Assembly (NCBI RefSeq): GCF_001677475.2
Contig: NZ_CP015229.1
Origin: Escherichia coli
GTDB taxonomy: Bacteria > Pseudomonadota > Gammaproteobacteria > Enterobacterales > Enterobacteriaceae
Length of the DNA stretch: 64,000 nt
Direction: 5' to 3' (one strand)
Shown: in pieces, positions 1 through 64,000 of the stretch
How positions within the stretch are numbered: the stretch's first letter is position 1
How the letters are laid out: each line of letters starts with the position of its first letter
Translations under genes and position numbers: made by a program
Notes under the pieces: model-generated
What the model saw: the letters and a program-made list of their open reading frames with translations, nothing else
Databases searched by the model: none
What the model was told of the DNA's origin: nothing

Positions 1-87
1 TGGTGCGAGGGGGGGGACTTGAACCCCCACGTCCGTAAGGACACTAACACCTGAAGCTAGCGCGTCTACCAATTCCGCCACCTTCGC
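1..87 (-). tRNA. leuQ: tRNA-Leu (anticodon CAG), 87 nt, ends CCA
   Basis: Reverse complement of 1..87 reads GCGAAGGTGGCGGAATTGGTAGACGCGCTAGCTTCAGGTGTTAGTGTCCTTACGGACGTGGGGGTTCAAGTCCCCCCCCTCGCACCA, the E. coli Leu tRNA; adjacency to rsmC suggests leuQ. Window starts at the tRNA 3' end. Confidence 0.85.
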
Positions 88-128
88 ATACCGTCAATTC
101 TTAAAAAGAATTGCTACCACGGAGGCGC

Positions 129-156
129 ATTCTAGTGGTTTTCAGCTTTTCGTCAA
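129..156 (-). promoter_or_regulatory. sigma70 promoter of the leu tRNA operon (-35 TTGACG, 16-nt spacer, -10 TAGAAT, GC-rich discriminator)
   Basis: Read on the minus strand upstream of the tRNA 5' end: TTGACG-N16-TAGAAT followed by GCGCCTCC, typical of stringently controlled stable-RNA promoters. Confidence 0.55.
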
Positions 157-199
157 TAGTTAATTATCGCCGGAGGTGTAATTGCTGGAAAAATGTCCA

Positions 200-387
<188 letters not shown>

Positions 388-1419
388 TTAACCTTTCTTC
401 GCCTGGCGGGTCATAATGGCGCGATACACCTTGAAACGCCCGGTTTGCGCGATAACTTCGTGGAAGCCAAATGTCTCATCCAGCACGTCCGGATAAGGCA
501 GGAAGGCGTTCGCTACAATTCGCAGCTCGCCGCCGCTATTAAGATGACGCACCGCGCCGCGAATCAGCGTTTGCGCGGCATCCAGGCTGGTTTGCATCCC
601 ATCGTGGAACGGCGGGTTGGAGATGATCATATCAAAACGACCTTTCACCTCGGAAAAGACGTTACTGGCAAAGACTTCACCTTCAACACCGTTGGCCGCA
701 AGTGTTGCGCGGCTGGCTTCTACCGCTGGCGCAGAGACATCGCACAGAGTGAGACGAATTTTCGGTGAATGGCGCGCAAAGGCAACCGAAAGCACGCCCG
801 CGCCGCAGCCGACATCCAGCACTTTACCTTTCGTGTGCGGAGTTAACGTCGAGAGCAGCAACTGGCTACCGACATCCAGACCGTCGCGGCTAAACACGCC
901 AGGCAGCGTTTTGACCGTCAGGCCATCGACGCTGTATTCGCCCCAGAATTTATCGGCATCAAACACCGGCTGTTTTTCCAGACGACCAAAATAGAGGCCA
1001 CAGCGACGGGCGCTGTCGACTTTATTCAACGGCGCATAATCTGCCAGCATCTGTTCGGCGCTGCGCACGCCGCTGCGGTTCTCGCCAACGACAAAAATAT
1101 CCGTGCCCACCGGCAGCAGAGAAAGTAAATTCATCAACTGGAACTGGGCTTCCGGTTTGTTCTTCGGCCAGTAGTAAATCAAAGTATCGCAATCTGCGAC
1201 GTCATCCGCCGTGGCGACCAGGCTAAAACGGGCGTTATCCCCCATCTGGCGGCTTAACACCTGCCAATGGTGGAATTGCTGGGTATGAGCACGGCTGGCC
1301 GCGGTATCTAAACGCGCGGGCAGGTCATCCTGTAAGTCTCCGGCAAAAAGAATACGGCTTTGTTCGAAATCATCACTGTGACGCAGCAAGACTTCACTTG
1401 CCGGGGTAAATGCAGACAT
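388..1419 (-). CDS. rsmC: 16S rRNA (guanine1207-N2)-methyltransferase
   Basis: 343-aa ORF with a methyltransferase fold motif ([12 protein letters not shown]) and K-12 synteny next to holD. Confidence 0.9.
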
Positions 1420-1521
1420 GGAATGCTCCTCAATTAATACTGGCGGCGATTATAGCCATATGTTGGCGCGGTATCGACGAATTTGCTATATTTGCGCCCC
1501 TGACAACAGGAGCGATTCGCT

Positions 1522-1935
1522 ATGACATCCCGACGAGACTGGCAGTTACAGCAACTGGGCATTACCCAGTGGTCGCTGCGTCGCCCTGGCGCGTTGCAGG
1601 GGGAGATTGCCATTGCGATCCCGGCACACGTCCGTCTGGTGATGGTGGCAAACGATCTTCCCGCCCTGACTGATCCTTTAGTGAGCGATGTTCTGCGCGC
1701 ATTAACCGTCAGCCCCGATCAAGTGCTGCAACTGACGCCAGAAAAAATCGCGATGCTGCCACAAGGCAGTCGCTGCAACAGCTGGCGGTTGGGTACTGAC
1801 GAACCGCTATCACTGGAAGGCGCTCAGGTGGCATCACCGGCGCTCACCGAATTACGGGCAAACCCAACGGCACGCGCCGCGTTATGGCAACAAATTTGCA
1901 CATATGAACACGATTTCTTCCCTCGAAACGACTGA
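1522..1935 (+). CDS. holD: DNA polymerase III psi subunit
   Basis: 137-aa ORF MTSRRDWQLQQLGITQWSL...; recognised as HolD; overlaps rimI start as in K-12. Confidence 0.9.
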   Translation: MTSRRDWQLQQLGITQWSLRRPGALQGEIAIAIPAHVRLVMVANDLPALTDPLVSDVLRALTVSPDQVLQLTPEKIAMLPQGSRCNSWRLGTDEPLSLEGAQVASPALTELRANPTARAALWQQICTYEHDFFPRND

Positions 1936-2350
1936 TTTACCAGCGGCTTACCACATTGAACAACGCGCCCACGCCTTTCCGTGGAGTGAAAAAACCTTTG
2001 CCAGCAACCAGGGCGAGCGTTATCTCAACTTTCAGTTAACGCAAAACGGCAAAATGGCGGCGTTTGCGATTACGCAAGTGGTGCTAGATGAAGCTACATT
2101 GTTCAATATTGCGGTCGATCCTGACTATCAGCGTCAGGGATTGGGAAGGGCGCTGCTGGAACATCTGATCGACGAACTGGAAAAACGCGGCGTGGCGACG
2201 CTATGGCTGGAAGTCCGTGCTTCAAACGCTGCCGCCATTGCCCTGTACGAAAGTTTAGGCTTTAACGAGGCGACAATTCGCCGCAATTACTACCCCACCA
2301 CGGACGGTCGCGAAGACGCCATCATCATGGCGTTGCCAATCAGTATGTAA
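1904..2350 (+). CDS. rimI: ribosomal protein S18 alanine N-acetyltransferase (GNAT)
   Basis: 148-aa ORF with GNAT motif [13 protein letters not shown]; synteny holD-rimI-yjjG. Confidence 0.9.
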
Positions 2351-2364
2351 GACAAGGTGGAATA

Positions 2365-3042
2365 ATGAAGTGGGACTGGATTTTCTTTGATGCCGATGAA
2401 ACGCTGTTTACCTTTGACTCATTCACCGGCCTGCAGCGGATGTTTCTTGACTACAGCGTCACCTTTACCGCTGAAGATTTTCAGGACTATCAGGCCGTTA
2501 ACAAGCCACTGTGGGTGGATTATCAAAACGGCGCGATCACTTCATTACAGCTTCAGCACGGGCGGTTTGAGAGCTGGGCCGAACGGCTGAACGTCGAGCC
2601 GGGTAAACTCAACGAAGCCTTTATTAATGCGATGGCGGAAATCTGTACGCCGCTGCCGGGCGCGGTTTCTCTGCTTAACGCCATTCGTGGCAACGCCAAA
2701 ATCGGCATCATCACCAACGGCTTTAGTGCCTTGCAACAGGTGCGTCTGGAACGCACGGGCCTGCGTGATTACTTCGATTTGCTGGTGATTTCCGAAGAAG
2801 TTGGCGTTGCCAAACCGAATAAGAAAATTTTCGATTATGCGCTGGAACAGGCGGGCAATCCTGACCGTTCACGCGTGCTGATGGTTGGCGACACTGCCGA
2901 GTCCGATATTCTCGGTGGCATCAACGCCGGGCTTGCGACCTGCTGGCTGAATGCGCACAATCGCGAGCAACCAGAAGGCATCGCGCCCACCTGGACCGTT
3001 TCTTCGTTGCACGAACTGGAGCAGCTCCTGTGTAAACACTGA
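2365..3042 (+). CDS. yjjG: HAD-family pyrimidine 5'-nucleotidase
   Basis: 225-aa ORF starting [15 protein letters not shown] (HAD DxD motif); K-12 synteny. Confidence 0.88.
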
Positions 3043-3132
3043 TTGCCTCCCCCCCGTTGATGGGTAAAATAGCCGCAATTTTTCGTTTTCAACAAGCGCG
3101 GCGCGATGCCGCTTACTCAAGAAGAAAGAATT

Positions 3133-3207
3133 ATGACGTTGTCTCCTTATTTGCAAGAGGTGGCGAAGCGCCGCACTTTTGCCATTATTTCTCACCCCAA
3201 TAATTAA
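3133..3207 (+). pseudogene. prfC: Displaced 5' end of prfC (first ~21 codons) left at attL, running into phage DNA to a stop
   Basis: ATG at 3133 encodes [22 protein letters not shown] then diverges (NN*) after the att core; the full prfC is at 54307. Confidence 0.8.
3184..3197. other. attL core (ATTATTTCTCACCC), left prophage junction
   Basis: Identical 14-bp sequence recurs at 54355..54368 inside the intact prfC 5' end; flanking ~20 bp match with one mismatch. Confidence 0.75.
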
Positions 3208-3361
3208 GCCTAAATTAAAGCTCTTTTACTTTTTCAAAGTCCTTTCAGTTAATTGATGTTTGGTTTTATAAGTCATTTAAATACAGTTAGTTATGTGGCT
3301 TCTTTAATTGAAAATTCTTTCATGTAACTTTAAATCGATCAGGTTGCTTTCATCAAAAATC

Positions 3362-3418
3362 TGTACATATGCTTGTACATAATGTACAAAGCAGCAGAGG
3401 TGTTTTGCGATTTGTACA
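3362..3418. promoter_or_regulatory. Cluster of four TGTACA-containing repeats (TTGTACATA / ATGTACAAA) between attL and int; candidate integrase arm-type sites
   Basis: ctgTACAtatgctTGTACATAATGTACAAAg ... tTGTACAag; the same 9-mers recur near attR (54172..54286). Confidence 0.4.
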
Positions 3419-3427
3419 AGGTGAGTA

Positions 3428-4663
3428 ATGGCGCTGTCTGATGCGTGGTTGCGTTCAGTCGTTGGAAAGGAACGTGATAAGGTTTTGGTTAAATCCGATC
3501 GTGATGGTCTGTCTGTCAGAGTATCACCGAAAGGTCGCGTAGTGTTCCAATATCGTTATCAATGGGCAGGGAAAGGTGAGCGCCTTGATATCGGAACTTA
3601 CCCGGCAACTGGATTAAAAGAGGCCAGAGAAGAAGTTATCCGTCTCCGTGGTGAACTCGAGTCAAACCGCAATCCACGATTAGTCAAGCAGGCTGAAAAA
3701 CGAAAAGCTACTGAAGCCATGACGGTAGAGTCTGTGATCCGTGCCTGGTATGAAGCATATTGTGTAAAAAATAAAAAAGGTTCTGAACAGATACTCCGCT
3801 CGTTTGAGCTGCACCTGTTCTCTAAAATCGGGAATATCCCTCACGATGCAGCTACATTGCATGATTGGTTAGAAGTCCTGGAGCCTCTTAGCACCAAGAC
3901 TCCAGCAATAGTAGACCGATTGCTAATTAACGCAAAGCAGGCTCATGTCTGGGCGTATAAGAGAAAGCTCATTGAAACTCGCCCACTGTCGGATATCACG
4001 GGTAAAGATATGGATATCCGTAAAGGTCAGAAAAAACGGTTTCTGACACATGATGAAATTAACATCCTTTATGCTGCGATCGATGGTTCTCGAATGGTTC
4101 CTAAATACCGAGCCTTCATTAAACTATTGCTGCATTTTGGTTGCCGTAGTTCAGAGCTAATTACTGCTAGGGTGGATGATTTTGATTTCATAAATAAGGT
4201 ATGGACTGTACCACCAGAACGACATAAGACTGGGGACATAACAGGCGAACCGCTAAAGCGGCCCATTATTGAACCGGTTGAAGAGCTTATAAAATACGTT
4301 ATCTCTATGAACAACGGTTCCGATATGCTTTTTACTAAGGAAGGAAGCAGGGAGCCAGTTGGTCGGACATCATTGCAGTCGCTGCCTTACAATTTAATGC
4401 AGTTCGCATGGCGACGTTTGGGGTATCAATTTCCTCATTGGTCTCTTCATGATTTGAGACGAACAGCACGAACAAACTTTTCTGATCTTACTGCTCCTCA
4501 TATTGCTGAAATAATGCTTGGTCATAAACTGCCAGGTGTATGGCAAGTTTATGATAAGAGCGATTATCTAGAAGAACAGCGTAAAGCTTACTGGGCATGG
4601 TGGGAGAGGGTTGAATCGATCGTTACTTGTACTGACTTAATCTCCAACGGACAGTTTGCGTAG
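3428..4663 (+). CDS. int: Tyrosine integrase, P4-type (N-terminal arm-binding domain plus catalytic domain)
   Basis: 411-aa ORF directly inside attL; C-terminal HDLRRTARTN and catalytic Y region typical of tyrosine recombinases; SD AAGGTGAG before ATG. Confidence 0.9.
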   Translation: MALSDAWLRSVVGKERDKVLVKSDRDGLSVRVSPKGRVVFQYRYQWAGKGERLDIGTYPATGLKEAREEVIRLRGELESNRNPRLVKQAEKRKATEAMTVESVIRAWYEAYCVKNKKGSEQILRSFELHLFSKIGNIPHDAATLHDWLEVLEPLSTKTPAIVDRLLINAKQAHVWAYKRKLIETRPLSDITGKDMDIRKGQKKRFLTHDEINILYAAIDGSRMVPKYRAFIKLLLHFGCRSSELITARVDDFDFINKVWTVPPERHKTGDITGEPLKRPIIEPVEELIKYVISMNNGSDMLFTKEGSREPVGRTSLQSLPYNLMQFAWRRLGYQFPHWSLHDLRRTARTNFSDLTAPHIAEIMLGHKLPGVWQVYDKSDYLEEQRKAYWAWWERVESIVTCTDLISNGQFA

Positions 4664-4821
4664 CCAGAGCGTAATCATATCTGCCAGTCCGCTGCGGATA
4701 CCTTGTGTACTGGGTTTTTAGCCAGACTACGTTAACCGGTAGCTTCAGTATTTGGGGTGTCGGCAGGAGTTTGATGGTTTATTGGGTTACTGTGGGACTA
4801 AGGATGTAGGGATGCCAATCG

Positions 4822-5955
4822 ATGAATTATGAAAAATATCATAGCACAAACAGAAGCAAGGGTTTGCGAACCTTCTGCTACTTAATTTATTATGTGCAGG
4901 TGATTTTTAATGTGATGAAGTGTTTTATGACTCGCGGAAACTTTGATTTTATAAACTCTAACGTGGTTTTCTCAGAAGCCGATAAGTCATTGTGGATTGA
5001 TCTCATTAACACCGATTGTATTTGGTATGATATGATAATTAATCCTCCTGATGATATAAGAACAAATAAGATAATAAAGAACTATCTCAGAATTATGGAA
5101 AAATATACGAGGGAAAGCTGTGAAAAGAGATTTATTTATTTCTTAGGTTCAAGAAAAAAAGTGAGGTTTTCAACCAAGAAACAGCCTAGGTATAACCCAT
5201 TCACAAAAAATATAGTATTCACTCTGTTGATTGGCAAAGAAGAGCGAAAGCTTCGGATAAAATATTCCTTTTGCACGTTTACGCAGAATGGGGTAGTGAA
5301 GGTAACTCCAAATGTTAGAGTAACTGAGAAGTTTCTCTACATTGAATATGAAAATGGCAATTTATGTGTGATGTCAGTTCATGATTTCGTAAACGGACAT
5401 TATATTGATTTAGGAATTCATACAGAAGTGCATTACGTAGGATATACACGTCATCCGCATCGGCGCCCTGTTGATTTTATTCACCGTGGCTTATCAAAGA
5501 TGCTGTATAGCGTTTCAAATGACGATAATGATTTTTTTGTTTGTTTTAGTATATTTAATCCAAGGATTATATCTCTGAATAATAAATGTAATGTGGTCTT
5601 TAATATTTCAAATTCTCTACTGGATGAAATTGATGTTGATAATGAGGGGAGAATTATTGAAAACTGCTTAATACGTTACTTTGATCCTAAGCTTCAAGAT
5701 GATGACAAGGAAAGTAAAAGGTCAGATTTAAATAAAATGTTTATGGACCTGGTGGAAAATAAAAAAATTAAAAAAATATACGTTAATTTTCAATATGAAA
5801 GGAATAATGAGTATTTCTGCTTTTACTCTAAAGTTGTTCCGCCGAAATTTCATCATTTCTTTGTGTTGGATTTTTCTGATGGCAAGATAAATATTGATAG
5901 AGACCAGGATATGATGACTCAGATGGCATTGTGCATGGGGTATTATAATTATTAA
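4822..5955 (+). CDS. Hypothetical protein, strongly AT-rich cargo gene between int and xis (function unknown)
   Basis: Single uninterrupted 377-codon ORF with N/K/I/F-rich composition, much lower GC than the flanks; alternative in-frame ATG at ~4915 has a better SD. No motif I can assign. Confidence 0.55.
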   Translation: MNYEKYHSTNRSKGLRTFCYLIYYVQVIFNVMKCFMTRGNFDFINSNVVFSEADKSLWIDLINTDCIWYDMIINPPDDIRTNKIIKNYLRIMEKYTRESCEKRFIYFLGSRKKVRFSTKKQPRYNPFTKNIVFTLLIGKEERKLRIKYSFCTFTQNGVVKVTPNVRVTEKFLYIEYENGNLCVMSVHDFVNGHYIDLGIHTEVHYVGYTRHPHRRPVDFIHRGLSKMLYSVSNDDNDFFVCFSIFNPRIISLNNKCNVVFNISNSLLDEIDVDNEGRIIENCLIRYFDPKLQDDDKESKRSDLNKMFMDLVENKKIKKIYVNFQYERNNEYFCFYSKVVPPKFHHFFVLDFSDGKINIDRDQDMMTQMALCMGYYNY

Positions 5956-6164
5956 TATTTCGCCTGATGCCAACTCAAAATCTTTTTTGTCGCATCCATT
6001 GTGGATTAATATTCAGAGGTAAGGGGTATCTGCGGAATTTATATTTTGCAGGATGAGCATACAATACATGATATAACATCTGTTTTTGGCACAGAGCATA
6101 TAGTCAGATTATGTTTAGTTCTGTGCCATAGATGGATATTATCTCACCTCTTGGCTAACTCTCA

Positions 6165-6359
6165 TTACTCAATAACTCCAGCAAATCTGTATATTTTGCG
6201 TGATGCCCATTTATTTGGGCAGGATTTAATATCAGGATCTGGAAAATCTGGCCTGTATTTCTGGCCTGTCCTCCTGTTTACGCTGTTCCAGCGAAGCACC
6301 GTCGATATTGAAACGCCACAGAATTCGGCGACTTGTTTTGTTGTCATTAAGTTGCTCAT
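6165..6359 (-). CDS. xis: Excisionase / AlpA-family small DNA-binding protein
   Basis: 64-aa ORF MSNLMTTKQVAEFCGVSISTVLRW..., winged-helix pattern of the AlpA/Xis family; SD GGAGGGG upstream; last gene of the leftward operon. Confidence 0.6.
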   Translation of the reverse strand: MSNLMTTKQVAEFCGVSISTVLRWNSVNRRTGQKYRPDFPDPDIKSCPNKWASRKIYRFAGVIE

Positions 6360-6393
6360 TGCTACCCCTCCAGCGGTTGTTCAGTTGAAAGAC

Positions 6394-6930
6394 TCATGCG
6401 CATGTGCGTAACTCCGATAACTCGTTAAAGCGTTCCATAAACATCCCGTAGGCATGGCCTGGCGACAGTGGAATAACTTTGAACATCTCTGTGGCAGAGA
6501 TGCCTTCCAGTACTGGCCAGAAAGAGCCATCATCAAGCCCGAGATCGCGGCGTTCGGTTGCCAGCATGATGAGATCGGCATATTTCACGGGTGTACTCAT
6601 AACCGGGGGTAACCCGTATTTCTCACGGATTACTGTGTCTATTTTTTCTTCCATCCGTTTATAGTCAGGAAGAAAGCGTTTCAGTGGTGCGGGGATGTCC
6701 TGGCAATACGCTTCTGTTGCATCATGCATTAACGCTTCAAAAGCAAATTCCTGCGGTACCAGCTGGCTGCAAAGCACCGCATGTTGGGCGACGCTGTAGA
6801 AGTGTGAAAGATGACCGGCAAAGCGACAGATATTTGAAAGGGAAACCGCGATATCGTTAATATCGATGTCGTCTTTATTTATCCTGTCATAATAAAAATG
6901 CTTCCCGGAAAAAGTTTTAATAAATGACAT
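6394..6930 (-). CDS. HD-domain phosphohydrolase, YfdR-like (5'-deoxynucleotidase family)
   Basis: HD motif (ALMHDATEAY); N-terminus MSFIKTFSGKHFYYD with SD GGAGAA chosen at 6930 rather than the track start 6957. Confidence 0.75.
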   Translation of the reverse strand: MSFIKTFSGKHFYYDRINKDDIDINDIAVSLSNICRFAGHLSHFYSVAQHAVLCSQLVPQEFAFEALMHDATEAYCQDIPAPLKRFLPDYKRMEEKIDTVIREKYGLPPVMSTPVKYADLIMLATERRDLGLDDGSFWPVLEGISATEMFKVIPLSPGHAYGMFMERFNELSELRTCA

Positions 6931-7057
6931 TTTGTTCTCCACGTATATGCGTTGCACCGTGCTGAATTCTGGTAAAAGGAAGCCCTCACCATCTGGCGAT
7001 TATTGGGTAAATTATGTTGACATAAATGCCCCCGCAGGGGCATTTGCAGTAATGAAA

Positions 7058-7882
7058 TCAGGCGGTGAAAGTACCAATAAAGGTTTCTACTTTGCTGTCT
7101 TTGAATTTCTCAACAAGCAGATCACGAAATTCGTTAGCCATTTCTTCCTGCACCGCTTCCAGCTGAATAATGCGCAGAACCAGTACAGGACGATCGCCAG
7201 TGATAATGCTGAGGCGTAATTTAAACGGACGTTCTTTCAGACCTTCAAACGGAACGCATTTAAATTCAAATGCCACTGGCATAATGTCTTTGGTCTTCGC
7301 TTCGACAGACTCCATCAGGGAGCGTTTGCCGCTGAAGTCATTATCTTCAAAATCAGCGGTCTGGTTCGCTTCAATTGTGATTTTACGGATCGCCGCAGCC
7401 GCTTTGGTTGCCTGAATGGCGTCACCATTAGCATCAAAGCCCACAAGGTAGTCGGCCCAGTCTTCAATCCATTCTGCCAGTGACTTCTGGGAGTTACGCT
7501 CGCCGTTAACAGACAACAGGGCAGAGAACGGTGCTGTCTTTTTCAGTTTGAGAGTGGCGGTGTTATCTGCGTGACCTGGTTCATCAATAGTACCCAGGTT
7601 AAGCACACTGACTGCTCGCATATTATCGGCATCGATAAAGCAGCGGGTGCCTTCATCTGCAAGATCTTTAGAATAACGGGTAAAGTCATCGATGCTGGCA
7701 GTGGAAAGCGCACCACGGAAACGGAAGCGATTTAAATTAAATTTTTCCAGATCATGAATGCGGAAATTCTCAGGCAATGCCACAGCATCGGCACCAATCT
7801 TACTGATAATTTCATTAACACCCTGAGCAGAAATAAGGGCATGGATTTGATTAATTGCGGTTGCGTCTAAGTTCTGAGACAT
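7058..7882 (-). CDS. YfdQ-like (DUF2303) prophage protein
   Basis: 274-aa ORF; recalled similarity to KplE1 YfdQ; same operon as the YfdR-like gene. Confidence 0.6.
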
Positions 7883-7947
7883 AATAAGTCCTCACTATAT
7901 AAAGATATTCAGTGATGAGATAAATAATCGGTTAATTAAGAACGATA

Positions 7948-8310
7948 TTAATGACCTGCTGCGCGGAGTTTTCCGTCAGGTTCACCGGCAAGAGTCAGTA
8001 ATTGTCCCTGGTCTTCCTGCAGAATAGTCAGGCGACCACCGCGATTGACATACATCGGCGTTTCGGTGGTGTCTTCTTCGGAAATTTTCCCGCGGTTAGT
8101 CGGGCGAACATATGAGAGTTTGTGTTTGATTTTCACACGGTTCTCATCAAATGGTTCGATTTCCAGGTTGAGTGAGACCTTACCTTTGGTTTTCGTGTTC
8201 ATCACACCTGAAGCGACTTCACTGAGAACTGCGCCGATTTTGGTTTCAAATACGCCGCCGTCCAGCTCCCCGATAAATGCCTGCACATCAGTACTGCGTT
8301 CGCTAGCCAT
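7948..8310 (-). CDS. YfdP-like prophage protein (120 aa)
   Basis: Track ORF trimmed to internal ATG at 8310 (MASERSTDVQ...) preceded by SD GAGGAG; synteny with yfdQ/yfdR-like genes. Confidence 0.5.
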   Translation of the reverse strand: MASERSTDVQAFIGELDGGVFETKIGAVLSEVASGVMNTKTKGKVSLNLEIEPFDENRVKIKHKLSYVRPTNRGKISEEDTTETPMYVNRGGRLTILQEDQGQLLTLAGEPDGKLRAAGH

Positions 8311-8944
8311 TTTGCTGCTCCTCATCATATCGACCCTGCAAGGTCGGTTGGTTTCTCCACAAAACAGAGAAGAACACCTGCGGTGGCAGCCGCCCGGATG
8401 GATTGGGTTATGAGCCCGTCGTCCGGTGATGCTCTTCTCTGTTTTGTAAAAAGAGCGGTACCAGCCGGAAGCAAGTGTACAAACTGGTACCGCCAAAGCA
8501 GTGGCTGTTGTGGTGACCGGTGCTGATCTCCGGCTTGCGGTTATTTCAGACTCTCACGGGTGTTTAATTGCCCCGCCGAACAGCTCTTTTCCGCAATAGC
8601 TGCAATGTCTTTCGCGCATCAGCCTGCGCATTCACCACAACGCTGAGAGCACTTAGCCAGTTACGGCACCACACTTTGTCGCGGTTCCATAAATGCCCTC
8701 ATCGTTGCACCCTGGTCTCTTCCCAGGTGTCAAACCGAACCGCCACGCTGGTTAGGCGTCTTATCAGCATCATCATTGACTTGCACATTCCGGCTACCTG
8801 GTTTGTTTGCCCGAGCAAGGAGTGGATTGTCCCCTTTAACGTCCCCAGACCGCTAACGACGCATGTGCCATACGCCGTGTTACAACCAAATTTTGTTAGT
8901 ACCTTGTTTGTTGGTCTGGAAAGAAAGATAAAATGAAGTTGCGC

Positions 8945-8985
8945 ATTATGCAAGTGTTTTTGTTGCGAGATATGCAATTTGATGG
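8945..8985. promoter_or_regulatory. Putative OL operator/PL promoter region (TTGCG-N5-TGCAA palindromes)
   Basis: TTGCGCATTATGCAA and TTGCGAGATATGCAA immediately downstream of the cI terminator; the same half-site recurs in the cI-cro intergenic region. Confidence 0.4.
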
Positions 8986-8989
8986 GTAA

Positions 8990-9012
8990 TGAAAAGCCAC
9001 CTTCGGGTGGCT
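8990..9012 (-). terminator. Rho-independent terminator downstream of the repressor gene
   Basis: GCCACC-TTCG-GGTGGC stem-loop followed by a U-run on the minus strand. Confidence 0.6.
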
Positions 9013-9032
9013 AATTGATGAGGAGGTAAGGG

Positions 9033-9725
9033 TTAATTGTGTCGCTTAAGGGTTTGTGACTGGCTGATTAAGACCTTTCCAAAGACCATAAACCGGTGTT
9101 CATTTTCGCTGGTAATTCCCCATTCACGGTAAATCTGGTTATCAGAAATCACCAGTAGTTTGTCAGGTATCATTTGCAGTCGTTTGACATAAATTTTATC
9201 ATCAAAACCAAATACATAGATACCATCTCCATCAAACTGATTGATACTGACATCAACGAAGATGAGATCTCCTGGCTCAATGGTTGGACACATACTGTCC
9301 CCACGAACGTTGATTACTTTAATGTGATTTGCTGGCCGTCCGCCAAACATCGATACAGCATTATCAGTTCTGTATTCAATGGCATGAATCACATCAATGA
9401 CATCACCGCCCTGGATAAGGCCATTTCCCGCACTGGCACTGATATCCAGCATTTCAATACGGAATACATCCTTCACCTGCGCAACATCCTCACTAATACT
9501 GTTTTTACATACAGTATTACTTTTGAAGTCTGAGGTAAAGAGATCAGCAATATCAACACCTAAGCTCCTGGCAATATTACTCAGGGCTTGTTCAGTGAAT
9601 TGTTTCTGCTTACCTGTTTCCAGGCGCGAGATATTTGCCGCATCCACTCCTATTGCTTCAGCGAGATCGGCGATTTTCATGTTCTTCGCTTGGCGAAGTT
9701 GTCTGACTCGATTTCCTATGTTCAT
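9033..9725 (-). CDS. CI-like repressor (N-terminal HTH, C-terminal S24/LexA-type autopeptidase)
   Basis: 230-aa ORF; HTH (MKIADLAEAIGVDAANISRLETGK) and S24 peptidase motifs (GDSM ... KRL). Confidence 0.85.
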   Translation of the reverse strand: MNIGNRVRQLRQAKNMKIADLAEAIGVDAANISRLETGKQKQFTEQALSNIARSLGVDIADLFTSDFKSNTVCKNSISEDVAQVKDVFRIEMLDISASAGNGLIQGGDVIDVIHAIEYRTDNAVSMFGGRPANHIKVINVRGDSMCPTIEPGDLIFVDVSINQFDGDGIYVFGFDDKIYVKRLQMIPDKLLVISDNQIYREWGITSENEHRFMVFGKVLISQSQTLKRHN

Positions 9726-9729
9726 GCGT

Positions 9730-9822
9730 TTATTACATTTCTTTATTGCGCGTTAAGCAAATCAACTTGCGCAAAATATTTGCGTGAAATAATATGCTCA
9801 TCACGCAATATGTGGAGGTTAT
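9730..9822. promoter_or_regulatory. Divergent promoter/operator region between cI and cro (OR-like)
   Basis: Repeated TTGCGCAA / TTGCGTGA ... TCACGCAA palindromic half-sites between divergent genes. Confidence 0.5.
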
Positions 9823-10083
9823 ATGCAATCACCATTACGGAATGTGCGTAAAGCGCACGGATTTACTTTGCAGCATGTTGCTGCTGGCGTTCAGGTCAAT
9901 CCAGCGACGCTGAGTCGTATTGAAAGACTGGAACAAATTCCATCTATCGAGCTTGCAGAACGTCTGGCCAATTTTTTTAAGGGTGAAATCAGCGAAATGC
10001 AGATTCTTTATCCGGCACGTTTTCAATCTAGCCAAAACCAGAATGGGTTTAAACCACAGGAACAGGAGATAAGCCGTGGGTAA
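9823..10083 (+). CDS. Cro-like HTH regulator (YdaS-like)
   Basis: 86-aa HTH ORF divergent from cI; SD GGAGG before ATG. Confidence 0.7.
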   Translation: MQSPLRNVRKAHGFTLQHVAAGVQVNPATLSRIERLEQIPSIELAERLANFFKGEISEMQILYPARFQSSQNQNGFKPQEQEISRG

Positions 10084-10627
10084 GCATCACTGGAAAGTGG
10101 AAAAACAGCCTGAGTGGTACGTGAAAGCTGTCAGAAAAACTATCGCGGCGTTGCCGGGGGGTTACGCTGAAGCTGCTGAGTGGCTGGATGTAACAGAGAA
10201 CGCTTTATTCAACCGCCTTCGTGCAGATGGCGATCAGATTTTCCCGCTGGGATGGGCAATGATTTTACAGCGCGCTGCTGGCACTCACTACATTGCGGAT
10301 GCTGTCGCACAGTCTGCTGGTGGGGTGTTTGTATCGCTTCCTGAAATTGAGGAAGTAGAGAACGCCGATATAAACCAGCGCCTGCTGGAAGTCATCGAAC
10401 AAATCGGGAGTTACTCAAAGCAGATTCGTTCGGCAATCGAAGATGGGGTAGTGGAGCCACACGAGCAGACAGCAATTAATGATGAGTTGTATCTGTCGAT
10501 TTCGAAGCTCCAGGAGCATGCGGCACTGGTCTACAAAATTTTCTGCGCTCCAGAAAAGAGTGACGCCCGCGAGTGTGCAGCTCCGGGCGTCGTGGCGTTT
10601 TGTGTCTGTGGAGAAACTAACGCATGA
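10076..10627 (+). CDS. YdaT-like protein (CII-position regulator of Rac-type immunity regions)
   Basis: 183-aa ORF overlapping the cro-like gene; GTG start with SD AGGAG; position and size match racR-ydaS-ydaT arrangement. Confidence 0.55.
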   Translation: MGKHHWKVEKQPEWYVKAVRKTIAALPGGYAEAAEWLDVTENALFNRLRADGDQIFPLGWAMILQRAAGTHYIADAVAQSAGGVFVSLPEIEEVENADINQRLLEVIEQIGSYSKQIRSAIEDGVVEPHEQTAINDELYLSISKLQEHAALVYKIFCAPEKSDARECAAPGVVAFCVCGETNA

Positions 10628-10772
10628 ACAGTTTAACGGCAAATAACCGTTTGTCGCAACAGCTGGTGGTCAGCGTCTCTGAACACCTGTTGTTACGGCA
10701 TGAATGCAGATTACCAAATCACCAGGCTGTAAGTAACCACAGAGAACTTTACCTGACTGTGGGGGGCGAGTT

Positions 10773-10952
10773 GTGCAGGAACTTAACCGCTGGTTTCGTG
10801 ACGGAAGAGGGCTTTATGTTCATGTTATTCGTTGGGAACCAGAAACACAGCGCGTTATCTATCTTCGCAAAGACTACCCGCATGAGTGCTTTAGTCCTTT
10901 GTGGAAATTCAGGCGTGATTTTGTTGAGTGTGACGGACCACCAACACATTGA
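10773..10952 (+). CDS. Hypothetical 59-aa protein (GTG start), upstream of a terminator
   Basis: GTG preceded by GGGGGG; ORF MQELNRWFRDGRGLYVHVIRWEPETQRV...; below the track length cutoff; hand-translated. Confidence 0.3.
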   Translation: MQELNRWFRDGRGLYVHVIRWEPETQRVIYLRKDYPHECFSPLWKFRRDFVECDGPPTH

Positions 10953-11037
10953 TTCTGCCATTCCGGGACGTTACACTGTTCAGGCACCTTATAAAACGGG
11001 TGCCGGGCGTGGAAACCCGGAATTCACCAAAGCGCAC

Positions 11038-11060
11038 AACCGCGCTCTTGCGGTTTTTTT
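11038..11060 (+). terminator. Rho-independent terminator (tR1-like) containing a boxA-like CGCTCTT
   Basis: AACCGC-GCTCTT-GCGGTT stem followed by TTTTTTTG. Confidence 0.5.
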
Positions 11061-11229
11061 GTGTCATGAGCAGCATTACGCCCAAATTATGGTGGGGCGT
11101 GCAGGGCCAACTTCGGTTGGGCCGGGTTCTTTGGTGACCGGTATTTCCACCCCTGTACGTCTCACCACCAATAAGGTCGTGGAAAGCCTTGGTGGTGAGT
11201 TATTAAAAATCACCAAAGAGGCTGCCATC

Positions 11230-11775
11230 ATGGCTACGATCCCAACCCTCACTCAACCTGAAATTGCCATCGTTGATGGTCAGGTTGTTACTTCATCCCT
11301 GGCTGTTGCCAACTTCTTCTCCAAACGTCATGACGATGTACTGAAAAAGATCCGCACGCTTGAATGCTCAGCATCATTCACTGCCCGCAATTTTTCGGTG
11401 AGTGATTACACTGATTGCACAGGTCGCAAACTTCATTGCTACCAAATCACACGCGACGGTTTTGCGTTTCTTGCTATGGGTTTCACGGGTAAACGTGCTG
11501 CCCAGTTCAAAGAGGCATATATCAATGCCTTTAACCAGATGGAGAAACAGCTTTCAAAGCCCGCTGTACCGAGCGACGTTGCACATAACGCCAGCGTTCT
11601 CTGTTCCTACATTTCATCAATTCATCAGGTCTGGCTGCAGCAGCTTTATCCTATGTTGGCAAAAGCCGAATCTCCGCTGGCTGTTAGCTTATATGATTAT
11701 ATTAATGATGCTTCGGCGCTGGCCTGCCTCATAAATTTGTCGCTGAACCCTTCAGAGGTAAGGGGGCGCAAATGA
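11230..11775 (+). CDS. Rha-family phage regulatory protein / antirepressor-like
   Basis: C-terminal part of track ORF 10624..11775; start set at MATIPTLTQPEIAIVDGQVV with SD AAAGAGG; Rha-like N-terminus. Confidence 0.6.
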   Translation: MATIPTLTQPEIAIVDGQVVTSSLAVANFFSKRHDDVLKKIRTLECSASFTARNFSVSDYTDCTGRKLHCYQITRDGFAFLAMGFTGKRAAQFKEAYINAFNQMEKQLSKPAVPSDVAHNASVLCSYISSIHQVWLQQLYPMLAKAESPLAVSLYDYINDASALACLINLSLNPSEVRGRK

Positions 11776-11996
11776 TCCGGAATATTTTCAAACGTTTTAC
11801 CAATCAGACTTTCCGTTGTCCTCGTCCGGGTCAGTGGTACACCACGCCTGCAGGGCATGTTCTACGTGTTAGCCTGGTTGACCGTGAATGTCAGAAGGTG
11901 GTTTGTGAACCGCTGGGCCGTAATTACCGCGTCAGTATGCCGCTTATAGCCTTTTGCTCCGGAAAAAACATGAAGCATCTCGGAGGTGCAGCATGA
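11772..11996 (+). CDS. Hypothetical small phage protein (74 aa)
   Basis: ATGA overlaps with both neighbours, suggesting translational coupling. Confidence 0.4.
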   Translation: MIRNIFKRFTNQTFRCPRPGQWYTTPAGHVLRVSLVDRECQKVVCEPLGRNYRVSMPLIAFCSGKNMKHLGGAA

Positions 11997-12811
11997 GTAT
12001 GGAGCTGATGGTTAAAGCGATGAAAATTCGAGTGGGTAATCCATTGCGAAAACTGGTTCTGATCAAGCTGGCTGATAATGCCAGCGATCAGGGTGAGTGC
12101 TGGCCCAGCTACCAGCATATTGCTGACCAGTGCGAGATTAGCAAACGTTCTGTGATGAATCATATTGCGGCCCTTTGTGATTCCGGGCTGGTAAAAAAAG
12201 TCACCCGGAAAGGTGAAAAAGGTAACTCAAGTAATATCTATCTCCTTCATCTTGATGGTGCAGGAGATTCACTAGGGGGTAGTGCAAATAATTCACTATC
12301 TGGTGCAGCAAATTCACCAGGTAGTGCAGGAGTTGCACCAGGGGGTGGTGCAGGAGATTCACCCAGAACCAGTCACTCTTTTGAACCAGTCAAAGAACCA
12401 GTCAATGAACCAATAGCTGTTGGTGCATCTGCTGATGAGTCTGTGCGAGTTCGTTCAAACCGACCGGAATACTCTCCGGAGTTTGAGCAGGCATGGCTGG
12501 CATACCCCAAACGTGCTGGTGGCAATTCAAAATCTGCAGCCTTCAAAGCCTGGAAAGCCCGTTTGAATGAGGGGGTAAAACCCGAAACCATGCTGGAAGG
12601 TGTGAAACGCTACGCGGGCTGGGTATCTGCGATGGGTAACAGCGGCACACAATTTGTGAAACAGGCTGTCACGTTCTTTGGTCCGGATCGTCATTTCGAA
12701 GAATCCTGGGAAGTTCCTGCGGTATCTGCAGCCAGACGCGAGGACCCGTACTTCAAAGCCAGTTACGACAACGTGGACTACAGCCAGATCCCGGCAGGAT
12801 TCAGGGGGTAA
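11993..12811 (+). CDS. Replication initiator, O-like (N-terminal HTH)
   Basis: Start at MSMELMVKAMK with SD GGAGGTG; N-terminal winged-helix; internal iteron-like DNA repeats. Confidence 0.6.
   Translation: MSMELMVKAMKIRVGNPLRKLVLIKLADNASDQGECWPSYQHIADQCEISKRSVMNHIAALCDSGLVKKVTRKGEKGNSSNIYLLHLDGAGDSLGGSANNSLSGAANSPGSAGVAPGGGAGDSPRTSHSFEPVKEPVNEPIAVGASADESVRVRSNRPEYSPEFEQAWLAYPKRAGGNSKSAAFKAWKARLNEGVKPETMLEGVKRYAGWVSAMGNSGTQFVKQAVTFFGPDRHFEESWEVPAVSAARREDPYFKASYDNVDYSQIPAGFRG
12250..12420. repeat. Iteron-like direct repeats inside the O-like gene (putative ori)
   Basis: About five imperfect ~18-21 bp repeats (GGTGCAGGAGATTCAC-like) followed by three GAACCAGTCA repeats, analogous to lambda ori within O. 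Confidence 0.45.
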
Positions 12812-12813
12812 TC

Positions 12814-13302
12814 ATGAGTCTTTTGAATGAAGTTCAGAAATTCATTGAAGCCCATCCGGGGTGTACTTCCGGAGACATTGCAGATGCTTTTGCAGGTTAC
12901 TCACGGCAGCGCGTTCTGCAGTCAGCAAGCAAGTTACGTCAGAGTGGGCGTGTGGCTCACCGTTGTGAAGGAGATACACGCAGACATTTCCCGCGCCTGA
13001 CTGAGAGAGCGCAGGAGCCGGAACCACAACCAGTTCGTGAAACCAGACCTGTGCGCAATTTCTATGTCGGCACTAACGATCCCCGGGTAATTTTGTGCCT
13101 GACCCGCCAGGCTGAAGAACTGGAGTCCAGGGGCTTATACCGTCGTGCTGCAACCGTGTGGATGGCGGCATTCCGTGAAAGCCACTCCCAGTCAGAACGA
13201 AACAATTTTCTGGCGCGCCGTGAGCGGTGCTTACGGAAAAGCAGCAAGCGCGCTGTATCGGGTGATGAGTGGTATCTGTCAGGGAATTACGTGGGGGCTT
13301 AA
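12814..13302 (+). CDS. PerC-family (Pch-like) transcriptional activator candidate
   Basis: 162-aa ORF with C-terminal LESRGLYRRAATVWMAAF resembling the PerC signature; recalled, not searched. Confidence 0.4.
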   Translation: MSLLNEVQKFIEAHPGCTSGDIADAFAGYSRQRVLQSASKLRQSGRVAHRCEGDTRRHFPRLTERAQEPEPQPVRETRPVRNFYVGTNDPRVILCLTRQAEELESRGLYRRAATVWMAAFRESHSQSERNNFLARRERCLRKSSKRAVSGDEWYLSGNYVGA

Positions 13303-13955
13303 TGAGTAATAAATATTGCCAGGCGCTGGTGGAACTGCGGAACAAACCAGCCCATGAACTGAAGGAAGTGGGCGATCAGTGGCGCACGCCGGACAACATT
13401 TTCTGGGGAATTAACACCCTGTTTGGCCCGTTTGTTCTGGATCTGTTCACCGACGGTGATAACGCCAAATGTGCCGCGTATTACACGGCGGAAGACAATG
13501 CGCTGGCGCATGACTGGTCAGAACGTCTTGCGGAGCTTAAAGGTGCTGCCTTTGGTAATCCCCCATACAGCCGCGCCAGTCAGCATGAGGGGCAATACAT
13601 CACCGGCATGCGTTACATCATGAAGCATGCCAGTGCCATGCGTGATAAGGGCGGACGCTATGTTTTCCTGATCAAAGCTGCCACCAGCGAAGTGTGGTGG
13701 CCGGAAGATGCAGATCATATTGCTTTTATTCGCGGGCGTATTGGTTTTGAAGTGCCTGCCTGGTTTATCCCGAAAGACGAGAAGCAGGTGCCGACAGGCG
13801 CTTTCTTCGCTGGTGCTATTGCTGTTTTCGATAAGACCTGGAAGGGACCGGCAATCAGCTACATCGGGCGCGATGAACTTGAGGCATGTGGTGAGGCGTT
13901 TCTGGCGCAGGTTCGCCAGCAGGCAGAACGGCTGGTCAGGGAGATAGTGGCATGA
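13302..13955 (+). CDS. Phage N6-adenine DNA methyltransferase (Dam-like, orphan)
   Basis: FGNPPYS (NPPY) catalytic motif; ATG at 13302 with SD; no adjacent restriction gene. Confidence 0.75.
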   Translation: MSNKYCQALVELRNKPAHELKEVGDQWRTPDNIFWGINTLFGPFVLDLFTDGDNAKCAAYYTAEDNALAHDWSERLAELKGAAFGNPPYSRASQHEGQYITGMRYIMKHASAMRDKGGRYVFLIKAATSEVWWPEDADHIAFIRGRIGFEVPAWFIPKDEKQVPTGAFFAGAIAVFDKTWKGPAISYIGRDELEACGEAFLAQVRQQAERLVREIVA

Positions 13956-14341
13956 AGCTGATCCTGCCTTTTCCGCCCAGCGTGAACACGTACTGGCGAC
14001 ACCCCAACAAAGGGGCGTTTGCAGGTAAGAGCCTGATAAGCGCGGCGGGGCGCAAATTCCAGAGCGCGGCGTGTGCAGCAATAGTTGAGCAGTTACGTCG
14101 TCTGCCGAAACCAACGTCGGCACCTGCTTCAGTGGAGATCGTGTTGTTTCCTCCGGATAACCGGATCCGCGATCTGGACAACTATAACAAGGCGCTGTTT
14201 GACGCCCTGACCCACGCGGGTGTGTGGGAAGACGACAGTCAGGTGAAAAGAATGCTGGTGGAGTGGGGACCGGTTATCCCGGAAGGGAAGGTCGAGATCA
14301 CTATCAGTAAGTACGAGAAAACGGCGGGTGCAGCCGCCTGA
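13952..14341 (+). CDS. rusA: RusA Holliday-junction resolvase
   Basis: 129-aa ORF MKLILPFPPSVNTYW... with conserved Asp residues typical of RusA. Confidence 0.85.
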   Translation: MKLILPFPPSVNTYWRHPNKGAFAGKSLISAAGRKFQSAACAAIVEQLRRLPKPTSAPASVEIVLFPPDNRIRDLDNYNKALFDALTHAGVWEDDSQVKRMLVEWGPVIPEGKVEITISKYEKTAGAAA

Positions 14342-14360
14342 TCAAGAGGAGAAACGAAGT

Positions 14361-15203
14361 ATGAATAATCTGATGGTCATTGATGGTATTGAAGTTCGTC
14401 GTGATGCTTATGGGCGTTACAGCCTGAACGATCTGCATCGGGCTGCTGTTGCATCTGGTGCAAATGCCAGAACTAAGGAGCCGGGAAAGTTTCTTTCCAG
14501 CCAACAGATTACTGAGCTGGTTCAGGAATTGATCGATACCCAAAATTTGGGTGTCGGTTCATTCAATGAAACTACCCAAAATTTGGGTAGTAAACCAGTA
14601 AGTAAAATAGAAGGGCGGAATGGAGGAACGTATGTCTGCAAGGAACTGGTGTATGCCTATGCAATGTGGATCAGCCCGTCATTCCATCTGAAGGTGATCC
14701 GTACTTTCGATATGGTAACCAGCACACCGGAAAAATTATCCGGGCAGGCTGCTGACAAGATGCAGGCTGGCGTGATCCTGCTGGACTTTATGCGCCGGGA
14801 ATTAAACCTGTCTAACTCATCAGTGCTTGGAGCCTGTCAGAAGCTTCAGGAGGCTGTTGGCTTACCGAATCTGGCACCGCGCTATGCCATTGATGCTCCT
14901 GCTGACGCGCCTGATGGCTCAAGTCGCCCCACGCTGTCGCTGAGTGCACTGCTGAAACAGTATGGTATCCGCCTGACGGCTAATCAGGCATATCACCAGA
15001 TGGTGAAGCTGGGGATCGTTGAACAACGCGAACGATACAGCCGTACCGCGATTAACAACATCAAAAAATTCTGGTCGCTGACGGCGAAAGGCTGCATGTT
15101 CGGCAAGAACATCACCAGTCCTGCAAATCCGCGCGAGACGCAGCCGCATTTCTTCGAATCCCGATTCCCTGAGCTGTTAAAGCTGCTCGATACCGTTCAT
15201 TGA
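14361..15203 (+). CDS. KilA-N domain protein (antirepressor-like)
   Basis: N-terminus MNNLMVIDGIEVRRDAYGRYSLNDLHRA is a KilA-N signature; start trimmed to ATG with SD AGAGGAG. Confidence 0.65.
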   Translation: MNNLMVIDGIEVRRDAYGRYSLNDLHRAAVASGANARTKEPGKFLSSQQITELVQELIDTQNLGVGSFNETTQNLGSKPVSKIEGRNGGTYVCKELVYAYAMWISPSFHLKVIRTFDMVTSTPEKLSGQAADKMQAGVILLDFMRRELNLSNSSVLGACQKLQEAVGLPNLAPRYAIDAPADAPDGSSRPTLSLSALLKQYGIRLTANQAYHQMVKLGIVEQRERYSRTAINNIKKFWSLTAKGCMFGKNITSPANPRETQPHFFESRFPELLKLLDTVH

Positions 15204-15204
15204 G

Positions 15205-16200
15205 GTGACCGTGAGAGCACTACTGACCCCTGAAATTGCCCCGCGTATGGGGATCGTATTGTTCAGGCCAGGTTCAGAGCTGATGCCCCTGTTTATGCAG
15301 GGGCGTGTCCTGCTGGAGCCTGAGCCGGAACGTTATTCATCTTTCGCCAGTGGTGCCGTTCCGGCGGCATCACAACCGCTGGCGGATGATCCTGCCGTTC
15401 GGGCCGTGTTCCGCAATGAGGCAGTGATCCGTCGTGCTGGTGGCGTGGAATGTCTTGAAAGCTGGTTACTTCGTGAAAAGGGCTGTCAGTGGCCTCATTC
15501 CGACTGGCACAGCGAGAACATGACCACAATGCGACACGCGCCGGGCGCAATCCGTCTGTGTTGGCACTGCGATAACCAGTTGCGTGATCAGTTCACGGAA
15601 CGGCTGGAATCAATGGCAACGGATAACTGTGCCCGCTGGGTGTTATCTGTCGTGCGTCGGGATCTCGGTTTTGATGACAGTCACGTAGTGACAATGCCGG
15701 AACTGTGCTGGTGGCTGGTTCGTAATGACCTGGCGGATGCCTTACCGGAAAGTGCAGCCCGTAAGGCACTGAGATTACCGAAGCCTGTTGTGCCGTCTGT
15801 CACCCGGGAAAGTGACCTTGTGCCTTCGGTTCCTGCCACCAGCATCATCCAGGATAAAGCGAAAAAGGTGCTGGCGCTGAAAGTGGATCCGGAGTCGCCG
15901 GAGTCTTTTATGTTACGCCCAAAACGTCGCCGCTGGGTTAATGAAAAGTACACGCGCTGGGTTAAGACACAGCCGTGTGCATGTTGTGGAAAGCCCGCTG
16001 ATGATCCCCACCACCTGATAGGCCACGGTCAGGGTGGAATGGGTACAAAAGCGCATGACCTTTTTGTGTTGCCTTTGTGCAGAAAGCATCACGACGAGCT
16101 GCATGCGAATACCGTGGCATTTGAAGAGAATTATGGCTCCCAGCTGGAGCTGATATTTCGTTTTATCGATCGTGCGCTGGCAATAGGCGTACTGGCGTAA
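15205..16200 (+). CDS. DUF968-type prophage protein (YdfU-like), Cys/His-rich C-terminus
   Basis: 331-aa ORF upstream of Q as in Qin; C-terminal CACCGKPADDPHHLIGHG...CRKHHDELH. Confidence 0.55.
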   Translation: MTVRALLTPEIAPRMGIVLFRPGSELMPLFMQGRVLLEPEPERYSSFASGAVPAASQPLADDPAVRAVFRNEAVIRRAGGVECLESWLLREKGCQWPHSDWHSENMTTMRHAPGAIRLCWHCDNQLRDQFTERLESMATDNCARWVLSVVRRDLGFDDSHVVTMPELCWWLVRNDLADALPESAARKALRLPKPVVPSVTRESDLVPSVPATSIIQDKAKKVLALKVDPESPESFMLRPKRRRWVNEKYTRWVKTQPCACCGKPADDPHHLIGHGQGGMGTKAHDLFVLPLCRKHHDELHANTVAFEENYGSQLELIFRFIDRALAIGVLA

Positions 16201-16213
16201 GTGGAGAACGAGC

Positions 16214-16966
16214 ATGAACCTTGAAGCTTTACCAAAATATTACTCCCCAAAATCGCCAAAATTGAGTGATGACGCACCGGCGACAGGCTCGGGTGGTTTA
16301 ACAATAACAGATGTGATGGCTGCGCAGGGGATGGTGCAGTCGAAAGCTCCGCTTGGTTTTGCCTTATTCCTGGCAAAAGTTGGTGTTCAGGATCCTCAGT
16401 TTGCGATTGAAGGTCTGCTCAATTACGCGATGGCAATGGATAATCCGACATTGAACAAATTGAGTGAAGAAATCCGGTTACAGATCATCCCTTACCTTGT
16501 GAATTTTGCCTTTGCTGATTATTCCAGGTCTGCGGCAAGTAAGGCTCGCTGTGAGTATTGTGCTGGTACTGGATTTCATAATGTATTGCGCGAAGTGGTG
16601 AAACACTCCAGAAGCGGGGAATCTGTTATCAAGGAAGAGTGGGTGAAGGAACTATGTCAGCATTGCCATGGTAAGGGAGAAGTCAGCACAGCGTGCAGAG
16701 GGTGTAAGGGGAAAGGTATTGTCCTGGATGAAAAAAGAACCCGGCTTCATAGCACGCCTGTTTATAAGGTTTGTGGGCGTTGCAATGGAAACCGGTTTAG
16801 TCGTTTACCAACGACACTGGCGCGGTGTCATGTCCAGAAGCTGGTACCAGACCTGACGGATTATCAGTGGTACAAAGGATATGCAGATGTCATTGATAAA
16901 CTGGTTACAAAGTGCTGGCAGGAAGAAGCATATGCTGAGGTGCAATTAAGAAAAGTGACGAGATAA
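16214..16966 (+). CDS. Late-gene antiterminator Q (zinc-binding)
   Basis: 250-aa ORF with multiple CxxC motifs (CEYCAGTG, CQHCHGKG, CRGCKGKG, CGRCNGN); upstream of the lysis cassette. Confidence 0.75.
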   Translation: MNLEALPKYYSPKSPKLSDDAPATGSGGLTITDVMAAQGMVQSKAPLGFALFLAKVGVQDPQFAIEGLLNYAMAMDNPTLNKLSEEIRLQIIPYLVNFAFADYSRSAASKARCEYCAGTGFHNVLREVVKHSRSGESVIKEEWVKELCQHCHGKGEVSTACRGCKGKGIVLDEKRTRLHSTPVYKVCGRCNGNRFSRLPTTLARCHVQKLVPDLTDYQWYKGYADVIDKLVTKCWQEEAYAEVQLRKVTR

Positions 16967-17727
16967 ATGATTTTCACCGAACGATGGCGACATAACGATT
17001 GTATTTTCTAAGGAAACGTGCAAAGAGTTTTCCAATGATGAGCCTTATATGCATACCGGTGGAAAATATCAATAAGCCGCGCAGAGTGGTTTTTTTGTGG
17101 ACATAAACTTTGTGCAGAACGGTAACCATTATGGTTGCCGTGAATGCAGTTTTTTTACATTGCTGGCTTTTTTAGATTTGTGTTAGTTATTGATATTAAC
17201 AAGAAGGGGAAAAGACATGCTAAAACGGCAGGATATGAAGGAAACGGTTATGCGTGAATGTTCCAGTGTGATTAACCATATCATCTGGAGAAGCCATCCT
17301 GATGCAGGGAAGAGGTAACAGTAACGCGCATCAATCAGGCTGCAAATAAATGGCTTACGCCGGAAATCTGGCTATCGATGTATTACCGGTTTGTTACCCA
17401 TGAAGAAAATTAAGGTGATAACGAAACTGATTTTATAGGTGTCTTGTCAGAGTGTTGCGATGAAACTTGTGTTGGCAGTGCAGGGAAAACAGTAGGATGA
17501 AAATTATAAATTGCTTTAAATTAGCTTGATTTTCCTCATGTTATGAGATATTTGTCTTATATTGCTGGTTAATTATGAAAATTTTTGTAAATCTACAGCA
17601 ATAAAATCCATATTAATTAAAGCACTAGATGCGTTTCTGATTTGTGCATGAAACATACATATCATAATGATTAATTGCATCTATAATTACAGATACAGCA
17701 TTGTGCTGTTAAAAAACTGGAGTCCCC

Positions 17728-17835
17728 ATGAATACATTATATGTAAGTGATTCAAATGAAAAATCTCATGACAGGAATAAAAACAATGAGGATAGTAAGG
17801 GTAAGGATAATAAAAAAGACAACCGGAAAGAGTAA
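17728..17835 (+). CDS. Hypothetical 35-aa highly charged small protein
   Basis: ATG with upstream CTGGAG; MNTLYVSDSNEKSHDRNKNNEDSKGKDNKKDNRKE; hand-translated, below track cutoff. Confidence 0.25.
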   Translation: MNTLYVSDSNEKSHDRNKNNEDSKGKDNKKDNRKE

Positions 17836-17870
17836 ATAATCTTTCCTGCATAAAAATACTAGGGTGGAAT

Positions 17871-17990
17871 ATGTCAGAACATCCAGATTTTGATGACCGT
17901 AAGCCTGATGATGAGCCCGTTGAGCGTCCTGATGAGGGGCAACCATTGAACCCTTTTTCACCGGATGATAAAAGAGATCCTATTATTTAG
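17871..17990 (+). CDS. Hypothetical 39-aa acidic small protein
   Basis: ATG preceded by GGGTGG; MSEHPDFDDRKPDDEPVERPDEGQPLNPFSPDDKRDPII; followed by a terminator. Confidence 0.25.
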   Translation: MSEHPDFDDRKPDDEPVERPDEGQPLNPFSPDDKRDPII

Positions 17991-18044
17991 ATATAGCAGA
18001 ATATAGCCGTTTAAAGTAGGTTGTGTTTTGTTGCTATCCTTAAA

Positions 18045-18071
18045 CCACCTCCACAGGAGGTGGTTTTTTAC
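18045..18071 (+). terminator. Rho-independent terminator
   Basis: CCACCTCC-ACAG-GGAGGTGG followed by TTTTTTA. Confidence 0.7.
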
Positions 18072-18126
18072 TAATGGAACATTAATTGGCAGATGTGATT
18101 GTGTACAACTTATGGGAGGCTTAAGA

Positions 18127-18312
18127 TTATTTTCTGCCAATAATAAAACCAAGCGTTAACCCTATGCTTAGAGCAACCACCACGCTAGTCAGTGGATAAT
18201 TTCTAAATTTATCTTTAACGTTTTCTTTGCCTCCCTGCAAAGCATCGTCAGCACATGATGCATATTTTTTGACAGTATTAACTATTTCGTTTTCAGATTG
18301 ATTTGAAGTCAT
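18127..18312 (-). CDS. Small C-terminally membrane-anchored protein, DUF883 (ElaB/YqjD)-like
   Basis: C-terminus DKFRNYPLTSVVVALSIGLTLGFIIGRK resembles ElaB-family anchors; start taken at internal ATG. Confidence 0.35.
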   Translation of the reverse strand: MTSNQSENEIVNTVKKYASCADDALQGGKENVKDKFRNYPLTSVVVALSIGLTLGFIIGRK

Positions 18313-18765
18313 GTTTGAAGTCCTGATGTTAAGTGGCTTTTTAATTATAGCAGATATGCTTTCAATGATAGGGCGGAGAGTTGTTATTGAGGTGATACTA
18401 TGACCACTCAATCAACATTACATAAAATGACGTTTACTCCTGTTTGGCACAGTAGCAGAATTTTGCTTCTGCTACTGAAGTCGCTTTAGCACTAGAATAT
18501 GCAGATGGATAAAGCAGTTCAGCGTATGTACTGCGTCATGCATATCGGTCTTGCAGATATGACGAGAAGGGGAGACAAGGTGTGTGTAATGTAGAAGTCT
18601 TTAAAGTGCTGTCTGGGATAACTCTATACTGAAGTGCAATTGATAAAAGTAACACGATAAAGGTTTTTCAATGAAGATGGTAACGTGATGCTTGCATTTT
18701 TCAAAAAATATGGATAAAATTTTTTCAACGATGGGCTTTGTATACCCGACGTTAAGAAAAAGTAG

Positions 18766-18792
18766 AAAACCCGCTGATGAGCGGGTTTTGTG
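18766..18792. terminator. Bidirectional rho-independent terminator
   Basis: AAACCCGC-TGATGA-GCGGGTTTTG with T/A runs on both sides. Confidence 0.55.
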
Positions 18793-19081
18793 CTTTAAAT
18801 GGGGCAATGGTAATGTTGAATCTCATCCCGGGACTCATGTCTGTTAACTTATTATTTAGCTGGTGACTTGGTTATTTGCCTGATGTTTAAAATGTTTTCT
18901 TCCAGTACAATGTCCCTAAACACAATGAGTCTGCTTATTATATTATTAGCAGAGCTATTACGGCCAAAGTACAGCATAAGCTTTTAAAGCCAGTCAACCA
19001 GTCATCAAGACAGACGGGGTTATTCATAAAAACTCTCCATGTGTGATCCGATGGGGCCTGAAATTAAAGCTTTAATATAGC

Positions 19082-19294
19082 TCATGAAAGGTAAACATTG
19101 GCAGCTGAAGGGCCACGCAGAGCATTTATCCGGCAAAATTCCACGCGTAATCCGGTGGTAATTTCTTCTGCATCGCGGAGATTGAGCGCTGAAACATGAA
19201 GCTGGACATCGATACGACCATCGGATGGGGTGATAAGACCCTTGCCGCTTTTGCCGTCAAAGGTTTTGACAATTCCTGTCATTTTACGGGACAA
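19082..19294 (-). CDS. Cold-shock protein, CspF/CspH-like
   Basis: 70-aa [30 protein letters not shown]...; cold-shock domain; non-ATG start as in K-12 cspH/cspF. Confidence 0.85.
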
Positions 19295-19594
19295 AAAAAT
19301 TCCTTAATACTGATAACTTGGCGCACTATACACACGTTCCTGAAGAAAGCTATAGTTTTTTGATGGGGTTGAAGATGGCTGGATGTCTAAAATAAACATT
19401 GCTTCATATGTTCAACTATGCGTTAATGATTGCGTCGGTTTGAAGAACAGACGATATACGAAGTAGTTTACTAAAGCAGTTCTCATTTCAGGTGTTATTC
19501 ACTTATTCCTTCTTTGAGTCTCTCCAATTAAGTACGAAGTCGTTTCTGTTATACAAGCCATTTATGCCGAAAGGCTCAAGTTAAGGAATGTAGA

Positions 19595-19810
19595 ATGTCA
19601 AATAAAATGACTGGTTTAGTAAAATGGTTTAACGCTGATAAAGGTTTTGGCTTTATTTCTCCTGTTGATGGTAGTAAAGATGTGTTTGTGCATTTTTCTG
19701 CGATTCAGAATGATAATTTTCGAACCTTATTTGAAGGTCAAAAGGTTACCTTCTCTGTAGAGAGTGGTGCTAAAGGTCCTGCAGCAGCAAATGTCATAAT
19801 TACTGATTAA
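19595..19810 (+). CDS. cspB: Cold-shock protein CspB
   Basis: 71-aa [44 protein letters not shown]...; near-identical to recalled CspB; divergent from the cspF-like gene as in Qin. Confidence 0.9.
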
Positions 19811-20092
19811 AATTAATAGTTTGTCTGTATACGATAACGAAGAAGGCTGATGCCTGAGTGGAGATACAGACAGAGTGGTGAATATTGGATCTCTTTAATA
19901 AATAGTAAGGAGATCCAATACATGAAACAATGGCCAGCATATTTGGCAATAACTTAATCAGGAAAAGTATGCTAACCATTGTGGTGAAGTGCAGGTTTGC
20001 TGCATGAATAGTTTTACAGCAGAAGCTAACTGCTAGCATAGCAAAACAAAGTGCGTAAGTGGATGACTCCCACAAAAAGCACCACAATATTA

Positions 20093-20115
20093 AACCCGCT
20101 CAGGCGGGTTTTTTA
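20093..20115 (+). terminator. Rho-independent terminator
   Basis: CCCGC-TCAG-GCGGG followed by TTTTTTATT. Confidence 0.65.
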
Positions 20116-20173
20116 TTATCTGCTTTAAATATGTTATTAAAATATAAAAAATACTTGTTACGAATAAAATCAA

Positions 20174-20344
20174 TCAAGCTACAGCTTTAAGATTTGTCTG
20201 GAATACTTTGTTGCAATGAGGGCAGATCAAAAGAGCACCTTTTTGTACTCTTGAAAAACTGTGTTCTGACTCTTGGGTGCAGTTTGGGCAGGAACATTTA
20301 ACGAGATAATTACGGCGTGATTTTGAGTCTTTACGTTCTGACAT
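20174..20344 (-). CDS. Small zinc-ribbon protein (two CxxC pairs), function unknown
   Basis: MSERKDSKSRRNYLVKCSCPNCTQ...CPHCNKVF; start at internal ATG with SD AGGA; a TGTATA-N8-TATACA palindrome lies just upstream. Confidence 0.45.
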   Translation of the reverse strand: MSERKDSKSRRNYLVKCSCPNCTQESEHSFSRVQKGALLICPHCNKVFQTNLKAVA

Positions 20345-20562
20345 AGGCTTTTCCTGTATAAATGGCCGTATACAGTACACTAAATATGAAAACATATCTC
20401 GTATTATTATTTAATATATGATTTTCTTTTAAAATAATTACCCACATTTTTAATGTGTCTGTTTTTTAGCGCCGTTGAGAACAACGTTTGCTATAAAAAC
20501 TAACCCATAGACTCCGATCTTTTCAAACATATTGCACCATCTGTGTACATCGGGGTGAGGAT

Positions 20563-20778
20563 ATGAAATCAATGGATAAGTTAACAACAGGTATCGCCTA
20601 TGGCACATCGGCTGGTAATGCTGGTTTCTGGGCATTGCAGTTACTCGATAAAGTAACTCCGTCACAGTGGGCTGCAATCGGTGTGCTGGGTAGTCTGGTT
20701 TTTGGCCTGCTGACATATCTGACAAACCTTTATTTCAAGATTAAAGAAGACAGGCGTAAGGTTGCGAGAAGAGAGTAA
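20563..20778 (+). CDS. Holin (phage 21 S / EssD-EssQ class II type)
   Basis: 71-aa ORF with two TM segments and charged C-terminus ([13 protein letters not shown]). Confidence 0.85.
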
Positions 20779-20782
20779 TCCA

Positions 20783-21334
20783 ATGACTCAAGACTATGAA
20801 CTGGTTGTGAAAGGAGTTCGCAATTTTGAGAATAAAGTGGCGGTAACTGTAGCCTTACGGGACAAAAAACACTTTGACGGTGAAATTTTTGACCTGGACA
20901 TCTCGCTGGACCGTGTTGAAGGTGCCGCGCTGGAGTTTTATGAGGCAGCAGCCAGAAGGAGCATCAGACAGGTCTTCCTGGATGTTGCTGCCGGGTTATG
21001 TGAAGGGGATGAGCAGTCGCCGGAAAAGCGCCCCATAATTTTAGAGGCGCAGAATGTGTGGATAACCTACAAAGGAAAGCTACCGGGAAGAATTACTGGT
21101 TCTCTGAAGACGCCACCGACGGCATTGCGGTCAGAAAAAGATGATATTGAATCGCCCATTGAAAAACTGGAGGGCAGCGTCGCTGATCTGAATAAAAAAT
21201 TGTCGGTGCTGATTCCTTCTGAAGATGAAAAAAAACGCCGCGATGAGCAGTTTGCGGCGTTTTACGATTATTGCATTGAAGTTACTCGCAGGAATTTTGT
21301 GAAGATTTTTGAGGAGGGTAAATCTCTTCAGTAA
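20783..21334 (+). CDS. Hypothetical protein between holin and endolysin
   Basis: 184 aa from ATG at 20783 (MTQDYELVVKGV...); no recognised motif; possibly YdfR-position gene. Confidence 0.4.
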   Translation: MTQDYELVVKGVRNFENKVAVTVALRDKKHFDGEIFDLDISLDRVEGAALEFYEAAARRSIRQVFLDVAAGLCEGDEQSPEKRPIILEAQNVWITYKGKLPGRITGSLKTPPTALRSEKDDIESPIEKLEGSVADLNKKLSVLIPSEDEKKRRDEQFAAFYDYCIEVTRRNFVKIFEEGKSLQ

Positions 21335-21542
21335 GCTTATTGGCGGACGCTGCAATTAATTCAGGAAGGTCCGCAAGGTCATCTGTCAGTGGATATGATG
21401 AAAAATCGGCGGCAGTTCTGTTAAGAAGCGCTTTAACTAATTCCTTTTCCTTCTCCGGCAACAAGTTGATTAGAGCTACGACTGCTTGCCTGAGTGCGAT
21501 TAAATCAGCAAAAGTTTGTTTTGGTAGATTTGTGTAATCCAT
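21282..21542 (-). CDS. Hypothetical 86-aa protein, convergent and 3'-overlapping the preceding ORF
   Basis: Minus-strand ATG preceded by SD GAGGCG; non-repetitive protein-like composition. Confidence 0.35.
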   Translation of the reverse strand: MDYTNLPKQTFADLIALRQAVVALINLLPEKEKELVKALLNRTAADFSSYPLTDDLADLPELIAASANKLTEEIYPPQKSSQNSCE

Positions 21543-21655
21543 AGTCGCCTCGGTGTTTATCAGATTGACATCCTCCTCCCGCCAGTGCCCATCACTGGTG
21601 AGGTAAGATTTAACATATCCGGGGATTTGAAGCCGATAAATCCTGATAAATATCC

Positions 21656-22683
<1,028 letters not shown>

Positions 22684-23045
22684 ATTAATATTAAATCGGA
22701 TTATTTTTAGCGCTGAATGTGAAATTTAAATAAAAAGGACTCTTCCATGAGTCAAAATCCTTGAAATCTTAAGGGTAAGATAAAAGGTCATTAGACAGAA
22801 TGACACGTTTTATTAATAAATAAAGCTATTGTTTCATTCGTGTGTTTTTCTTTACAAAAGTAATCCTTGCTATGGTTGGTTAATCATGCGTTAATGGTGT
22901 TCTGGTTTGTTACAAAATTATCTGAAGCAGTCATTGTTATAATTTTATTATTTGTACCTCTTGAGATTTCCTTGTTGGTTTTTCTCTCTGATATTTTTTT
23001 CGGACCATTCTGCCCAAGGGCTAACTTCTTCAAAAGGTAATAATG

Positions 23046-23258
23046 ATGTCTAACAAAATGACTGGTTTAGTGAAATGGTTTAACCCTGAAAAAGGTTTTG
23101 GTTTCATCACGCCGAAAGATGGTAGCAAAGATGTGTTTGTCCATTTCTCAGCTATTCAGAGCAACGATTTCAAAACGTTAACTGAGAATCAGGAAGTCGA
23201 ATTTGGTATTGAGAACGGACCTAAAGGCCCCGCGGCTGTTCATGTTGTGGCACTTTGA
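23046..23258 (+). CDS. cspI: Cold-shock protein CspI
   Basis: [70 protein letters not shown] matches recalled CspI. Confidence 0.9.
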
Positions 23259-23461
23259 GGTAGAAAATATTACAAACCATATTCACTTTAGATGCCCGTG
23301 TTGCCATGGTTCTCAGTATAGAACATCATCTTTTGATGTTTCTGACAGGAATCCTTTCGGGGCAAAATGTATCTTTTGTAAATCAATGATGATTACATTT
23401 GATAATATTTCACAATACTTAAATGTTAGCCGTCTGTCGTTAGATTTAAGAAAGTGAAAAT

Positions 23462-23486
23462 GAAGGCTCCTTCGGGAGCTTTTTTG
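23462..23486 (+). terminator. Rho-independent terminator after cspI
   Basis: GGCTCC-TTCG-GGAGC followed by TTTTTTG. Confidence 0.7.
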
Positions 23487-23490
23487 CTTA

Positions 23491-23760
23491 GTGTCTAGTC
23501 GATGGATACTCACATATTACGGTAACATTATGAAAAAAATAATAGTTTTTTTTAACTCTGAACCAGCAATGGTAGTGCCAGTGATGACCGGAGTTAACAC
23601 CATCATGCGTGAATATCCAAATGGCGAAACAACACACCTCACTGTAATGGCTGCAGGGTTTCCATCTCTGACCGGAGATCATAAAGTCATTTATGTAGCA
23701 GCGGATCGACATGTAACTTCAGAAGAAATTCTGGAAGCAGCAATGAGACTCTTGAATTGA
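23491..23760 (+). CDS. Hypothetical small protein
   Basis: 89-codon ORF; start uncertain; no recognised motif. Confidence 0.3.
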   Translation: MSSRWILTYYGNIMKKIIVFFNSEPAMVVPVMTGVNTIMREYPNGETTHLTVMAAGFPSLTGDHKVIYVAADRHVTSEEILEAAMRLLN

Positions 23761-23932
23761 TTTGATTCTAATGCATTGATAATAAATGATAATCATCTTT
23801 ATCTGTTTGTGTGAAATTTAGACCGTCGTATGTTGATTATTGCGATGTTTCATCTTATCTTTTATACGTTTGCTCCATATAATTGACACTACTGTGTACC
23901 AGGAAAGTCATAACAGACTAAAAGAGGAAATG

Positions 23933-24106
23933 ATGAACATTGAAGAGTTAAAAACAAAAACAGAAGCAGATATTTCTGAATATATAACAAAAAAAATCAT
24001 TGAGCTTAAGAAAAAGACCGGGAAAGAAGTTACCAGTATCCAGTTTACTGCACGGGAAAAAATGACTGGTCTTGAAAGCTATGATATCAAGATTGATTTA
24101 ATCTAG
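23933..24106 (+). CDS. gnsB: GnsA/GnsB-family small protein
   Basis: MNIEELKTKTEADISEYITKKIIELKKKTGKEVTSIQFTAREKMTGLESYDIKIDLI resembles GnsB; SD AGAGGA upstream. Confidence 0.75.
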   Translation: MNIEELKTKTEADISEYITKKIIELKKKTGKEVTSIQFTAREKMTGLESYDIKIDLI

Positions 24107-24401
24107 TCTGTTTATAGTATTAGCATCAATTTCTTGTCAGATGCTATTCAACAATACAATTTACCCATAAACCTCGTTTTTACGGGGTTTTGTTATATTT
24201 AAACATTACCGAATAGATATAAATCTCGATAGTCGGTGGTATTGGTTGTGTGACAATACCTAGTCTTTTCGGTATGCCTGGAGAGAATACAAACGACAGA
24301 TTATGTAAGGGAAACGCGCTGAAACTTTCACACTTTCATGCTGAGTGATTTGACGTTATATTTTTAGCCGCAAGTGAAGAGCAAACGCATGGAGCGACAA
24401 A

Positions 24402-24608
24402 ATGCATAAAGATCAATACACTGATGACTCATCCCTGGATCAGGTCCGTGTAAAAACTATGCTCACTAGCACCATTTCTATGAGTTATCCGGATGTTGTA
24501 ATTGCATGTATAGAACATCAAGTGTCTCTGGAAGCATTCAGGGCAATTGAGGCAGCGTTGGTGAAGCACGATAAGAATTCGAAGGATTATTCCCTGGTGG
24601 TTGACTGA
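24402..24608 (+). CDS. Hypothetical small protein
   Basis: 68-aa ORF, no recognised motif. Confidence 0.3.
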
Positions 24609-24858
24609 TCACCATAACTGCTAACCATTCAAACTATTTCACCTGTGACAGAGTCAATATCGCATTCTGTCACTGTCAGGCTAATACAGAACTACAATTC
24701 AACTACTGCAATGCCTCGTAATTAGGTGAATTTACAATATCGTCCTGTTCGGATGCCAACTGCATTTCTGAGGATAAGGCGTTTATGACTCACATATTTG
24801 TCCCACACGCTCGCCAGTCCTGTGCGGGGTGGGAGGGGAGGTAAAGAAACCGGGATGT

Positions 24859-25053
24859 TCATCCATCATCACTTTGGATTGATGTATATGCTCTCTTTTC
24901 TGACGTTAGTCTCCGACGGCAGGCTTCAATGACCCAGGCTGAGAAATTCCCAGACCCTTTTTGCTCAAGAGCGATGTTAATTTGTTCAATCATTTGGTTA
25001 GGAAAGCGGATGTTGCGGGTTGTTGTTCTGCAGGTTCTGTTCTTCGTTGACAT
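24859..25053 (-). CDS. Small DNA-binding protein (DUF3950-like) upstream of cos
   Basis: 64-aa ORF MSTKNRTCRTTTRNIRFPNQMIEQINIALEQKGSGNFSAWVIEACRRRL, ribbon-helix-helix-like pattern. Confidence 0.5.
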   Translation of the reverse strand: MSTKNRTCRTTTRNIRFPNQMIEQINIALEQKGSGNFSAWVIEACRRRLTSEKRAYTSIQSDDG

Positions 25054-25239
25054 GAGGTTGCCCCGTATTCAGTGTCGCTGATTTGTATTGTCTGAAGTTG
25101 TTTTTACGTTAAGTTGATGCAGATCAATTAATACGATACCTGCGTCATAATTGATTATTTGACGTGGTTTGATGGCGTAGATGCACGTTGTGACATGTAG
25201 ATGATAATTATTATCATTTTGCGGGTCCTTTCCGGCGAT

Positions 25240-25330
25240 CCGACAGGTTACGGGGCGGCGACCTCGCGGTTTTTCGCTATTTATGAGATTTTTTGAGGGG
25301 GTGGTTGTTGTTTAATTGTTTGGTATATCT
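25240..25330. other. cos site; cosN cohesive end GGGCGGCGACCT at about 25253..25264
   Basis: Sequence ACAGGTTACG|GGGCGGCGACCT|CGCGGTTTTTCGCTATTTATGA matches the lambda cos junction from memory. Confidence 0.8.
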
Positions 25331-25480
25331 AATTGATAAGTAAGGTGAAAATAAAATAAATACAACAACCTTACGATGTGCTTTGATGTCATTAATGTGA
25401 AAAAATTAAATGATATCAAATGGTTTTGTAAAAACACATGGTTGTTGTATCGCTTTTTATCGATGACTTATGGAGAGGAG

Positions 25481-25987
25481 ATGGCCTTTTTATTGAATAA
25501 AAGTGATATGGCCTCCTCCATCGGTATCTCTGTTCAGGCATTTGATAAATGGGGCGTTCCTCCTGTCGAGCGTCGGGGGAGGGAAGTTTTTTATGACGTT
25601 AAAACTGTACTGGAGATAGATCGCGAGCGGCGACAACACAATCATAGAACACCTGATGACGGGGGCGATCTGGAGGAAAGGCTGCTTCGGGCCAGAGCTG
25701 AACTGACAGAAGAACAGGCCGTAGCTCAAAAACTTAAAAATCAGGTAACCGAAGGTAAGCTCATCGATTCAGACTTCTGCGTTTTCGCCCTCAGCAAGCT
25801 GGCGATGGCATTGTCCAGTACGCTTGATTCTATTCCGTTATCCATGCAGCGACAGTTCCCGGATTTAACGCCACGTCATCTTGACCATCTGAAAACCCTT
25901 ATTGCGAAGGGCGCAAATCAGTGTGCGCGGGCAGGGGATAAATTACCGGATTTGCTGGATGAATATATCAGAGCAACAACTGAATAA
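25481..25987 (+). CDS. nu1: Terminase small subunit Nu1
   Basis: Lambda Nu1-like; start at ATG with SD GGAGAGGAG in the track frame. Confidence 0.85.
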   Translation: MAFLLNKSDMASSIGISVQAFDKWGVPPVERRGREVFYDVKTVLEIDRERRQHNHRTPDDGGDLEERLLRARAELTEEQAVAQKLKNQVTEGKLIDSDFCVFALSKLAMALSSTLDSIPLSMQRQFPDLTPRHLDHLKTLIAKGANQCARAGDKLPDLLDEYIRATTE

Positions 25988-27887
25988 TCTGATGGCTGCC
26001 GTTTCGGTTGCGCTGCAGCCTCTGGTCAGGGTTGTACCGATGACGGCAGTTGAATGGGCTGACCAGTATTATTATCTGCCGAAAGAATCCTCATACGGTG
26101 ACGGCGAATGGAAAACGCTGCCGTTCCAGATCGCCATCATGAACAGTATGGGGAATGATCAGATCCGCACTGTTAATCTGATTAAATCTGCCCGTGTTGG
26201 CTATACAAAGATGTTGCTGGGGGTGGTCGGGTATTTTATTGAGCATAAATCCCGAAACAGTCTGCTTTTTCAGCCCACGGATTCTGCCGCTGAAGATTTT
26301 ATGAAGTCTCACGTGGAGACGACGATTAGGGACGTGCCATGCCTGAAAGACCTTTCCCCATGGCTGGGTCGTAAACATCGTGATAATACCCTCACGCTGA
26401 AACGCTTTTCATCGGGCGTCGGTTTCTGGTGCCTGGGCGGCGCTGCCGCCAAAAACTACCGTGAAAAATCCGTGGATGTGGTCTGCTATGACGAACTTTC
26501 CTCGTTCGAACCGGATGTTGAAAAAGAGGGTTCGCCAACCCTGCTGGGGGATAAACGTATTGAGGGCTCTGTATGGCCAAAATCCATTCGCGGCTCGACG
26601 CCTAAAATCAAAGGCTCCTGCCAGATCGAAAAAGCCGCTAACGAGTCGGCACATTTCATGCGTTTTTATGTGCCCTGTCCGCACTGTGGGGGGGAGCAGT
26701 ATCTGAAATTTGGCGATGATGCCTCGCCTTTCGGTCTTAAGTGGGAGAAGAATAAGCCAGAAAGTGTTTTCTACCTTTGTGAGCATCATGGCTGTGTGAT
26801 CCATCAGTCTGAGCTTGACCAGAGTAACGGGCGGTGGATCTGTGAAAACACGGGCATGTGGACCCGTGACGGCCTGATGTTTTTCAGCGCCCGGGGTGAT
26901 GAAATTCCGCCGCCGCGCTCCATCACTTTCCATATCTGGACGGCGTACAGTCCGTTCACCACCTGGGTACAGATTGTCTATGACTGGCTGGATGCACTGA
27001 AAGATCCCAACGGCCTGAAAACCTTTGTGAACACCACGCTGGGCGAGACCTACGAAGAGGCCGTGGGCGAAAAACTCGATCACCAGGTACTGATGGATAA
27101 GGTTGTGCGTTACACGGCGGCGGTGCCTGCCCGGGTGGTTTATCTGACGGCCGGCATTGACTCGCAGCGAAACCGTTTTGAGATGTATGTCTGGGGATGG
27201 GCTCCGGGAGAGGAAGCCTTTCTGGTGGATAAAATCATCATTATGGGGCGTCCCGATGAGGAAGAGACGCTGTTACGTGTGGATGCGGCGATCAACAAAA
27301 AATACCGCCATGCAGACGGAACCGAAATGACCATTTCCCGTGTCTGCTGGGACATCGGGGGGATCGATGGCGAAATCGTTTATCAGAGGTCAAAAAAACA
27401 CGGTGTTTTCCGGGTGCTGCCGGTAAAAGGCGCATCTGTCTATGGCAAGCCGGTGATCACCATGCCAAAAACCCGCAATCAGCGGGGCGTGTATCTGTGT
27501 GAAGTGGGGACGGACACCGCAAAAGAAATTCTCTATGCCCGTATGAGAGCCGATCCCACGCCTGCGGATGAAGCCACGTCGTATGCCATCCGTTTTCCTG
27601 ATGATCCGGAGATTTTTTCGCAGACAGAGGCGCAGCAACTGGTGGCGGAAGAGCTTGTGGAGAAGTGGGAAAAAGGAAAGATGCGTCTGCTGTGGGATAA
27701 CAAAAAGCGGCGTAACGAAGCGCTGGACTGCCTGGTGTATGCCTACGCGGCATTACGTGTGTCCGTGCAACGTTGGCAGCTTGATCTGGCTGTACTGGCA
27801 AAATCCCGGGAAGAAGAGACGACCCGGCCAACCCTTAAAGAACTGGCAGCGAAGCTGTCCGGAGGAGTGAATGGTTACAGTCGCTGA
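25959..27887 (+). CDS. A: Terminase large subunit A
   Basis: MNISEQQLNNL... with strong recalled similarity to lambda gpA (Walker A and endonuclease regions). Confidence 0.92.
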   Translation: MNISEQQLNNLMAAVSVALQPLVRVVPMTAVEWADQYYYLPKESSYGDGEWKTLPFQIAIMNSMGNDQIRTVNLIKSARVGYTKMLLGVVGYFIEHKSRNSLLFQPTDSAAEDFMKSHVETTIRDVPCLKDLSPWLGRKHRDNTLTLKRFSSGVGFWCLGGAAAKNYREKSVDVVCYDELSSFEPDVEKEGSPTLLGDKRIEGSVWPKSIRGSTPKIKGSCQIEKAANESAHFMRFYVPCPHCGGEQYLKFGDDASPFGLKWEKNKPESVFYLCEHHGCVIHQSELDQSNGRWICENTGMWTRDGLMFFSARGDEIPPPRSITFHIWTAYSPFTTWVQIVYDWLDALKDPNGLKTFVNTTLGETYEEAVGEKLDHQVLMDKVVRYTAAVPARVVYLTAGIDSQRNRFEMYVWGWAPGEEAFLVDKIIIMGRPDEEETLLRVDAAINKKYRHADGTEMTISRVCWDIGGIDGEIVYQRSKKHGVFRVLPVKGASVYGKPVITMPKTRNQRGVYLCEVGTDTAKEILYARMRADPTPADEATSYAIRFPDDPEIFSQTEAQQLVAEELVEKWEKGKMRLLWDNKKRRNEALDCLVYAYAALRVSVQRWQLDLAVLAKSREEETTRPTLKELAAKLSGGVNGYSR

Positions 27888-28077
27888 ACTGCAGGCGCTG
27901 CGTCAGGCGCGCCTTGATTTATTAACCGGTAAACGGGTGGTGTCTGTCCAGAAAGATGGTCGCAGAATTGAATATACGGCGGCTTCTCTGGATGAGCTTA
28001 ACCGGGCGATCAATGATGCGGAGTCGGTACTGGGGACAACCCGACGTCGCCGTCGTCCGCTGGGAGTGAGGTTATGA
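27871..28077 (+). CDS. W: Head-tail joining protein W
   Basis: 68-aa lambda W-like (TGKRVVSVQKDGRRIEYTA). Confidence 0.85.
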   Translation: MVTVAELQALRQARLDLLTGKRVVSVQKDGRRIEYTAASLDELNRAINDAESVLGTTRRRRRPLGVRL

Positions 28078-29666
28078 AACGAACGCCTGTCCTGATTGAT
28101 GTGAACGGTGTTCCGCTTCGTGAGAGTCTCAGCTACAACGGGGGCGGCGCAGGATTTGGCGGGCAAATGGCGGAGTGGTTGCCACCGGCGCAGAGTGCCG
28201 ATGCGGCCCTGCTGCCCGCGTTGCGTCTGGGGAATGCCCGGGCAGATGATCTGGTGCGCAATAACGGAATAGCGGCTAATGCGGTTGCCCTGCATAAGGA
28301 TCACATTGTCGGGCATATGTTTCTGATCAGCTACCGTCCGAACTGGCGCTGGCTGGGGATGCGGGAGACCGCAGCAAAAAGCTTTGTCGATGAGGTGGAG
28401 GCGTCCTGGTCGGAATACGCCGAAGGGATGTTTGGCGAGATCGACGTGGAAGGAAAACGCACGTTCACGGAATTTATCCGTGAAGGTGTGGGCGTTCATG
28501 CGTTTAACGGCGAAATCTTTGTGCAGCCGGTCTGGGATACGGAAACCACGCAGTTATTCCGTACGCGTTTTAAAGCTGTGAGTCCGAAACGGGTGGACAC
28601 GCCTGGACACGGTATGGGGAACCGTTTTCTGCGGGCCGGTGTGGAGGTCGATCGATATGGCCGTGCCGTCGCGTACCATATCTGTGAGGATGATTTTCCG
28701 TTCTCTGGTAGTGGACGATGGGAACGGATCCCGCGTGAACTTCCCACCGGGCGTCCGGCCATGCTGCATATTTTCGAGCCGGTGGAGGACGGGCAGACCC
28801 GTGGGGCTAATCAGTTTTACAGCGTCATGGAACGGCTGAAGATGCTCGATTCCCTGCAGGCAACACAGCTTCAGTCGGCCATAGTGAAGGCGATGTATGC
28901 AGCGACGATTGAAAGTGAACTTGATACCGAAAAGGCCTTTGAATATATCGCCGGCGCGCCACAGGAGCAGAAGGATAATCCGCTTATTAATATTCTGGAG
29001 AAGTTCTCCAGCTGGTATGACACGAATAACGTGACACTGGGCGGAGTCAAAATTCCGCACCTTTTCCCTGGTGATGATCTGAAACTACAGACTGCGCAGG
29101 ATTCAGACAATGGATTTTCTGCACTTGAACAGGCGCTGCTGCGGTATATCGCCGCCGGTCTTGGCGTTTCCTACGAACAGTTGTCCCGTGATTACTCGAA
29201 GGTCAGTTACTCAAGTGCCCGCGCCTCCGCCAATGAGTCGTGGCGCTATTTTATGGGGCGGCGAAAATTTATTGCGGCCCGGCTGGCCACGCAGATGTTT
29301 TCCTGCTGGCTGGAAGAGGCACTTCTTCGGGGGATTATTCGTCCGCCACGGGCACGTTTTGATTTTTATCAGGCGCGATCAGCCTGGTCACGGGCAGAGT
29401 GGATTGGTGCCGGAAGAATGGCCATTGACGGGCTCAAGGAAGTCCAGGAATCAGTGATGCGCATTGAGGCCGGACTGAGCACGTATGAGAAAGAGCTGGC
29501 GCTAATGGGCGAGGATTATCAGGACATTTTCCGCCAGCAGGTCAGGGAATCTGCAGAGCGGCAAAAAGCCGGACTCTCACGTCCGGTGTGGATATCGCAG
29601 GCGTATCAGCAGCAGATAGCGGAGAGTCGCAGGCCGGAAGAGGAGACAACACCACGTGAGACGTAA
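28074..29666 (+). CDS. B: Portal protein B
   Basis: 530-aa lambda gpB-like; packaging gene order. Confidence 0.9.
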   Translation: MKRTPVLIDVNGVPLRESLSYNGGGAGFGGQMAEWLPPAQSADAALLPALRLGNARADDLVRNNGIAANAVALHKDHIVGHMFLISYRPNWRWLGMRETAAKSFVDEVEASWSEYAEGMFGEIDVEGKRTFTEFIREGVGVHAFNGEIFVQPVWDTETTQLFRTRFKAVSPKRVDTPGHGMGNRFLRAGVEVDRYGRAVAYHICEDDFPFSGSGRWERIPRELPTGRPAMLHIFEPVEDGQTRGANQFYSVMERLKMLDSLQATQLQSAIVKAMYAATIESELDTEKAFEYIAGAPQEQKDNPLINILEKFSSWYDTNNVTLGGVKIPHLFPGDDLKLQTAQDSDNGFSALEQALLRYIAAGLGVSYEQLSRDYSKVSYSSARASANESWRYFMGRRKFIAARLATQMFSCWLEEALLRGIIRPPRARFDFYQARSAWSRAEWIGAGRMAIDGLKEVQESVMRIEAGLSTYEKELALMGEDYQDIFRQQVRESAERQKAGLSRPVWISQAYQQQIAESRRPEEETTPRET

Positions 29667-31161
29667 TCTTTCACACATTATTGCCGCAGCATTCAATGAA
29701 CCGCTGCTTCTGGAGCCCGCCTATGCGCGGGTTTTCTTTTGCGCGCTCGGGCGCGAGATGGGGGCAGCAAGTCTTTCGGTACCACAACAACAGGTACAGC
29801 TTGATGCTCCCGGAATGCTGGCTGAAACGGACGAGTATATGGCCGGAGGTAAACGACCGGCCCGTGTTTACCGGGTGGTGAACGGTATTGCTGTACTGCC
29901 GGTGACCGGCACGCTGGTGCACCGGCTGGGTGGTATGCGGCCATTTTCCGGAATGACAGGCTATGACGGCATTGTCGCCTGTCTTCAGCAGGCAATGGCG
30001 GATAGCCAGGTGCGGGGCGTACTGCTGGACATTGACAGTCCGGGCGGGCAGGCCGCCGGCGCGTTTGACTGCGCTGACATGATTTACCGCCTCCGTCAGC
30101 AGAAGCCGGTCTGGGCACTGTGCAATGACACGGCCTGTTCTGCAGCCATGCTGCTGGCGTCGGCCTGCTCCCGACGGCTGGTTACCCAGACATCCCGTAT
30201 CGGCTCCATTGGCGTGATGATGAGCCATGTCAGCTATGCCGGTCATCTGGCGCAGGCCGGTGTGGATATCACGCTGATTTACTCAGGGGCGCACAAGGTG
30301 GATGGCAATCAGTTTGAAGCGTTGCCGGCAGAGGTTCGCCAGGACATGCAGCAGCGGATTGATGCGGCGCGCCGGATGTTTGCCGAAAAAGTGGCGATGT
30401 ATACCGGTCTGTCTGTTGATGCCATCACGGGAACAGAGGCTGCCGTTTTTGAAGGTCAGTCCGGCATTGAGGCCGGGCTGGCGGATGAATTAATCAATGC
30501 GTCGGATGCCATCAGTGTGATGGCCACGGCGCTGAACAGTAATGTCAGAGGAGGCACTATGCCGCAATTAACTGCAACGGAAGCCGCCGCGCAGGAGAAC
30601 CAGCGAGTGATGGGGAGCCTGACATGCCAGGAAGCGAAAGGACGTGAACAGCTTGCCACGATGCTGGCAGGACAACAGGGCATGAGCGTTGAACAGGCCC
30701 GGGCGATTCTGGCCGCGGCGGCACCGCAGCAGCCGGTGGCATCCACGCAGAGTGAAGCCGATCGCATTATGGCGTGTGAAGAAGCGAACGGTCGTGAACA
30801 ACTGGCGGCAACGCTGGCGGCGATGCCGGAGATGACGGTGGAAAAAGCCCGCCCGATCCTGGCTGCTTCACCGCAGGCGGATGCCGGACCATCACTCCGT
30901 GATCAGATCATGGCACTGGATGAGGCAAAAGGGGCTGAGGCGCAGGCTGAACAGCTGGCTGCCTGCCCGGGAATGACAGTGGAGAGCGCCCGGGCTGTGC
31001 TGGCTGCGGGATCAGGTAAGGCAGAACCGGTCTCTGCATCCACAACCGCCATGTTTGAACATTTCATGGCGAACCATTCACCGGCAGCGGTACAGGGTGG
31101 CGTGGCACAGACGTCAGCAGACGGTGATGCGGACGTGAAAATGCTCATGGCCATGCCATGA
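29656..31161 (+). CDS. C: Head maturation protease C (S49 family) with nested scaffold Nu3-like C-terminal region
   Basis: 501-aa ORF; C-terminal three tandem ~35-aa repeats. Confidence 0.85.
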   Translation: MRRNLSHIIAAAFNEPLLLEPAYARVFFCALGREMGAASLSVPQQQVQLDAPGMLAETDEYMAGGKRPARVYRVVNGIAVLPVTGTLVHRLGGMRPFSGMTGYDGIVACLQQAMADSQVRGVLLDIDSPGGQAAGAFDCADMIYRLRQQKPVWALCNDTACSAAMLLASACSRRLVTQTSRIGSIGVMMSHVSYAGHLAQAGVDITLIYSGAHKVDGNQFEALPAEVRQDMQQRIDAARRMFAEKVAMYTGLSVDAITGTEAAVFEGQSGIEAGLADELINASDAISVMATALNSNVRGGTMPQLTATEAAAQENQRVMGSLTCQEAKGREQLATMLAGQQGMSVEQARAILAAAAPQQPVASTQSEADRIMACEEANGREQLAATLAAMPEMTVEKARPILAASPQADAGPSLRDQIMALDEAKGAEAQAEQLAACPGMTVESARAVLAAGSGKAEPVSASTTAMFEHFMANHSPAAVQGGVAQTSADGDADVKMLMAMP

Positions 31162-31197
31162 AGTCAGTGCTGACCATCAATAGGAGGTTTTTACAAT

Positions 31198-31545
31198 ATG
31201 GTGACGAAAACCATCACTGAACAGCGTGCGGAAGTACGTATTTTTGCCGGTAATGATCCGGCTCATACCGCCACAGGCAGCAGCGGGATTTCTCAGGCAA
31301 CACCGGCACTGACGCCCCTGATGCTGGATGAGTCTACCGGGAAACTGGTGGTCTGGGACGGACAGAAAGCCGGTAGTGCGGCTGGCATACTGGTACTGCC
31401 GCTTGAAGGCACAGAGACGGTGCTGACGTATTACAAGTCGGGAACCTTTGCGACGGAGGCAATCCACTGGCCTGAAAGTGTGGATGAACACAAAAAGGCC
31501 AACGCCTTTGCCGGCAGTGCCCTGAGTCACGCGGCGCTGCCGTAA
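31198..31545 (+). CDS. D: Head decoration protein D
   Basis: Lambda gpD-like (NDPAHTATG...PLMLD...KSGTFA). Confidence 0.88.
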   Translation: MVTKTITEQRAEVRIFAGNDPAHTATGSSGISQATPALTPLMLDESTGKLVVWDGQKAGSAAGILVLPLEGTETVLTYYKSGTFATEAIHWPESVDEHKKANAFAGSALSHAALP

Positions 31546-31602
31546 CACGTTATCAGGCCACCGCGGTGGCCTGACTGATTTCTGAATGAAAGGAACTGAT
31601 TT

Positions 31603-32631
31603 ATGGGATTGTTTACGACCCGCCAGTTGCTCGGTTATACCGAACAAAAAGTGAAATATCGTGCGCTGTTTCTGGAGCTGTTTTTCCGCCGTACGGTGAA
31701 TTTCCATACCGAAGAGGTGATGCTGGACAAAATTACCGGAAAAACGCCGGTGGCGGCCTATGTCTCCCCGGTTGTTGAAGGAAAAGTGCTGCGTCATCGT
31801 GGTGGTGAAACCCGCGTGTTGCGTCCGGGCTACGTCAAGCCGAAACACGAATTTAATTACCAGCAGGCGGTTGAGCGCCTTCCTGGTGAAGATCCATCTC
31901 AACTGAACGATCCGGCTTACCGCCGTCTGCGTATCATTACCGATAACCTCAAACAGGAAGAGCACGCGATTGTCCAGGTGGAAGAAATGCAGGCGGTAAA
32001 TGCTGTGTTGTATGGCAAATACACCATGGAAGGAGACCAGTTCGAGAAAATTGAGGTCGATTTTGGCAGGTCGACGAAGAATAACATCACACAGGGTAGC
32101 GGTAAGGAATGGTCAAAACAGGATCGTGACACGTTCGATCCTACACATGATATTGATCTTTACTGCGACCAGGCCAGCGGTCTTGTGAATATTGCCATCA
32201 TGGACGGTACCGTTTGGCGTCTGCTGAATGGTTTTAAGCTGTTTCGCGAAAAACTGGATACCCGTCGCGGTTCAAATTCACAACTCGAAACGGCAGTGAA
32301 AGATCTGGGCGCAGTGGTGTCCTTCAAGGGGTATTACGGCGATCTGGCTATTGTTGTGGCGAAAACGTCTTATATAGCAGAAGACGGTATCGAAAAACGT
32401 TATCTTCCAGATGGCATGCTGGTCCTGGGGAATACTGCTGCAGATGGGATCCGTTGTTACGGAGCCATTCAGGATGCGCAGGCGTTGTCCGAAGGTGTGG
32501 TGGCTTCTTCCCGTTATCCGAAACACTGGCTGACGGTGGGGGATCCTGCCCGTGAATTTACCATGACGCAGTCCGCACCGCTGATGGTGTTGCCGGACCC
32601 GGATGAGTTTGTGGTGGTACAGGTGAAATAA
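31603..32631 (+). CDS. E: Major capsid protein E
   Basis: 342-aa lambda gpE-like (PGYVKPKHE, DPAREFTM, LPDPDEFV). Confidence 0.92.
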   Translation: MGLFTTRQLLGYTEQKVKYRALFLELFFRRTVNFHTEEVMLDKITGKTPVAAYVSPVVEGKVLRHRGGETRVLRPGYVKPKHEFNYQQAVERLPGEDPSQLNDPAYRRLRIITDNLKQEEHAIVQVEEMQAVNAVLYGKYTMEGDQFEKIEVDFGRSTKNNITQGSGKEWSKQDRDTFDPTHDIDLYCDQASGLVNIAIMDGTVWRLLNGFKLFREKLDTRRGSNSQLETAVKDLGAVVSFKGYYGDLAIVVAKTSYIAEDGIEKRYLPDGMLVLGNTAADGIRCYGAIQDAQALSEGVVASSRYPKHWLTVGDPAREFTMTQSAPLMVLPDPDEFVVVQVK

Positions 32632-32640
32632 TCCGTGAGC

Positions 32641-32668
32641 GGGGGCGAAATGCCCCCGTGTCTTTTTT
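32641..32668 (+). terminator. Terminator-like hairpin between E and FI (possible attenuator)
   Basis: GGGGGC-GAAAT-GCCCCC followed by GTGTCTTTTTTC. Confidence 0.35.
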
Positions 32669-32682
32669 CACAGGGGGCTGAT

Positions 32683-33057
32683 ATGGCAACGAAAGAGCAA
32701 AATCTGAAACGGCTTGATGAACTGGCCCTGATTCTGGGGCGTGAGCCGGATATATCCGGGAGTGCCGCAGAGATAGCGCAGCGGGTGGCGGAATGGGAAG
32801 AGGAAATGCAGTCATCCGGCGATGATGTACAGGTTATGAATATGGATATCCGGGAGCAGGAAACCGCGGCTCATGATGTTCGTGAGGAAACATCCGGCGC
32901 GTTAACGCGCATCAGAGTTCTGACCTGCCTCCATCTCTGTGGCATTGATGGTGAAACGGGGGAATCCGTTGAGCTTGCGGATGTTGGTCGGGTGATTCTG
33001 ATTATGTCCTCAGATGCAAAAACACACGTTGATGGCGGAATGGCTGTTTATGCGTGA
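32683..33057 (+). CDS. FI: DNA packaging protein FI
   Basis: Start at MATKEQN with SD GGGGG; position between E and FII. Confidence 0.7.
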   Translation: MATKEQNLKRLDELALILGREPDISGSAAEIAQRVAEWEEEMQSSGDDVQVMNMDIREQETAAHDVREETSGALTRIRVLTCLHLCGIDGETGESVELADVGRVILIMSSDAKTHVDGGMAVYA

Positions 33058-33403
33058 TTTTCAGAATGCCTTTGATGCCGCCCTTGCCGGGGTGGACAGT
33101 ACGATTGTTGAAGTGATGGGCATCAGTGCGCAGTTCACCTCCGGTGCACAGCGTGGCGGCGAGGTTCATGGCGTTTTTGACGATCCGGAGTCGCTGGGTT
33201 TTGCCAGTAGTGGGATCCGTATTGAAGGAAGCAACCCGTCATTATTTGTGCTTACGGATACGGTTTGTGCTGTACGGCGTGGTGACACGCTGACCATTAA
33301 CGGCGAGATATTCTGGGTGGATCGTGTTTCTCCGGATGACGGAGGGAGTTGTTATCTCTGGCTCAACCGGGGGCAACCACCTGCCGTTAACCGTCGCCGC
33401 TGA
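33050..33403 (+). CDS. FII: Head-tail connector FII
   Basis: 117 aa from MRDFQNAF; C-terminus VDRVSPDDGGSC.LWL.RG.PPAVNRRR as in lambda FII. Confidence 0.85.
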   Translation: MRDFQNAFDAALAGVDSTIVEVMGISAQFTSGAQRGGEVHGVFDDPESLGFASSGIRIEGSNPSLFVLTDTVCAVRRGDTLTINGEIFWVDRVSPDDGGSCYLWLNRGQPPAVNRRR

Positions 33404-33414
33404 AAGGGGGATGT

Positions 33415-33993
33415 ATGGCCATAAAAGGTCTTGAGCAGGCCGTTGAAAACCTCAGCCGTATCAGCAAAACGGCGGTGCCTGGTGCCGCCGCAATGGCCAT
33501 TAACCGCGTTGCTTCATCCGCGATATCGCAGTCGGCGTCACAGGTTGCCCGTGAGACAAAGGTACGCCGGAAACTGGTAAAGGAAAGGGCCAGGCTGAAA
33601 AGGGCCACGGTCAAAAATCCGCAGGCCAGAATCAAGGTTAACCGGGGGGATTTGCCCGTAATCAAGCTGGGTAACGCGCGGATTGTCCTGCCCCGACGCA
33701 GGCGTCGTAAAAAGGGGCAGCGTTCAGCCCTGAAAGGTGGCGGCAGCGTGCTTGTGGTGGGAAACCGTCGTATTCCCGGCGCGTTTATTCAGCAACTGAA
33801 AAATGGCCGCTGGCATGTTATGCAGCGTGTGGCCGGGAAAAACCGTTACCCCATTGATGTAGTGAAAATCCCGATGGCGGTGCCGCTGACCACGGCGTTT
33901 AAACAAAATATTGAGCGGATACGGCGTGAACGTCTTCCGAAAGAGCTGGGCTATGCGCTGCAGCATCAACTGAGGATGGTAATAAAGCGATGA
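33415..33993 (+). CDS. Z: Tail completion protein Z
   Basis: 192-aa lambda gpZ-like. Confidence 0.85.
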   Translation: MAIKGLEQAVENLSRISKTAVPGAAAMAINRVASSAISQSASQVARETKVRRKLVKERARLKRATVKNPQARIKVNRGDLPVIKLGNARIVLPRRRRRKKGQRSALKGGGSVLVVGNRRIPGAFIQQLKNGRWHVMQRVAGKNRYPIDVVKIPMAVPLTTAFKQNIERIRRERLPKELGYALQHQLRMVIKR

Positions 33994-34385
33994 AACATAC
34001 TGAACTCCGTGCAGCCGTACTGGATGCACTGGAGAAGCATGACACCGGGGCGACGTTTTTTGATGGTCGCCCCGCTGTTTTTGATGAGGCGGATTTTCCG
34101 GCAGTTGCCGTTTATCTCACCGGCGCTGAATACACGGGCGAAGAGCTGGACAGCGATACCTGGCAGGCGGAGCTGCATATCGAAGTTTTCCTGCCTGCTC
34201 AGGTGCCGGATTCAGAGCTGGATGCGTGGATGGAGTCCCGGATTTATCCGGTGATGAGTGATATCCCGGCACTGTCAGATTTGATCACCAGTATGGTGGC
34301 CAGCGGCTATGACTACCGGCGCGACGATGATGTGGGCCTGTGGAGTTCAGCCGATCTGACTTATGTCATTACCTATGAAATGTGA
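33990..34385 (+). CDS. U: Tail terminator protein U
   Basis: 131 aa; matches recalled lambda gpU almost residue for residue. Confidence 0.95.
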
Positions 34386-34392
34386 GGACGCT

Positions 34393-35133
34393 ATGCCTGT
34401 ACCAAATCCTACAATGCCGGTGAAAGGTGCCGGGACCACCCTGTGGGTTTATAAGGGGAGCGGTGACCCTTATGCGAATCCGCTTTCAGACGTTGACTGG
34501 TCGCGTCTGGCAAAAGTTAAAGACCTGACGCCCGGCGAACTGACCGCTGAGTCCTATGACGACAGCTATCTCGATGATGAAGATGCAGACTGGACTGCGA
34601 CCGGGCAGGGGCAGAAATCCGCCGGAGATACCAGCTTCACGCTGGCGTGGATGCCCGGAGAGCAGGGGCAGCAGGCGCTGCTGGCGTGGTTTAATGAAGG
34701 TGATACCCGTGCCTATAAAATCCGCTTCCCGAACGGCACGGTCGATGTGTTCCGTGGCTGGGTGAGCAGTATCGGTAAGGCGGTGACGGCGAAGGAAGTG
34801 ATCCCCCGTACGGTGAAGGTCACCAATGTGGGCCGTCCGTCAATGGCAGAAGATCGCAGTACGGTAACAGCGGCAACCGGTATGACTGTGACGCCTGCCA
34901 GCTCCTCGGTGGTGAAAGGGCAGAGCACCACGCTGACCGTGGCATTCCAGCCGGAGGGCGCAACTGACAAGAGCTTCCGTGCGGTGTCAGCGGATAAAAC
35001 AAAAGCCACCGTGTCGGTCAGTGGTATGACCATCACCGTGAAAGGCGTTGCTGCAGGCAAGGTCAACATTCCGGTTGTATCCGGTAATGGTGAACTTGCT
35101 GCGGTTGCAGAAATCACTGTCACCGACAGTTAA
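34393..35133 (+). CDS. V: Major tail protein V
   Basis: [31 protein letters not shown]...; near-identical to recalled lambda gpV including the C-terminal Ig-like domain. Confidence 0.95.
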
Positions 35134-35148
35134 TCCGGAGAGTCAGCG

Positions 35149-35571
35149 ATGTTCCTGAAAACCGAATCATTTGAACATAACGGCGTGACCGTCACGCTTT
35201 CTGAACTGTCAGCCCTGCAGCGTATTGAGCATCTCGCCCTGATGAAACGGCAGGCAGAACAGGCGGAGTCAGACAGCAACCGGCAGGTTACTGTGGAAGA
35301 CGTCATCAGAACCGGTGCTTGTGTGGTGGCGATGTCCCTGTGGCATAACCATCCGAAGAAGACGCAGATGCCGTCCATGAATGAAGCCGTTAAACAGATT
35401 GAGCAGGAAGTGCTTACCACCTGGCCCACAGAGGCAATTTCTCATGCTGAAAACGTGGTGTACCGGCTGTCCGGAATGTATGAGTTTGTGGTGAATGATG
35501 CCCCTGACCAGGCAGAGGACGCCGGGCCTGCAGAGCCTGTTTCTGCGGGAAAGTGTTCGACGGTGAGCTGA
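35149..35571 (+). CDS. G: Tail assembly chaperone G
   Basis: 140-aa lambda gpG-like; ends just past the slippery site. Confidence 0.9.
   Translation: MFLKTESFEHNGVTVTLSELSALQRIEHLALMKRQAEQAESDSNRQVTVEDVIRTGACVVAMSLWHNHPKKTQMPSMNEAVKQIEQEVLTTWPTEAISHAENVVYRLSGMYEFVVNDAPDQAEDAGPAEPVSAGKCSTVS
35547..35553 (+). other. Programmed -1 ribosomal frameshift slippery heptamer GGGAAAG (G to G-T fusion)
   Basis: G GGA AAG in the G frame, followed by the T ORF in the -1 frame. Confidence 0.85.
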
Positions 35572-35987
35572 GTTTTGCCCTGAAACTGGCGCGCGAGATG
35601 GGGCGACCCGACTGGCGTGCCATGCTTGCCGGGATGTCATCCACGGAGTATGCCGACTGGCACCGCTTTTACAGTACCCATTATTTTCATGATGTTCTGC
35701 TGGATATGCACTTTTCCGGGCTGACGTACACCGTACTCAGCCTGTTTTTCAGCGATCCGGATATGCATCCGCTGGATTTCAGTCTGCTGAACCGGCGCGA
35801 GGCTGACGAAGAGCCTGAAGATGATGTGCTGATGCAGAAAGCGGCAGGGCTTGCCGGAGGTGTCCGCTTTGGCCCGGACGGGAATGAAGTTATCCCTACT
35901 TCCCCGGATGTGGCGGACATGACGGAGGATGACGTAATGCTGATGACAGTATCAGAAGGGATCGCAGGAGGAGTCCGGTATGGCTGA
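35553..35987 (+). CDS. T: Tail assembly protein T (expressed as G-T frameshift fusion)
   Basis: -1 frame ORF downstream of the slippery site; lambda gpT-like. Confidence 0.85.
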   Translation: MFDGELSFALKLAREMGRPDWRAMLAGMSSTEYADWHRFYSTHYFHDVLLDMHFSGLTYTVLSLFFSDPDMHPLDFSLLNRREADEEPEDDVLMQKAAGLAGGVRFGPDGNEVIPTSPDVADMTEDDVMLMTVSEGIAGGVRYG

Positions 35988-38541
35988 ACCGGTAGGCGAT
36001 CTGGTCGTTGATTTGAGTCTGGATGCGGCCAGATTTGACGAGCAGATGGCCAGAGTCAGGCGTCATTTTTCCGGTACGGAAAGTGATGCGAAAAAAACAG
36101 CGGCAGTCGTTGAACAGTCGCTGAGCCGACAGGTGCTGGCTGCACAGAAAGCGGGGATTTCCGTCGGGCAGTATAAAGCCGCCATGCGTATGCTGCCTGC
36201 ACAGTTCACCGACGTGGCCACGCAGCTTGCAGGCGGGCAAAGTCCGTGGCTGATCCTGCTGCAACAGGGGGGGCAGGTGAAGGACTCCTTCGGCGGGATG
36301 ATCCCCATGTTCAGGGGGCTTGCCGGTGCGATCACTCTGCCGATGGTCGGGGCCACCTCGCTGGCGGTGGCGACCGGTGCGCTGGCGTATGCCTGGTATC
36401 AGGGCAACTCAACCCTGTCCGATTTCAACAAAACGCTGGTCCTTTCCGGCAATCAGGCGGGACTGACGGCAGATCGTATGCTGGTCCTGTCCAGAGCCGG
36501 GCAGGCGGCAGGGCTGACGTTTAACCAGACCAGCGAGTCACTCAGCGCACTGGTTAAGGCGGGGGTAAGCGGTGAGGCTCAGATTGCGTCCATCAGCCAG
36601 AGTGTGGCGCGTTTCTCCTCTGCATCCGGCGTGGAGGTGGACAAGGTCGCTGAAGCCTTCGGGAAGCTGACCACAGACCCGACGTCGGGGCTGACGGCGA
36701 TGGCACGCCAGTTCCATAACGTGACGGCGGAGCAGATTGCGTATGTTGCTCAGTTGCAGCGTTCCGGCGATGAAGCCGGGGCATTGCAGGCGGCGAACGA
36801 GGCCGCAACGAAAGGGTTTGATGACCAGACCCGCCGCCTGAAAGAGAACATGGGCACGCTGGAGACCTGGGCAGACAGGACTGCGCGGGCATTCAAATCC
36901 ATGTGGGATGCGGTGCTGGATATTGGTCGTCCTGATACCGCGCAGGAGATGCTGATTAAGGCAGAGGCTGCGTTTAAGAAAGCAGACGACATCTGGAATC
37001 TGCGCAAGGATGATTATTTTGTTAACGATGAAGCGCGGGCGCGTTACTGGGATGATCGTGAAAAGGCCCGTCTTGCGCTTGAAGCCGCCCGAAAGAAGGC
37101 TGAGCAGCAGACTCAACAGGACAAAAATGCGCAGCAGCAGAGCGATACCGAAGCGTCACGGCTGAAATATACCGAAGAGGCGCAGAAGGCTTACGAACGG
37201 CTGCAGACGCCGCTGGAGAAATATACCGCCCGTCAGGAAGAACTGAACAAGGCACTGAAAGACGGGAAAATCCTGCAGGCGGATTACAACACGCTGATGG
37301 CGGCGGCGAAAAAGGATTATGAAGCGACGCTGAAAAAGCCGAAACAGTCCGGCGTGAAGGTGTCTGCGGGCGATCGTCAGGAAGACAGTGCTCATGCTGC
37401 CCTGCTGACGCTTCAGGCAGAACTCCGGACGCTGGAGAAGCATGCCGGAGCGAATGAGAAAATCAGCCAGCAGCGCCGGGATTTGTGGAAGGCAGAAAGT
37501 CAGTTCGCGGTACTGGAGGAGGCGGCACAACGTCGCCAGCTGTCCGCACAGGAGAAATCCCTGCTGGCGCATAAAGATGAGACGCTGGAGTACAAACGCC
37601 AGCTGGCTGCACTTGGCGACAAGGTTACGTATCAGGAGCGCCTGAACGCGCTGGCGCAGCAGGCGGATAAATTCGCACAGCAGCAACGGGCAAAACGGGC
37701 CGCCATTGATGCGAAAAGCCGGGGGCTGACTGACCGGCAGGCAGAACGGGAAGCCACGGAACAGCGCCTGAAGGAACAGTATGGCGATAATCCGCTGGCG
37801 CTGAATAACGTCATGTCAGAGCAGAAAAAGACCTGGGCGGCTGAAGACCAGCTTCGCGGGAGCTGGATGGCAGGCCTGAAGTCCGGCTGGAGTGAGTGGG
37901 AAGAGAGCGCCACGGACAGTATGTCGCAGGTAAAAAGTGCAGCCACGCAGACCTTTGATGGTATTGCACAGAATATGGCGGCGATGCTGACCGGCAGTGA
38001 GCAGAACTGGCGCAGCTTCACCCGTTCCGTGCTGTCCATGATGACAGAAATTCTGCTTAAGCAGGCAATGGTGGGGATTGTCGGGAGTATCGGCAGCGCC
38101 ATTGGCGGGGCTGTTGGTGGCGGCGCATCCGCGTCAGGCGGTACAGCCATTCAGGCCGCTGCGGCGAAATTCCATTTTGCAACCGGAGGATTTACGGGAA
38201 CCGGCGGCAAATATGAGCCAGCGGGGATTGTTCACCGTGGTGAGTTTGTCTTCACGAAGGAGGCAACCAGCCGGATTGGCGTGGGGAATCTTTACCGGCT
38301 GATGCGCGGCTATGCCACCGGCGGTTATGTCGGTACACCGGGCAGCATGGCAGACAGCCGGTCGCAGGCGTCCGGGACGTTTGAGCAGAATAACCATGTG
38401 GTGATTAACAACGACGGCACGAACGGGCAGATAGGTCCGGCTGCTCTGAAGACGGTGTATGACATGGCCCGCAAGGGTGCCCGTGATGAAATTCAGACAC
38501 AGATGCGTGATGGTGGCCTGTTCTCCGGAGGTGGACGATGA
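35980..38541 (+). CDS. H: Tape measure protein H
   Basis: 853-aa ORF, near-identical to recalled lambda gpH. Confidence 0.95.
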   Translation: MAEPVGDLVVDLSLDAARFDEQMARVRRHFSGTESDAKKTAAVVEQSLSRQVLAAQKAGISVGQYKAAMRMLPAQFTDVATQLAGGQSPWLILLQQGGQVKDSFGGMIPMFRGLAGAITLPMVGATSLAVATGALAYAWYQGNSTLSDFNKTLVLSGNQAGLTADRMLVLSRAGQAAGLTFNQTSESLSALVKAGVSGEAQIASISQSVARFSSASGVEVDKVAEAFGKLTTDPTSGLTAMARQFHNVTAEQIAYVAQLQRSGDEAGALQAANEAATKGFDDQTRRLKENMGTLETWADRTARAFKSMWDAVLDIGRPDTAQEMLIKAEAAFKKADDIWNLRKDDYFVNDEARARYWDDREKARLALEAARKKAEQQTQQDKNAQQQSDTEASRLKYTEEAQKAYERLQTPLEKYTARQEELNKALKDGKILQADYNTLMAAAKKDYEATLKKPKQSGVKVSAGDRQEDSAHAALLTLQAELRTLEKHAGANEKISQQRRDLWKAESQFAVLEEAAQRRQLSAQEKSLLAHKDETLEYKRQLAALGDKVTYQERLNALAQQADKFAQQQRAKRAAIDAKSRGLTDRQAEREATEQRLKEQYGDNPLALNNVMSEQKKTWAAEDQLRGSWMAGLKSGWSEWEESATDSMSQVKSAATQTFDGIAQNMAAMLTGSEQNWRSFTRSVLSMMTEILLKQAMVGIVGSIGSAIGGAVGGGASASGGTAIQAAAAKFHFATGGFTGTGGKYEPAGIVHRGEFVFTKEATSRIGVGNLYRLMRGYATGGYVGTPGSMADSRSQASGTFEQNNHVVINNDGTNGQIGPAALKTVYDMARKGARDEIQTQMRDGGLFSGGGR

Positions 38542-38867
38542 AGACCTTCCGCTGGAAAGTGAAACCCGGTATGGATGTGGCTTCGGTCCCTTCTGTAAGA
38601 AAGGTGCGCTTTGGTGATGGCTATTCCCAGCGAGCGCCTGCCGGGCTGAATGCCAACCTGAAAACGTACAGCGTGACGCTTTCTGTCCCCCGTGAGGAGG
38701 CCACGGTACTGGAGTCGTTTCTGGAAGAGCACGGGGGCTGGAAATCCTTTCTGTGGACGCCGCCTTATGAGTGGCGGCAGATAAAGGTGACCTGCGCAAA
38801 ATGGTCGTCGCGGGTCAGTATGCTGCGTGTTGAGTTCAGCGCAGAGTTTGAACAGGTGGTGAACTGA
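38538..38867 (+). CDS. M: Minor tail protein M
   Basis: 109-aa lambda gpM-like. Confidence 0.92.
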   Translation: MKTFRWKVKPGMDVASVPSVRKVRFGDGYSQRAPAGLNANLKTYSVTLSVPREEATVLESFLEEHGGWKSFLWTPPYEWRQIKVTCAKWSSRVSMLRVEFSAEFEQVVN

Positions 38868-39565
38868 TGCAGGATATCCGGCAGGAAACACTGAATGAAT
38901 GCACCCGTGCGGAGCAGTCGGCCAGCGTGGTGCTCTGGGAAATCGACCTGACAGAGGTCGGTGGAGAACGTTATTTTTTCTGTAATGAGCAGAACGAAAA
39001 AGGTGAGCCGGTCACCTGGCAGGGGCGACAGTATCAGCCGTATCCCATTCAGGGGAGCGGTTTTGAACTGAATGGCAAAGGCACCAGTACGCGCCCCACG
39101 CTGACGGTTTCTAACCTGTACGGTATGGTCACCGGGATGGCGGAAGATCTGCAGAGTCTGGTCGGCGGAACGGTGGTCCGGCGTAAGGTTTACGCCCGTT
39201 TTCTGGATGCGGTGAACTTCGTCAACGGAAACAGTGACGCCGATCCGGAGCAGGAGGTGATCAGCCGCTGGCGCATCGAGCAGTGCAGCGAACTGAGCGC
39301 GGTGAGTGCCTCCTTTGTACTGTCCACGCCGACGGAAACGGATGGCGCTGTTTTTCCGGGACGTATCATGCTGGCCAACACCTGCACCTGGACCTATCGC
39401 GGTGACGAGTGCGGTTATAGCGGTCCGGCTGTCGCGGATGAATATGACCAGCCAACGTCCGATATCACGAAGGATAAATGCAGCAAATGCCTGAGCGGTT
39501 GTAAGTTCCGCAATAACGTCGGCAACTTTGGCGGCTTCCTTTCCATTAACAAACTTTCGCAGTAA
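38867..39565 (+). CDS. L: Minor tail protein L
   Basis: 232-aa lambda gpL-like with C-terminal Cys cluster. Confidence 0.92.
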   Translation: MQDIRQETLNECTRAEQSASVVLWEIDLTEVGGERYFFCNEQNEKGEPVTWQGRQYQPYPIQGSGFELNGKGTSTRPTLTVSNLYGMVTGMAEDLQSLVGGTVVRRKVYARFLDAVNFVNGNSDADPEQEVISRWRIEQCSELSAVSASFVLSTPTETDGAVFPGRIMLANTCTWTYRGDECGYSGPAVADEYDQPTSDITKDKCSKCLSGCKFRNNVGNFGGFLSINKLSQ

Positions 39566-39570
39566 ATCCC

Positions 39571-40314
39571 ATGACACAGACAGAATCAGCGATTCTGGCG
39601 CACGCCCGGCGATGTGCGCCAGCGGAGTCGTGCGGCTTCGTGGTGAGAACGCCGGAGGGGGAAAGATATTTTCCCTGCGTGAATATTTCCGGTGAGCCGG
39701 AGGCGTATTTCCGTATGTCGCCGGAAGACTGGCTGCAGGCAGAAATGCAGGGTGAGATTGTGGCGCTGGTCCACAGCCACCCCGGTGGTCTGCCCTGGCT
39801 GAGTGAGGCCGACCGGCGGCTGCAGGTGCAGAGTGATTTGCCGTGGTGGCTGGTCTGCCGGGGGACGATTCATAAGTTCCGCTGTGTGCCGCATCTCACC
39901 GGGCGGCGCTTTGAGCACGGTGTGACGGACTGTTACACACTGTTCCGGGATGCTTATCATCTGGCGGGGATTGAGATGCCGGATTTTCATCGCGAGGATG
40001 ACTGGTGGCGTAACGGCCAGAATCTCTATCTGGATAATCTGGAGGCGACGGGGCTGTATCAGGTGCCGTTGTCAGCGGCACAGCCGGGCGATGTGCTGCT
40101 GTGCTGTTTTGGTTCATCGGTGCCGAATCACGCCGCAATTTACTGCGGCGACGGCGAGCTGCTGCACCATATTCCTGAACAACTGAGCAAACGAGAGAGG
40201 TACACCGACAAATGGCAGCGACGCACACACTCCCTCTGGCGTCACCGGGCATGGCGCGCATCTGCCTTTACGGGGATTTACAACGATTTGGTCGCCGCAT
40301 CGACCTTCGTGTGA
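39571..40314 (+). CDS. K: Tail assembly protein K (MPN/JAB plus NlpC/P60-like)
   Basis: 247-aa lambda gpK-like (HSHP motif). Confidence 0.9.
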   Translation: MTQTESAILAHARRCAPAESCGFVVRTPEGERYFPCVNISGEPEAYFRMSPEDWLQAEMQGEIVALVHSHPGGLPWLSEADRRLQVQSDLPWWLVCRGTIHKFRCVPHLTGRRFEHGVTDCYTLFRDAYHLAGIEMPDFHREDDWWRNGQNLYLDNLEATGLYQVPLSAAQPGDVLLCCFGSSVPNHAAIYCGDGELLHHIPEQLSKRERYTDKWQRRTHSLWRHRAWRASAFTGIYNDLVAASTFV

Positions 40315-40883
40315 AAACGGGGGCTGAAGCCATCCGGGCACTGGCCACACAGCTCCCGGCGTTTCGTCAGAAACTGAGCGACGGCTGGTATCAGGTACGG
40401 ATTGCCGGGCGGGACGTCAGCACGTCCGGGTTAACGGCGCAGTTACATGAGACTCTGCCTGATGGCGCTGTGATTCATATTGTTCCCAGAGTCGCCGGGG
40501 CCAAGTCAGGTGGCGTATTCCAGATTGTCCTGGGGGCTGCCGCCATTGCCGGATCATTCTTTACCGCCGGAGCCACCCTTGCAGCATGGGGGGCAGCCAT
40601 TGGGGCCGGTGGTATGACCGGCATCCTGTTTTCTCTCGGTGCCAGTATGGTGCTCGGTGGTGTGGCGCAGATGCTGGCACCGAAAGCCAGAACTCCCCGT
40701 ACACAGACAACGGATAACGGTAAGCAGAACACCTATTTCTCCTCACTGGATAACATGGTTGCCCAGGGCAATGTTCTGCCTGTTCTGTACGGGGAAATGC
40801 GCGTGGGGTCACGCGTGGTTTCTCAGGAGATCAGCACGGCAGACGAAGGGGACGGTGGTCAGGTTGTGGTGATTGGTCGCTGA
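40212..40883 (+). CDS. I: Tail assembly protein I
   Basis: 223-aa ORF matching recalled lambda gpI; overlaps K 3' end. Confidence 0.9.
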   Translation: MAATHTLPLASPGMARICLYGDLQRFGRRIDLRVKTGAEAIRALATQLPAFRQKLSDGWYQVRIAGRDVSTSGLTAQLHETLPDGAVIHIVPRVAGAKSGGVFQIVLGAAAIAGSFFTAGATLAAWGAAIGAGGMTGILFSLGASMVLGGVAQMLAPKARTPRTQTTDNGKQNTYFSSLDNMVAQGNVLPVLYGEMRVGSRVVSQEISTADEGDGGQVVVIGR

Positions 40884-40943
40884 TGCAAAATGTTTTATGT
40901 GAAACCGCCTGCGGGCGGTTTTGTCATTTATGGAGCGTGAGGA

Positions 40944-42370
40944 ATGGGTAAAGGAAGCAGTAAGGGGCATACCCCGCGCGAAGCGAAGGACAACCTGAAG
41001 TCCACGCAGTTGCTGAGTGTGATCGATGCCATCAGCGAAGGGCCGGTTGAAGGTCCGGTGGATGGATTAAAAAGCGTGCTGCTGAACAGTACGCCGGTGC
41101 TGGACACTGAGGGGAATACCAACATCTCCGGTATCACGGTGGTGTTCCGTGCCGGTGAGCAGGAGCAGACACCGCCGGAGGGGTTTGAATCCTCCGGCTC
41201 CGAGACGGTGCTGGGTACGGAAGTGAAATATGACACGCCGATCACCCGCACCATTACGTCTGCAAACATCGACCGTCTGCGCTTTACCTTCGGTGTACAG
41301 GCACTGGTGGAAACCACCTCAAAGGGTGACAGGAATCCGTCGGAAGTCCGTCTGCTGGTTCAGATACAACGTAACGGTGGCTGGGTGACGGAAAAAGACA
41401 TCACCATTAAGGGCAAAACCACCTCGCAGTATCTGGCCTCGGTGGTGGTGGATAACCTGCCGCCGCGCCCGTTTAATATCCGGATGCGCAGGATGACGCC
41501 GGACAGCACCACAGACCAGCTGCAGAACAAAACGCTCTGGTCGTCATACACCGAAATTATCGATGTGAAACAGGGCTACCCGAACACGGCACTGGTCGGC
41601 GTGCAGGTGGACTCGGAGCAGTTCGGCAGCCAGCAGGTGAGCCGTAATTATCATCTGCGCGGGCGTATTCTGCAGGTGCCGTCGAATTATAACCCGCAGA
41701 CGCGGCAATACAGCGGTATCTGGGACGGAACGTTTAAACCGGCATACAGCAACAACATGGCCTGGTGTCTGTGGGATATGCTGACCCATCCGCGCTACGG
41801 CATGGGGAAACGTCTTGGTGCGGCGGATGTGGACAAATGGGCGCTGTATGTCATCGGCCAGTACTGCGACCAGTCAGTACCGGACGGCTTTGGCGGCACG
41901 GAGCCGCGCATCACCTGTAATGCATACCTGACCACACAGCGCAAGGCGTGGGATGTGCTCAGTGATTTCTGCTCGGCGATGCGCTGTATGCCGGTATGGA
42001 ACGGGCAGACGCTGACGTTCGTGCAGGACCGACCATCAGATAAGGTGTGGACCTATAACCGCAGTAATGTGGTGATGCCGGATGATGGCGCGCCGTTCCG
42101 CTACAGCTTCAGCGCCCTGAAGGACCGCCATAATGCCGTTGAGGTGAACTGGATTGACCCGAACAACGGCTGGGAGACGGCGACAGAGCTTGTTGAAGAT
42201 ACGCAGGCCATTGCCCGTTACGGTCGTAATGTCACGAAGATGGATGCCTTTGGCTGTACCAGCCGGGGGCAGGCACACCGCGCCGGGCTGTGGCTGATTA
42301 AAACGGAACTGCTGGAGACGCAGACCGTGGATTTCAGCGTGGGTGCTGAAGGGCTTCGCCATGTACCGGG
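40944..42370 (+). pseudogene. J: Tail tip/host-specificity protein J, 5' fragment (~476 codons) truncated by IS insertion
   Basis: Lambda J-like N-terminus ending ...GLRHVPG at the IS junction; track ORF runs a few codons into the IS to a stop. Confidence 0.9.
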
Positions 42371-42463
42371 TATGAGACGACAATAACTCAGTCCGCCTGG
42401 CGCCGATTATTCTGGCCGGTTTTGTAACCTGAGTGTCATTTACATGATCCAACAGGAAATGGC

Positions 42464-43963
42464 GTGACGCTCAATACTTCTCAGGTCAGTTACTATATGA
42501 CTCAGCGTAAGAAAGGTATAACTCAGCATATCTCGGCCATGAAGGCTGGTATCTCAGTCCGTTCTGGTCGTCGGATCGAAAAAGGAGAGTGGGCAAAAAA
42601 CAGTGTTCGGCACTGGCGCACACGCAAAGATCCTCTGGAAGCTGTGTGGGACAGCATGCTTGTTCCTCTGTTGAAAGAGAGGCCGGCTCTGACACCAACA
42701 ACTCTACTGGAGATGCTACAGGATAAATATCCCGGCCAGTACCCCAACAGCCTTCGAAGAACAATGCAACGGCGGGTTCGCGAATGGAAACTACAGTATG
42801 GTACAGAGCAGGAGGTCATGTTCCGCCAGCAACATCAGCCCGGCCTGCGAGGCCTGTCGGACTTTACTGAACTGAAAGGTGTAGTTGTCACCATCGCCGG
42901 TAAGTTGTTGGCGCATAAGTTGTATCACTTCCGTCTGGAATGGAGCCACTGGAGCTGGATGCGGGTTGTTCTGGGTGGTGAGAGCTTCTCTGCTCTGGCT
43001 GAAGGCCTGCAGGAAGCCCTCGGACAACTGGGCGGAGTGCCGGTAGAACATAAAACGGACAGCCTGAGGGCAGCATGGAAACAACAGGGCGAAGATGGAC
43101 GCCGCGAGCTGACTGAGCGTTATGCTACTCTCTGTCAGCACTACGGAATGCAGGGCGTACACAATAATGCCGGTCGGGGCCACGAAAATGGCTCGGTTGA
43201 AAGTGCCCACGGACATCTGAAAAGGCGTATCTGTCAGGCGCTGATACTGCGGGGCAGTAACGACTTCAGCACCATAGAAGAATATCAGGCCTTCATCACT
43301 CAGCAGGTTATGCGGCACAACCGTAACAATCAGGATCTGGTCAAGGAAGAACGTCTTCATCTGAAACCGCTGCCGCTTCGTCGCAGTGCTGACTATGATG
43401 AGCTGACTGTGAGGGTTAGTCGCAGCAGTACCATCAATGTGAAGCACGTCGTCTACAGCGTACCTTCCCGGCTTGTAGGTCAACTGTTACGGGTCAGGTT
43501 ATGGGACGATCGTCTGAGCTGTTACGTTGGCAGCAGCGAGGTCATGAGCTGCCCTCGCGTCAGACCAGAAAAAGGGAAGACGCGGGCCCGTCGTATCGAC
43601 TTCCGACATGTGATCGACAGTCTGGCAAAAAAGCCCGGTGCGTTCTGCCATGCAACGCTGAGAAATGACATCCTGCCGGACGATGAATGGCGGAGGCTGT
43701 GGCGTCGCTTATGTAATCATCTGGAGCCCGATATGGCAGGAAGGCTGATGGTACATGCCCTGAAACTGGCTGCAGGATACGACGATATCTCAGTCGTGGC
43801 AAAAGGTATGGAGCAGATGCTGAATACCCCGGGAAACGTGGATCTGCACCGGCTGATGCGCTTCCTGGGTATAAAAGAAAAGGCGTTGCCGGTAGTCAAT
43901 GTGATACAGCATAACCTGAGCAGTTATGAGCAACTACTGCGTGGCAAGGGAGGTTCGCAGTGA
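42464..43963 (+). CDS. istA: IS21-family transposase IstA
   Basis: 499-aa ORF with N-terminal HTH and DDE-type core; followed by overlapping IstB. Confidence 0.8.
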   Translation: MTLNTSQVSYYMTQRKKGITQHISAMKAGISVRSGRRIEKGEWAKNSVRHWRTRKDPLEAVWDSMLVPLLKERPALTPTTLLEMLQDKYPGQYPNSLRRTMQRRVREWKLQYGTEQEVMFRQQHQPGLRGLSDFTELKGVVVTIAGKLLAHKLYHFRLEWSHWSWMRVVLGGESFSALAEGLQEALGQLGGVPVEHKTDSLRAAWKQQGEDGRRELTERYATLCQHYGMQGVHNNAGRGHENGSVESAHGHLKRRICQALILRGSNDFSTIEEYQAFITQQVMRHNRNNQDLVKEERLHLKPLPLRRSADYDELTVRVSRSSTINVKHVVYSVPSRLVGQLLRVRLWDDRLSCYVGSSEVMSCPRVRPEKGKTRARRIDFRHVIDSLAKKPGAFCHATLRNDILPDDEWRRLWRRLCNHLEPDMAGRLMVHALKLAAGYDDISVVAKGMEQMLNTPGNVDLHRLMRFLGIKEKALPVVNVIQHNLSSYEQLLRGKGGSQ

Positions 43964-44715
43964 GCAATATCCATCACCTTGAACATAGCCTGCGTAAACT
44001 ACGCCTGACACGAGTTGGAGCTGAATGGCACGCTCTGGAAAAACGAGCGCTGGCAGAAGGCTGGACACCATCGCGCTATCTTCTGACGCTATGCAATGAA
44101 GAACTCCTGTGGCGCGAGAGTGAAAAACTGCGTCGTTATAAAAAGGAGGCCCGGTTGCCAGTTGCCAAAACGCTGAGCGAATACGACTTCAGTCAGGTGC
44201 CGGAACTGAATGGAGCTCAGTTCCGGCAACTCTGTGAAACGACAGACTGGGTTGATGCAGGAGAAAACGTTCTGCTGTTCGGAGCCAGCGGGTTGGGGAA
44301 AAGCCATCTGGCGGCAGCGATCGTGGATGGCGTAGTAGGTCAGGGCTACCGGGCCCGGTTCTACAGCGCAGGAGAGCTGTTGCAGGAACTACGTAAAGCC
44401 AGAGCTCAGTTGAAACTGAATGAGCTGCTACTGAAACTGGATCGCTACCGGGTGATAGTGGTGGATGATCTTGGCTATGTCAAACGCGATAGTGCCGAAA
44501 CGGGTGTGCTGTTCGAGTTAATAGCGCATCGCTATGAACGTGGGAGCCTGGTGATAACCAGTAACCATCCGTTCAGCATGTGGGGCAGCATCTTCGTGGA
44601 TGAGACTATGGCGGTGGCTGCGGCAGACAGGCTGATCCATCACGGATATATGTTCGAACTGAAAGGGGAAAGCTACAGGAAAAAGACAGCGAAGGCAGTA
44701 ACAAGCGCGACTTGA
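43960..44715 (+). CDS. istB: IS21-family ATP-binding helper IstB
   Basis: Walker A (LLFGASGLGKSHLA), Walker B (VVDDLGYV) and C-terminal DRLIHHG motif. Confidence 0.88.
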   Translation: MSNIHHLEHSLRKLRLTRVGAEWHALEKRALAEGWTPSRYLLTLCNEELLWRESEKLRRYKKEARLPVAKTLSEYDFSQVPELNGAQFRQLCETTDWVDAGENVLLFGASGLGKSHLAAAIVDGVVGQGYRARFYSAGELLQELRKARAQLKLNELLLKLDRYRVIVVDDLGYVKRDSAETGVLFELIAHRYERGSLVITSNHPFSMWGSIFVDETMAVAAADRLIHHGYMFELKGESYRKKTAKAVTSAT

Positions 44716-44781
44716 TGTCGCCCTGAAGGGTGCGGCCAGTATAGTTGGCGCGAGTCGGCAAAACTAGTTGACGTCTAATAA

Positions 44782-46773
44782 CCGGGCGATGTCATTGAAA
44801 TCTGCGATGATGACTATGCCGGTATCAGCACCGGTGGTCGCGTGCTGGCGGTGAACAGCCAGACCCGGACGCTGACGCTCGACCGTGAAATCACGCTGCC
44901 ATCCTCCGGTACCACGCTGATAAGCCTGGTTGACGGAAGTGGTAATCCGGTCAGCGTGGAGGTTCAGTCCGTCACCGACGGACTTAAGGTGAAAGTGAAC
45001 CGGGTTCCTGACGGCGTTGCAGAATACAGCGTGTGGGGGCTGAAGCTGCCGACGCTGCGCCAGCGCCTGTTCCGCTGCGTGAGTATCCGTGAGAACGACG
45101 ACGGCACGTATGCCATCACTGCCGTGCAGCATGTACCGGAAAAAGAAGCCATCGTGGATAACGGGGCGCACTTTGACGGCGACCAGAGCGGCACGGTGAA
45201 TGGTGTCACGCCGCCAGCGGTGCAGCACCTGACCGCCGAAGTCACCGCAGACAGCGGGGAATATCAGGTGCTGGCGCGCTGGGACACGCCGAAGGTGGTG
45301 AAGGGCGTGAGCTTCCTGCTCCGTCTGACCGTAACAGCGGATGACGGCAGTGAGCGGCTGGTCAGCACGGCCCGGACGACGGAAACCACATACCGCTTCA
45401 CGCAACTGGCGCTGGGGAACTACAGGCTGACAGTCCGGGCGGTAAATGCGTGGGGGCAGCAGGGCGATCCGGCGTCGGTATCGTTCCGGATTGCCGCACC
45501 GGCAGCACCGTCGAGGATTGAGCTGACGCCGGGCTATTTTCAGATAACCGCCACGCCGCATCTTGCCGTTTATGACCCGACGGTACAGTTTGAGTTCTGG
45601 TTCTCGGAAAAGCGGATTACCGATATCAGGCAGGTTGAAACCACAGCCCGCTATCTTGGTACGGCGCTGTACTGGATAGCCGCCAGTATCAATATCAAAC
45701 CGGGCCATGATTATTACTTTTATATCCGCAGTGTGAACACCGTTGGCAAATCGGCATTCGTGGAGGGCGTCGGTCGGGCGAGCGATGATGCGGAAGGTTA
45801 CCTGGATTTTTTCAAAGGCAAGATAACCGAATCCCATCTCGGTAAAGAGCTGCTGGAAAAAGTTGATTTGACGGAGGATAACGCCAGCAGACTGGATGAG
45901 TTTTCGAAAGAGTGGAAGGACGCTAACGATAAATGGAATGCCATGTGGGGCGTCAAAATTGAGCAGACCAAAGACGGCAAACATTATGTCGCGGGTATTG
46001 GCCTCAGCATGGAGGACACGGAGGAAGGCAAGCTGAGCCAGTTTCTGGTTGCCGCTAACCGTATCGCGTTTATTGACCCGGCAAACGGGAATGAAACGCC
46101 GATGTTTGTGGCGCAGGGCAACCAGATATTCATGAACGACGTGTTCCTGAAGCGCCTGACAGCCCCCACCATTACCAGCGGTGGCAGTCCTCCGGTATTT
46201 TCCCTGACATCAGACGGAAAGCTGACCGCTAAAAATGCGGATATCAGTGGTAGTGTGAATGCGAACTCAGGAACGCTCAACAATGTCACGATTAACCAGA
46301 ACTGTACGATTAAGGGCATGCTGGAGGCGACTCAGGTCAGAGGTGACTTCGTTAAAGCTGTATCCAAATCATTTCCGAAACAGGCTGGTACGTGGGGTAA
46401 CACGGAAACACCAAACGGGACGGTTACAGTCACCATCAGCGATGATCATAACTTTGACCGTCAAATCATTATTCCGCCCATTATCTTTAACGGAATAGCG
46501 TATAGCGATCCGGGAAGTGGTAATAACCCGGGAGGTACAAGATACACGGGTTATGGTTTTGAAGTTCGCAAAAACGGTGTATTAATCGCATCCAGAGAAA
46601 CTAAAGGGGCCATTCCCGGTAGCTACAGTGCGGTTATTGATATGCCGAGTGGCAGGGGAAGCGTCACTCTGGAGTTTAAGGTTTTCCATAAAGGCAATCA
46701 GTGGGCAGGTAATATCACCGACTGTACGGTGATTGTGACCAAAAAAGCCGCTTCCGGCATCAGTATTCGTTGA
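44782..46773 (+). pseudogene. J: Tail tip/host-specificity protein J, 3' fragment
   Basis: Resumes in frame ([29 protein letters not shown]...) exactly as lambda J continues after ...HVPG. Confidence 0.9.
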
Positions 46774-46794
46774 AATTGTTATAACCCATATAAG

Positions 46795-46820
46795 GGCACC
46801 AGAAATGGTGCCTTTTTTAT
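46795..46820 (+). terminator. Rho-independent terminator after J
   Basis: GGCACC-AGAAAT-GGTGCC followed by TTTTTTATT. Confidence 0.7.
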
Positions 46821-46842
46821 TGCAGAAAAGCGAGAGGTAATT

Positions 46843-47442
46843 ATGCGTAAACTTTATGCCGCCATTTTGTCCGCAGCCATTTGTCTGGCCGTATCCGGTG
46901 CGCTTGCATGGGCATCTGAACATCAGTCCACGCTGAGCGCGGGGTATCTTCATGCCCGGACCAACGTTCCCGGCAGTGATGATCTGAACGGGATTAACGT
47001 GAAATACCGTTATGAGTTTACGGATACGCTGGGGCTGGTGACGTCATTCAGCTATGCAGGAGACAAGAATCGCCAGCTGACCCGTTACAGCGATACCCGC
47101 TGGCATGAAGATTCCGTGCGTAACCGCTGGTTCAGCGTGATGGCGGGGCCGTCTGTGCGCGTGAATGAATGGTTCAGCGCGTATGCGATGGCGGGTATGG
47201 CTTACAGCCGTGTTTCGACTTTTTCCGGGGATTACCTTCGCGTAACTGACAACAAGGGGAAAACGCACGATGTGCTGACCGGAAGTGATGACGGTCGCCA
47301 CAGCAACACGTCTCTGGCGTGGGGGGCTGGCGTGCAGTTTAACCCGACCGAATCCGTGGCCATTGATATTGCTTATGAAGGTTCTGGCAGTGGTGACTGG
47401 CGCACTGACGGTTTCATCGTGGGTGTCGGTTATAAATTCTGA
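46843..47442 (+). CDS. lom: Lom-like outer-membrane beta-barrel protein (Ail/Lom family)
   Basis: 199-aa ORF with signal peptide and C-terminal ...GVGYKF; position J-lom-stf as in lambda. Confidence 0.85.
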   Translation: MRKLYAAILSAAICLAVSGALAWASEHQSTLSAGYLHARTNVPGSDDLNGINVKYRYEFTDTLGLVTSFSYAGDKNRQLTRYSDTRWHEDSVRNRWFSVMAGPSVRVNEWFSAYAMAGMAYSRVSTFSGDYLRVTDNKGKTHDVLTGSDDGRHSNTSLAWGAGVQFNPTESVAIDIAYEGSGSGDWRTDGFIVGVGYKF

Positions 47443-47467
47443 TTAGCCAGGTAACACAGTGTTATGA

Positions 47468-47496
47468 CAGCCCGCCGGTTCAGGTGGGCTTTTTTG
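47468..47496 (+). terminator. Terminator-like hairpin after lom
   Basis: AGCCCGCC...GGTGGGCT followed by TTTTTTG. Confidence 0.45.
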
Positions 47497-47506
47497 TGGG
47501 GGGAAT

Positions 47507-50446
47507 ATGGCAGTAAAGATTTCAGGTGTACTGAAAGACGGCACAGGAAAACCGGTACAGAACTGCACAATCCAGCTGAAAGCAAAACGTAACAGCACCA
47601 CGGTGGTGGTGAACACGCTGGCCTCAGAAAATCCGGATGAAGCCGGGCGTTATAGCATGGACGTTGAGTACGGTCAGTACAGCGTTATTCTGTTGGTGGA
47701 AGGATGCCCGCCGTCACATGCCGGGACCATCACCGTGTATGAAGATTCCCGACCCGGTACGCTGAATGATTTTCTCGGTGCCATGACGGAGGATGATGCC
47801 CGTCCGGAGGCTCTGCGCCGTTTTGAACTGATGGTGGAAGAGGTGGCGCGTAACGCGTCCGCGGTGGCACAGAACACGGCAGCCGCGAAGAAGTCAGCCG
47901 GCGATGCCGGCACATCTGCCCGTGAGGCGGCAACCCATGCGACTGATGCTGCAGATTCAGCACGTGCAGCCAGCACGTCAGCCGGACAGGCCGCGACGTC
48001 AGCTCAGGAGGCTTTTTCCTGCGCAGGAACGGCATCAGCAAAAGCCTCTGAGGCATCAAAAAGTGCTGCCGCTGCAGAGTCCTCAAAAAGCGCGGCGGCC
48101 ACCAGTGCCGGTGCCGCGAAAACGTCTGAAACGAATGCTGCAGCGTCACAACAATCAGCAGCCACTTCTGCATCCACCGCGACCACGAAAGCGTCAGAAG
48201 CTGCCACCTCAGCCCGGGATGCGTCGGCTTCAAAAGAGGCGGCAAAATCATCAGAAACGAGCGCAGCCTCGAGCGCAAGTAGTTCCGCTTCCTCGGCAAC
48301 AGCGGCAGCAAATTCTGCGAAGGCGGCAAAAACGTCCGAGACGAACGCCAGGTCTTCTGAAACGGCAGCGGAACAGAGCGCCTCAGCTGCGGCAGGTTCA
48401 GAAACTACCGCTGCATCATCAGCCCGTGAGGCGTCAGTCAAAGCGGAGGAGGCTGCAGCCAGTGCCACTGCCGCCGGAAAATCGGCAGAAAGCGCCGCAT
48501 CATCCGCTTCAACAGCCACAACGAAGGCTGGCGAAGCCACTGAACAGGCCAGCGCAGCAGCGAGGTCAGCTTCCGCAGCGAAGACATCCGAAACGAACGC
48601 GAAAGCGTCGGAAACCAGCGCAGAATCCTCAAAAACGGCTGCCGCATCGTCCGCCAGTTCGGCGGCGTCATCGGCCTCATCGGCGTCTGCTTCAAAAGAT
48701 GAGGCGACCAGACAAGCGTCAGCAGCGAAGGGCAGCGCCACGACGGCATCCACGAAGGCAACAGAGGCTGCTGGCAGTGCGACGGCGGCAGCACAGAGCA
48801 AAAGTACGGCGGAATCCGCGGCAACGCGCGCCGAGACAGCGGCAAAACGGGCAGAGGATATTGCATCCGCCGTGGCGCTTGAGGATGCGAGCACGACGAA
48901 AAAGGGGATAGTACAGCTCAGCAGTGCGACCAACAGCACTTCCGAGTCACAGGCGGCAACGCCAAAGGCAGTAAAAGCAGCCAATGACAATGCTGAGAAA
49001 CGTCTGCAGAAAGATCAGAACGGTGCGGATATCCCTGGCAAAGACACCTTTACGAAAAATATTGGTGCCTGCCGTGCCTTCGGTGGGTCAGTAAGCACAA
49101 CAACAGGAAACTGGACGACTGCACAGTTTATCGAGTGGCTGGATTCTCAGGGAGCATTTAACCATCCATACTGGATGTGCAAGGGTTCCTGGTCTTATGG
49201 CAATAATAAAATCATTACTGATACTGGCTGCGGTAATATTCATCTCGCCGGAGCTGTCATTGAAGTAATGGGGATAAAGTCAGCGATGACGATCCGCATT
49301 ACCACTCCGACTACATCCAGCGGTGGCGGAACAACCAACGCCCAGTTTACCTATATTAATCACGGAACAGATTATTCACCTGGCTGGCGAAGGGACTATA
49401 ACTCCAGAAATAAGCCAACGGCATCAGAGATCGGGGCGCTACCGTCAGGTGGAACAGCAGTATCATCAGTTAATCTGGCTTCAAAAGGTCGGGTAGCCGC
49501 GCTGACAGACAATACGCAGGGGGCAGCAGGTCTTGAGTTATACGAGGTGTATAACAACGGATATCCAACAGCGTATGGAAATATCATTCACCTGAAAGGG
49601 ATGACAGCCGTTGGCGAAGGTGAGTTACTCATCGGCTGGAGTGGTACAAGCGGTGCTCATGCTCCGGCATTTATTCGTTCACGACGGGATACGACCGACG
49701 CAAACTGGTCGCCGTGGGCGCAGCTTTACACCTCGGCTCATCCTCCTGCAGAGTTTTATCCAGTCGGTGCACCAATCCCGTGGCCATCAGATACCGTTCC
49801 GTCTGGCTATGCCCTGATGCAGGGGCAGACTTTTGACAAATCTGCATACCCGAAACTTGCAGCGGCTTATCCGTCAGGCGTTATTCCTGATATGCGTGGC
49901 TGGACGATTAAGGGCAAGCCCGCCAGTGGTCGTGCCGTATTGTCTCAGGAACAGGACGGCATTAAATCGCACACCCACAGCGCCAGCGCATCCAGTACGG
50001 ATTTGGGGACGAAAACCACATCGTCGTTTGATTACGGCACTAAATCCACGAATAACACCGGTGCGCATACCCATAGTTTAAGTGGCAGCACGAATGCGGC
50101 TGGTAATCACAGCCATAGAGATGGCCGTCGATTTAACCCCAGTGTTTTTAAAGATACTTATCAATATGGTTATACAAGCTCAGGTCAAAATACCTGGGGG
50201 GTACAAGGCTCAGTAGGTATGTCTACGGGGTGGTTAGCTAATACCAGTACAGATGGTAATCATAGCCACTCACTGTCCGGTACAGCAGTATCTGCAGGTG
50301 CACACGCGCATACTGTCGGTATTGGTGCTCATACGCACTCCGTTGCGATAGGGTCACATGGACACACCATCACCGTTAACGCTGCTGGTAACGCGGAAAA
50401 CACCGTCAAAAACATCGCATTTAACTATATTGTGAGGCTTGCATGA
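47507..50446 (+). CDS. stf: Side tail fibre protein Stf (Ala/Ser-rich repeats; C-terminal HxH repeats)
   Basis: 979-aa ORF; long low-complexity central region; C-terminus [18 protein letters not shown]...[15 protein letters not shown] typical of lambda-type Stf. Confidence 0.85.
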
Positions 50447-51345
50447 TTACGCTCATTCTTTCTGCACCAGTAACAGAAATGGCTGAAGCATTTAAGCGGG
50501 TATTCGCAAATGCAGATAATGTGAATATTGTCGGAAAGCCATTTGAAACAATCAGGGAATTTGACTGCATGGTAAGTGCGGCAAACAGTTTCGGCCTGAT
50601 GGATGGCGGTGTTGATGCCGCCATTACCGCATTCTTCGGTACTCAGTTACAGTCCCGCGTTCAGAATCATATTCTTCGTGAATATCTCGGCGAGCAGCCT
50701 GTAGGTTCTGCATTTGTTATTGAAACGGGGCATAATCATCATCCCTGGCTGGTACATGCGCCAACAATGCGTGTTCCGCTGACAATTGACGGAACAGACG
50801 CTGTATATAACGCAACCTGGGCCGCTCTGCTTGCCATCTTTCAGCACAATAAACACGCAACGACAGACAGGAAAATAAAAACGGTGGTATTCCCTGCAAT
50901 GGGAGCCGGATGTGGTCAGGTGCCGTTTGAAAGTGTTGCCCGGCAGATGAAGCAGGCATGGGATAACTTTAATAAAAAAACAGAATCAATTAACTGGGAA
51001 TACGCACAATCCCGCCAGTCGGCAGTATTTGGCACATATGCATACTGTCCGGGTAATTCTGTTTGCCGTTATGCGGATACTAAATATATTGGATGCGGCG
51101 ATTATCGGACGTATTGCTCACGTTCCGGGCAGGTCTGTATTAACCCTGAACATCAGGCTGATGATGTACTGATACAACATCAGGCTAATAACCGGTTTCG
51201 CCCTGGTTCGCATATACACCGGATTAATCCAGAAAATCCCGTAGGTAATGTCATCTCTGGCGCACATAGCCACGGAAGTAGCATCGTTATTGGTGCTCAC
51301 ACCCATACGCTCAATAAACAATATTCTGTCTCTGATATTAAGTAG
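50443..51345 (+). CDS. Macro-domain (ADP-ribose binding/hydrolase-like) protein with tail-fibre-like His-repeat C-terminus, inserted between stf and tfa
   Basis: ATGA overlap with stf stop; macro motifs [18 protein letters not shown] and [14 protein letters not shown]; C-terminal [18 protein letters not shown] echoes the Stf C-terminus; stop 8 nt before tfa ATG. Confidence 0.6.
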
Positions 51346-51353
51346 AGGTGAAC

Positions 51354-51929
51354 ATGGATTTCAGAATGAGTGAACAACCACGGACCATAACAATTTATAA
51401 TCTGCTGGCCGGAACTAATGAATTTATTGGTGAAGGTGATGCATATATTCCGCCTCATACAGGTCTGCCAGCAAACAGTACCGATATTGCACCGCCAGAT
51501 ATTCCGGCTGGCTTTGTGGCTGTTTTCAACAGTGATGAGGCATCGTGGCATCTCGTTGAAGACCATCGGGGTAAAACCGTCTATGACGTGGCTTCCGGCG
51601 ACGCGTTATTTATTTCTGAACTTGGCCCATTACCGGAAAATGTCACTTGGTTATCCCCGGAAGGGGAGTTTCAGAAGTGGAACGGCACAGCCTGGGTGAA
51701 GGATACGGAAGCAGAAAAACTGTTCCGGATCCGGGAGGCGGAAGAAACAAAAAACAACCTGATGCAGGTAGCCAGTGAGCATATTGCGCCGCTTCAGGAT
51801 GCTGCAGATCTGGAAATTGCAACGGAGGAAGAAATCTCGTTGCTGGAAGCATGGAAAAAGTATCGGGTATTGCTGAACCGTGTTGATACGTCAACTGCAC
51901 AGGATATTGAATGGCCAGCACTGCCGTAG
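51354..51929 (+). CDS. tfa: Tail fibre assembly protein Tfa
   Basis: [41 protein letters not shown]... matches recalled lambda Tfa; SD GAGGTG upstream. Confidence 0.9.
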
Positions 51930-52026
51930 GGTAAAACATATAAATTCTATAATTAGATGTATCTTTCCATTTACGGCAAGGAAGGGGGCTTGGAAGACGT
52001 AAAGCATCTCACACCGAGATTATTTT

Positions 52027-52617
52027 TTATATGTCAGGTGTCTGAAGTTTTGCTTTGGCTCTTAAAATGGTTTGCCGCGAGGTTTTGAATTCCCGGGCAA
52101 TGGCACTTATACTTACACCTGACTTAATTCGTTCGAATACCACCTGTTTCTGTTCTTCATTTAACACAGGTGGTCGACCAAAACGTTTCCCTGCGCCCCG
52201 GGCTCTTACTATCCCGGAATGAGTGCGTTCAAGTAAAAGGTCTCGTTCAAATTCAGCGACTGCTGAAATTACTTGCATCATCATTTTTCCTGTTGGACTG
52301 GTCAGGTCAATGCCCCCCAATGCTAAGCAATGCACTCTGATACCTGTTTCGGTCAGTTGTTCCACTGTTTTCCTGATATCCATTGCATTACAACCAAGGC
52401 GATCCAGTTTTGTCACAATCAATTGATCACCACATTTCAGGCGAGCAAGCAACCGGTTAAAACCAGGACGCTCACTGGTTGCTGCTGAGCCGCTAATGTG
52501 TTCTTCGATTATTTGCTGAGGTTTGATTTTAAAACCTGCACTTTCGATTTCCCGGCGTTGATTTTCGGGGGTCTGATCCAGCGTTGATATCCGACAGTAA
52601 GCAAAAATTCGAGACAT
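52027..52617 (-). CDS. pin: Serine recombinase / DNA invertase (Pin/Hin/Gin family)
   Basis: 196-aa [18 protein letters not shown]... with catalytic Ser motif and C-terminal HTH; adjacent to tfa as in e14/Rac/Qin. Confidence 0.88.
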
Positions 52618-52996
52618 AGTGAGACTCTATACGAAATTGGTGTACATATCATAATGCATATCCAAAAATTATTTCGCTTATTATTGTACATATTTGTATG
52701 TATACGTTCGAAAATAAACGAATTCGGATGCAGTCCCGTAATTTTGGTGTAACCAAAAATCGATTTTTTGAAAAATGGCTTTAACTCGGTTTGTTTTTCG
52801 AACTCCGGGCGGACTCGAGGAAGACGAATAATAGTGTTGTATGTTATTTTAACCAGATTTTAAGTTGTTTGGTCGTGGAAAAGTGGAGCAAAATGTTGTT
52901 AAAGTGGAAAAATGGTAAAAAAAGTAGGTTGTTGCGGAATAACGTAGTTGTTGATATTTTTTTAATGCATTGAAAAATTATTTTTCAGGGGGGGTA

Positions 52997-53230
52997 TTAC
53001 ACTTTACCATTTAAATTTTGGTTGTCTTTAAGAACTGATATCGCTGTTTGTAATAATTCTTTGTTATCCAGCCATGACTTTTTCTTTATGTTTCCTTCAA
53101 TGTAATCAAGCAATGTTCTGGTATTGATAGGTCTTCCCTGTTTTGCTACTTCCACGACAGCATCTCCCAGGATAATTCTGACTTCAGGAAGCTGCGCAGG
53201 GAACCACTTTAGGGTGTCTTTTGATTTCAT
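52997..53230 (-). CDS. YdfK/YnaE-like cold-shock-induced prophage protein
   Basis: MKSKDTLKWFPAQLPEVRIILGDAVVEVAKQGRPINTRTLLDYIEGNIKK...; matches recalled YdfK; start trimmed to internal Met. Confidence 0.75.
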   Translation of the reverse strand: MKSKDTLKWFPAQLPEVRIILGDAVVEVAKQGRPINTRTLLDYIEGNIKKKSWLDNKELLQTAISVLKDNQNLNGKV

Positions 53231-53298
53231 GAAGATATTCCTTAAAATATTATTGGTTTTCATTGCAATATTGTATGTCTGATTCAGGATATGTTGAC

Positions 53299-53412
53299 TT
53301 ATACATCGGTTTTGTCCGGGTTATTGGATATGCCAATCCCTAATTTTATTAGAGCATGACCAAAAATGCTGAATATGATAAGTAGTGAAGTGATTATCAG
53401 TATGCTGTTCAT
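53299..53412 (-). CDS. Hypothetical 37-aa hydrophobic membrane peptide (type I toxin-like)
   Basis: Hand-translated [37 protein letters not shown]; SD GAGG 4 nt upstream; TTGTCA/TATATA promoter-like elements upstream. Confidence 0.3.
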
Positions 53413-53838
53413 ATAGCCTCGAATTAGTATGGTGTTATATATAATATAGTTGACAATTTTTATCCTGGGTGTTCTTAAAGTTCGTAGATGAACCCTGTAG
53501 TTTCAGGTATACAGGAATGCTTACAGATAGCGGCAAAAGTCAGGAGGTTAATGGCGCAAACTGAAGGGGTAGCTGCGAACTAACTTAGGTAGAGACTCTA
53601 CACGGATTCGGTTTAAAAGTATACATAGATAACAATTTTTATCTGAAGAAGAAAAATATTAAGGTGATATGGTCATATATACTTTAATGCGGAAGAATGA
53701 ATGTGATGAGAGTGCTGTATCTGAATGGTTGAAAAACCGCAGACACGTCGTATGCAAGAACGTGCTGCGGTTGGCTGGTGAACTTCCGATAGTGCGAGTA
53801 TTGAATGATTTCCAGCCGTTACCGATTTTACGTGTTAA

Positions 53839-54087
53839 TTAGTGAACAAACCACTCGTCAGCAGACTCCCAGGTATCTTTCAGAGTTTCCTGAACAAAAG
53901 TTTTAGCTGAATCTTTATCGGCGGTGCGCGTAACAGAAAGGCCATCGTTGCTGGTGGCTTTTACGATCACCTCTACATCGTCATAACGCTTACTGATGCG
54001 TCGAGTTAATTCTTCCTTTAACGCATCCACAGCACCGTTTGGCATTTTAGTCATTTTCTCTTTGGCTATGCAGATCTCAATACGCAT
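53839..54087 (-). CDS. dinI: DinI-family damage-inducible protein
   Basis: 82-aa [13 protein letters not shown]...[11 protein letters not shown] matching the DinI family; two LexA boxes upstream. Confidence 0.85.
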
Positions 54088-54102
54088 AAAAATCCCTCTA
54101 CA

Positions 54103-54146
54103 CTGTGTTTGTATACAGTGTTATTTTTAACTGTATGAATAAACAG
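54103..54146. promoter_or_regulatory. Two tandem LexA boxes (CTGT-N8-ACAG) in the dinI-like promoter
   Basis: CACTGTGTTTGTATACAGTG at 54101..54120 and AACTGTATGAATAAACAGTG at 54129..54148. Confidence 0.75.
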
Positions 54147-54171
54147 TGTCAATAGAACAAAGATTGCTGCA

Positions 54172-54286
54172 TGTACAAATGTTCTTTGGCTACAAATACA
54201 CCTACTGATCATGTTCTGCTATGCTCTGATACCTCCAAAATGTACAATCAGCGGCATGAATTTTTCTTTGTACATATGATTGTACA
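54172..54286. promoter_or_regulatory. TGTACA-containing repeats near attR (ATGTACAAA, TTGTACATA x2); candidate arm-type sites overlapping the phage-borne prfC promoter region
   Basis: Same 9-mers as at 3362..3418 near attL. Confidence 0.4.
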
Positions 54287-54306
54287 TAATCAAAGAGACA
54301 ACAATT

Positions 54307-55893
54307 ATGACAAGCCTTTTGGCCGCAGAGGTAGCGAAAAGAAGAACCTTTGCAATTATTTCTCACCCGGACGCCGGTAAAACAACCATCACCGAGAAGG
54401 TGCTGCTGTTCGGACAGGCCATTCAGACCGCCGGTACAGTAAAAGGCCGTGGCTCTAACCAGCACGCTAAGTCGGACTGGATGGAGATGGAAAAGCAGCG
54501 TGGGATCTCCATTACCACGTCTGTGATGCAGTTTCCGTATCACGACTGCCTGGTTAACCTGCTCGACACCCCGGGGCACGAAGACTTCTCGGAAGATACC
54601 TATCGTACTCTGACGGCGGTGGACTGCTGCCTGATGGTTATCGACGCTGCAAAAGGTGTTGAAGATCGTACCCGCAAGCTGATGGAAGTTACCCGTCTGC
54701 GCGACACGCCGATCCTCACCTTTATGAACAAACTTGACCGTGATATCCGCGACCCGATGGAGCTGCTCGATGAAGTTGAGAACGAGCTGAAAATCGGCTG
54801 TGCACCGATCACCTGGCCGATTGGCTGCGGCAAGCTGTTTAAAGGCGTTTACCACCTTTATAAAGATGAAACCTATCTTTATCAGAGCGGTAAAGGCCAC
54901 ACCATTCAGGAAGTCCGCATTGTTAAAGGGCTGAATAACCCGGATCTCGATGCTGCGGTTGGTGAAGATCTGGCGCAGCAGCTGCGTGACGAACTGGAAC
55001 TGGTGAAAGGCGCGTCTAACGAGTTCGACAAAGAGCTGTTCCTTGCGGGCGAAATCACTCCGGTATTCTTCGGTACTGCGCTGGGTAACTTCGGCGTTGA
55101 TCATATGCTGGATGGCCTGGTGGAGTGGGCCCCTGCGCCGATGCCGCGTCAGACTGATACCCGTACCGTAGAGGCGAGCGAAGACAAATTTACCGGCTTC
55201 GTATTTAAAATTCAGGCCAACATGGACCCGAAACACCGCGACCGCGTGGCGTTTATGCGTGTGGTGTCCGGTAAATATGAAAAAGGCATGAAGCTGCGCC
55301 AGGTGCGTACTGCGAAAGATGTGGTGATCTCCGACGCGCTGACCTTTATGGCGGGTGACCGTTCGCACGTTGAAGAAGCGTATCCTGGCGATATCCTCGG
55401 CCTGCACAACCACGGCACCATTCAGATCGGCGACACCTTTACCCAGGGTGAGATGATGAAGTTCACCGGTATTCCGAACTTCGCGCCAGAACTGTTCCGT
55501 CGTATCCGCCTGAAAGATCCGCTGAAGCAAAAACAGCTGCTTAAAGGGCTGGTACAGCTTTCCGAAGAGGGCGCGGTGCAGGTGTTCCGTCCGATCTCCA
55601 ACAACGATCTGATCGTTGGTGCGGTTGGTGTGCTGCAGTTTGATGTGGTGGTAGCGCGTCTGAAGAGCGAATACAACGTTGAAGCAGTGTATGAGTCAGT
55701 CAACGTTGCCACTGCCCGCTGGGTAGAATGTGCGGACGCGAAGAAATTCGAAGAGTTCAAGCGTAAGAACGAAAGCCAACTGGCGCTTGATGGCGGCGAT
55801 AACCTCGCTTACATCGCTACCAGCATGGTCAATCTGCGCCTGGCGCAGGAACGTTATCCGGACGTTCAGTTCCACCAGACCCGCGAGCATTAA
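54307..55893 (+). CDS. prfC: Peptide chain release factor 3 (RF3), reconstituted with a phage-derived 5' end
   Basis: [27 protein letters not shown]... with GTPase motifs; first ~16 codons come from the prophage side of attR. Confidence 0.92.
54355..54368. other. attR core (ATTATTTCTCACCC) within prfC codons 17-21
   Basis: Exact copy of the 14-bp sequence at 3184..3197. Confidence 0.75.
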
Positions 55894-56285
55894 TTCTTGC
55901 CTCCAGGGCGCGGTAGCCGCTGCGCCCTGTCAATTTCCCTTCCTTATTAGCCGCTTACGGAATGTTCTTAAAACATTCACTTTTGCTTATGTTTTCGCTG
56001 ATATCCCGAGCGGTTTCAAAATTGTGATCTATATTTAACAAAGTAATGACATTTCTGACGGCGTTAAATACCGTTCAATGCGTAGATATCAGTATCTAAA
56101 GCCGTCGATTGTCATTCTACCGATATTAATAACTGATTCAGAGGCTGTAATGGTCGTTATTCATCACCCATCGCTTTTGTGATGGCGACCATTGACTTCT
56201 GTAGAGGGTGAAGTCTCTCCCTATTCAGCAATGCAACCTCGTGTTGCCAGGCTCAAATTACGAGCAAACATACAGGAATAAATCG

Positions 56286-56891
56286 ATGACTATGACAAGA
56301 CTGAAGATTTCGAAAACTCTGCTGGCTGTAATGTTGACCTCTGCCGTCGCGACCGGCTCTGCCTACGCGGAAAACAACGCACAGACTACCAATGAAAGCG
56401 CAGGGCAAAAAGTCGATAGCTCTATGAATAAAGTCGGTAATTTCATGGATGACAGCGCCATCACCGCGAAAGTGAAGGCGGCGCTGGTGGATCATGACAA
56501 CATCAAGAGCACCGATATCTCTGTCAAAACCGATCAAAAAGTCGTGACCCTGAGCGGTTTCGTTGAAAGCCAGGCTCAGGCCGAAGAGGCAGTGAAAGTG
56601 GCGAAAGGCGTTGAAGGGGTGACCTCTGTCAGCGACAAACTGCACGTTCGCGACGCTAAAGAAGGCTCTGTGAAGGGCTACGCGGGTGACACCGCCACCA
56701 CCAGTGAAATCAAAGCCAAACTGCTGGCGGACGATATCGTCCCTTCCCGTCATGTGAAAGTTGAAACCACCGACGGCGTGGTTCAGCTCTCCGGTACCGT
56801 CGATTCCCAGGCACAGAGCGACCGTGCTGAAAGTATCGCCAAAGCGGTAGATGGTGTGAAAAGCGTTAAAAATGATCTGAAAACTAAGTAA
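56286..56891 (+). CDS. osmY: Periplasmic osmotically inducible protein OsmY (two BON domains)
   Basis: [28 protein letters not shown] signal peptide then BON repeats; track start 56208 is upstream of the recognised start. Confidence 0.9.
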
Positions 56892-57017
56892 TTCGTCGTA
56901 ATTCGTCCTCCCGAACTTTGTCGGGAGGCGCGATGTGCACCACACTAAAAATATCGCATTGAGTGATTTTCACGCTCATATCAAGCGGTGACATTAACTA
57001 TGGTAAAGGAGACGCTT

Positions 57018-57179
57018 ATGTTTCGTTGGGGCATCATATTTCTGGTTATCGCGTTAATCGCCGCCGCACTTGGGTTTGGTGGTCTGGCCGGTACCGCTGC
57101 AGGCGCAGCTAAAATTGTCTTTGTCGTCGGGATTATTCTGTTCCTGGTGAGTTTGTTCATGGGCCGAAAACGACCCTAG
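57018..57179 (+). CDS. ytjA: Small membrane protein YtjA (DUF1328)
   Basis: 53 aa [22 protein letters not shown]... with SD AAGGAG. Confidence 0.8.
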
Positions 57180-57210
57180 ATTTCAGACCATTAAGAAAAT
57201 TTTATCCAAA

Positions 57211-57240
57211 GCCAGTCCAGCGGACTGGCTTTTGCGGTTT
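57211..57240 (+). terminator. Rho-independent terminator after ytjA
   Basis: GCCAGTCC-AGCG-GACTGGC followed by TTTTGCGGTTTT. Confidence 0.7.
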
Positions 57241-57300
57241 TAGCGAATAATAAATTGCGTTACTTTGTCATTCTTTCACAACAAAAACAGGAAGGCAGAG

Positions 57301-58370
57301 GTGGGGCAGCGAATACCTGTAACGCTTGGTAATATTGCGCCGTTGTCGCTAAGGCCGTTCCAGCCTGGACGAATAGCTCTGGTGTGCGAAGGCGGCGGAC
57401 AGCGTGGAATTTTCACGGCTGGCGTGCTGGATGAGTTTATGCGCGCGCAGTTTAATCCTTTCGATCTTTATCTCGGCACATCTGCCGGGGCGCAGAACCT
57501 CTCGGCGTATATCTGCAATCAGCCCGGTTACGCGCGCAAAGTCATCATGCGCTATACCACAAAACGCGAATTTTTCGATCCATTGCGCTTTGTCCGTGGA
57601 GGAAATCTTATCGATCTCGACTGGCTGGTGGAGGCCACCGCAAGCCAGATGCCGTTGCAAATGGATACCGCAGCGCGGTTATTTGACAGCGGCAAATCGT
57701 TTTATATGTGCGCCTGTCGTCAGGATGACTATGCGCCGAATTACTTTTTGCCAACTAAACAAAACTGGCTGGATGTGATTCGCTCCTCCAGTGCGATACC
57801 TGGCTTTTATCGTAGCGGAGTGTCGCTGGAAGGTATTAACTACCTGGATGGTGGGATCAGTGATGCGATCCCGGTTAAAGAGGCGGCAAGGCAGGGCGCT
57901 AAAACGTTAGTCGTCATCCGCACTGTGCCGTCACAAATGTACTACACGCCGCAGTGGTTCAAACGCATGGAACGCTGGCTGGGTGACAGTAGCCTGCAGC
58001 CGCTGGTCAATCTGGTGCAGCATCATGAAACCAGCTATCGTGACATTCAGCAATTTATTGAGAAACCACCGGGCAAGCTGCGGATATTCGAAATTTATCC
58101 GCCGAAGCCATTACATAGTATCGCGCTTGGCAGTCGGATTCCGGCGCTGCGTGAAGACTATAAACTTGGGCGTTTATGCGGTCGTTATTTCCTCGCCACG
58201 GTCGGTAAATTATTGACTGAAAAAGCGCCGCTTACCCGCCATCTGGTGCCAGTGGTGACGCCGGAATCGATCGTTATTCCGCCTGCGCCAGTCGCCAACG
58301 ATACGCTGGTTGCCGAAGTGAGCGATGCTCCGCAGGCGAACGACCCGACATTTAACAATGAGGATCTGGC

Positions 58371-58374
<4 letters not shown>
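57301..58374 (+). CDS. yjjU: Patatin-like phospholipase YjjU
   Basis: GxGxxG (CEGGGQRG) and GTSAG serine motif; GTG start with SD AGGAAGG preferred over the track start. Confidence 0.8.
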
Positions 58375-59350
<976 letters not shown>

Positions 59351-59352
59351 TG

Positions 59353-60216
59353 TTACAAATACAGCGCCGGGAATATTAAGCGGCTCACCCCGCGCACCTT
59401 TAATGCATCAGCCAACGGCTCAACGTCTTCCGGCGTGGCGCTCGCCCAGCTTTGCGCTTCGCCATACACGCCGTGGGCATGAAACGCGTTCAGGCGTACC
59501 GGAACATCGCCGACTCCCTTGATAAACGCCGCCAGTTCTTCGATGTGTTGCAAATAATCCACCTGGCCAGGGATTACCAGCAAACGCAGTTCCGCCAGCT
59601 TACCGCGCTCTGCCAGCAAACAGATGCTGCGCTTAATCTGCTGATTATCGCGTCCGGTTAATTGCTGATGACATTCGCTCCCCCACGCTTTGAGATCGAG
59701 CATTGCGCCGTCGCACACCGGAAGCAATTTTTCCCAGCCGGTTTCGCTCAACATGCCATTACTGTCCACCAGACAGGTGAGGTGGCGCAGTTGCGGATCA
59801 TTTTTGATAGCAGTAAACAGCGCCACCACAAACGGTAGCTGGGTCGTGGCTTCGCCGCCGCTTACCGTTATCCCTTCGATAAACAGCACTGCTTTGCGGA
59901 TATGGCTAAGCACCTCATCCACGCTCATGGACTGCGCCATTGGCGTGGCATGTTGCGGACACATCTTCAGGCAGGTATCACATTGCTCGCAGACCACAGC
60001 GTTCCACACCACTTTGCCGTCAACAATCTGCAACGCCTGATGCGGACACTGTGGCACGCACTCCCCACAGTCATTGCAGCGTCCCATCGTCCACGGATTG
60101 TGACAGTTTTTACAGCGCAGATTGCAGCCCTGCAAAAACAGAGCCAGACGACTGCCTGGCCCGTCAACGCAGGAGAAGGGGATAATCTTACTGACTAAAG
60201 CGCATCTGCTGTTCAT
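59353..60216 (-). CDS. yjjW: Glycyl-radical enzyme activating protein YjjW (radical SAM)
   Basis: CxxxCxxC radical-SAM and ferredoxin-like Cys clusters. Confidence 0.85.
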
Positions 60217-61738
60217 GGCTTATCACGCGCGGCTGGCGTTCCAGAATACGAGTGTTGCGTGCTGCTTCTTCGCCTAGCCAGGTGGTGTTGGTGCGTGAAC
60301 CTTCGGCGCGATATTTTTCTAAATCCGACAAACGCACCATATAACCGGTAACGCGAACCAGATCGTTACCGCTGACATTGGCGGTAAATTCACGCATTCC
60401 GGCTTTAAAGGCTCCGAGGCAAAGCTGTACCAGCGCCTGCGGATTACGTTTGATGGTTTCGTCGAGCGTCAGAATATCGCTGATACCGGAATAATAATAA
60501 GCATGATGCGGGGCGACAGTTTGCAGATGGGTGATCGGATCTGGCTCATCGCCATACGGCAAACGCGCGCCCGGCGTGGTGCCGATATCGGAACTGATCC
60601 CCGACTGTGCGTGTAACATGGCGCGTTTTTGCCAGCCATATTTCACGGGGGTATTGGCGACAAACTCCGCCAGTTGCGCGCTGATGCGATAACCCACTTC
60701 ATTTGCAGCAGCTTCTTTACCGTAACGTGCGACAATTCCTTCTTTCTCACACAGTAAGTTAACTGCTTCCGCCAGTCCGTACATGCCAAACATTGGCACA
60801 AAACGTTCAGGGTTAATCAGCCCTTCTTTCACCAGGAAGCTATTCTCAAAGAAGTGTGATTGTTGATAGAGGAATTCACACCGCGCATCGATGATGGCGA
60901 TCTGCTGCTGGCAGTAGTGCGGTAGAGTGCGCGTAAAGAAGTCTTCCAGCGATTCACTGCGCTCGGCAATGGCTTTCAGGTTAAGGCGTACCAGCGTGCT
61001 GCCACCACCCGCCAGCGGCAGTGAGTTGTAACAGCTCACAATCCCGTAGCCCCCTTTTGTGAAAATTTTATCATGCACCGGACCGTTGGCGATGTGCGGT
61101 TTGCTACATTCACAGATGTTTTTCGCCACTTCCAGCAGCAGGTCATCAGGGGTGATTTCAGGATCGTAGATAAAGGTCAGGTTCGGTGAAACCTGCTTCA
61201 ACTCTGCGTCTGCACGTAAAATCGCACGGGTAATGGGCGAATCAGATGGGCCGATATTGGCATGCATAAAGGCGTCTGGCAGGGTTCTGTCGAGGTAACG
61301 CCAGAAACGTTTTATTCGAATATCGATCTCGTCTTGTGTTAGAATTCTAACATACGGTTGCAACAACGCATCCAGTTGCCCCAGGTAGACCGGCATCGAT
61401 GTGACCGACGGTACGTGGTGGTAAAGAATGGTCAGCAGAGAGAGTGCGTCATCAAGATCTTTCGCGCCTTCCAGCTCCAGCCATTCGGAACCGTTCGCCA
61501 GAAAACGGGCGTAATCGGGTAAGACATAGCGCGGTTTGTACGGCGCATGACCTTCAAACATATCGCAGATTACACCCTCATCCAGCGCGCGGCGGGCTTC
61601 GGCAGGAAGCTGCGGATAAGGCAGATTGTTTTCTGCTTCCAGTGCCAGAAAATGGCGCTTCTGCTCCGGGCTAAGCACTGGGCTGGTGACAATTTGCTGG
61701 CAACGTTGTTGCAGTGCATTTTCATGAGAAGTGGGCAT
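60188..61738 (-). CDS. yjjI: YjjI, putative glycine-radical enzyme
   Basis: 516-aa ORF, K-12 synteny, overlaps yjjW start. Confidence 0.85.
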
Positions 61739-61995
61739 CTTCTTTTCCTTTTATGCCGAAGGTGATGCGCCATTGTAAGAAGTTTCGTGATGTTCACTTT
61801 GATCCTGATGCGTTTGCCACCACTGACGCATTCATTTGAAAGTGAATTATTTGAACCAGATCGCATTACAGTGATGCAAACTTGTAAGTAGATTTCCTTA
61901 ATTGTGATGTATATCGAAGTGTGTTGCGGAGTAGATGTTAGAATACTAACAAACTCGCAAGGTGAATTTTATTGGCGACAAGCCAGGAGAATGAA

Positions 61996-62775
61996 ATGAC
62001 TGATCTGAAAGCAAGCAGCCTGCGTGCACTGAAATTGATGGACCTGACCACCCTGAATGACGACGACACCGACGAGAAAGTAATCGCTCTGTGTCATCAG
62101 GCCAAAACTCCGGTTGGCAATACCGCCGCTATCTGTATCTATCCTCGCTTTATCCCAATTGCTCGCAAAACGCTGAAAGAGCAGGGTACCCCGGAAATCC
62201 GTATCGCTACGGTAACCAACTTCCCACACGGTAACGACGACATCGAAATCGCGCTGGCAGAAACCCGTGCGGCAATCGCCTACGGTGCTGATGAAGTTGA
62301 CGTTGTGTTCCCGTACCGCGCGCTGATGGCGGGTAACGAGCAGGTTGGTTTTGACCTGGTGAAAGCCTGTAAAGAGGCTTGCGCGGCAGCGAATGTACTG
62401 CTGAAAGTGATCATCGAAACCGGCGAACTAAAAGACGAAGCGCTGATCCGTAAAGCGTCTGAAATCTCCATCAAAGCGGGTGCTGACTTCATCAAAACCT
62501 CTACCGGTAAAGTGGCAGTGAACGCGACGCCGGAAAGCGCACGCATCATGATGGAAGTGATCCGTGATATGGGCGTAGAAAAAACCGTTGGTTTCAAACC
62601 GGCGGGCGGCGTGCGTACTGCGGAAGATGCGCAGAAATATCTCGCCATCGCAGATGAACTGTTCGGTGCTGACTGGGCCGATGCGCGTCACTACCGCTTT
62701 GGCGCTTCCAGCCTGCTGGCAAGCCTGCTGAAGGCTCTGGGCCACGGCGACGGTAAGAGCGCCAGCAGCTACTAA
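61996..62775 (+). CDS. deoC: Deoxyribose-phosphate aldolase
   Basis: [29 protein letters not shown]... with SD AGGAGAATGAA; track start is 8 codons upstream. Confidence 0.92.
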
Positions 62776-62852
62776 GGCTTGATTTGCCGGATGACGCAGC
62801 GATGCTCATCCGGTTCCCCGATTACCTCGTCTCTTTTCCACGGGAGGTTACC

Positions 62853-64000
62853 TTGTTTCTCGCACAAGAAATTATTCGTAAAAAACGTGATGGTCATGCG
62901 CTGAGCGATGAAGAAATTCGTTTCTTTATCAACGGTATTCGCGACAACACTATCTCCGAAGGGCAGATTGCCGCCCTCGCGATGACCATTTTCTTCCACG
63001 ATATGACAATGCCTGAGCGTGTCTCGCTGACCATGGCGATGCGAGATTCAGGAACCGTTCTCGACTGGAAAAGCCTGCATCTGAATGGCCCGATTGTTGA
63101 TAAACACTCGACCGGCGGCGTCGGCGATGTGACTTCGCTGATGTTGGGGCCGATGGTCGCAGCCTGCGGCGGCTATATTCCGATGATCTCCGGTCGCGGC
63201 CTCGGTCATACTGGCGGTACGCTCGACAAACTGGAATCCATCCCTGGCTTCGACATTTTCCCGGATGACAACCGTTTCCGCGAAATTATTAAAGACGTCG
63301 GCGTGGCGATTATCGGCCAGACCAGCTCACTGGCTCCGGCGGATAAACGTTTCTACGCGACCCGTGATATTACCGCAACCGTGGACTCCATCCCGCTGAT
63401 CACTGCCTCGATCCTGGCGAAGAAACTGGCGGAAGGTCTGGATGCGTTGGTGATGGACGTGAAAGTAGGTAGTGGTGCATTTATGCCGACCTACGAACTC
63501 TCTGAAGCCCTTGCCGAAGCGATTGTTGGCGTAGCTAACGGCGCGGGCGTGCGCACCACCGCGCTGCTCACCGATATGAATCAGGTACTGGCCTCCAGTG
63601 CAGGTAACGCGGTTGAGGTTCGTGAAGCAGTGCAGTTCCTGACGGGAGAATATCGTAACCCGCGTCTGTTTGATGTCACGATGGCGCTGTGCGTTGAGAT
63701 GCTTATCTCCGGCAAACTGGCGAAAGATGACGCCGAAGCGCGCGCGAAATTGCAGGCGGTGCTGGACAACGGTAAAGCGGCAGAAGTCTTTGGTCGTATG
63801 GTAGCGGCACAAAAAGGCCCGACTGACTTCGTTGAGAACTACGCGAAGTATCTACCGACAGCGATGCTGACGAAAGCAGTCTATGCTGATACCGAAGGTT
63901 TTGTCAGTGAAATGGATACCCGTGCGCTGGGGATGGCAGTGGTTGCAATGGGCGGCGGACGCCGTCAGGCATCTGACACCATCGATTACAGCGTCGGCTT
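62853..64000 (+). CDS. deoA: Thymidine phosphorylase, 3'-truncated by window end
   Basis: TTG start; [29 protein letters not shown]...; runs off the window. Confidence 0.9.

What the first reader, a model, noticed from the sequence alone, without database searches (positions are those of the whole stretch)
35547..35553. Conserved G-T programmed -1 frameshift
The GGGAAAG heptamer sits at the end of G with T in the -1 frame, as in lambda.
Basis: established knowledge. Interest (0 to 1): 0.2.

Follow-up and report, generated by a model that had tools for sequence, protein, structure and literature searches.

The report
Lambda-type G-T tail chaperone frameshift
This is the textbook slippery sequence of phage lambda, sitting unchanged in a lambda-like prophage of E. 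coli, where about one ribosome in 25-30 slips back one base to make a longer tail-assembly chaperone; it is real but ordinary and already known.

Summary
GGGAAAG at 35547-35553 lies in phase (G GGA AAG) in a 140-codon ORF whose stop is 21 nt downstream. A 144-codon ORF continues in the -1 frame. The two ORFs are Pfam Phage_TAC_2 (gpG) and Phage_tail_T (gpT), lying between the tail-tube gene V and the tape-measure gene H. The G-T segment is 97.5% identical to phage lambda, and 35530-35593 is identical to it.

The heptamer alone is not enriched in the window (10 copies against 8.4 expected). The case rests on context and conservation:
- In 166 related loci a shift-prone heptamer sits at the same position: GGGAAAG 78, GGAAAAG 83, AAAAAAG 5.
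- AAAG is invariant while the flanks vary.
- Conserved T-frame coding starts right at the site.
- The GTG that annotators use as the T start is present in only 20 of 83 distinct contexts.

The reading as the lambda G/GT programmed -1 ribosomal frameshift is supported and already known.

Two side results:
- The prophage's tail-tip gene J is split by an ISEc10 insertion, so this copy probably cannot build tails on its own.
- A predicted stem-loop starts 7 nt after the heptamer. It is conserved, but the evidence for it is not compelling.

The parts
35149..35571 (+). Gene G (tail assembly chaperone gpG, 140 aa). This is the zero-frame product, ending ...PVSAGKCSTVS*. A GGAG Shine-Dalgarno sequence lies at 35137-35140.
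   Evidence: ORF list. Pfam PF06894 Phage_TAC_2, E=3.4e-58. It differs from lambda gpG mainly in the middle of the protein.
35547..35553 (+). Slippery heptamer G GGA AAG. The P-site tRNA-Gly re-pairs from GGA to GGG, and the A-site tRNA-Lys re-pairs from AAG to AAA.
   Evidence: Sequence and phase. It is identical to the lambda site. It is conserved at this position in 166 loci, and AAAG is invariant. Literature.
35553..35987 (+). T segment (-1 frame, 144 codons plus stop). It is translated only as the C-terminal part of gpGT, which is 135 + 144 = 279 aa with junction ...PVSAGK|VFDGELSF...
   Evidence: Translation. Pfam PF06223 Phage_tail_T, E=2e-14. Conserved T-frame residues begin directly after the heptamer in all relatives.
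34393..35133 (+). Gene V (tail tube protein), upstream neighbour. According to the literature it is the binding partner of the T domain.
   Evidence: Pfam PF16461 plus Big_2. tblastn against the M114 annotation. Review PMC5009743.
35980..38541 (+). Gene H (tape measure protein), downstream neighbour. According to the literature it is the binding partner of the G domain.
   Evidence: Pfam TMP_2 and Tape_meas_lam_C. Full length, 853 aa.
35561..35631 (+). Predicted stem-loop starting 7 nt 3' of the heptamer. The outer helix pairs 35561-35568 with 35624-35631; the inner GC-rich hairpin pairs 35587-35602 with 35607-35622. Whether it belongs to the signal is unresolved.
   Evidence: MFE -40.3 kcal/mol, z=-2.9 for the exact 90 nt. 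94.7% of cells are paired in 57 sequences, but 13 of 22 pairs never vary. At least 12 of 341 neighbouring windows fold better.

Best explanation
This is the programmed -1 ribosomal frameshift site of the lambda G/GT tail assembly chaperone pair, carried by a lambda-like prophage of E. coli.

Most ribosomes translating G read GCG GGA AAG TGT ... and stop at TGA 35569-35571, giving gpG (140 aa).

A small fraction slips back one base, reported as about 4% in lambda, or a 30:1 ratio. The slip happens with tRNA-Gly on GGA in the P site and tRNA-Lys (mnm5s2UUU) on AAG in the A site. The tRNAs re-pair to GGG and AAA. The ribosome then reads GTG TTC GAC ... to the stop at 35985-35987, giving the 279-aa fusion gpGT.

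According to the lambda literature, the G part of both proteins binds the tape measure protein H. The T part recruits the tail tube protein V. Neither protein stays in the finished tail.

Shown here: the sequence, phase, frames, homology and conservation. Inferred from lambda: that slippage occurs, its rate, and the protein functions.
For: - Heptamer in phase, G stop 21 nt downstream, -1 ORF of 144 codons.
- G is PF06894, T is PF06223, and they are flanked by V and H.
- 97.5% identity to lambda, with only 21 differences in 839 nt; 35530-35593 is identical.
- GenBank records of relatives annotate the site as a frameshift: HK630 'tail assembly protein GT', lambda imm21 'frameshift product GT', N15 and LLS 'slippery sequence'.
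- 166 related loci all carry GGGAAAG, GGAAAAG or AAAAAAG at the same position, while the upstream 21 nt diverge.
- Gifsy-2, Ayreon and Vibrio phage HY01 (32-41% T identity) have an in-phase GGAAAAG or CCCAAAA just before the G stop.
- T-frame amino-acid conservation (xELxFxxxLAREMGRPDWRAMLAGM) begins immediately after the heptamer. The first possible start codon in most relatives is 33-75 nt further on.
- Literature: lambda slippery sequence G_GGA_AAG, about 96% zero frame, dependence on tRNA-Lys U34 thiolation (PMC3296357; PMC7618472). 30:1 ratio and chaperone roles (PMC5009743). G_GG.A_AA.G is among the most shift-prone heptamers in E. coli (PMC4066793).
Against: - Nothing in the sequence argues against it.
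- No protein or ribosome data exist for this particular prophage.
- Its J gene is interrupted by ISEc10. The chaperones may therefore have no productive role in this strain unless J is supplied by another prophage.
- RefSeq annotation of the near-identical M114 prophage lists T as a separate CDS rather than a joined one. That is an annotation convention, not evidence.
Confidence: 0.95

Rival explanations
1. T is an independent gene started at GTG 35553, as it is drawn in RefSeq and most GenBank records. On this view the heptamer is incidental.
For: A GTG lies at 35553, and PGAP calls a 144-aa 'phage tail assembly protein T' from it. One record even marks GGG as a ribosome binding site.
Against: - The purine run ends 2 nt before the GTG, which is too close for a Shine-Dalgarno sequence.
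- No other anti-SD match lies upstream.
- In 63 of 83 distinct related contexts the same codon is GCC, GTC, GCA, GCG or GTA. The next start codon is 33-75 nt downstream, inside conserved coding sequence.
- The T frame is closed only 9-57 nt upstream of the heptamer.
- The lambda literature describes gpG and gpGT as the products.
Confidence: 0.03
2. The -1 product arises from RNA polymerase slippage (loss of one base) in the G3 or A3 run, not from ribosome slippage.
For: Homopolymer runs are present in the heptamer. Transcriptional realignment is a known alternative route to trans-frame proteins (PMC5009743).
Against: - Runs of three bases are far shorter than known transcriptional slippage sites (established knowledge).
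- The gpG:gpGT ratio in lambda responds to thiolation of tRNA-Lys U34. That places the event on the ribosome (PMC3296357).
- The invariant A_AAG tetramer is the classic ribosomal -1 motif in E. coli.
Confidence: 0.01
3. The site is intact but is a biologically idle relic in this strain. It is a qualifier of function, not of mechanism. The prophage cannot assemble tails, so the frameshift is preserved only because the damage is recent.
For: - J is split at 42371-44780 by an ISEc10 element with a 6-bp target duplication.
- The closest genome, M114, lacks the insertion.
- The IS is 99.8% identical to copies elsewhere, which suggests a recent event.
- In lambda, J is needed to start tail assembly (established knowledge).
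Against: - All other late genes from terS to tfa are full length.
- Most E. coli genomes carry two or more lambda-type G-T copies: median 2 places per genome.
- J could therefore be supplied in trans or restored by recombination.
Confidence: 0.4

Closest known systems
Phage lambda G / G-T programmed -1 frameshift (Levin, Hendrix & Casjens 1993; Xu, Hendrix & Duda 2013, 2014)
   Same: Same heptamer, same phase and same 21-nt distance to the G stop. The 64 nt around the site are identical. The gene order V-G-T-H is the same. gpGT is 279 aa with only 10 substitutions.
   Different: It lies in a mosaic prophage at the yjjG/prfC locus. The early and lysis modules are not lambda's. The J gene is broken by ISEc10. 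G differs from lambda's at 9 residues and T at one.
G-T type frameshifts of N15, phi80-like (mEp213, LLS), Stx1/VT1-Sakai and Gifsy-2 phages (Xu, Hendrix & Duda 2004, conserved tail-chaperone frameshift)
   Same: Homologous G and T proteins. The slip site is at the same aligned position, and A_AAG is always kept.
   Different: These use G GAA AAG or A AAA AAG instead of G GGA AAG. In some, the G stop is 6-9 nt rather than 21 nt after the site.
E. coli dnaX and IS911/IS3 -1 frameshifts
   Same: -1 slippage of tRNA-Lys on A_AAG within an X_XXA_AAG heptamer.
   Different: Those are boosted to much higher efficiencies (up to 54% in IS3-based reporter constructs) by an upstream SD-like element and a downstream hairpin or pseudoknot. 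Here no SD-like element is present. A downstream structure is only weakly supported. The lambda rate is about 4%.

Membership tests
Lambda-type G/GT tail assembly chaperone -1 PRF | Two overlapping ORFs located between the major tail (tube) gene and the tape measure gene | tested here: met
   V 34393-35133, G 35149-35571, T 35553-35987, H 35980-38541
Lambda-type G/GT tail assembly chaperone -1 PRF | Upstream ORF homologous to gpG and downstream ORF homologous to gpT | tested here: met
   PF06894, 195 bits (cut-off 27). PF06223, 54 bits (cut-off 25.9)
Lambda-type G/GT tail assembly chaperone -1 PRF | Slippery heptamer X XXY YYZ in phase with the upstream frame, a few codons before its stop, with the downstream ORF in the -1 frame | tested here: met
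   G GGA AAG, stop 21 nt downstream, -1 ORF open for 438 nt from the heptamer
Lambda-type G/GT tail assembly chaperone -1 PRF | Slip site conserved in position among diverged homologues | tested here: met
   166 of 166 evaluable loci carry one of three shift-prone heptamers, and AAAG is invariant. Gifsy-2, Ayreon and Vibrio HY01 are also in phase.
Lambda-type G/GT tail assembly chaperone -1 PRF | Downstream ORF has no translational start of its own; conserved coding begins at the slip site | tested here: met
   A GTG exists at 35553 in this sequence but has no usable SD. The codon is not a start codon in 63 of 83 related contexts. Conserved T residues precede the first shared ATG. Sequence alone cannot fully exclude weak initiation at the GTG here.
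Lambda-type G/GT tail assembly chaperone -1 PRF | gpGT fusion actually made at a few per cent of gpG, and required for tail assembly | not testable with these tools
   Known for lambda only (PMC3296357; PMC5009743). The slip region here is identical to lambda's.
Stimulated bacterial -1 PRF (dnaX / IS3 type) | SD-like element 6-17 nt upstream of the heptamer | tested here: not met
   The best anti-SD duplex in the 30 nt upstream is -3.0 kcal/mol, at -30.
Stimulated bacterial -1 PRF (dnaX / IS3 type) | Stable stem-loop or pseudoknot 5-9 nt downstream, supported by covariation | tested here: inconclusive
   - A stem starts 7 nt downstream, with z=-2.9.
- 94.7% of cells are paired, but there is only one clade-level compensatory change.
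- At least 12 of 341 neighbouring windows fold better.
- Synonymous identity is 0.78 against 0.56, p=0.015.

The most novel reading that the evidence does not exclude
The stem-loop that begins 7 nt after the heptamer (35561-35631) may be a conserved, modest stimulator or tuner of the G-T frameshift. This would run against the current view that tailed-phage G-T shifts use no stimulatory signal. It would also explain why lambda's roughly 4% exceeds the sub-1% values reported for bare heptamers in reporters.

A stable structure at about the same distance is predicted in four of five independent lineages (lambda-type, N15-type, Gifsy-2, Vibrio HY01, but not Ayreon), although with different pairings.
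Probability: 0.12. Interest if true: 0.35.

Novelty: already known. Interest (0 to 1): 0.08.

Why it matters
It does not change anything known. It is another copy of one of the best-studied recoding signals, in one of thousands of E. coli prophages: 3,702 of 5,426 complete genomes have a match.

It has two practical uses:
- For annotation, T should be drawn as a joined G-T CDS (35149..35553, 35553..35987), not as a free gene starting at GTG.
- The comparative set gathered here shows cleanly that A_AAG is the invariant core, while the first three bases alternate between GGG, GGA and AAA.

Tried and rejected
- **Heptamer frequency.** GGGAAAG is not enriched in the window, so frequency gives no support.
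- **Other in-phase heptamers with frameshift-like geometry.**
  - AAATTTG at 11733 is at the end of a Rha-family gene whose neighbour overlaps it by 4 nt, so it is probably chance.
  - TTTAAAA at 52533(-) is on the minus strand next to the recombinase ORF 52027-52617. I did not examine it further and dismissed it as chance.
  - TTTCCCC at 39664(-) is antisense to a real gene.
- **Upstream SD-like stimulator.** None was found.
- **Downstream structure.**
  - A 100-nt fold gave z=-1.69.
  - The exact 90 nt gave z=-2.9.
  - Covariation is limited to one clade-level event.
  - The local background scan shows many equally or better folding windows.
  - I kept this only as a low-probability reading.
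- **Coordinate mapping.** I first mapped window coordinates onto E. coli M114 with a fixed offset. This failed past 42370, because the window carries an extra 2,410-bp IS. A BLAST corrected it.
- **Literature access.** Xu et al. 2013 (PMC3762263) is not held. Levin et al. 1993 is not in the library. Their results are cited through PMC3296357, PMC5009743 and PMC7618472. PMC3296357 prints the slippery sequence as GGGTTTG in its text but as GGGAAAG in its Table 1.

Full report
**Observation**

The heptamer GGGAAAG is at 35547-35553 on the + strand. The 140-codon ORF 35149-35571 reads ...GCG GGA AAG TGT TCG ACG GTG AGC TGA. The heptamer is therefore in the X XXY YYZ phase (G GGA AAG), and the stop lies 21 nt downstream.

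The -1 frame is closed by a TGA just before 35508. It is then open to the stop at 35985-35987. A -1 slip on the heptamer would join 135 residues of G to 144 residues of the T frame. The result is a 279-aa protein with the junction ...PVSAGK|VFDGELSF.

**Is it more than chance?**

The heptamer by itself is not. It occurs 10 times in the window against 8.39 expected, and 45 of 100 shuffles had at least 10.

Of the nine + strand copies, only this one is in phase at the end of a long ORF with a long -1 ORF after it. A window-wide scan for that geometry with any X XXY YYZ heptamer finds 4 sites against 0.085 in shuffles. The other three do not stand up:
- AAATTTG at 11733 lies at the end of a Rha-family gene whose neighbour overlaps it by 4 nt. 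That layout automatically puts the neighbour in the -1 frame.
- TTTCCCC at 39664 is on the minus strand, antisense to a real gene.
- TTTAAAA at 52533 is on the minus strand next to the recombinase ORF 52027-52617. I did not examine it further.

The shuffle control also ignores the fact that overlapping genes are common in phages. The argument therefore rests on homology and conservation, not on this count.

**What the genes are**

| ORF | Window coordinates | Pfam match | Score |
|---|---|---|---|
| G | 35149-35571 | PF06894, lambda tail assembly chaperone G | E=3.4e-58 |
| T | 35553-35987 | PF06223, minor tail protein T | E=2e-14 |
| V | 34393-35133 | PF16461 plus Big_2, lambda tail tube protein | E=1.2e-69 (PF16461) |
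| H | 35980-38541 | TMP_2 plus Tape_meas_lam_C, tape measure | E=7.4e-70 (TMP_2) |

The Z and U genes precede V.

The 951 nt around the site are 97.5% identical to phage lambda (J02459 / NC_001416) and up to 98.2% identical to other lambdaviruses. Within G-T there are 21 differences in 839 nt, and none lies between 35530 and 35593. The experimentally studied lambda signal is therefore present unchanged.

GenBank records of relatives say the same thing in words:
- HK630: 'tail assembly protein GT'.
- Lambda imm21: 'tape measure chaperone frameshift product GT'.
- N15 and LLS: explicit 'slippery sequence' features.

**Where the window comes from**

The segment matches the chromosome of E. coli strain M114 at 100% over the G-T region and at 99.5-99.8% over the rest. 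G-T belongs to a roughly 51-kb lambdoid prophage between yjjG and prfC. Its integrase is at 3428-4663.

The structural module is lambda-like. The early and lysis modules are not. Matches to this G-T segment occur in 3,702 of 5,426 complete E. coli genomes, with a median of two places per genome.

**Comparative test of the signal**

I collected G-T regions from GenBank phages and from IMG/VR. The loci were anchored on the T-frame peptide DWRAM[LM]A. All 166 evaluable loci have a shift-prone heptamer at the same aligned position:

| Heptamer | Loci |
|---|---|
| GGGAAAG | 78 |
| GGAAAAG | 83 |
| AAAAAAG | 5 |

- The G stop lies 21 or 9 nt downstream.
- In 57 distinct sequences, positions 4-7 (AAAG) are invariant. 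The first three bases and the 21 nt upstream vary freely.
- Distant T homologues keep the arrangement. Gifsy-2 (41% identity) and Ayreon (38%) have an in-phase G GAA AAG. Vibrio phage HY01 (32%) has C CCA AAA. In each the site is just before the G stop.
- This fits the published view that A_AAG is the minimal -1 shift site in E. coli and that G_GGA_AAG and A_AAA_AAG are among the most shift-prone heptamers (PMC5009743; PMC4066793).

**Is T made on its own?**

RefSeq annotates T in M114 as a separate CDS starting at the GTG that overlaps the last base of the heptamer. Three results argue against that reading:
- The purine run ends only 2 nt before the GTG, and there is no other anti-SD match within 30 nt upstream.
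- The codon is GTG in only 20 of 83 distinct related contexts. Elsewhere it is GCC, GTC, GCA, GCG or GTA.
- T-frame amino-acid conservation (xELxFxxxLAREMGRPDWRAMLAGM) starts directly after the heptamer. The first start codon shared by the relatives is 75 nt downstream, and in most of them none occurs before +33.

By contrast, the zero-frame tail of G after the heptamer is poorly conserved: CSTVS, SSTAS, HSKAS, PSPVS, PLPAS or P. Selection in the overlap therefore acts on the T frame.

**Mechanism**

Shown here:
- The heptamer and its phase.
- The two frames.
- Homology to gpG and gpT.
- Conservation of the site among relatives.

Inferred from lambda:
- About 96% of ribosomes stay in frame and make gpG. 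About 4% slip back one base on G_GGA_AAG and make gpGT (PMC3296357). The molar ratio of about 30:1 is critical for tail assembly (PMC5009743).
- The single tRNA-Lys (mnm5s2UUU) reads both AAG and AAA. Loss of its 2-thio modification raises slippage and lowers phage yield (PMC3296357; PMC7618472).
- The G part binds the tape measure protein. The T part binds the tube protein V and recruits it. Both chaperones are absent from the finished tail.

**Stimulatory elements**

[quoted passage not shown] I checked both kinds.

Upstream, there is no SD-like element.

Downstream, the 90 nt after the heptamer fold into a two-helix structure that starts 7 nt from the site (-40.3 kcal/mol, z=-2.9). A 100-nt segment gave only z=-1.69.

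Evidence in favour of the structure:
- On 57 distinct sequences, 94.7% of cells are paired.
- Synonymous codon identity between the GGGAAAG and GGAAAAG clades is higher in T codons 5-25 (0.78) than in codons 26-78 (0.56). The one-sided Mann-Whitney p is 0.015.
- The corresponding 90 nt fold well in other lineages: z=-4.5 in N15, -5.1 in Gifsy-2 and -3.0 in Vibrio HY01.

Evidence against, or neutral:
- 13 of 22 pairs never vary. One pair is broken in 21 sequences. The only substantial compensatory change is a single clade-level event.
- This stretch encodes the most conserved T peptide, and a shared recombination tract would look the same.
- Ayreon gives only z=-1.1, and the Gifsy-2 pairings are not homologous to lambda's.
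- A scan of 341 overlapping 90-nt windows across 33400-38600 gives a background mean of -0.41 and sd of 1.2. At least 12 windows fold better than the one after the slip site.

I conclude that the structure is possible but not demonstrated.

One point keeps it from being dismissed. Bare heptamers in reporter constructs gave at most about ten times a background of a few hundredths of a per cent (PMC4066793). That is well below lambda's 4%. The same paper notes conserved hairpins in 3 of 5 phage clusters.

**Functional status in this strain**

All late genes from the small terminase to the tail fibre assembly gene are full length. The exception is J. It is split into residues 1-476 (40944-42371) and 475-1137 (44782-46770).

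The interruption is a 2,410-bp IS21-family element at 42371-44780:
- It has an IstA-like ORF at 42464-43963 and an IstB ORF at 43960-44715 (PF01695, E=9e-62).
- It has a 6-bp target duplication, ACCGGG, and matching terminal inverted repeats.
- It is 99.8% identical to ISEc10 copies elsewhere.
- It is absent from M114.

J starts tail assembly in lambda (established knowledge). This prophage alone therefore probably cannot use its chaperones productively. The frameshift signal is intact, but here it may be preserved only because the damage is recent.

**Verdict**

The feature is already known, and interest is low.

Noticed in passing
window 42371-44780 (J gene 40944-46773): A 2,410-bp IS21-family element (ISEc10; istA-like 42464-43963, istB 43960-44715) is inserted in the tail-tip gene J. 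It has a 6-bp target duplication, ACCGGG. It is absent from the otherwise 99.5-99.8% identical prophage of E. coli M114.
   Followed up: yes
window 50443-51345: A 300-aa macro-domain ORF (PF01661, E=8e-19) sits between the side tail fibre gene (47507-50446) and the tail fibre assembly gene (51348-51929). This is an unusual cargo position, and its role is unknown.
   Followed up: partly
window 52027-52617 (-): A serine recombinase/invertase (Resolvase plus HTH_7) lies next to the tail fibre assembly gene, as in Pin/Gin-type tail-fibre inversion systems. No convincing flanking inverted repeats were found in 50300-53400.
   Followed up: partly
window 35553-35987; L004 20454-20888: RefSeq (PGAP) and most GenBank lambdoid records annotate T as a free-standing CDS starting at the GTG that overlaps the heptamer, instead of a joined G-T CDS. 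This is a systematic annotation shortfall for this recoding event.
   Followed up: yes
window 34000-34089, 35965-36054, 35665-35769, 36745-36849: In the local scan, several 90-nt windows fold far better than shuffled controls (z from -3.6 to -4.8). Two of them lie at gene junctions: Z/U at about 33990 and T/H at about 35980. These could be translational-coupling structures.
   Followed up: no
window 3130-3198 and 3362-3383 versus 54303-54368 and 54269-54290: The prophage borders carry a 21/22-nt direct repeat, TGTACATATG(C/A)TTGTACATAAT. A diverged copy of the 5' end of prfC is at the left junction. This suggests integration into the start of prfC, with the phage supplying a replacement 5' end.
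   Followed up: partly
window 11733-11739: AAATTTG is in phase 39 nt before the stop of a Rha-family regulator gene, and the next gene is in the -1 frame. The layout looks like a frameshift site but is most simply a 4-nt gene overlap plus a chance heptamer. Conservation was not checked.
   Followed up: partly
L005, L006, L012, L013, L096-L175, L176, L177: Half of the related loci use G GAA AAG. There the P-site tRNA-Glu would re-pair on GGA with a central G-U mismatch. This suggests that slippage on A_AAG alone is enough in these phages.
   Followed up: partly

What the first reader, a model, noticed from the sequence alone, without database searches (positions are those of the whole stretch)
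42371..44780. IS21-family element interrupts tail-tip gene J
J is split after ...GLRHVPG by an istA-istB element with imperfect inverted repeats and a 6-bp ACCGGG target duplication; the J frame resumes exactly. The prophage probably cannot make functional tail tips, yet all other structural genes are intact, suggesting a recent insertion.
Basis: partly seen in the sequence, partly recalled or inferred. Interest (0 to 1): 0.45.

Follow-up and report, generated by a model that had tools for sequence, protein, structure and literature searches.

The report
ISEc10 insertion splitting prophage tail gene J
A common, already-named E. coli jumping gene (ISEc10, IS21 family) has landed in the tail-tip gene J of an otherwise complete lambda-like prophage, which is an ordinary way for a prophage to be disabled.

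Summary
Window 42371-44780 is one complete 2,410-bp copy of ISEc10 (IS21 family). It carries istA (499 aa) and istB (251 aa), has imperfect terminal inverted repeats, and is flanked by a perfect 6-bp duplication, ACCGGG. It sits in codon 476 of the lambda-type tail-tip gene J.

Removing the IS and one ACCGGG restores an open 1,137-aa J. That protein aligns end to end with lambda gpJ and differs by 2 residues from the intact J of E. coli M114. M114 carries the same prophage at the same chromosomal site at 99.7% identity. The window's two flanks overlap by exactly 6 bp on M114.

All 57 other genes annotated in the M114 prophage are full length in the window. None of 5,426 complete E. coli genomes has either J/IS junction, whereas 4,403 have the uninterrupted site. 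This points to a recent, strain-specific hit.

Loss of tail-tip function is inferred, not tested, and J supplied by another resident lambdoid prophage could mask it.

This is a known element doing a known thing, so interest is low.

The parts
3184..54368 (+). Lambdoid prophage between yjjG and prfC. It is bounded by a 14-bp direct repeat, ATTATTTCTCACCC (3184-3197 and 54355-54368). Repeat to repeat it measures 51,171 bp, or 48,755 bp without the IS and its duplication.
   Evidence: The repeat was found. The ends of the deposited phage genome PhiR63_1 map to window 3196 and 54370. Host genes flank it as in M114.
40944..42370 (+). 5' part of tail-tip gene J (codons 1-475 plus two bases of codon 476). 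As it stands, the ORF runs on into the IS and stops at 42386 (480 aa, ending ...HVPGMRRQ).
   Evidence: The break lies inside the Pfam Phage-tail_3 domain (aa 330-498).
42365..42370 (.). Left copy of the 6-bp target-site duplication, ACCGGG.
   Evidence: 6-bp overlap of the flank alignments on M114.
42371..44780 (+). Complete ISEc10 (IS21 family), 2,410 bp, in the same orientation as J. It is the only copy in the window.
   Evidence: 100% coverage, up to 99.9% identity, 560 records with a near-full-length match, annotated ISEc10; identical ends in other copies; single copy in the window.
42371..42418 (+). Left terminal inverted repeat (IRL).
   Evidence: 34/48 match to the reverse complement of the right end, 11/13 at the tip.
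42464..43963 (+). istA, the IS21-family transposase, 499 aa, GTG start.
   Evidence: NCBIfam NF033546 226 bits (cutoff 160). It differs by 2-4 aa from other ISEc10 IstA proteins and has the same length.
43960..44715 (+). istB, the AAA+ helper ATPase, 251 aa. Its GTG start overlaps the istA stop (GTGA).
   Evidence: NCBIfam NF038214 267 bits (cutoff 200) and Pfam IstB_IS21 209 bits. Walker A GASGLGKS at aa 108 and Walker B VIVVDD at aa 165.
44733..44780 (-). Right terminal inverted repeat (IRR).
44781..44786 (.). Right copy of the 6-bp target-site duplication, ACCGGG. TAA at 44779-44781 closes the J frame coming out of the IS.
44787..46773 (+). 3' part of J (last base of codon 476 to the stop). 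It encodes the Ig-like domains, the tip fibre and the C-terminal receptor-binding domain. The first in-frame start codon after the IS is GTG at 44842.

Best explanation
A single transposition event placed one intact copy of the known element ISEc10 (IS21 family) into codon 476 of J. J is the tail-tip and host-specificity gene of a lambda-like prophage that sits between yjjG and prfC in E. coli.

**Mechanism (inferred from established knowledge of the IS21 family, not tested here).** The IstA transposase, helped by the IstB ATPase on the target DNA, joined the IS ends to staggered cuts 6 bp apart. Repair of the gaps produced the ACCGGG duplication.

**Consequence for J (shown from sequence).** The J reading frame now ends 4 codons into the IS. 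This leaves a 476-residue N-terminal stub cut inside the hub domain. It is separated from the Ig-like domains, the tip fibre and the receptor-binding domain.

**Consequence for the phage (inferred).** Because J starts tail-tip assembly in lambda, this prophage on its own should produce no infectious tailed particles. Expression of the downstream late genes (lom, stf, the macro-domain gene, tfa) from the late transcript may also be reduced by polarity. With the IS, the genome is 51.2 kb, at about the upper packaging limit known for lambda.

**Timing.** Everything else in the prophage is intact, so the event is recent and strain-specific.
For: - **Identity of the element.** It matches the curated IS21 transposase and IstB models above their cutoffs. 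It is 98.5-99.9% identical over all 2,410 bp to copies RefSeq annotates as ISEc10. Matches occur in 898 of 5,426 genomes.
- **Ends and duplications.** The ends are the same in 11 other copies, of which 10 have 5-7-bp duplications.
- **Simple insertion.** The window aligns to M114 at 346-42370 and 44781-59145, with the two pieces overlapping by exactly 6 bp on M114. The same 6-bp overlap appears on phage PhiR63_1.
- **Intact J once rejoined.** The rejoined J is 1,137 aa with no stops and 2 aa different from M114 J. It aligns over 1-1136 to lambda gpJ chain 8iyk_J at 2,303 bits. The break falls inside the Phage-tail_3 domain.
- **Rest of the prophage.** All 57 other M114 prophage CDSs are full length in the window. 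The only other indels are 1 bp in intergenic DNA and a compensated pair in gene D.
- **Functional phage relatives.** The early region is 99.7% identical to the deposited phage genome PhiR63_1. The late region is about 97% identical to phage 21 and related phage genomes.
- **Uniqueness.** No complete E. coli genome covers either junction.
- **Element activity.** ISEc10 made new insertions next to lpp in CFT073 under selection (PMC7482066).
Against: - Nothing in the sequence contradicts the insertion itself.
- The functional consequences are not tested: no induction, particle or plaque data exist.
- It is not shown that the uninterrupted prophage (M114 type) is itself inducible.
- Another lambdoid prophage elsewhere in the genome could supply J or repair the gene by recombination. 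The median is 3 J-segment copies per genome among genomes that have any, and such rescue is documented in PMC2669165.
- One paper gives 2,530 bp for an ISEc10 insertion (PMC8764528), against 2,410 bp here and in 560 records. I could not consult ISfinder to settle the reference length.
Confidence: 0.95

Rival explanations
1. Assembly artefact: the IS is a multi-copy repeat, and the assembler wrongly threaded a copy between two J-containing contigs.
For: ISEc10 is multi-copy in many strains, with up to 14 places per genome. No other complete genome shows this junction.
Against: A misjoin would not create a perfect 6-bp duplication of the target at both IS ends. It would not leave the two J halves meeting with exactly 6 bp of overlap on two references either. 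The duplication length is in the range seen for other ISEc10 copies.
Confidence: 0.02
2. The prophage was already dead before the IS arrived, so the insertion is a neutral hit in disposable DNA rather than the inactivating event.
For: No experiment shows that the M114-type prophage is inducible. M114 annotates one partial YdfR-family pseudogene in the lysis region. ISEc10 is also found in other prophage genes: gpZ in AHB1, a lysozyme gene in N96, and a tail gene on a plasmid. That pattern fits prophages being tolerant landing sites.
Against: - All 57 other annotated CDSs are full length. They include integrase, repressor/cro, the replication protein, Q, holin, lysozyme, terminase, portal, capsid and every tail gene.
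- The early half is 99.7% identical to a deposited phage genome. The late half is about 97% identical to phage 21 and other phage genomes.
Confidence: 0.12
3. The insertion is real but functionally masked. The prophage stays transmissible because a co-resident lambdoid prophage supplies J in trans or restores J by homologous recombination.
For: The J segment is present at a median of 3 and up to 14 places per E. coli genome that has any. Defective lambdoid prophages of O157 Sakai are packaged and transferred with help from other prophages, and they recombine with them (PMC2669165).
Against: The rest of this genome is not available, so a helper is unproven. With the IS, the genome is 51,171 bp, about 105% of lambda's 48.5 kb and at the known upper packaging limit (my own knowledge of lambda packaging limits). 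Packaging of the IS-bearing genome would therefore be inefficient even with J supplied.
Confidence: 0.25

Closest known systems
ISEc10 (IS21 family) as annotated in E. coli CFT073 and many other RefSeq genomes
   Same: It has the same 2,410-bp length, the same ends (TATGAGACG...CGTCTAATA) and the same istA/istB layout and lengths. Nucleotide identity is 98.5% to CFT073 copies and 99.9% to copies in strain OkiPb01695. Duplications are 5-7 bp in the other copies and 6 bp here.
   Different: Only the location differs. No complete E. coli genome in the collection has it in J at this position. There are 2-4 IstA and 1 IstB amino-acid differences from the copies compared.
IS-disrupted lambdoid prophages of E. 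coli O157 Sakai (for example Sp4, with nu1 broken by an IS; PMC2669165)
   Same: A lambda-like prophage disabled by one IS insertion in a morphogenesis or packaging gene, while most other genes remain.
   Different: The Sakai case involves a different IS and a different gene (terminase small subunit there, tail tip J here). The Sakai prophages carry several further defects, whereas this one shows none.
ISEc10 in tail gene Z of a lambdoid prophage in E. coli AHB1 (NZ_OZ547150.1)
   Same: The same IS sits in a tail gene of the same kind of lambda-like tail module, with a 6-bp duplication (GCCTGG).
   Different: The target gene and strain differ, and that copy has a frameshifted istA (2,406 bp).
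IS21, the prototype of the family (plasmid R68.45)
   Same: Two-gene istA/istB organisation with overlapping stop/start, a DDE-type transposase plus an AAA+ helper, imperfect multi-part terminal repeats, and short target duplications. The family features are recalled from my own knowledge. The protein family matches were tested.
   Different: ISEc10 is a different, longer element. Its outermost bases are TA...TA rather than the TG...CA commonly quoted for the family.

Membership tests
IS21 family insertion sequence | Two consecutive same-strand genes, a long istA followed by a short istB, closely spaced or overlapping | tested here: met
   istA is 42464-43963 (499 aa) and istB is 43960-44715 (251 aa), with a GTGA overlap.
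IS21 family insertion sequence | IstA belongs to the IS21 transposase family | tested here: met
   NCBIfam NF033546 (equivalog) scores 226.4 bits against a cutoff of 160 and covers model positions 2-293 of 294.
IS21 family insertion sequence | IstB is an AAA+ helper ATPase with Walker A and B motifs | tested here: met
   NF038214 scores 266.7 bits (cutoff 200) and Pfam PF01695 scores 209 bits. GASGLGKS and VIVVDD are present.
IS21 family insertion sequence | Imperfect terminal inverted repeats | tested here: met
   11/13 and 34/48 matches between the ends.
   6 bp here. 5-7 bp in ten other copies.
IS21 family insertion sequence | Ends usually 5'-TG...CA-3' (a common trait recalled from memory, not a defining one) | tested here: not met
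   All copies start TATGAG... and end ...CTAATA. TG is at positions 3-4 on the left only. This is shared by every ISEc10 copy, so it does not bear on this copy's membership.
ISEc10 (the specific element) | Near-identical over the full length to copies named ISEc10, with the same ends | tested here: met
   98.5-99.9% identity over positions 1-2410 to RefSeq-annotated ISEc10 copies. Identical termini.
ISEc10 (the specific element) | Match to the ISfinder reference entry (length, IR, DR) | not testable with these tools
   ISfinder is not available. One paper quotes 2,530 bp for an ISEc10 insertion, against 2,410 bp here.
Lambda-type tail tip attachment protein J | End-to-end similarity to lambda gpJ and the same domain order | tested here: met
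   The rejoined protein aligns over 1-1136 to 8iyk_J positions 1-1131 at 2,303 bits. Its Pfam domains are FNIII-A_GpJ, Phage-tail_3, Ig_J, Ig_J_second, Phage_Tail_Tip and Ig_GpJ_C, in that order.
Lambda-type tail tip attachment protein J | Position in the H-M-L-K-I-J-lom-stf gene order | tested here: met
Lambda-type tail tip attachment protein J | One continuous reading frame (a working gene) | tested here: not met
   The frame stops at 42386, 4 codons into the IS. In this window J is a pseudogene.

The most novel reading that the evidence does not exclude
The insertion might not be a neutral accident. It could be a selected "lock-in" that keeps the prophage's cargo (lom, the macro-domain gene, cold-shock genes, side tail fibre genes) while abolishing virion production. 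Alternatively, transcription reading out of the IS could express the 643-aa C-terminal J fragment from GTG 44842, which contains the receptor-binding domain, as a free receptor-blocking protein. ISEc10 might also have a real preference for prophage late genes.
Probability: 0.03. Interest if true: 0.45.

Novelty: already known. Interest (0 to 1): 0.08.

Why it matters
The practical value is for annotation. J should be called a pseudogene split by ISEc10, and the prophage should be scored as complete apart from one recent inactivating hit.

It is a clean, datable example of the first step of prophage decay, because a 99.7%-identical uninterrupted copy exists in another strain. It does not open a new question. 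IS disruption of lambdoid prophage genes, and rescue of such prophages by co-resident ones, are both well documented.

Tried and rejected
- **Same insertion elsewhere.** I searched 5,426 complete E. coli genomes with 800-bp probes across each junction. No record covered 80% or more of either probe.
- **Apparent target preference.** Several top hits extended 5-6 bases into the J flank. I checked whether this meant a CCGGG target preference or a longer IS. Fetching three of them showed ordinary 6-bp duplications (GCCTGG, CCGGGA, CCGGTG). The ranking had simply favoured chance flank matches, so no inference about preference is justified.
- **Promoters and terminators.** I scanned the IS and the junctions. 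The numbers were close to shuffled expectation and there was no convincing outward promoter, so nothing usable came of it.
- **Source of the PhiR phage genomes.** I looked for a paper describing them, to show that they are functional phages, and found none.
- **IS-mediated rearrangement.** I considered a rearrangement or a composite transposon. This is rejected because there is only one IS copy in the window and both flanks are collinear with M114.

Full report
**What is at the coordinates.** Reading 42200-45000 and listing ORFs shows a long + strand ORF, 40944-42386. It ends ...GLRHVPGMRRQ* and is followed by two same-strand ORFs of 499 aa (42464-43963) and 251 aa (43960-44715), whose stop and start overlap as GTGA. 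After them, the frame that encodes [12 protein letters not shown]... continues to 46773. ACCGGG occurs at 42365-42370 and again at 44781-44786. The neighbouring bases differ, so the repeat is exactly 6 bp. The sequence between the repeats, 42371-44780, is 2,410 bp. Its two ends are imperfect inverted repeats, matching at 11 of 13 terminal bases and 34 of 48.

**What the inserted element is.**
- The 499-aa protein scores 226 bits against NCBI's curated IS21 transposase model (cutoff 160).
- The 251-aa protein scores 267 bits against the IstB helper ATPase model (cutoff 200) and 209 bits against Pfam IstB_IS21. It has Walker A (GASGLGKS) and Walker B (VIVVDD) motifs.
- A megablast of the 2,410 bp against 5,426 complete E. 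coli genomes finds matches in 898 genomes. In 560 records one place covers at least 80% of the element. Identity reaches 99.9%, and RefSeq calls the genes "IS21-like element ISEc10 family".
- I fetched eleven other copies from unrelated contexts. All begin TATGAGACG and end CGTCTAATA. Ten are flanked by direct repeats of 5, 6 or 7 bp; the eleventh abuts another IS and has none.
- The element boundaries and a 6-bp duplication are therefore what this IS normally produces.
- The window copy has full-length istA and istB. It is 3 nt from its closest relative and 36 nt from the CFT073 copies. It is the only copy in the window.
- ISEc10 has been seen to make new insertions beside lpp in CFT073 under drug selection (PMC7482066). 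It has also been found in the afa promoter region of ST131 strains (PMC8764528). That paper gives 2,530 bp for its insertion, a discrepancy I could not resolve without ISfinder.

**What was hit.**
- Joining 40944-42370 to 44787-46773 gives 3,414 nt with no internal stop, encoding a 1,137-aa protein.
- That protein aligns over residues 1-1136 with the solved lambda tip attachment protein J (8iyk_J, 2,303 bits).
- It has the full J domain series: FNIII-A, Phage-tail_3, two Ig-like domains, the tip fibre and the C-terminal receptor-binding domain.
- The insertion point, residue 476, lies inside Phage-tail_3 (residues 330-498). The stub therefore lacks part of the hub domain and everything distal to it.
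- J sits in the lambda order H-M-L-K-I-J-lom-stf.

**Proof that it is a simple insertion.**
- A 1,200-bp artificial empty site (600 bp of each flank with one ACCGGG) matches 4,403 of 5,426 genomes over at least 80% of its length. The best hits are single ungapped pieces at up to 99.4% identity, all annotated gpJ.
- E. coli M114 carries what is essentially the same prophage at the same chromosomal site, between yjjG and prfC.
- The window aligns to M114 over 346-42370 at 99.73% and over 44781-59145 at 99.35%. The two alignments overlap by exactly 6 bp on M114.
- The same 6-bp overlap is seen on the deposited phage genome PhiR63_1.
- The rejoined J differs from M114's intact 1,137-aa J by 9 nt and 2 aa.

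**Is the rest of the prophage intact?**
- I mapped all 58 CDSs that RefSeq annotates in the M114 prophage onto the window. Every one has the same length and no internal stop, and J is the only gene interrupted.
- The only other indels against M114 within the prophage are a 1-bp difference in intergenic DNA at 22994 and a compensated -1/+1 pair in gene D.
- The early half (3400-20500) is 99.7% identical over 100% of its length to phage PhiR63_1.
- The late half is about 97% identical to phage 21 and related phage genomes.
- The prophage is bounded by a 14-bp repeat at 3184-3197 and 54355-54368. Repeat to repeat it is 51,171 bp with the IS and 48,755 bp without.

**How recent is it?** No complete E. 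coli genome covers either J/IS junction. The duplication is perfect, the IS genes are intact and the J halves show no secondary decay.

**Consequences (inferred, not tested).**
- From established knowledge of lambda, J nucleates tail-tip assembly and binds the receptor. A J cut at residue 476 should therefore prevent formation of infectious tailed particles from this prophage's own genes.
- The IS may also reduce late-operon expression of lom, stf, the macro-domain gene and tfa through polarity.
- The frame leaving the IS is closed by TAA at 44779-44781. The first in-frame start codon after it is GTG at 44842. A consensus scan found no convincing outward promoter.
- There are two caveats:
  - **Trans supply of J.** Genomes with this J segment have a median of 3 copies. 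Defective lambdoid prophages are known to be packaged, transferred and repaired with help from co-resident prophages (PMC2669165), so J could be supplied in trans.
  - **Packaging size.** At 51.2 kb the IS-bearing genome is at about the upper packaging limit known for lambda (my own knowledge), which would work against efficient packaging.

**Comparison with what is known, and verdict.**
- The element meets every defining IS21-family feature I could test. It is a copy of the already named ISEc10.
- The one common family trait it lacks, TG...CA outermost bases, is lacking in all ISEc10 copies and is not defining.
- IS disruption of lambdoid prophage morphogenesis genes is a textbook form of prophage decay. 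The same IS sits in tail gene Z of a lambdoid prophage in strain AHB1 and in a prophage lysozyme gene in strain N96.
It is a known element at a new position, with interest of about 0.08.

Noticed in passing
window 50443-51345 (with 47507-50446, 51354-51929 and 52027-52617): A 300-aa macro-domain protein (Pfam Macro, 68 bits) is encoded between the side tail fibre gene stf and the tail fibre assembly gene tfa. Its start overlaps the stf stop. A Pin-type serine recombinase lies next door. M114 has the same arrangement, but PhiR63_1 has different genes there. A macro domain in a tail-fibre cassette is unusual cargo.
   Followed up: partly
window 10984-11172: Rfam hits to the isrK Hfq-binding RNA (10984-11060, 68 bits) and the C4 antisense RNA (11085-11172, 84 bits) lie inside the Rha/Ash-domain ORF 10624-11775. 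This suggests a P1/P7-style antisense-RNA immunity or antirepressor control module in this lambdoid prophage.
   Followed up: no
window 19434-19873 and 22889-23304: There are two matches to the cspA thermoregulator 5' leader, next to the prophage-borne cold-shock genes (cspB, cspF, cspI) in the Q-to-lysis and lysis-to-terminase regions.
   Followed up: no
window 59146-59344: Two tandem REP-type repeats (Rfam naRNA4, 79 bits each) lie between yjjV and yjjW. The window has about 199 bp where strain M114 has 29 bp, which is an ordinary REP/BIME length polymorphism.
   Followed up: partly
window 30000-32700 and 34000-36000: Differences from the M114 prophage are clustered in genes D/E and U/V (11+3 and 28 mismatches per 2 kb, against 0-2 elsewhere in the prophage). 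A compensated -1/+1 indel in gene D sits at 31293/31295. These look like small recombination patches from another lambdoid phage.
   Followed up: partly
L012 (PV340573.1, phage PhiR63_1) 37894-41305: In this deposited phage genome J is annotated as two overlapping CDSs (37894-39876 and 39848-41305).
   Followed up: no
L013 2202-5192 (AHB1), L005 (N96), L007 (plasmid pe1-39_A): Other ISEc10 copies also interrupt phage genes: lambdoid tail gene Z (duplication GCCTGG, with istA frameshifted), a prophage lysozyme gene, and a phage tail protein gene on a 98-kb plasmid. Whether this reflects a target preference or just tolerance of insertions in prophages was not tested.
   Followed up: partly
window 51697-51895: A full-length Rfam match to IS009 (221 bits) lies inside the tfa coding sequence. 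IS009 is a candidate small RNA, not an insertion sequence.
   Followed up: no
window 20762-21334 region; M114 L011 6854-7189: The YdfR-family gene between holin and lysozyme is annotated as a partial pseudogene in M114, but PhiR63_1 has a longer version (552 bp). I did not check its state in the window.
   Followed up: no

What the first reader, a model, noticed from the sequence alone, without database searches (positions are those of the whole stretch)
50443..51345. Macro-domain protein with a tail-fibre-like C-terminus, inserted and translationally coupled between stf and tfa
In lambda-type tail-fibre operons stf is followed directly by tfa. Here a 300-codon ORF sits between them, overlapping the stf stop (ATGA) and ending 8 nt before tfa. 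Its first ~190 residues carry macro-domain motifs ([18 protein letters not shown]; [14 protein letters not shown]) and its last ~60 residues repeat the His-x-His motifs of the Stf C-terminus ([18 protein letters not shown]), implying acquisition by recombination within the fibre repeats. A late-expressed, possibly fibre-associated ADP-ribose-processing domain is not a feature of lambda, Rac, Qin or e14 as I recall them; it could reverse ADP-ribosylation by a host defence or be a structural oddity.
Basis: partly seen in the sequence, partly recalled or inferred. Interest (0 to 1): 0.85.

Follow-up and report, generated by a model that had tools for sequence, protein, structure and literature searches.

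The report
Macro-domain gene cassette between tail-fibre genes
A real, well-conserved gene for an ADP-ribose-processing (macro-domain) enzyme with a short tail-fibre-like end is slotted between a prophage's side-tail-fibre gene and its chaperone gene; databases already annotate it in many enterobacterial phages, but its function has not been tested and is most likely counter-defence.

Summary
ORF 50443..51345 (300 aa) overlaps the stf stop (ATGA) and ends 8 nt before the tfa ATG at 51354.

**Domains**
- Residues 1-180 are a macro domain (Pfam PF01661, E 1.5e-18; AF2 pLDDT above 90). The closest solved relative is yeast Ymx7/YMR087W, a Macro2-type ADP-ribose-1''-phosphatase. Its N80/D90/H145 positions align with N48/D58/H105 here, which are invariant in the family.
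- Residues 200-235 carry four conserved cysteines.
- Residues 255-290 carry three G-x-H-x-H fibre-type repeats.

**Not a one-off**
- RefSeq names it "macro domain-containing protein", and it occurs in 127 of 5426 complete E. coli genomes.
- The same fibre-macro-tfa order is found in Gifsy-1, P2-like phages, P1-like phage-plasmids, and Erwinia and Citrobacter prophages.
- It is an optional cassette. About 1300 E. coli genomes carry the same stf 3' end, and the macro-less locus I opened joins it directly to tfa.
- All three regions are under purifying selection.

The junctions lie at the stf stop and the tfa start, not inside the repeats, and the HxH tail is present throughout the family.

**Best reading, by inference only:** a late-expressed hydrolase or binder of ADP-ribose derivatives used for counter-defence, oligomerised or tethered through its tail. 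Interest is moderate.

The parts
47507..50446 (+). stf, side tail fibre gene (979 aa). Its C-terminal tip carries seven HxH motifs and ends ...[15 protein letters not shown].
   Evidence: (phrog_295 tail fibre, E 2.5e-231). The last 600 nt are 97-98% identical to stf genes of macro-less loci.
49970..50365 (+). HxH 'needle' region of Stf (residues 822-953): three ascending motifs, a variable tip, then four descending motifs.
   Evidence: One search gives the HxH positions. HxH motifs coordinate iron in the trimeric T4 gp37 tip (PMC11705849, summarising the gp37 crystal structure).
50433..50446 (+). Coupling junction: GAGG inside the last stf codons, 6 nt, then ATGA (macro start overlapping the stf stop).
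   Evidence: The same junction GTGAGGCTTGCATGAT is found in the Erwinia and Citrobacter loci.
50443..51345 (+). Macro-domain protein gene (300 aa). It is an optional cassette inserted between stf and tfa.
   Evidence: (RefSeq WP_000631342.1). PHROG 2613, function unknown, E 1.2e-148.
50443..50982 (+). Macro domain, residues 1-180 (Pfam core 44-169). Active-site positions are N48, D54-G-G-V-D58, H105 and G154-A-G156-C-G158.
   Evidence: pLDDT above 90; 1NJR, E 1.1e-11; 1njr, E 4.4e-19. dN/dS 0.08-0.15.
50983..51162 (+). Linker helix (about residues 185-199) and a small beta-rich module with four conserved cysteines (C202, C208, C225, C232). Possibly metal-binding.
   Evidence: (pLDDT 75-80). 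No Pfam match. dN/dS 0.11-0.20.
51205..51312 (+). Fibre-type tail: three G-[SA]-H-x-H repeats (H257/259, H275/277, H286/288). The number of repeats varies from 1 to 5 across the family.
   Evidence: AF2 monomer pLDDT below 50. dN/dS 0.27-0.45.
51354..51929 (+). tfa, tail fibre assembly gene. ATG 51354 is preceded by AGAGGTG, which begins within the macro stop codon.
   Evidence: (phrog_105, E 4.8e-99).

Best explanation
The ORF is a functional accessory gene cassette carried in the late tail-fibre operon. It is not a fibre fragment, and the fibre does not need it. It encodes a Macro2-type (Ymx7-like) macro domain able to bind ADP-ribose and probably to hydrolyse a 1''-linked ADP-ribose derivative. 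This is fused to a small four-cysteine module and a short run of fibre-type HxH repeats. It is translated by coupling to stf, from the Shine-Dalgarno sequence that macro-less loci use for tfa, so it is made late, together with Stf and Tfa. It spreads among lambdoid, P2-like, P1-like and other phages by homologous recombination through the very conserved stf 3' end and tfa 5' end that flank it. I infer that its job is counter-defence in the infected cytoplasm. It would remove or sequester an ADP-ribose-derived immune product, either a signal or toxic metabolite such as Appr-1''-p or His-ADPR-type molecules, or less likely an ADP-ribosyl adduct, at the time structural proteins such as the folded fibre-chaperone complex appear. 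I also infer that the HxH/Cys tail makes it oligomeric and metal-bound and may tether it to Stf/Tfa. Shown here: gene reality, fold, active-site conservation, cassette nature, fixed position and purifying selection. Inferred: substrate, counter-defence role and function of the tail.
For: Macro fold and family: Pfam Macro E 1.5e-18; AF2 pLDDT above 90 for residues 1-200; best solved relative 1NJR, yeast Ymx7 Appr-1''-pase, by Foldseek (E 1.1e-11) and by profile search (E 4.4e-19). N48, D58 and H105 align with Ymx7 N80, D90 and H145 and are invariant in the phage family. Across the 136-sequence wider alignment, N48 and D58 are conserved in at least 90% of sequences; H105 is not on that list. Selection: dN/dS 0.08-0.15 in the macro domain, 0.11-0.20 in the Cys module and 0.27-0.45 in the tail. 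Optional cassette: 127 genomes carry it, while about 1292 carry the same stf 3' end at 80% or more coverage. The macro-less locus L004 joins stf directly to tfa with identical flanks. Mobility: the identical or homologous gene sits in the same slot in Gifsy-1, SEN5, Chuche, a P1-like phage-plasmid, and Erwinia and Citrobacter prophages, always between ...[11 protein letters not shown] and M[DT]F[RK]MSE. Accessory or counter-defence character of relatives: the nearest tail-less relative (P0124, 64% identity) lies among ParB_N and methyltransferase genes upstream of the terminase, and jumbo-phage homologues lie in non-structural regions. Precedents from the literature: phage macro domains AdfM of PhiKZ and T4 neutralise DarT2 (PMC13309987; 10.1101/2025.11.20.689424); phage Macro domains are predicted mostly to target soluble ADPr derivatives (PMC9503650); folded side tail fibre plus chaperone determines activation of type II Thoeris, which signals with His-ADPR (10.64898/2026.06.04.730250).
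Against: No activity, substrate or phenotype is known for any member, and I found no paper on this arrangement. The protein is not DarG/AdfM-like: NCBIfam DarG E 0.067, PADLOC DarG E 0.0048, and no BLAST similarity to PhiKZ gp104. The only proven phage-macro mechanism therefore cannot simply be transferred. Late expression is an odd time for a counter-defence enzyme unless the trigger is itself late or the protein is carried in the virion. Soluble counter-defence alone does not explain the strict link between having a fibre-type tail and sitting in the fibre locus. The only studied Macro2-type enzyme is a housekeeping Appr-1''-p phosphatase (PMC6397177).
Confidence: 0.4

Rival explanations
1. 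Fibre-associated virion component. With help from Tfa, the HxH tail forms a short metal-bound trimer or packs against the Stf needle or collar. Three macro domains are then displayed on each side fibre, acting as a binding or enzymatic module at the cell surface or being carried into the next infection.
For: Only family members with the Cys/HxH tail sit in the fibre locus, while the nearest tail-less relative sits elsewhere. The position and the 4-nt overlaps with fibre and tfa persist at 62-70% protein identity, where synonymous sites are saturated. HxH motifs are the iron-binding trimer signature of gp37/Stf tips (PMC11705849). The AF2 monomer model leaves the tail unstructured, as would be expected for a segment that folds only in an oligomer. 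NCBI often labels members 'phage tail protein'.
Against: In the loci compared, the same Stf tip and a near-identical Tfa are present without the gene, and most genomes carrying this stf 3' end lack it, so no fibre adaptation accompanies it. No N-terminal fibre-attachment sequence exists, because residues 1-180 are all macro fold. No ADP-ribose-containing surface structure is known in E. coli (my knowledge). The 'tail protein' label appears to derive from gene position and has spread to jumbo-phage homologues in non-structural regions. Pfam Phage_fiber is not significant on the tail.
Confidence: 0.2
2. Metabolic housekeeping enzyme. It acts as an ADP-ribose-1''-phosphate phosphatase, like yeast Ymx7, that clears NAD-derived by-products during phage growth, with no link to immunity. 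The tail is merely a tolerated appendage.
For: The closest characterised protein is Ymx7/YMR087W. The Macro2-type clade is reported to convert Appr-1''-p to ADP-ribose without de-MARylation (PMC6397177). The core family includes about 1300 clusters of roughly 200-aa stand-alone proteins in cells and viruses.
Against: I noted no Tpt1/KptA or RNA-ligase genes beside the module in the loci I examined. The gene is sporadic, present in under 10% of otherwise equivalent fibre modules, which fits conflict genes better than metabolism. The tail is conserved and selected.
Confidence: 0.15
3. Lysogen-benefit gene (moron-like). It is expressed from the prophage to protect the host, for example by reversing ADP-ribosylation by ART toxins or by superinfecting phages such as T4 Alt/ModA/ModB.
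For: It is an optional insertion between conserved late genes, next to the classical moron lom. Prophage carriage is common.
Against: There is no promoter-like site upstream and no terminator flanking it. The only promoter-like match lies inside the ORF, and hits in the region are fewer than in shuffled sequence. The ATGA overlap ties its translation to the late gene stf. Lytic-capable phages such as Chuche, SEN4 and SEN5 keep it.
Confidence: 0.08
4. Non-functional relic: a frameshifted stf/tfa fragment or a decaying insertion.
For: The HxH tail resembles fibre sequence, and tail length varies.
Against: The ORF is intact at 80% or more coverage in 126 of 127 E. coli genomes. dN/dS is far below 1 in all regions. 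The macro model is confident and the active site invariant. The macro frame has a stop 7 codons upstream of its ATG with no slippery site in between, so there is no Stf-macro fusion (my reading).
Confidence: 0.02

Closest known systems
Yeast Ymx7/YMR087W, Macro2-type ADP-ribose-1''-monophosphatase (PDB 1NJR, 1TXZ, 1TY8)
   Same: It is the best structural and profile match. It shares the V-S-x-x-N-S-[FY]-G...G-G-x-D motif and the H-x-P-T motif. Ymx7 N80, D90 and H145 align with N48, D58 and H105.
   Different: Identity is only about 21%. Ymx7 is a cellular stand-alone enzyme with no Cys/HxH tail and no phage or fibre context. Its activity has not been tested for the phage protein.
AdfM, the phage anti-DarT2 macrodomain (PhiKZ gp104, T4 Tk.4)
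   Same: It is a phage-encoded macro domain used as a stand-alone accessory or counter-defence enzyme (PMC13309987; 10.1101/2025.11.20.689424).
   Different: It belongs to a different macro clade (DarG/ALC1-like). There is no significant sequence similarity. AdfM lacks a fibre tail and is not in a fibre operon.
Stand-alone Macro2-like proteins of jumbo phages and giant viruses (Noxifer gp265, PhiPA3 gp271, phiRSL1 ORF054, Mimivirus and Marseillevirus macro proteins)
   Same: The macro core is the same, at 30-38% identity, with Foldseek E 1e-13 to 1e-19. All are uncharacterised.
   Different: They are about 180-250 aa, lack the Cys/HxH extension and are encoded in non-structural regions.
T4 gp37 / lambda Stf receptor-binding tip (HxH iron-binding needle)
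   Same: The tail has G-A-H-x-H repeats with the same 6-8-residue spacing as the descending strand of Stf.
   Different: It has only 1-5 repeats, no tip domain, no ...[11 protein letters not shown] end and no fibre shaft. Trimerisation and metal binding have not been shown.
T2/S16 gp38-type adhesins and Tfa/gp38 chaperones (genes immediately downstream of a fibre gene)
   Same: The genomic logic is the same: a small gene directly after the fibre gene, co-translated with it.
   Different: There is no sequence or fold relationship, and the fibre module also occurs without this gene.

Membership tests
Macro domain superfamily (Pfam PF01661) | Significant match to the family profile | tested here: met
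   E 1.5e-18, residues 44-169, covering model positions 1-118 of 118.
Macro domain superfamily (Pfam PF01661) | Three-layer alpha/beta macro fold | tested here: met
   AF2 pLDDT above 90 over residues 1-200. 205 PDB macro-type matches at E of 0.001 or better.
Macro domain superfamily (Pfam PF01661) | ADP-ribose-binding loops (N-x6-G-G-x-D loop 1 and a G-x-G-containing loop 2) | tested here: met
   N48 and D54-G-G-V-D58, and G154-A-G156-C-G158, are invariant in the family. N48, G56, D58 and G158 are conserved in at least 90% of 136 wider relatives.
Macro domain superfamily (Pfam PF01661) | Binding or hydrolysis of ADP-ribose derivatives | not testable with these tools
   Needs biochemistry.
Macro2-type clade (Ymx7/YMR087W-like Appr-1''-pase) | Closest relationship to Ymx7 rather than to the MacroD, macroH2A, ALC1/DarG or PARG types | tested here: met
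   1NJR is first by Foldseek (E 1.1e-11, against 2e-7 for the next hit) and by profile search (E 4.4e-19, against 1.2e-11). There is a weak Pfam Macro_2 hit at E 4.3e-4.
Macro2-type clade (Ymx7/YMR087W-like Appr-1''-pase) | Conservation of Ymx7 N80, D90 and H145 (recalled by me as the proposed catalytic residues) | tested here: met
   The alignment maps them to N48, D58 and H105, all invariant. Their catalytic role comes from my memory of the Ymx7 structure paper and was not checked here.
Macro2-type clade (Ymx7/YMR087W-like Appr-1''-pase) | Appr-1''-p phosphatase activity | not testable with these tools
   Requires an enzyme assay.
DarG / AdfM anti-DarT macrodomains | Match to DarG family models above cut-off, or similarity to AdfM | tested here: not met
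   NCBIfam DarG scores 12.4 bits against a cut-off of 250. PADLOC DarG E 0.0048 over 38 residues. BLASTP against PhiKZ gp104 gives E 0.72.
gp37/Stf-type HxH fibre needle | Repeated HxH motifs at fibre spacing | tested here: met
   There are three motifs here and 1-5 across the family. Local BLASTP to Stf gives E 8e-4.
gp37/Stf-type HxH fibre needle | Significant match to the Pfam Phage_fiber repeat (PF03335) | tested here: not met
   E 7.5. No Pfam match for the tail alone.
gp37/Stf-type HxH fibre needle | Trimer with octahedrally coordinated metal ions | not testable with these tools
   Only monomer prediction was available. The tail has pLDDT below 50.
Moron (autonomous accessory gene in a late operon) | Optional insertion between genes that are adjacent in related phages | tested here: met
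Moron (autonomous accessory gene in a late operon) | Own promoter and terminator | tested here: not met
   No flanking promoter-like or terminator-like site was found, and the ATGA overlap ties it to stf. The consensus scan is crude.
Tail fibre assembly proteins / gp38 adhesins | Homology to Caudo_TAP, Tfa or gp38 families | tested here: not met
   The only PHROG and Pfam hits are to macro families.

The most novel reading that the evidence does not exclude
The macro protein is an antidote encoded with its trigger. Folding of the side tail fibre with its chaperone is what ADP-ribose-based immunity (TIR/Thoeris-type or an unknown ART) senses or targets. The phage has placed, in the same translational unit, a Macro2-type enzyme whose fibre-mimicking HxH tail brings it to the Stf-Tfa assembly complex, or onto the finished fibre as an iron-bound trimer. 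There it destroys the ADPr-derived signal or adduct at its source. This would be the first macro domain physically tied to a phage tail fibre, and the first assigned biological role for the Macro2-type clade in immunity.
Probability: 0.15. Interest if true: 0.8.

Novelty: new variant of a known kind. Interest (0 to 1): 0.5.

Why it matters
Phage macro domains have only recently been shown to be counter-defence enzymes (AdfM against DarT2), and those belong to a different clade. This family is common in Salmonella (Gifsy-1, present in strain LT2) and in E. coli prophages and phage-plasmids. It travels with the host-range module and combines a barely studied macro clade with a fibre-like metal-binding tail. 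If it counters an ADP-ribose-based defence, it would be an easily testable accessory gene in model strains. It would also link host-range cassettes to immune evasion and would matter for engineering tail-fibre modules in therapeutic phages. If it is virion-borne, it would be a new kind of fibre decoration.

Tried and rejected
1. Stf-macro fusion by frameshift: rejected. The macro frame has TAA at 50422, 7 codons before the ATG, with no slippery run in between.
2. Invertible segment driven by the downstream pin-like recombinase, which could affect expression: no inverted repeats of 18 nt or more flank the module.
3. Recombination inside the HxH repeats as the origin of this copy: rejected by the junction alignment. 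DNA repeats between the stf 3' end and the macro tail are only 18-22 nt at 72-86% identity.
4. Homology search with the C-terminal 115 aa alone returned only fragments of the same family. Pfam found nothing. tblastn against phages found only the family itself plus a remnant in SEN34.
5. The first AF2 run, on 17 close homologues, was unusable (pLDDT 50). It was repeated with a 136-sequence alignment.
6. 'Tail protein' labels on jumbo-phage homologues were checked as possible evidence of virion association. Those genes lie among non-structural hypothetical genes, so the label appears to have been copied by annotation transfer.
7. Composition: no GC anomaly marks the cassette.
8. Literature searches for this arrangement found nothing specific.
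Full report
**Observation**

The window contains a 300-codon ORF at 50443..51345 on the + strand. Its ATG overlaps the TGA of the 979-aa side tail fibre gene stf (47507..50446) as ATGA. A GAGG lies 6 nt upstream, inside the last stf codons. The ORF stops at 51345.

The tail fibre assembly gene tfa starts at ATG 51354. This start is supported by RefSeq and by the N-termini of homologues ([23 protein letters not shown]). It leaves 8 nt that contain AGAGGTG. The GTG at 51348 listed mechanically by the ORF listing is not the likely start. The description is accurate.

**Is it a macro domain?**

Yes.
- Pfam Macro (PF01661) matches residues 44-169 end to end at E 1.5e-18.
- NCBIfam ADP-ribose-binding and O-acetyl-ADP-ribose deacetylase models hit weakly, all below their equivalog cut-offs.
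- PHROG 2613 (function unknown) covers residues 1-270 at E 1e-148.

A first AlphaFold2 run on 17 close homologues failed (pLDDT 50). I then searched 1.84 billion representative proteins, which gave 1306 clusters at E below 1e-10, mostly stand-alone proteins of about 200 aa plus some eukaryotic multidomain proteins. From these I built a 136-sequence alignment (A3). The new model has pLDDT above 90 for residues 1-200, 75-80 for 200-240 and below 50 for 241-300.

Foldseek against the PDB puts yeast Ymx7/YMR087W (1NJR, an ADP-ribose-1''-monophosphatase) first at E 1.1e-11. The next hits (PARP9 macro 1, TTHA0132, macroH2A, MacroD-type enzymes) are near 2e-7. A profile of A3 finds 1njr at E 4.4e-19. 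According to PMC6397177, YMR087W is the only studied member of the Macro2-type clade, and it converts Appr-1''-p to ADP-ribose without de-MARylating activity.

The HMMER alignment maps Ymx7 N80, D90 and H145 onto N48, D58 and H105 of this protein. I recall these Ymx7 residues as the proposed catalytic residues, but I did not verify that here. N48, D58 and H105 are invariant in the phage family, as are D54-G-G-V-D58 and G154-A-G156-x-G158. N48, G56, D58 and G158 are conserved in at least 90% of the wider 136-sequence set.

The protein is not of the DarG/AdfM type. NCBIfam DarG scores 12 bits against a cut-off of 250, PADLOC DarG gives E 0.0048, and there is no BLAST similarity to PhiKZ gp104.

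**The C-terminal extension**

The extension is a property of the family, not of this copy. An alignment of 17 members from Escherichia, Salmonella, Erwinia and Citrobacter, together with the tails of 107 members, shows three consecutive features after the macro core:
- a helix;
- a segment with four conserved cysteines (C202, C208, C225, C232) in the pattern YCP..x..C...YIGxGDYRTYCxxSGxxCI..HQxDD;
- one to five G-A-H-x-H repeats, followed by variable ends.

G255 and H277 are invariant, and H257 and H259 are present in at least 90% of members. In the three variants I examined at nucleotide level (Gifsy-1, SEN5 and the Erwinia locus), the last codons overlap the tfa ribosome-binding site and start codon.

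The repeat spacing matches the descending HxH strand of Stf, and BLASTP of tail against Stf gives 11/21 identities (E 8e-4). The Pfam Phage_fiber repeat model is not significant (E 7.5), and the tail alone matches no Pfam family. Stf itself has seven HxH motifs. That is the number of iron ions that HxH pairs coordinate in the trimeric T4 gp37 tip (PMC11705849, summarising the crystal structure).

Nei-Gojobori estimates against Chuche, Gifsy-1 and SEN5 give dN/dS of 0.08-0.15 for the macro domain, 0.11-0.20 for the linker and Cys module, and 0.27-0.45 for the tail. The whole ORF is therefore under purifying selection and is not a decaying fibre fragment.

**Distribution and genomic logic**

The gene is 80-100% identical in 127 of 5426 complete E. 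coli genomes (108 chromosomal and 22 plasmid places). RefSeq annotates it there as "macro domain-containing protein" (WP_000631342.1 for the identical protein). PLSDB holds 33 plasmid records with it, 30 of them non-mobilizable; the one I opened is a P1-like phage-plasmid.

The same order, fibre then macro then tfa, occurs in many places:
- Gifsy-1 of S. Typhimurium LT2, whose record already notes pfam01661;
- the P2-like phages SEN4/SEN5 and Chuche;
- a P1-like phage-plasmid that carries the identical protein;
- Baseplate_J-type prophages of Erwinia and Citrobacter, where 4-nt overlaps occur at both ends.

About 1700 protein clusters at 90% identity match the protein, and the best-scoring ones are from Escherichia, Salmonella, Erwinia and Citrobacter.

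In every case the upstream fibre ends ...[10 protein letters not shown][IL]VRLA and the downstream Tfa begins M[DT]F[RK]MS, while the receptor-binding tip between the HxH strands differs.

The last 600 nt of this stf occur at 80% or more coverage in about 1292 E. coli genomes, and most listed hits show no macro gene under the match. The macro-less locus I opened (L004) is 97.8% identical up to 2 nt before the stop, and there stf runs directly into tfa as GCATAATGGCATTCAGAATGAGT. The window reads GCATGATTACG...[macro]...TAGAGGTGAACATGGATTTCAGAATGAGT.

The macro ORF is therefore a clean, optional cassette between two very conserved sequences. Those flanks give it handles for homologous exchange among unrelated tail types. 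The fibre and the chaperone need no change to accommodate it.

I found no promoter-like or terminator-like site flanking the cassette and no compositional anomaly. It looks co-transcribed and co-translated with the late fibre genes.

**What relatives say**

The nearest member without the tail (P0124, 207 aa, 64% identity) is also in a phage. It lies among ParB_N-domain and methyltransferase genes upstream of the large terminase, which is a typical accessory region. Jumbo-phage homologues (Noxifer gp265, phiRSL1 ORF054) are labelled "tail protein" or "tail assembly-like", yet they sit among non-structural hypothetical genes. I take that label to be annotation transfer from the enterobacterial genes, not evidence that the protein is in the virion. 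BFVD fold matches are to jumbo-phage and giant-virus macro proteins.

**Mechanism**

What is shown: a selected gene; a Macro2-type fold with an intact ADP-ribose pocket; late, coupled expression signals; cassette behaviour; and a fibre-type Cys/HxH tail found in every fibre-locus copy examined, while the nearest tail-less relative lies elsewhere.

What I infer as the best explanation (confidence about 0.4): the protein is an accessory counter-defence enzyme or binder. It removes an ADP-ribose-derived product of host immunity late in infection, more likely a soluble 1''-substituted derivative than a protein or DNA adduct. Its tail provides metal-dependent oligomerisation and perhaps tethering to Stf/Tfa.

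Support from the literature:
- Phage macro domains of another clade (AdfM) neutralise DarT2 (PMC13309987; 10.1101/2025.11.20.689424).
- A survey of viral NAD/ADPr systems argues that phage Macro domains mostly target soluble ADPr derivatives and are often encoded among morphogenesis genes (PMC9503650).
- In Pseudomonas N4-like phages, the folded side tail fibre with its chaperone determines activation of type II Thoeris, whose signal is His-ADPR (10.64898/2026.06.04.730250). This offers a rationale for placing an ADPr-processing enzyme in the same translational unit as stf and tfa.

None of this has been tested for this family.

Rivals:
- A true fibre-associated virion component (0.2). The link between tail and locus and the persistence of the position favour it. 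The optional nature of the cassette, the lack of any attachment domain and the absence of a known ADPr-containing surface target argue against it.
- A housekeeping Appr-1''-p phosphatase (0.15).
- A lysogen-benefit gene (0.08). The lack of a promoter and the coupling to a late gene argue against it.
- A relic (0.02), refuted by the selection and fold data.

The observation and the macro assignment are right. The claim that the tail implies acquisition by recombination within the fibre repeats is not supported. The arrangement is not rare or unannotated, although I found no paper that discusses it.

**Verdict**

This is a real feature that is already annotated at the domain level and is widely distributed. 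Its function is uncharacterised. Its architecture (Macro2-type core, Cys4 module and fibre HxH tail) and its fixed slot in the host-range module make it a new variant among phage macro-domain accessory proteins. Interest is moderate (0.5). It would rise sharply if the protein proves to be fibre-bound or to counter an immune signal triggered by the fibre.

Noticed in passing
window 47900-48990, both strands: The central part of stf encodes a long Ala/Ser/Thr/Glu-rich low-complexity repeat region with about 60% GC. It creates long spurious ORFs in other frames, for example 47904..48911 (+, 335 aa, Arg/Pro/Gln-rich) and 48004..48990 (-, 328 aa). These are frame artefacts, not genes.
   Followed up: no
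window 52027-52617 (-): A 196-aa Pin/Gin-type serine recombinase lies tail-to-tail with tfa and is followed by ydfK-like and ynfT-like genes, as in Rac and Qin. I found no inverted repeats of 18 nt or more flanking the fibre module, so it looks like an orphan invertase with no invertible segment here.
   Followed up: partly
window 46843-47442 (+), with hairpins at 46792-46815 and 47469-47490: An Ail/Lom-family outer-membrane protein gene lies between J and stf and is bracketed by terminator-like hairpins. This is the classical lom moron arrangement and contrasts with the signal-less macro cassette.
   Followed up: no
window 51348 vs 51354: The mechanical ORF call starts tfa at GTG 51348. Homologues and RefSeq support ATG 51354 (MDFRMSEQ...).
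   Followed up: yes
L008 (Salmonella phage SEN34) 4001-4153: A 51-residue match (61% identity) to the Cys-rich module of the macro protein lies beside an O-acetyltransferase gene, downstream of a fibre-tfa pair that has no macro gene. It overlaps the start of a small hypothetical ORF and is probably a remnant of a former cassette.
   Followed up: partly
protein P0018 (463 aa, one 8.4-kb Logan contig): A chimera in which a ParM/StbA-like N-terminal part (PF06406 and related families) is fused in frame to the macro protein from about residue 62 onward. It may be an assembly artefact or a rearrangement on a phage-plasmid.
   Followed up: no
L005 (P1-like phage-plasmid NZ_JBLWKF010000003.1) 7493-8038 (-): A serine acetyltransferase gene on the opposite strand overlaps the 3' end of tfa, immediately after the fibre-macro-tfa module. 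The usual P1 invertible C-segment partner genes are not annotated there.
   Followed up: no
L007 (Logan contig SRR27421442_71) 2104-6613: The closest tail-less relative of the macro protein sits in a cluster of ParB_N - methyltransferase - macro - unknown - ParB_N genes just upstream of the terminase. This could be an anti-defence island worth examining on its own.
   Followed up: no

Follow-up and report, generated by a model that had tools for sequence, protein, structure and literature searches.

The pin gene examined here, in a 64,000-nucleotide stretch of Escherichia coli DNA (the window), is very probably the resolvase gene (tnpR) of a fossil, non-autonomous mini-transposon of the Tn3 family, about 0.84 kb long and organised as IR-res-tnpR-IR, and has no role in a tail-fibre switch. 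The gene as such is ordinary and already known: it is pinR/pinQ, the orphan recombinase of common lambdoid prophages. Its fossil Tn3-family origin, and the lineage-specific loss of both site I and the arginine equivalent to R71, seem not to have been reported in the searchable literature.

The history that best fits the data would run as follows. In an ancestral lambdoid phage, a single transposition would have placed the mini-transposon between tfa and ydfK and produced a 5-bp AGGAA duplication; the element would since have travelled with the stf-tfa-pin-ydfK module, which is found in Rac, in Qin, in the prophage next to prfC and in viable phages, 2H10 and mEp460 among them. The closeness of pin to tfa would mark where the transposon inserted and, because the gene would never have been part of a tail-fibre switch, no local invertible segment is to be expected. 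Both terminal repeats and res subsite I, on which movement and recombination depend in cis, have decayed, while the promoter region with subsites II and III is better preserved; the catalytic arginine (R71 in Tn3) has given way to cysteine.

The window contains a lambdoid prophage, bordered at its right end by prfC and osmY; the features of the pin locus are collected in Table 1. The serine recombinase encoded by pin is 196 aa long and matches the Pfam families Resolvase (E 4.6e-36) and HTH_7 (E 3.8e-11). Upstream of it, the plus strand carries gpJ (interrupted by IS21), lom, stf, a macro-domain ORF and tfa; beyond it, the minus strand carries ydfK and then a DinI-like gene, with ynaM by the annotation of the closest genome, M114. 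The first-pass annotation had described the gene as adjoining tfa in the manner of e14, Mu and P1, with only plus-strand genes between stf and pin. The latter point is correct, the macro-domain ORF and tfa being the sole genes in that interval. As for the former, the adjacency stands (97 bp separate pin from the tfa stop), but the orientation does not: pin converges on tfa, whereas pinE of e14 begins beside pixR and points away from the invertible segment. The likeness to those layouts is superficial. The order stf-tfa-pin(-)-ydfK is identical in each related locus inspected (Rac, M114, Z1323MEC0002 and GCA_910593615), and K-12 Rac reads stfR-tfaR-pinR(-)-ynaE-ynaM.

Table 1. Features of the pin locus, numbered from the first nucleotide of the window, with the identity of each segment to the pS84-1 plasmid element.
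Feature	Position	Strand	Basis or score	Identity to pS84-1
stf	47507-50446	+		
Macro-domain ORF	50443-51345	+	Macro domain, E 7.7e-19	
tfa	51348-51929	+	Caudo_TAP, E 3.7e-43	
Putative target-site duplication, left copy, AGGAA	51979-51983	.	abuts outer end of degenerate terminal repeat	
Degenerate terminal inverted repeat of 38-bp type, tnpR side	51984-52018	-	outer GGGG at 51984; 22/31 core match	71%
Gap after stop codon, 8 nt			same gap length	7/8
pin, pinR/pinQ-type small serine recombinase gene, by descent probably Tn3-family tnpR	52027-52617	-	Pfam and identity	83% (coding sequence)
Codon TGT, Cys76, at position of catalytic Arg71 of Tn3/gamma-delta resolvase	52390-52392	-	ungapped motif alignment	
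res subsite III, beside gene	52628-52648	-	19.2 bits; family minimum 22.1; shuffles 5.3 to 17.5	90%
Probable -10 box, TATGAT (TATAAT in family)	52648-52653	-	homology: place of TATAAT between subsites II and III in 72 regions	91% (-10 box segment)
res subsite II (32 bp)	52659-52690	-	27.4 bits; family median 40.6; shuffles -2.2 to 21.0	69%
res subsite I, eroded, presumed crossover site	52705-52730	-	3.9 bits; family minimum 17.2, median 36.2; shuffles 3.1-12.6	62% (16/26)
Degenerate terminal inverted repeat, res side	52780-52817	+	reverse complement CGAGTCCGCCCGGAGTTCGAAAAACAAACCGAGTTAAA; 26/38 against left repeat of pS84-1, collinear place	68%
Putative target-site duplication, right copy, AGGAA	52818-52822	.	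abuts outer end of res-side repeat	

Several other features of this prophage were recorded. The macro-domain ORF encodes 300 aa, overlaps the stf stop codon and has its Macro domain at residues 44-169; its C-terminal tail is cysteine-rich, with GAHxH histidine-box repeats resembling those at the tip of Stf. The 4.3-kb region that includes this ORF is covered at 80% or more in just 15 of 5426 genomes, and the ORF is missing from many otherwise near-identical prophages. The tail-tip gene gpJ is split by an IS21-family element (about 43960-44760, with an IstB-like ORF at 43960-44715 and a gpJ fragment at 44842-46773); since gpJ is intact, at 3.4 kb, in M114, the prophage of the window is probably tail-defective. 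The exact IS21 insertion was found in none of the genomes of the E. coli collection. Just upstream of prfC, at the junction of prophage and chromosome, TTGTACATAT occurs twice in tandem (54268-54288). The same 10-mer is present in res site II; the tandem may belong to the attachment site, or its presence there may be fortuitous.

What kind of recombinase does pin encode? The protein of the window is identical to K-12 PinR at 195 of 196 residues (99%). PinR shares 37% identity with PinE, 36% with Gin and 32% with gamma-delta resolvase, whereas PinE and Gin share 78% with each other; gamma-delta resolvase in turn has 36-37% identity to PinE and Gin, and PinR is no closer to these two invertases than gamma-delta resolvase is. 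Much higher values are found elsewhere: 84% to a homologue on plasmid pS84-1 and 73% to a homologue beside a Tn3-type TnpA. In all, homologues occur on 1858 plasmid records with identities of up to 84%, and 1634 of these records fall at 60-90%. A scan of one genome per species added 79 loci at 62-80% identity and one E. coli PinR copy at 98%, distributed over Gammaproteobacteria, Betaproteobacteria, Nitrospirae, Melainabacteria and Chloroflexi, often with several loci per genome. Directly beside the homologue, 24 of these 80 loci have an ORF of ∼980 aa, in three different arrangements, and all three of the neighbouring ORFs tested matched DDE_Tnp_Tn3 (E 1e-129 to 1e-149) and DUF4158. Repeats of 38 bp, with the consensus GGGGTCCGCTTGGAAAACGGAAAATATCCTACGCTAAG, delimit many of these units. 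As judged from these relationships, PinR is a member of a clade of Tn3-family transposon resolvases (62-84% identity) and not an invertase of the Pin/Gin/Hin type, so that the initial label of Pin-family invertase does not hold. The closest Tn3-family relative or parent is probably the Tn5403 group; one paper places pinR beside Tn5403 in an annotation only, which reads “Tn5403-pinR”. Transposons of this family appear to insert into each other: at two loci (L039, 5962-5999, and L076, 5253-5290), the res or tnpR of one copy harbours a 38-bp terminal repeat of the same type that belongs to another.

The gene is also widespread. Of 5426 complete E. coli genomes, 2752 carry pin and its upstream region with a coverage of at least 80%, and the whole 844-bp unit occurs in 11 sequenced phages of Escherichia, among them 2H10, mEp460_ev081 and Tritos. 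The convergent orientation of pin and tfa is common to all of these. No defence-system model of PADLOC matches the protein. A 42-kb E. coli record filed as a plasmid (NZ_CP141086.1) carries a PinR that is 99.5% identical to that of the window, and may be a phage-plasmid, or else a lambdoid prophage that was excised or misassigned.

Another question is how the gene came to lie beside tfa. In the tnpR-side repeat, 22 of the 31 core positions that follow the outer GGGG agree with the family consensus, and even 21 of 31 was reached by none of 20000 shuffled spacers. The AGGAA flanks and the terminal repeats are kept in Rac and in all other prophage copies examined. Duplications of 5 bp are typical of Tn3-family insertions (PMC5142620), and the one common to the prophage copies indicates a single ancestral transposition. 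A further line of evidence comes from plasmid pS84-1, where the gene and its res are enclosed by two terminal repeats of the family type in a unit of about 850 bp; at least 80% of this element is held by 138 plasmid records. The window is collinear with it from end to end, and the identities of the single segments are given in Table 1. An empty site, i.e., contiguous tfa and ydfK without the element, was found in none of 5426 E. coli genomes or 50697 phage records, so that the insertion is deduced from the repeats, the duplication and the collinearity only. Around the copy of pS84-1 itself there is no matching 5-bp duplication. In that plasmid, the tnpR-side repeat is bordered at its outer end by the nine nucleotides AAGGAAGAC (L029, 5638-5646). 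The same nine nucleotides form the reconstructed pre-insertion target in the window (51977-51983 plus 52823-52825), where they adjoin the other repeat; this agreement may be due to chance or to a shared history.

Upstream of the gene, the alignment of 72 distinct regions from the family revealed, in the ∼115 bp before the ATG, three dyad subsites and a TATAAT box. In the order toward the gene, these are a 26-bp dyad site, a 32-bp dyad site, the near-invariant TATAAT and a third site beside the gene, an arrangement that, as read from the alignment, is the site I/II/III organisation of a Tn3-type res. The distal site is perfectly dyad, TGTCCGAAACCG-NN-CGGTTTCGGACA, with a central dinucleotide that differs between elements, and by its position is presumed to be the crossover site. 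The family half-site is TGTCCGAAA, which we take to resemble the site I half-site of gamma-delta. Matrices were built from the same alignment, and the scores were read against the maxima of shuffled windows. Subsites II and III of the window stand above their shuffles, and the next best match to the site II matrix scores 2.8 bits; subsite I, in contrast, lies within the chance range, and the family matrix found no other site I in the 64 kb. The same eroded site I is present in every phage-borne copy examined, including a second phage allele with 84-85% protein identity, while in the plasmid homologue at the same protein distance site I scores 40.3 bits. A generic promoter scan did not call a pin promoter, the -10 box being assigned by homology only. 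In K-12 Rac, sites II and III have fallen to 11.9 and 14.0 bits, so that autoregulation may also be disappearing.

A second loss concerns the active site. The stretch KLDRLGCN aligns without gaps with KLDRLGRD of gamma-delta resolvase and KLDRLGRS of Gin, which places a cysteine where these proteins have arginine. Among the 120 closest homologue clusters, 112 have Arg, five have Cys and three do not have the LDR-x-G motif; the five Cys clusters are exactly those borne by E. coli phages. Likewise, Arg is found at 79 of the 80 genomic loci, the single Cys being that of the E. coli PinR copy. In Tn3 resolvase, R71A and R71K gave no detectable recombination and cleaved about 1000-fold more slowly, with binding to site I kept (PMC2794168), and a comparable effect in the protein of the window is likely by extrapolation from that enzyme. 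With regard to the rest of the catalytic set (Y6, R8, S10, D36, R68 and R71 in Tn3 numbering), Y7, R9, S11 and R73 are present and the set is incomplete: E39 replaces D36 across the whole family, whereas C76 replaces R71 only in the phage-borne lineage.

These losses contrast with the state of the rest of the gene. For the two phage alleles compared with each other, dN/dS is 0.33-0.40, and for phage against plasmid copies it is 0.15-0.19; pin is still under purifying selection, but relaxed. The HTH region is identical to that of pS84-1 at 35 of 43 positions, with the RQTILR core in the recognition helix. Mosaic alleles were also encountered, as in L113 (6840-7591; GCA_910593615, the same prfC-adjacent prophage) and in proteins P0004-P0008: they follow the plasmid type in site III, in half of site II and in the 5' part of the gene, which has Arg76, and the prophage type in the 3' end of the gene and in the eroded site I. 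They look like products of gene conversion between plasmid-borne tnpR and prophage pin, which would make them natural “revertants” at residue 76.

Could the protein nevertheless be a working phage resolvase that acts on its own diverged res, for example in the resolution of phage dimers or in deletion between prophage copies? The gene is intact and under purifying selection, viable phages carry it, and subsites II and III are recognisable. However, site I is in the chance range, the catalytic arginine is lost, and the site occurs only once in the window. Co-evolution of protein and site is unlikely, as the HTH is conserved between PinR and homologues acting on the canonical site, and no rearrangements of Rac or Qin were seen across genomes by Kirigo et al. 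(PMC12529663). We consider such a function very unlikely.

The first-pass annotation had also stated that no hix/gix-like crossover sites and no inverted alternative fibre cassette could be found, and both statements were borne out by dedicated searches of the window. The hix consensus gave no match with up to three mismatches, and the core AAACCNNGGTTT with up to two mismatches gave 29 matches against 31 expected. A weight matrix made from genuine hix, gix and pix half-sites, including the e14 pix sites taken from MG1655, reached a maximum of 11.8 bits in the window, compared with 28-33 for real sites and 8-16 for shuffles. Inverted repeats were at chance level both locally and window-wide, with just three chance-level pairs of 24 nt or more, and the region upstream of pin has no second copy in the window. 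By tblastn over all 64 kb, no alternative fibre C-terminus or tfa cassette was found in opposite orientation; Tfa, the N- and C-termini of Stf and the C-terminus of the macro-domain ORF each have one copy, on the plus strand. The best hix-like match, at 11.8 bits inside the shuffle range, is the near-palindrome TAACCAAAAATCGATTTTTTGAAAAA at 52750-52775. Within the mini-element it falls between site I and the repeat on the res side; pS84-1 has a different sequence at the homologous place.

Two readings that keep pin in a local inversion system can be weighed against these results. In one, inversion takes place at crossover sites too divergent to be recognised. The absence of recognisable sites is, taken alone, weak evidence against it, but no inverted repeat of at least 24 nt goes beyond the three chance-level pairs in the window, the upstream region of pin has no partner, and the order stf-tfa-pin(-)-ydfK is unchanged in Rac, M114, Z1323MEC0002 and GCA_910593615; the probability left to this reading is minimal. 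In the other, pin is the orphan of a true Pin/Gin-type fibre switch whose invertible stf/tfa cassette was lost. The adjacency to tfa and the annotation of pin as a DNA invertase in public records speak for such an origin. Against it, the protein falls outside the invertase clade; pin converges on tfa, so that a crossover site upstream of the gene would lie on the side away from the fibre genes; the upstream region is homologous to a transposon res and not to pix or gix; and the terminal repeats and the 5-bp duplication bound the unit, leaving the fibre genes outside. This reading is close to refuted and we hold it to be extremely improbable. “Remnant”, the word first proposed for the gene, is a fair one, but the remnant would be that of a small transposon and not that of a fibre-switching system.

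It had also been suggested that the invertase acts elsewhere, and this suggestion has found published support. Kirigo et al. (NAR 2025, PMC12529663; preprint 10.1101/2025.03.28.646004) reported that PinQ, and by equivalence PinR, inverts in trans the 1797-bp P segment of prophage e14, giving a chimeric fibre protein that blocks the adsorption of phage T2. Are PinR and PinQ, then, active trans-acting invertases whose real substrate is this 1.8-kb segment? T2 survivors that overproduced PinQ carried the inverted segment; by qPCR, 88% of the segments were inverted with PinQ and 26-30% without it, with no phage needed; and the effect was gone after deletion of stfP, stfE or e14 (PMC12529663). The protein of the window is 99% identical to PinR, and the effect of PinQ argues for some recombination-related activity.

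Other data point the opposite way. In the same study, a pinE mutant was locked in one orientation despite intact pinQ and pinR, no in vitro assay was reported, and neither the paper (PMC12529663) nor its preprint was found to contain an active-site mutant. The residue equivalent to R71 is cysteine, no pix half-site exceeds 3.6 of 20 bits when scored with the half-site matrix of the PinR family, and the e14 region has no PinR-type subsite (best scores -3.7, -0.3 and 0.8 bits). By our own reasoning, a reversible invertase should push the mixture toward roughly 50:50, as PinE did (49%), and not to 88%. Moreover, 170 of 5426 genomes cover at least 80% of e14 P with pinE, compared with 2752 for pinR. 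The figure of 170 is too low, since matches to inverted copies are broken up; the e14 target is far rarer than pinR and cannot explain why pin is retained. Direct catalysis of the e14 inversion by PinR or PinQ is doubtful on these grounds, and we regard the reading of PinR and PinQ as active invertases of the P segment as unlikely. Kirigo et al. further found no inversions or rearrangements within Rac or Qin across public genomes (PMC12529663), in agreement with the lack of a local substrate.

If pin descends from a transposon resolvase, as we favour, why has it been maintained? The parts serving recombination and transposition have decayed, and preservation is better in the reading frame, in the HTH and in the sites near the promoter, a pattern which suggests that the protein is kept for DNA binding rather than for catalysis. 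A PinR-type protein would still bind DNA of the TGT(A/C)CGAAA type and would probably repress its own promoter; it could also bind the res of related plasmid-borne transposons, and would be at best a very poor recombinase. We tentatively extend this proposal, as a possibility held with less than even confidence, to PinR and PinQ in about half of E. coli genomes: they would be domesticated, crippled resolvases acting by DNA binding only, and the reported inversion of e14 P would be indirect. Their roles might then be the repression of their own promoter or the binding of res in incoming Tn5403-like transposons, and PinR could even poison the 84%-identical resolvase that such transposons bring in. 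If this is the case, the PinQ-driven inversion of e14 P works via PinE or via selection, and not by catalysis by PinQ.

A resolvase origin would have several consequences. The label “DNA invertase”, carried by thousands of E. coli prophages and several sequenced phages, would name the wrong family, and the nearness of the gene to the tail-fibre genes would be an accident of where a transposon landed. The change from Arg to Cys and the lost crossover site bear on the recent claim of a recombinase-based anti-phage switch, and the natural mosaic alleles that have regained Arg76 are ready material for comparison.

How does this element compare with known systems? With Hin, Gin, Cin and PinE it shares a small serine recombinase, a C-terminal HTH and a location beside phage tail-fibre genes. 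It differs from them in protein identity (36-37%, against 78% within the group), in the opposite orientation relative to the fibre genes, and in having neither 26-bp crossover sites nor an invertible segment. Its similarity to TnpR/res of Tn3 and gamma-delta extends to the fold and domains of the protein, a res directly upstream of the gene and overlapping its promoter (with three subsites in the family, of which II and III are recognisable in the window), close homologues paired with DDE_Tnp_Tn3, 38-bp terminal repeats starting with GGGG, and the 5-bp duplication; in contrast to these transposons, it has no tnpA, its site I and terminal repeats are eroded, and cysteine stands at the R71 equivalent. 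TIMEs are likewise non-autonomous derivatives of the Tn3 family that need a transposase in trans (PMC4133298); abstracts describe them as MITEs, i.e., miniature elements, while the element of the window carries a resolvase gene and its res. The element of pS84-1, also found in plasmids of the pAPEC-O1 type, is collinear with that of the window from end to end, down to the same 8-nt gap between stop codon and repeat, but its subsites are canonical (40.3, 40.3 and 27.7 bits), its right repeat is near-perfect and its residue 76 is Arg. Finally, PinR (Rac) and PinQ (Qin) of K-12 have the same neighbourhood, stf-tfa-pin(-)-ynaE/ydfK-ynaM, with the same flanks, terminal repeats and AGGAA duplication; the copy of the window differs from them by sitting in a prfC-adjacent prophage, with an extra macro-domain ORF between stf and tfa, and its res is less decayed than that of Rac (27.4 against 11.9 bits for site II, and 19.2 against 14.0 for site III).

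Follow-up and report, generated by a model that had tools for sequence, protein, structure and literature searches.

The 8-bp word TGTACATA occurs twice upstream of the invertase gene pin and again in both attachment arms of the same prophage, and this sharing is most probably a coincidence (with a rough probability of 0.78) between two unrelated stretches that are alike in composition, the pin copies lying in a mobile promoter region. The stretch upstream of pin is a variant allele of the promoter region already described for pinQ and pinR of K-12. Since the pin copies belong to an old and variable promoter region found in many E. coli prophages with other integrases, their match to the arms is most likely fortuitous, which leaves the attractive idea of a connection between integrase and invertase control unsupported. 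The window, i.e. the whole stretch of 64,000 nucleotides that was analysed, is a segment of the Escherichia coli chromosome with a lambdoid prophage of ~51 kb beside prfC. The features of its pin region are as follows:

52027..52617, minus strand: pin, a PinQ/PinR-type serine invertase of 196 aa, assigned from domains and homology
52618..52996, minus strand: pin-ydfK intergenic spacer, 379 bp, GC 0.33
52641..52648, plus strand: proximal TGTACATA copy, TATGTACA in the pin sense, 24-31 nt upstream of the pin ATG
52677..52682, minus strand: homologue of the K-12 -10 hexamer, AATAAG here and AATAAT in K-12
52685..52692, plus strand: distal TGTACATA copy, TATGTACA in the pin sense, 68-75 nt upstream of the pin ATG
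52697..52704, minus strand: degenerate third copy, TATACATA, which reads TGTACATA in the K-12 and argU alleles

The pin product combines a resolvase catalytic domain (PF00239, 4.6e-36) with a C-terminal HTH_7 domain (PF02796, 3.8e-11), and these domains, together with ~95% DNA identity to the pinQ/pinR loci, place it among the PinQ/PinR-type serine invertases. The gene adjoins tail-fibre genes and, like pinR in Rac and pinQ in Qin, is convergent with tfa.

An exact search of the whole window found TGTACATA at 3362, 3374, 52641, 52685, 54269, and 54281, always on the plus strand. This confirms the two copies upstream of pin reported by the sequence-only reading, which had listed the strings GGTGTACATAT (52638-52648) and TTATTGTACATATTTG (52681-52696), as well as its observation that a 9-mer of the attachment arms recurs there (TGTACATAT at 3362, 54269, 52641, and 52685). 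The six copies compare with 1.19 expected (sd 0.96) from 100 dinucleotide-preserving shuffles, none of which reached six. The word is thus enriched in the window, so that the shared-site idea of the earlier reading is not refuted for want of enrichment, but the excess does not rescue that idea either. With one mismatch allowed, the search returned 38 occurrences against 36 expected across the window, and the TGTACATA signal therefore consists of three local clusters.

Within the pin-ydfK spacer, local composition (GC 0.33) predicts only 0.013-0.018 copies, and the probability of finding at least two is ~6e-4. AT-richness alone is therefore insufficient to account for the pair: of the earlier suggestion of an AT-rich coincidence, the coincidence comes nearer to the truth, but not the reason given for it. 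TGTACATA is a perfectly alternating pyrimidine-purine word, and the bin at 52601-52800 contains the densest long alternating pyrimidine/purine runs of all 200-bp bins in the window. Holding the purine/pyrimidine pattern of the spacer fixed raises the chance of the word ~7-fold, to P = 0.08 for at least one copy and P = 0.009 for at least two. Even then, two copies in the spacer are still improbable (P ~0.01). The low probability of a pair marks it as a real local repeat, consistent with an ancestor that had three copies, and for a single ancestral word of this sequence class to equal the arm word is roughly a 1-in-10 event.

Homology places the repeat in a widely distributed module. At the right ends of Qin (pinQ-ydfK-ynfT) and Rac (pinR-ynaE-ynaM), two cryptic prophages of K-12, the DNA shares 92-95% identity with the tfa-pin-ydfK-ynaM segment. 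A query of 261 bp with the motifs at its centre matched 2,795 genomes in the E. coli set, with 62 at an identity of at least 99%, 43 at 95-99%, 2,552 at 90-95%, and 139 at 80-90%. Alignments and fifteen IMG/VR loci define three alleles at three sites upstream of pin, given here in the pin sense:

Allele A: TATACATA-caaa-TATGTACA ... TATGTACA; this window and ~105 genomes
Allele B: TGTACATA-caaa-TATGCACA ... TATGAACA; Qin, Rac, and several sequenced lambdoid phages, ~2,550 genomes
Allele C: TGTACATA-caaa-TATGTACA ... TATGTACA; ~139 genomes, with pin proteins ~85% identical

Allele B, the commonest, lacks the motif at both positions noted by the sequence-only reading, with TGCACA at the distal and TGAACA at the proximal one. 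The argU allele reads TGTACA at the proximal position where Qin and Rac have TGAACA. At the distal position, where Qin and Rac read TGCACA, two type A loci (EC28 and L013) have lost the copy and read TGTGCA. L016 shows a further single loss and reads TGCACA. Allele C contains three copies of the 8-mer within 64 bp, two of which, the distal and the third, form the 8-4-8 palindrome TGTACATAcaaaTATGTACA; it is perfect in the argU-type allele only, and types A and B, L016, and L013 each have a different, uncompensated mismatch. The simplest history would start from an ancestor with three copies, which then decayed in a different way from lineage to lineage. In this reconstruction from the alleles, the ancestral form may have been the palindrome TGTACATA-caaa-TATGTACA with another TATGTACA 44 bp downstream, from which lineages would have lost different copies through single substitutions, the window keeping the second and third and losing the first. 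The region moves with the tfa-pin-ydfK-ynaM module at the right ends of many lambdoid prophages, regardless of their integrase. There is no sign of selection on the TGTACATA words: among 122 aligned columns, 6 of the 24 motif columns are variable vs. 16 of the 98 outside (Fisher p = 0.38).

The K-12 homologues also provide the promoter context. In genomic SELEX, RpoD holoenzyme bound in the ydfK-pinQ and ynaE-pinR spacers of K-12 (Shimada et al. 2014, PMC3946193); the same work gives TGTACA-16-AATAAT as the predicted sigma-70 promoter of pinQ/pinR and flags H-NS binding for the ydfK-pinQ spacer. Our promoter scan picked up TGTACA-16-AATAAT in the K-12 and argU alleles as well (L001 and L009), and flagged nothing in the window allele at the homologous TATACA-16-AATAAG. 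The predicted -35 hexamer of K-12 is the TGTACA of its TGTACATA at the third-copy site; the window homologues of the -35 and -10 hexamers are TATACA (52704-52699) and AATAAG (52682-52677), and the published promoter pattern appears degraded in this allele. Homology would put the distal copy in the promoter spacer, between the homologues of the -35 and -10 hexamers, and would assign the proximal copy to the predicted 5' leader. A weak alternative pair is formed by TACAAT, which overlaps the distal copy, and the -35 hexamer TTCGAA at an 18-bp spacing. TGTACA agrees with TTGACA at 4 of 6 positions, and TACAAT and CATAAT with TATAAT at 5 of 6, so that such words are to be expected in promoter-like DNA.

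Overall, the window region resembles the promoter regions of pinQ and pinR in being homologous DNA (~92% over 261 bp), in the order tfa-pin-ydfK-ynaM at the right end of a prophage, and in having a TGTACA-rich alternating pyrimidine-purine stretch upstream of pin. It differs in its TATACA/AATAAG homologues of the -35 and -10 hexamers, and in having TGTACATA where K-12 has TGCACA and TGAACA. We infer a promoter role for the region in the window allele too, and the TGTACATA pair would then lie in the AT-rich, strongly alternating pyrimidine-purine promoter and 5' leader region of an orphan invertase gene. The literature searched gave no mapped transcription start of pin for any allele. A Fur cluster has been published at the ydfK/ynaE start codon (PMC2189734) and not upstream of pin, and Fur regulation of pin was rejected.

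The same arrangement could be read as a set of operators, with the ancestral 20-bp palindrome and the copy 44 bp (~four helical turns) downstream serving a host or phage regulator of PinQ/PinR-type invertases, partly decayed in this window. Three copies of the 8-mer within 64 bp in type C, the improbability of the pair by chance, and the overlap of the sites with the predicted promoter all speak for this reading, and the 14-fold induction of pinQ/pinR expression by T2 infection shows that some regulation exists (PMC12529663). On the other hand, the copy that has been lost differs between the major lineages, with no compensatory change, the most widespread allele retains one copy only, and the palindrome is not conserved above background among the homologues. 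No candidate regulator was found, and no E. coli transcription-factor consensus known to us fits: in an informal comparison, those of LexA, CRP, TyrR, RstA, HipB, IHF, and 434-type operators do not convincingly match the motif. We therefore regard an operator set as doubtful, with a modest residual chance. The 181-nt pin leader folds better than its shuffles (z = -3.3); an RNA hairpin was nevertheless dropped as an explanation because the palindrome shows no compensatory substitutions across the alleles. A scan of the pin-ydfK spacer for terminators found none. The spacer also contains a perfect short inverted repeat at 52738-52758 (TTTTGGT-tac-ACCAAAA), which reads TTTTGG-gtctca-CCAAAA in Qin and Rac.

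The other occurrences of the word lie near the prophage ends, where the relevant features are:

3184..3197, plus strand: att core at attL, ATTATTTCTCACCC, where the displaced 5' fragment of native prfC (ATG at 3134) stops
3362..3383, plus strand: 22-bp element TGTACATATGCTTGTACATAAT of the P' arm, its end 45 nt before the ATG of int
3428..4663, plus strand: tyrosine integrase with an N-terminal arm DNA-binding domain (PF13356, 2e-16) and PF00589 (6e-17)
54269..54290, plus strand: 22-bp element TGTACATATGATTGTACATAAT of the P arm, its end 17 nt before the prfC start codon supplied by the phage
54355..54368, plus strand: att core at attR, inside the reconstituted prfC

The att copies of TGTACATA had been taken for the crossover core. 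This was rejected, as an empty site rebuilt on the TGTACATA element matched only one record at a coverage of at least 80%, and that failure led to recognition of the real core inside prfC. The core is ATTATTTCTCACCC, the only exact run shared by the two ends (3184-3197 and 54355-54368); 2 nt to the left of this run, the ends differ by C/A. The sequence made by joining 3060-3197 to 54369-54500 occurs without interruption in 4,717 of the 5,426 E. coli genomes, and its identity reaches 100%. The native prfC 5' fragment (ATGACGTTGTCTCCTTATTTGCAAGAG...ATTATTTCTCACCC) was left at attL and stops at 3197; at the other end, the phage supplies the 5' end of prfC from 54307 to the core at 54355-54368, from where native prfC continues. 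The prophage boundaries are thus corrected, with the crossover within prfC and not at the TGTACATA element, and with the core in this position both 22-bp elements belong to the phage, in the P' and P arms of attP. The prophage gives prfC a new promoter, a ribosome-binding site, and its first ~20 codons, so that the N-terminus differs from the native one. Two phage records, L004 (NC_049950.1, 2H10; 26640-26900) and L005 (PV340573.1, both ends), carry bacterial prfC and yjjG-side flanks joined across the prophage ends and appear to be predictions of excised prophages rather than true attP junctions.

The 22-bp element occurs once per arm as TGTACATATG(C/A)TTGTACATAAT, with the single C/A difference between the two copies. 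Half of the TGTACA hexamers of the window (8 of 16) fall within ~430 bp of attP arms (3362-3418 and 54172-54290), with copies at 3383, 3413, 54172, and 54241 beside those in the 22-bp elements; L037, another prophage at prfC, has TATACA at the counterpart of 54172. The paradigm for arm-type sites of tyrosine integrases is lambda Int with its P1, P2, and P'1-P'3 sites. As in that system, the integrase possesses an arm-binding domain, and several TGTACA copies lie on both sides of the core within ~200 bp; the two 22-bp elements (3362 and 54269) are located where such sites are expected. The TGTACA words of the arms are plausible candidates for arm-type integrase sites, although the clustered hexamers could also be promoter elements, or both. 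The attP arms would thus hold a TGTACA cluster of their own, probably of arm-type integrase sites.

This raises the reading in which TGTACATA is an arm-type integrase word and the copies upstream of pin are additional sites for the integrase, through which pin expression would be tied to the integrase level. The arm DNA-binding domain of the integrase, the concentration of half the TGTACA hexamers in the arms, and the exact match between the pin copies and the arms as an 8-mer and a 9-mer all lend it some appeal. Two further points are the resemblance of the 26 nt from 52641 (52641-52666) to the P-arm element (54269-54294), with 20 of 26 positions identical (P ~7e-4 per comparison, ~0.01 after 16 comparisons), and the location at prfC of all type A copies examined, including the prophage-derived phage records 2H10 and PhiR63_1. 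From type A alone, however, linkage to the integrase is indistinguishable from clonal co-inheritance, and because the two modules are only 1.6 kb apart, allele A at prfC is what physical linkage would lead one to expect.

Other prophages break the association. A DLP12-like prophage at argU has the type C region, with both TGTACATA copies and the third, and its integrase is unrelated to that of the window (23% identity over 129 aa, E = 0.03); it is the one type C prophage that was traced to its integrase (n = 1). Conversely, EC28 is a prfC prophage that has lost the distal copy, and L037 is a prfC prophage with the same dinI-P arm and without pin. The phage-borne P arm was found in ~703 genomes, vs. 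147 in which pin is also adjacent. The pin-upstream motif is thus not co-inherited with a cognate integrase/att module, and the module upstream of pin assorts independently of the Int/att module at prfC, the two recombining freely. Unlike arm-type sites of the lambda kind, the copies upstream of pin do not co-vary with the integrase and lie ~1.7 kb from the core (1,663-1,714 bp, counted from 54355 at attR); sites at ~1.66-1.7 kb fall outside any attP architecture known to us. Their positions are also conserved no better than the flanks. Extra integrase sites upstream of pin are thus very unlikely, and the binding site shared by integrase arms and invertase regulation that the sequence-only reading had proposed finds no support: the motif is absent from the Qin/Rac allele, present beside an unrelated integrase at argU, and reduced by one copy in EC28, and the P arm occurs without pin.

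More generally, TGTACATA might be the recognition word of a DNA-binding protein at the pin promoter, either the integrase arm domain in the prfC lineage or a regulator of the three-copy ancestor, which we consider improbable. If it were true, protein binding at TGTACATA would tie the expression of a PinQ/PinR-type invertase to the state of the prophage or host, and this minority reading would help to explain what switches such invertases on. Enzymes of this type have recently been reported to be inducible by T2 infection and to confer phage resistance (PMC12529663).

The 20/26 identity between 52641-52666 and 54269-54294 (corrected P ~0.01) also allows the proximal copy to be seen as a relic of attP-arm-like sequence or of a secondary attachment site that dates from an earlier recombination event. 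Set against it are the full-length homology of the region to the pin upstream regions of the Qin, Rac, and argU prophages, the lack of a core-like ATTATTTCTCACCC nearby, and the fall of the similarity to 17/26 in the type C allele, a count made on the alignment. A relic of this kind is highly improbable, and a coincidental match within the mobile pin promoter region is still the preferred reading.

The position of the motifs directly upstream of an invertase gene would also suit a pix-like recombination site. In the Hin, Gin, and Cin systems, a crossover site is located just upstream of the invertase gene, and the Din family (Gin/gix, Cin/cix, Hin/hix, and Pin/pix of e14) likewise has a serine invertase gene beside tail-fibre genes. 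The crossover site of this family is a 26-bp imperfect palindrome with an AAACC-NN-GGTTT centre that occurs as an inverted pair. A gix-like half-site, TATCCAAAAA, lies between the two TGTACATA copies, but it is not conserved in Qin and Rac. Searches for the crossover core (AAACCNNGGTTT with up to two mismatches) gave 29 matches against 31 expected, with none near pin, and the e14 pix sequence with up to three mismatches gave two matches against 6.8 expected, neither of them relevant. By the AAACC-NN-GGTTT and pix searches, a Din-family crossover site is absent near pin and in the tail-fibre genes, and an inverted-repeat search over 46000-54400, which includes the tail-fibre region, found no inverted partner. 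Unlike the Din-family systems, the window thus contains no invertible segment or crossover site (pix/gix), and its pin is convergent with tfa; pin is an orphan invertase gene. PinQ and PinR are reported to act in trans, inverting the P segment of e14 (2025 report, PMC12529663). The idea that the motifs form part of a recombination site for the invertase is effectively refuted.

Several other features of the window deserve mention. Two perfect CTGT-N8-ACAG sites, the LexA-box pattern, lie at 54103-54118 and 54131-54146, just upstream of a DinI-like gene (53839-54087, minus strand), and the window as a whole contains five such sites against 0.77 expected. An Rfam scan of 51900-54400 returned only a sub-threshold match to the Shigella sRNA CssrB (24 bits vs. 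a gathering score of 76, E = 0.039), located at 53632-53769 on the plus strand between ynaM and the DinI-like gene. Finally, a 300-aa open reading frame at 50443-51345 (plus strand) separates the side tail fibre gene from tfa and overlaps the stf stop codon. The end of Stf recurs in the His-rich C-terminal stretch of this frame (direct repeat 50316-50337/51284-51305), and its N-terminal part is a macro domain (PF01661, 8e-19), the RefSeq label being simply 'macro domain-containing protein'; a macro domain is unusual within a tail-fibre locus.
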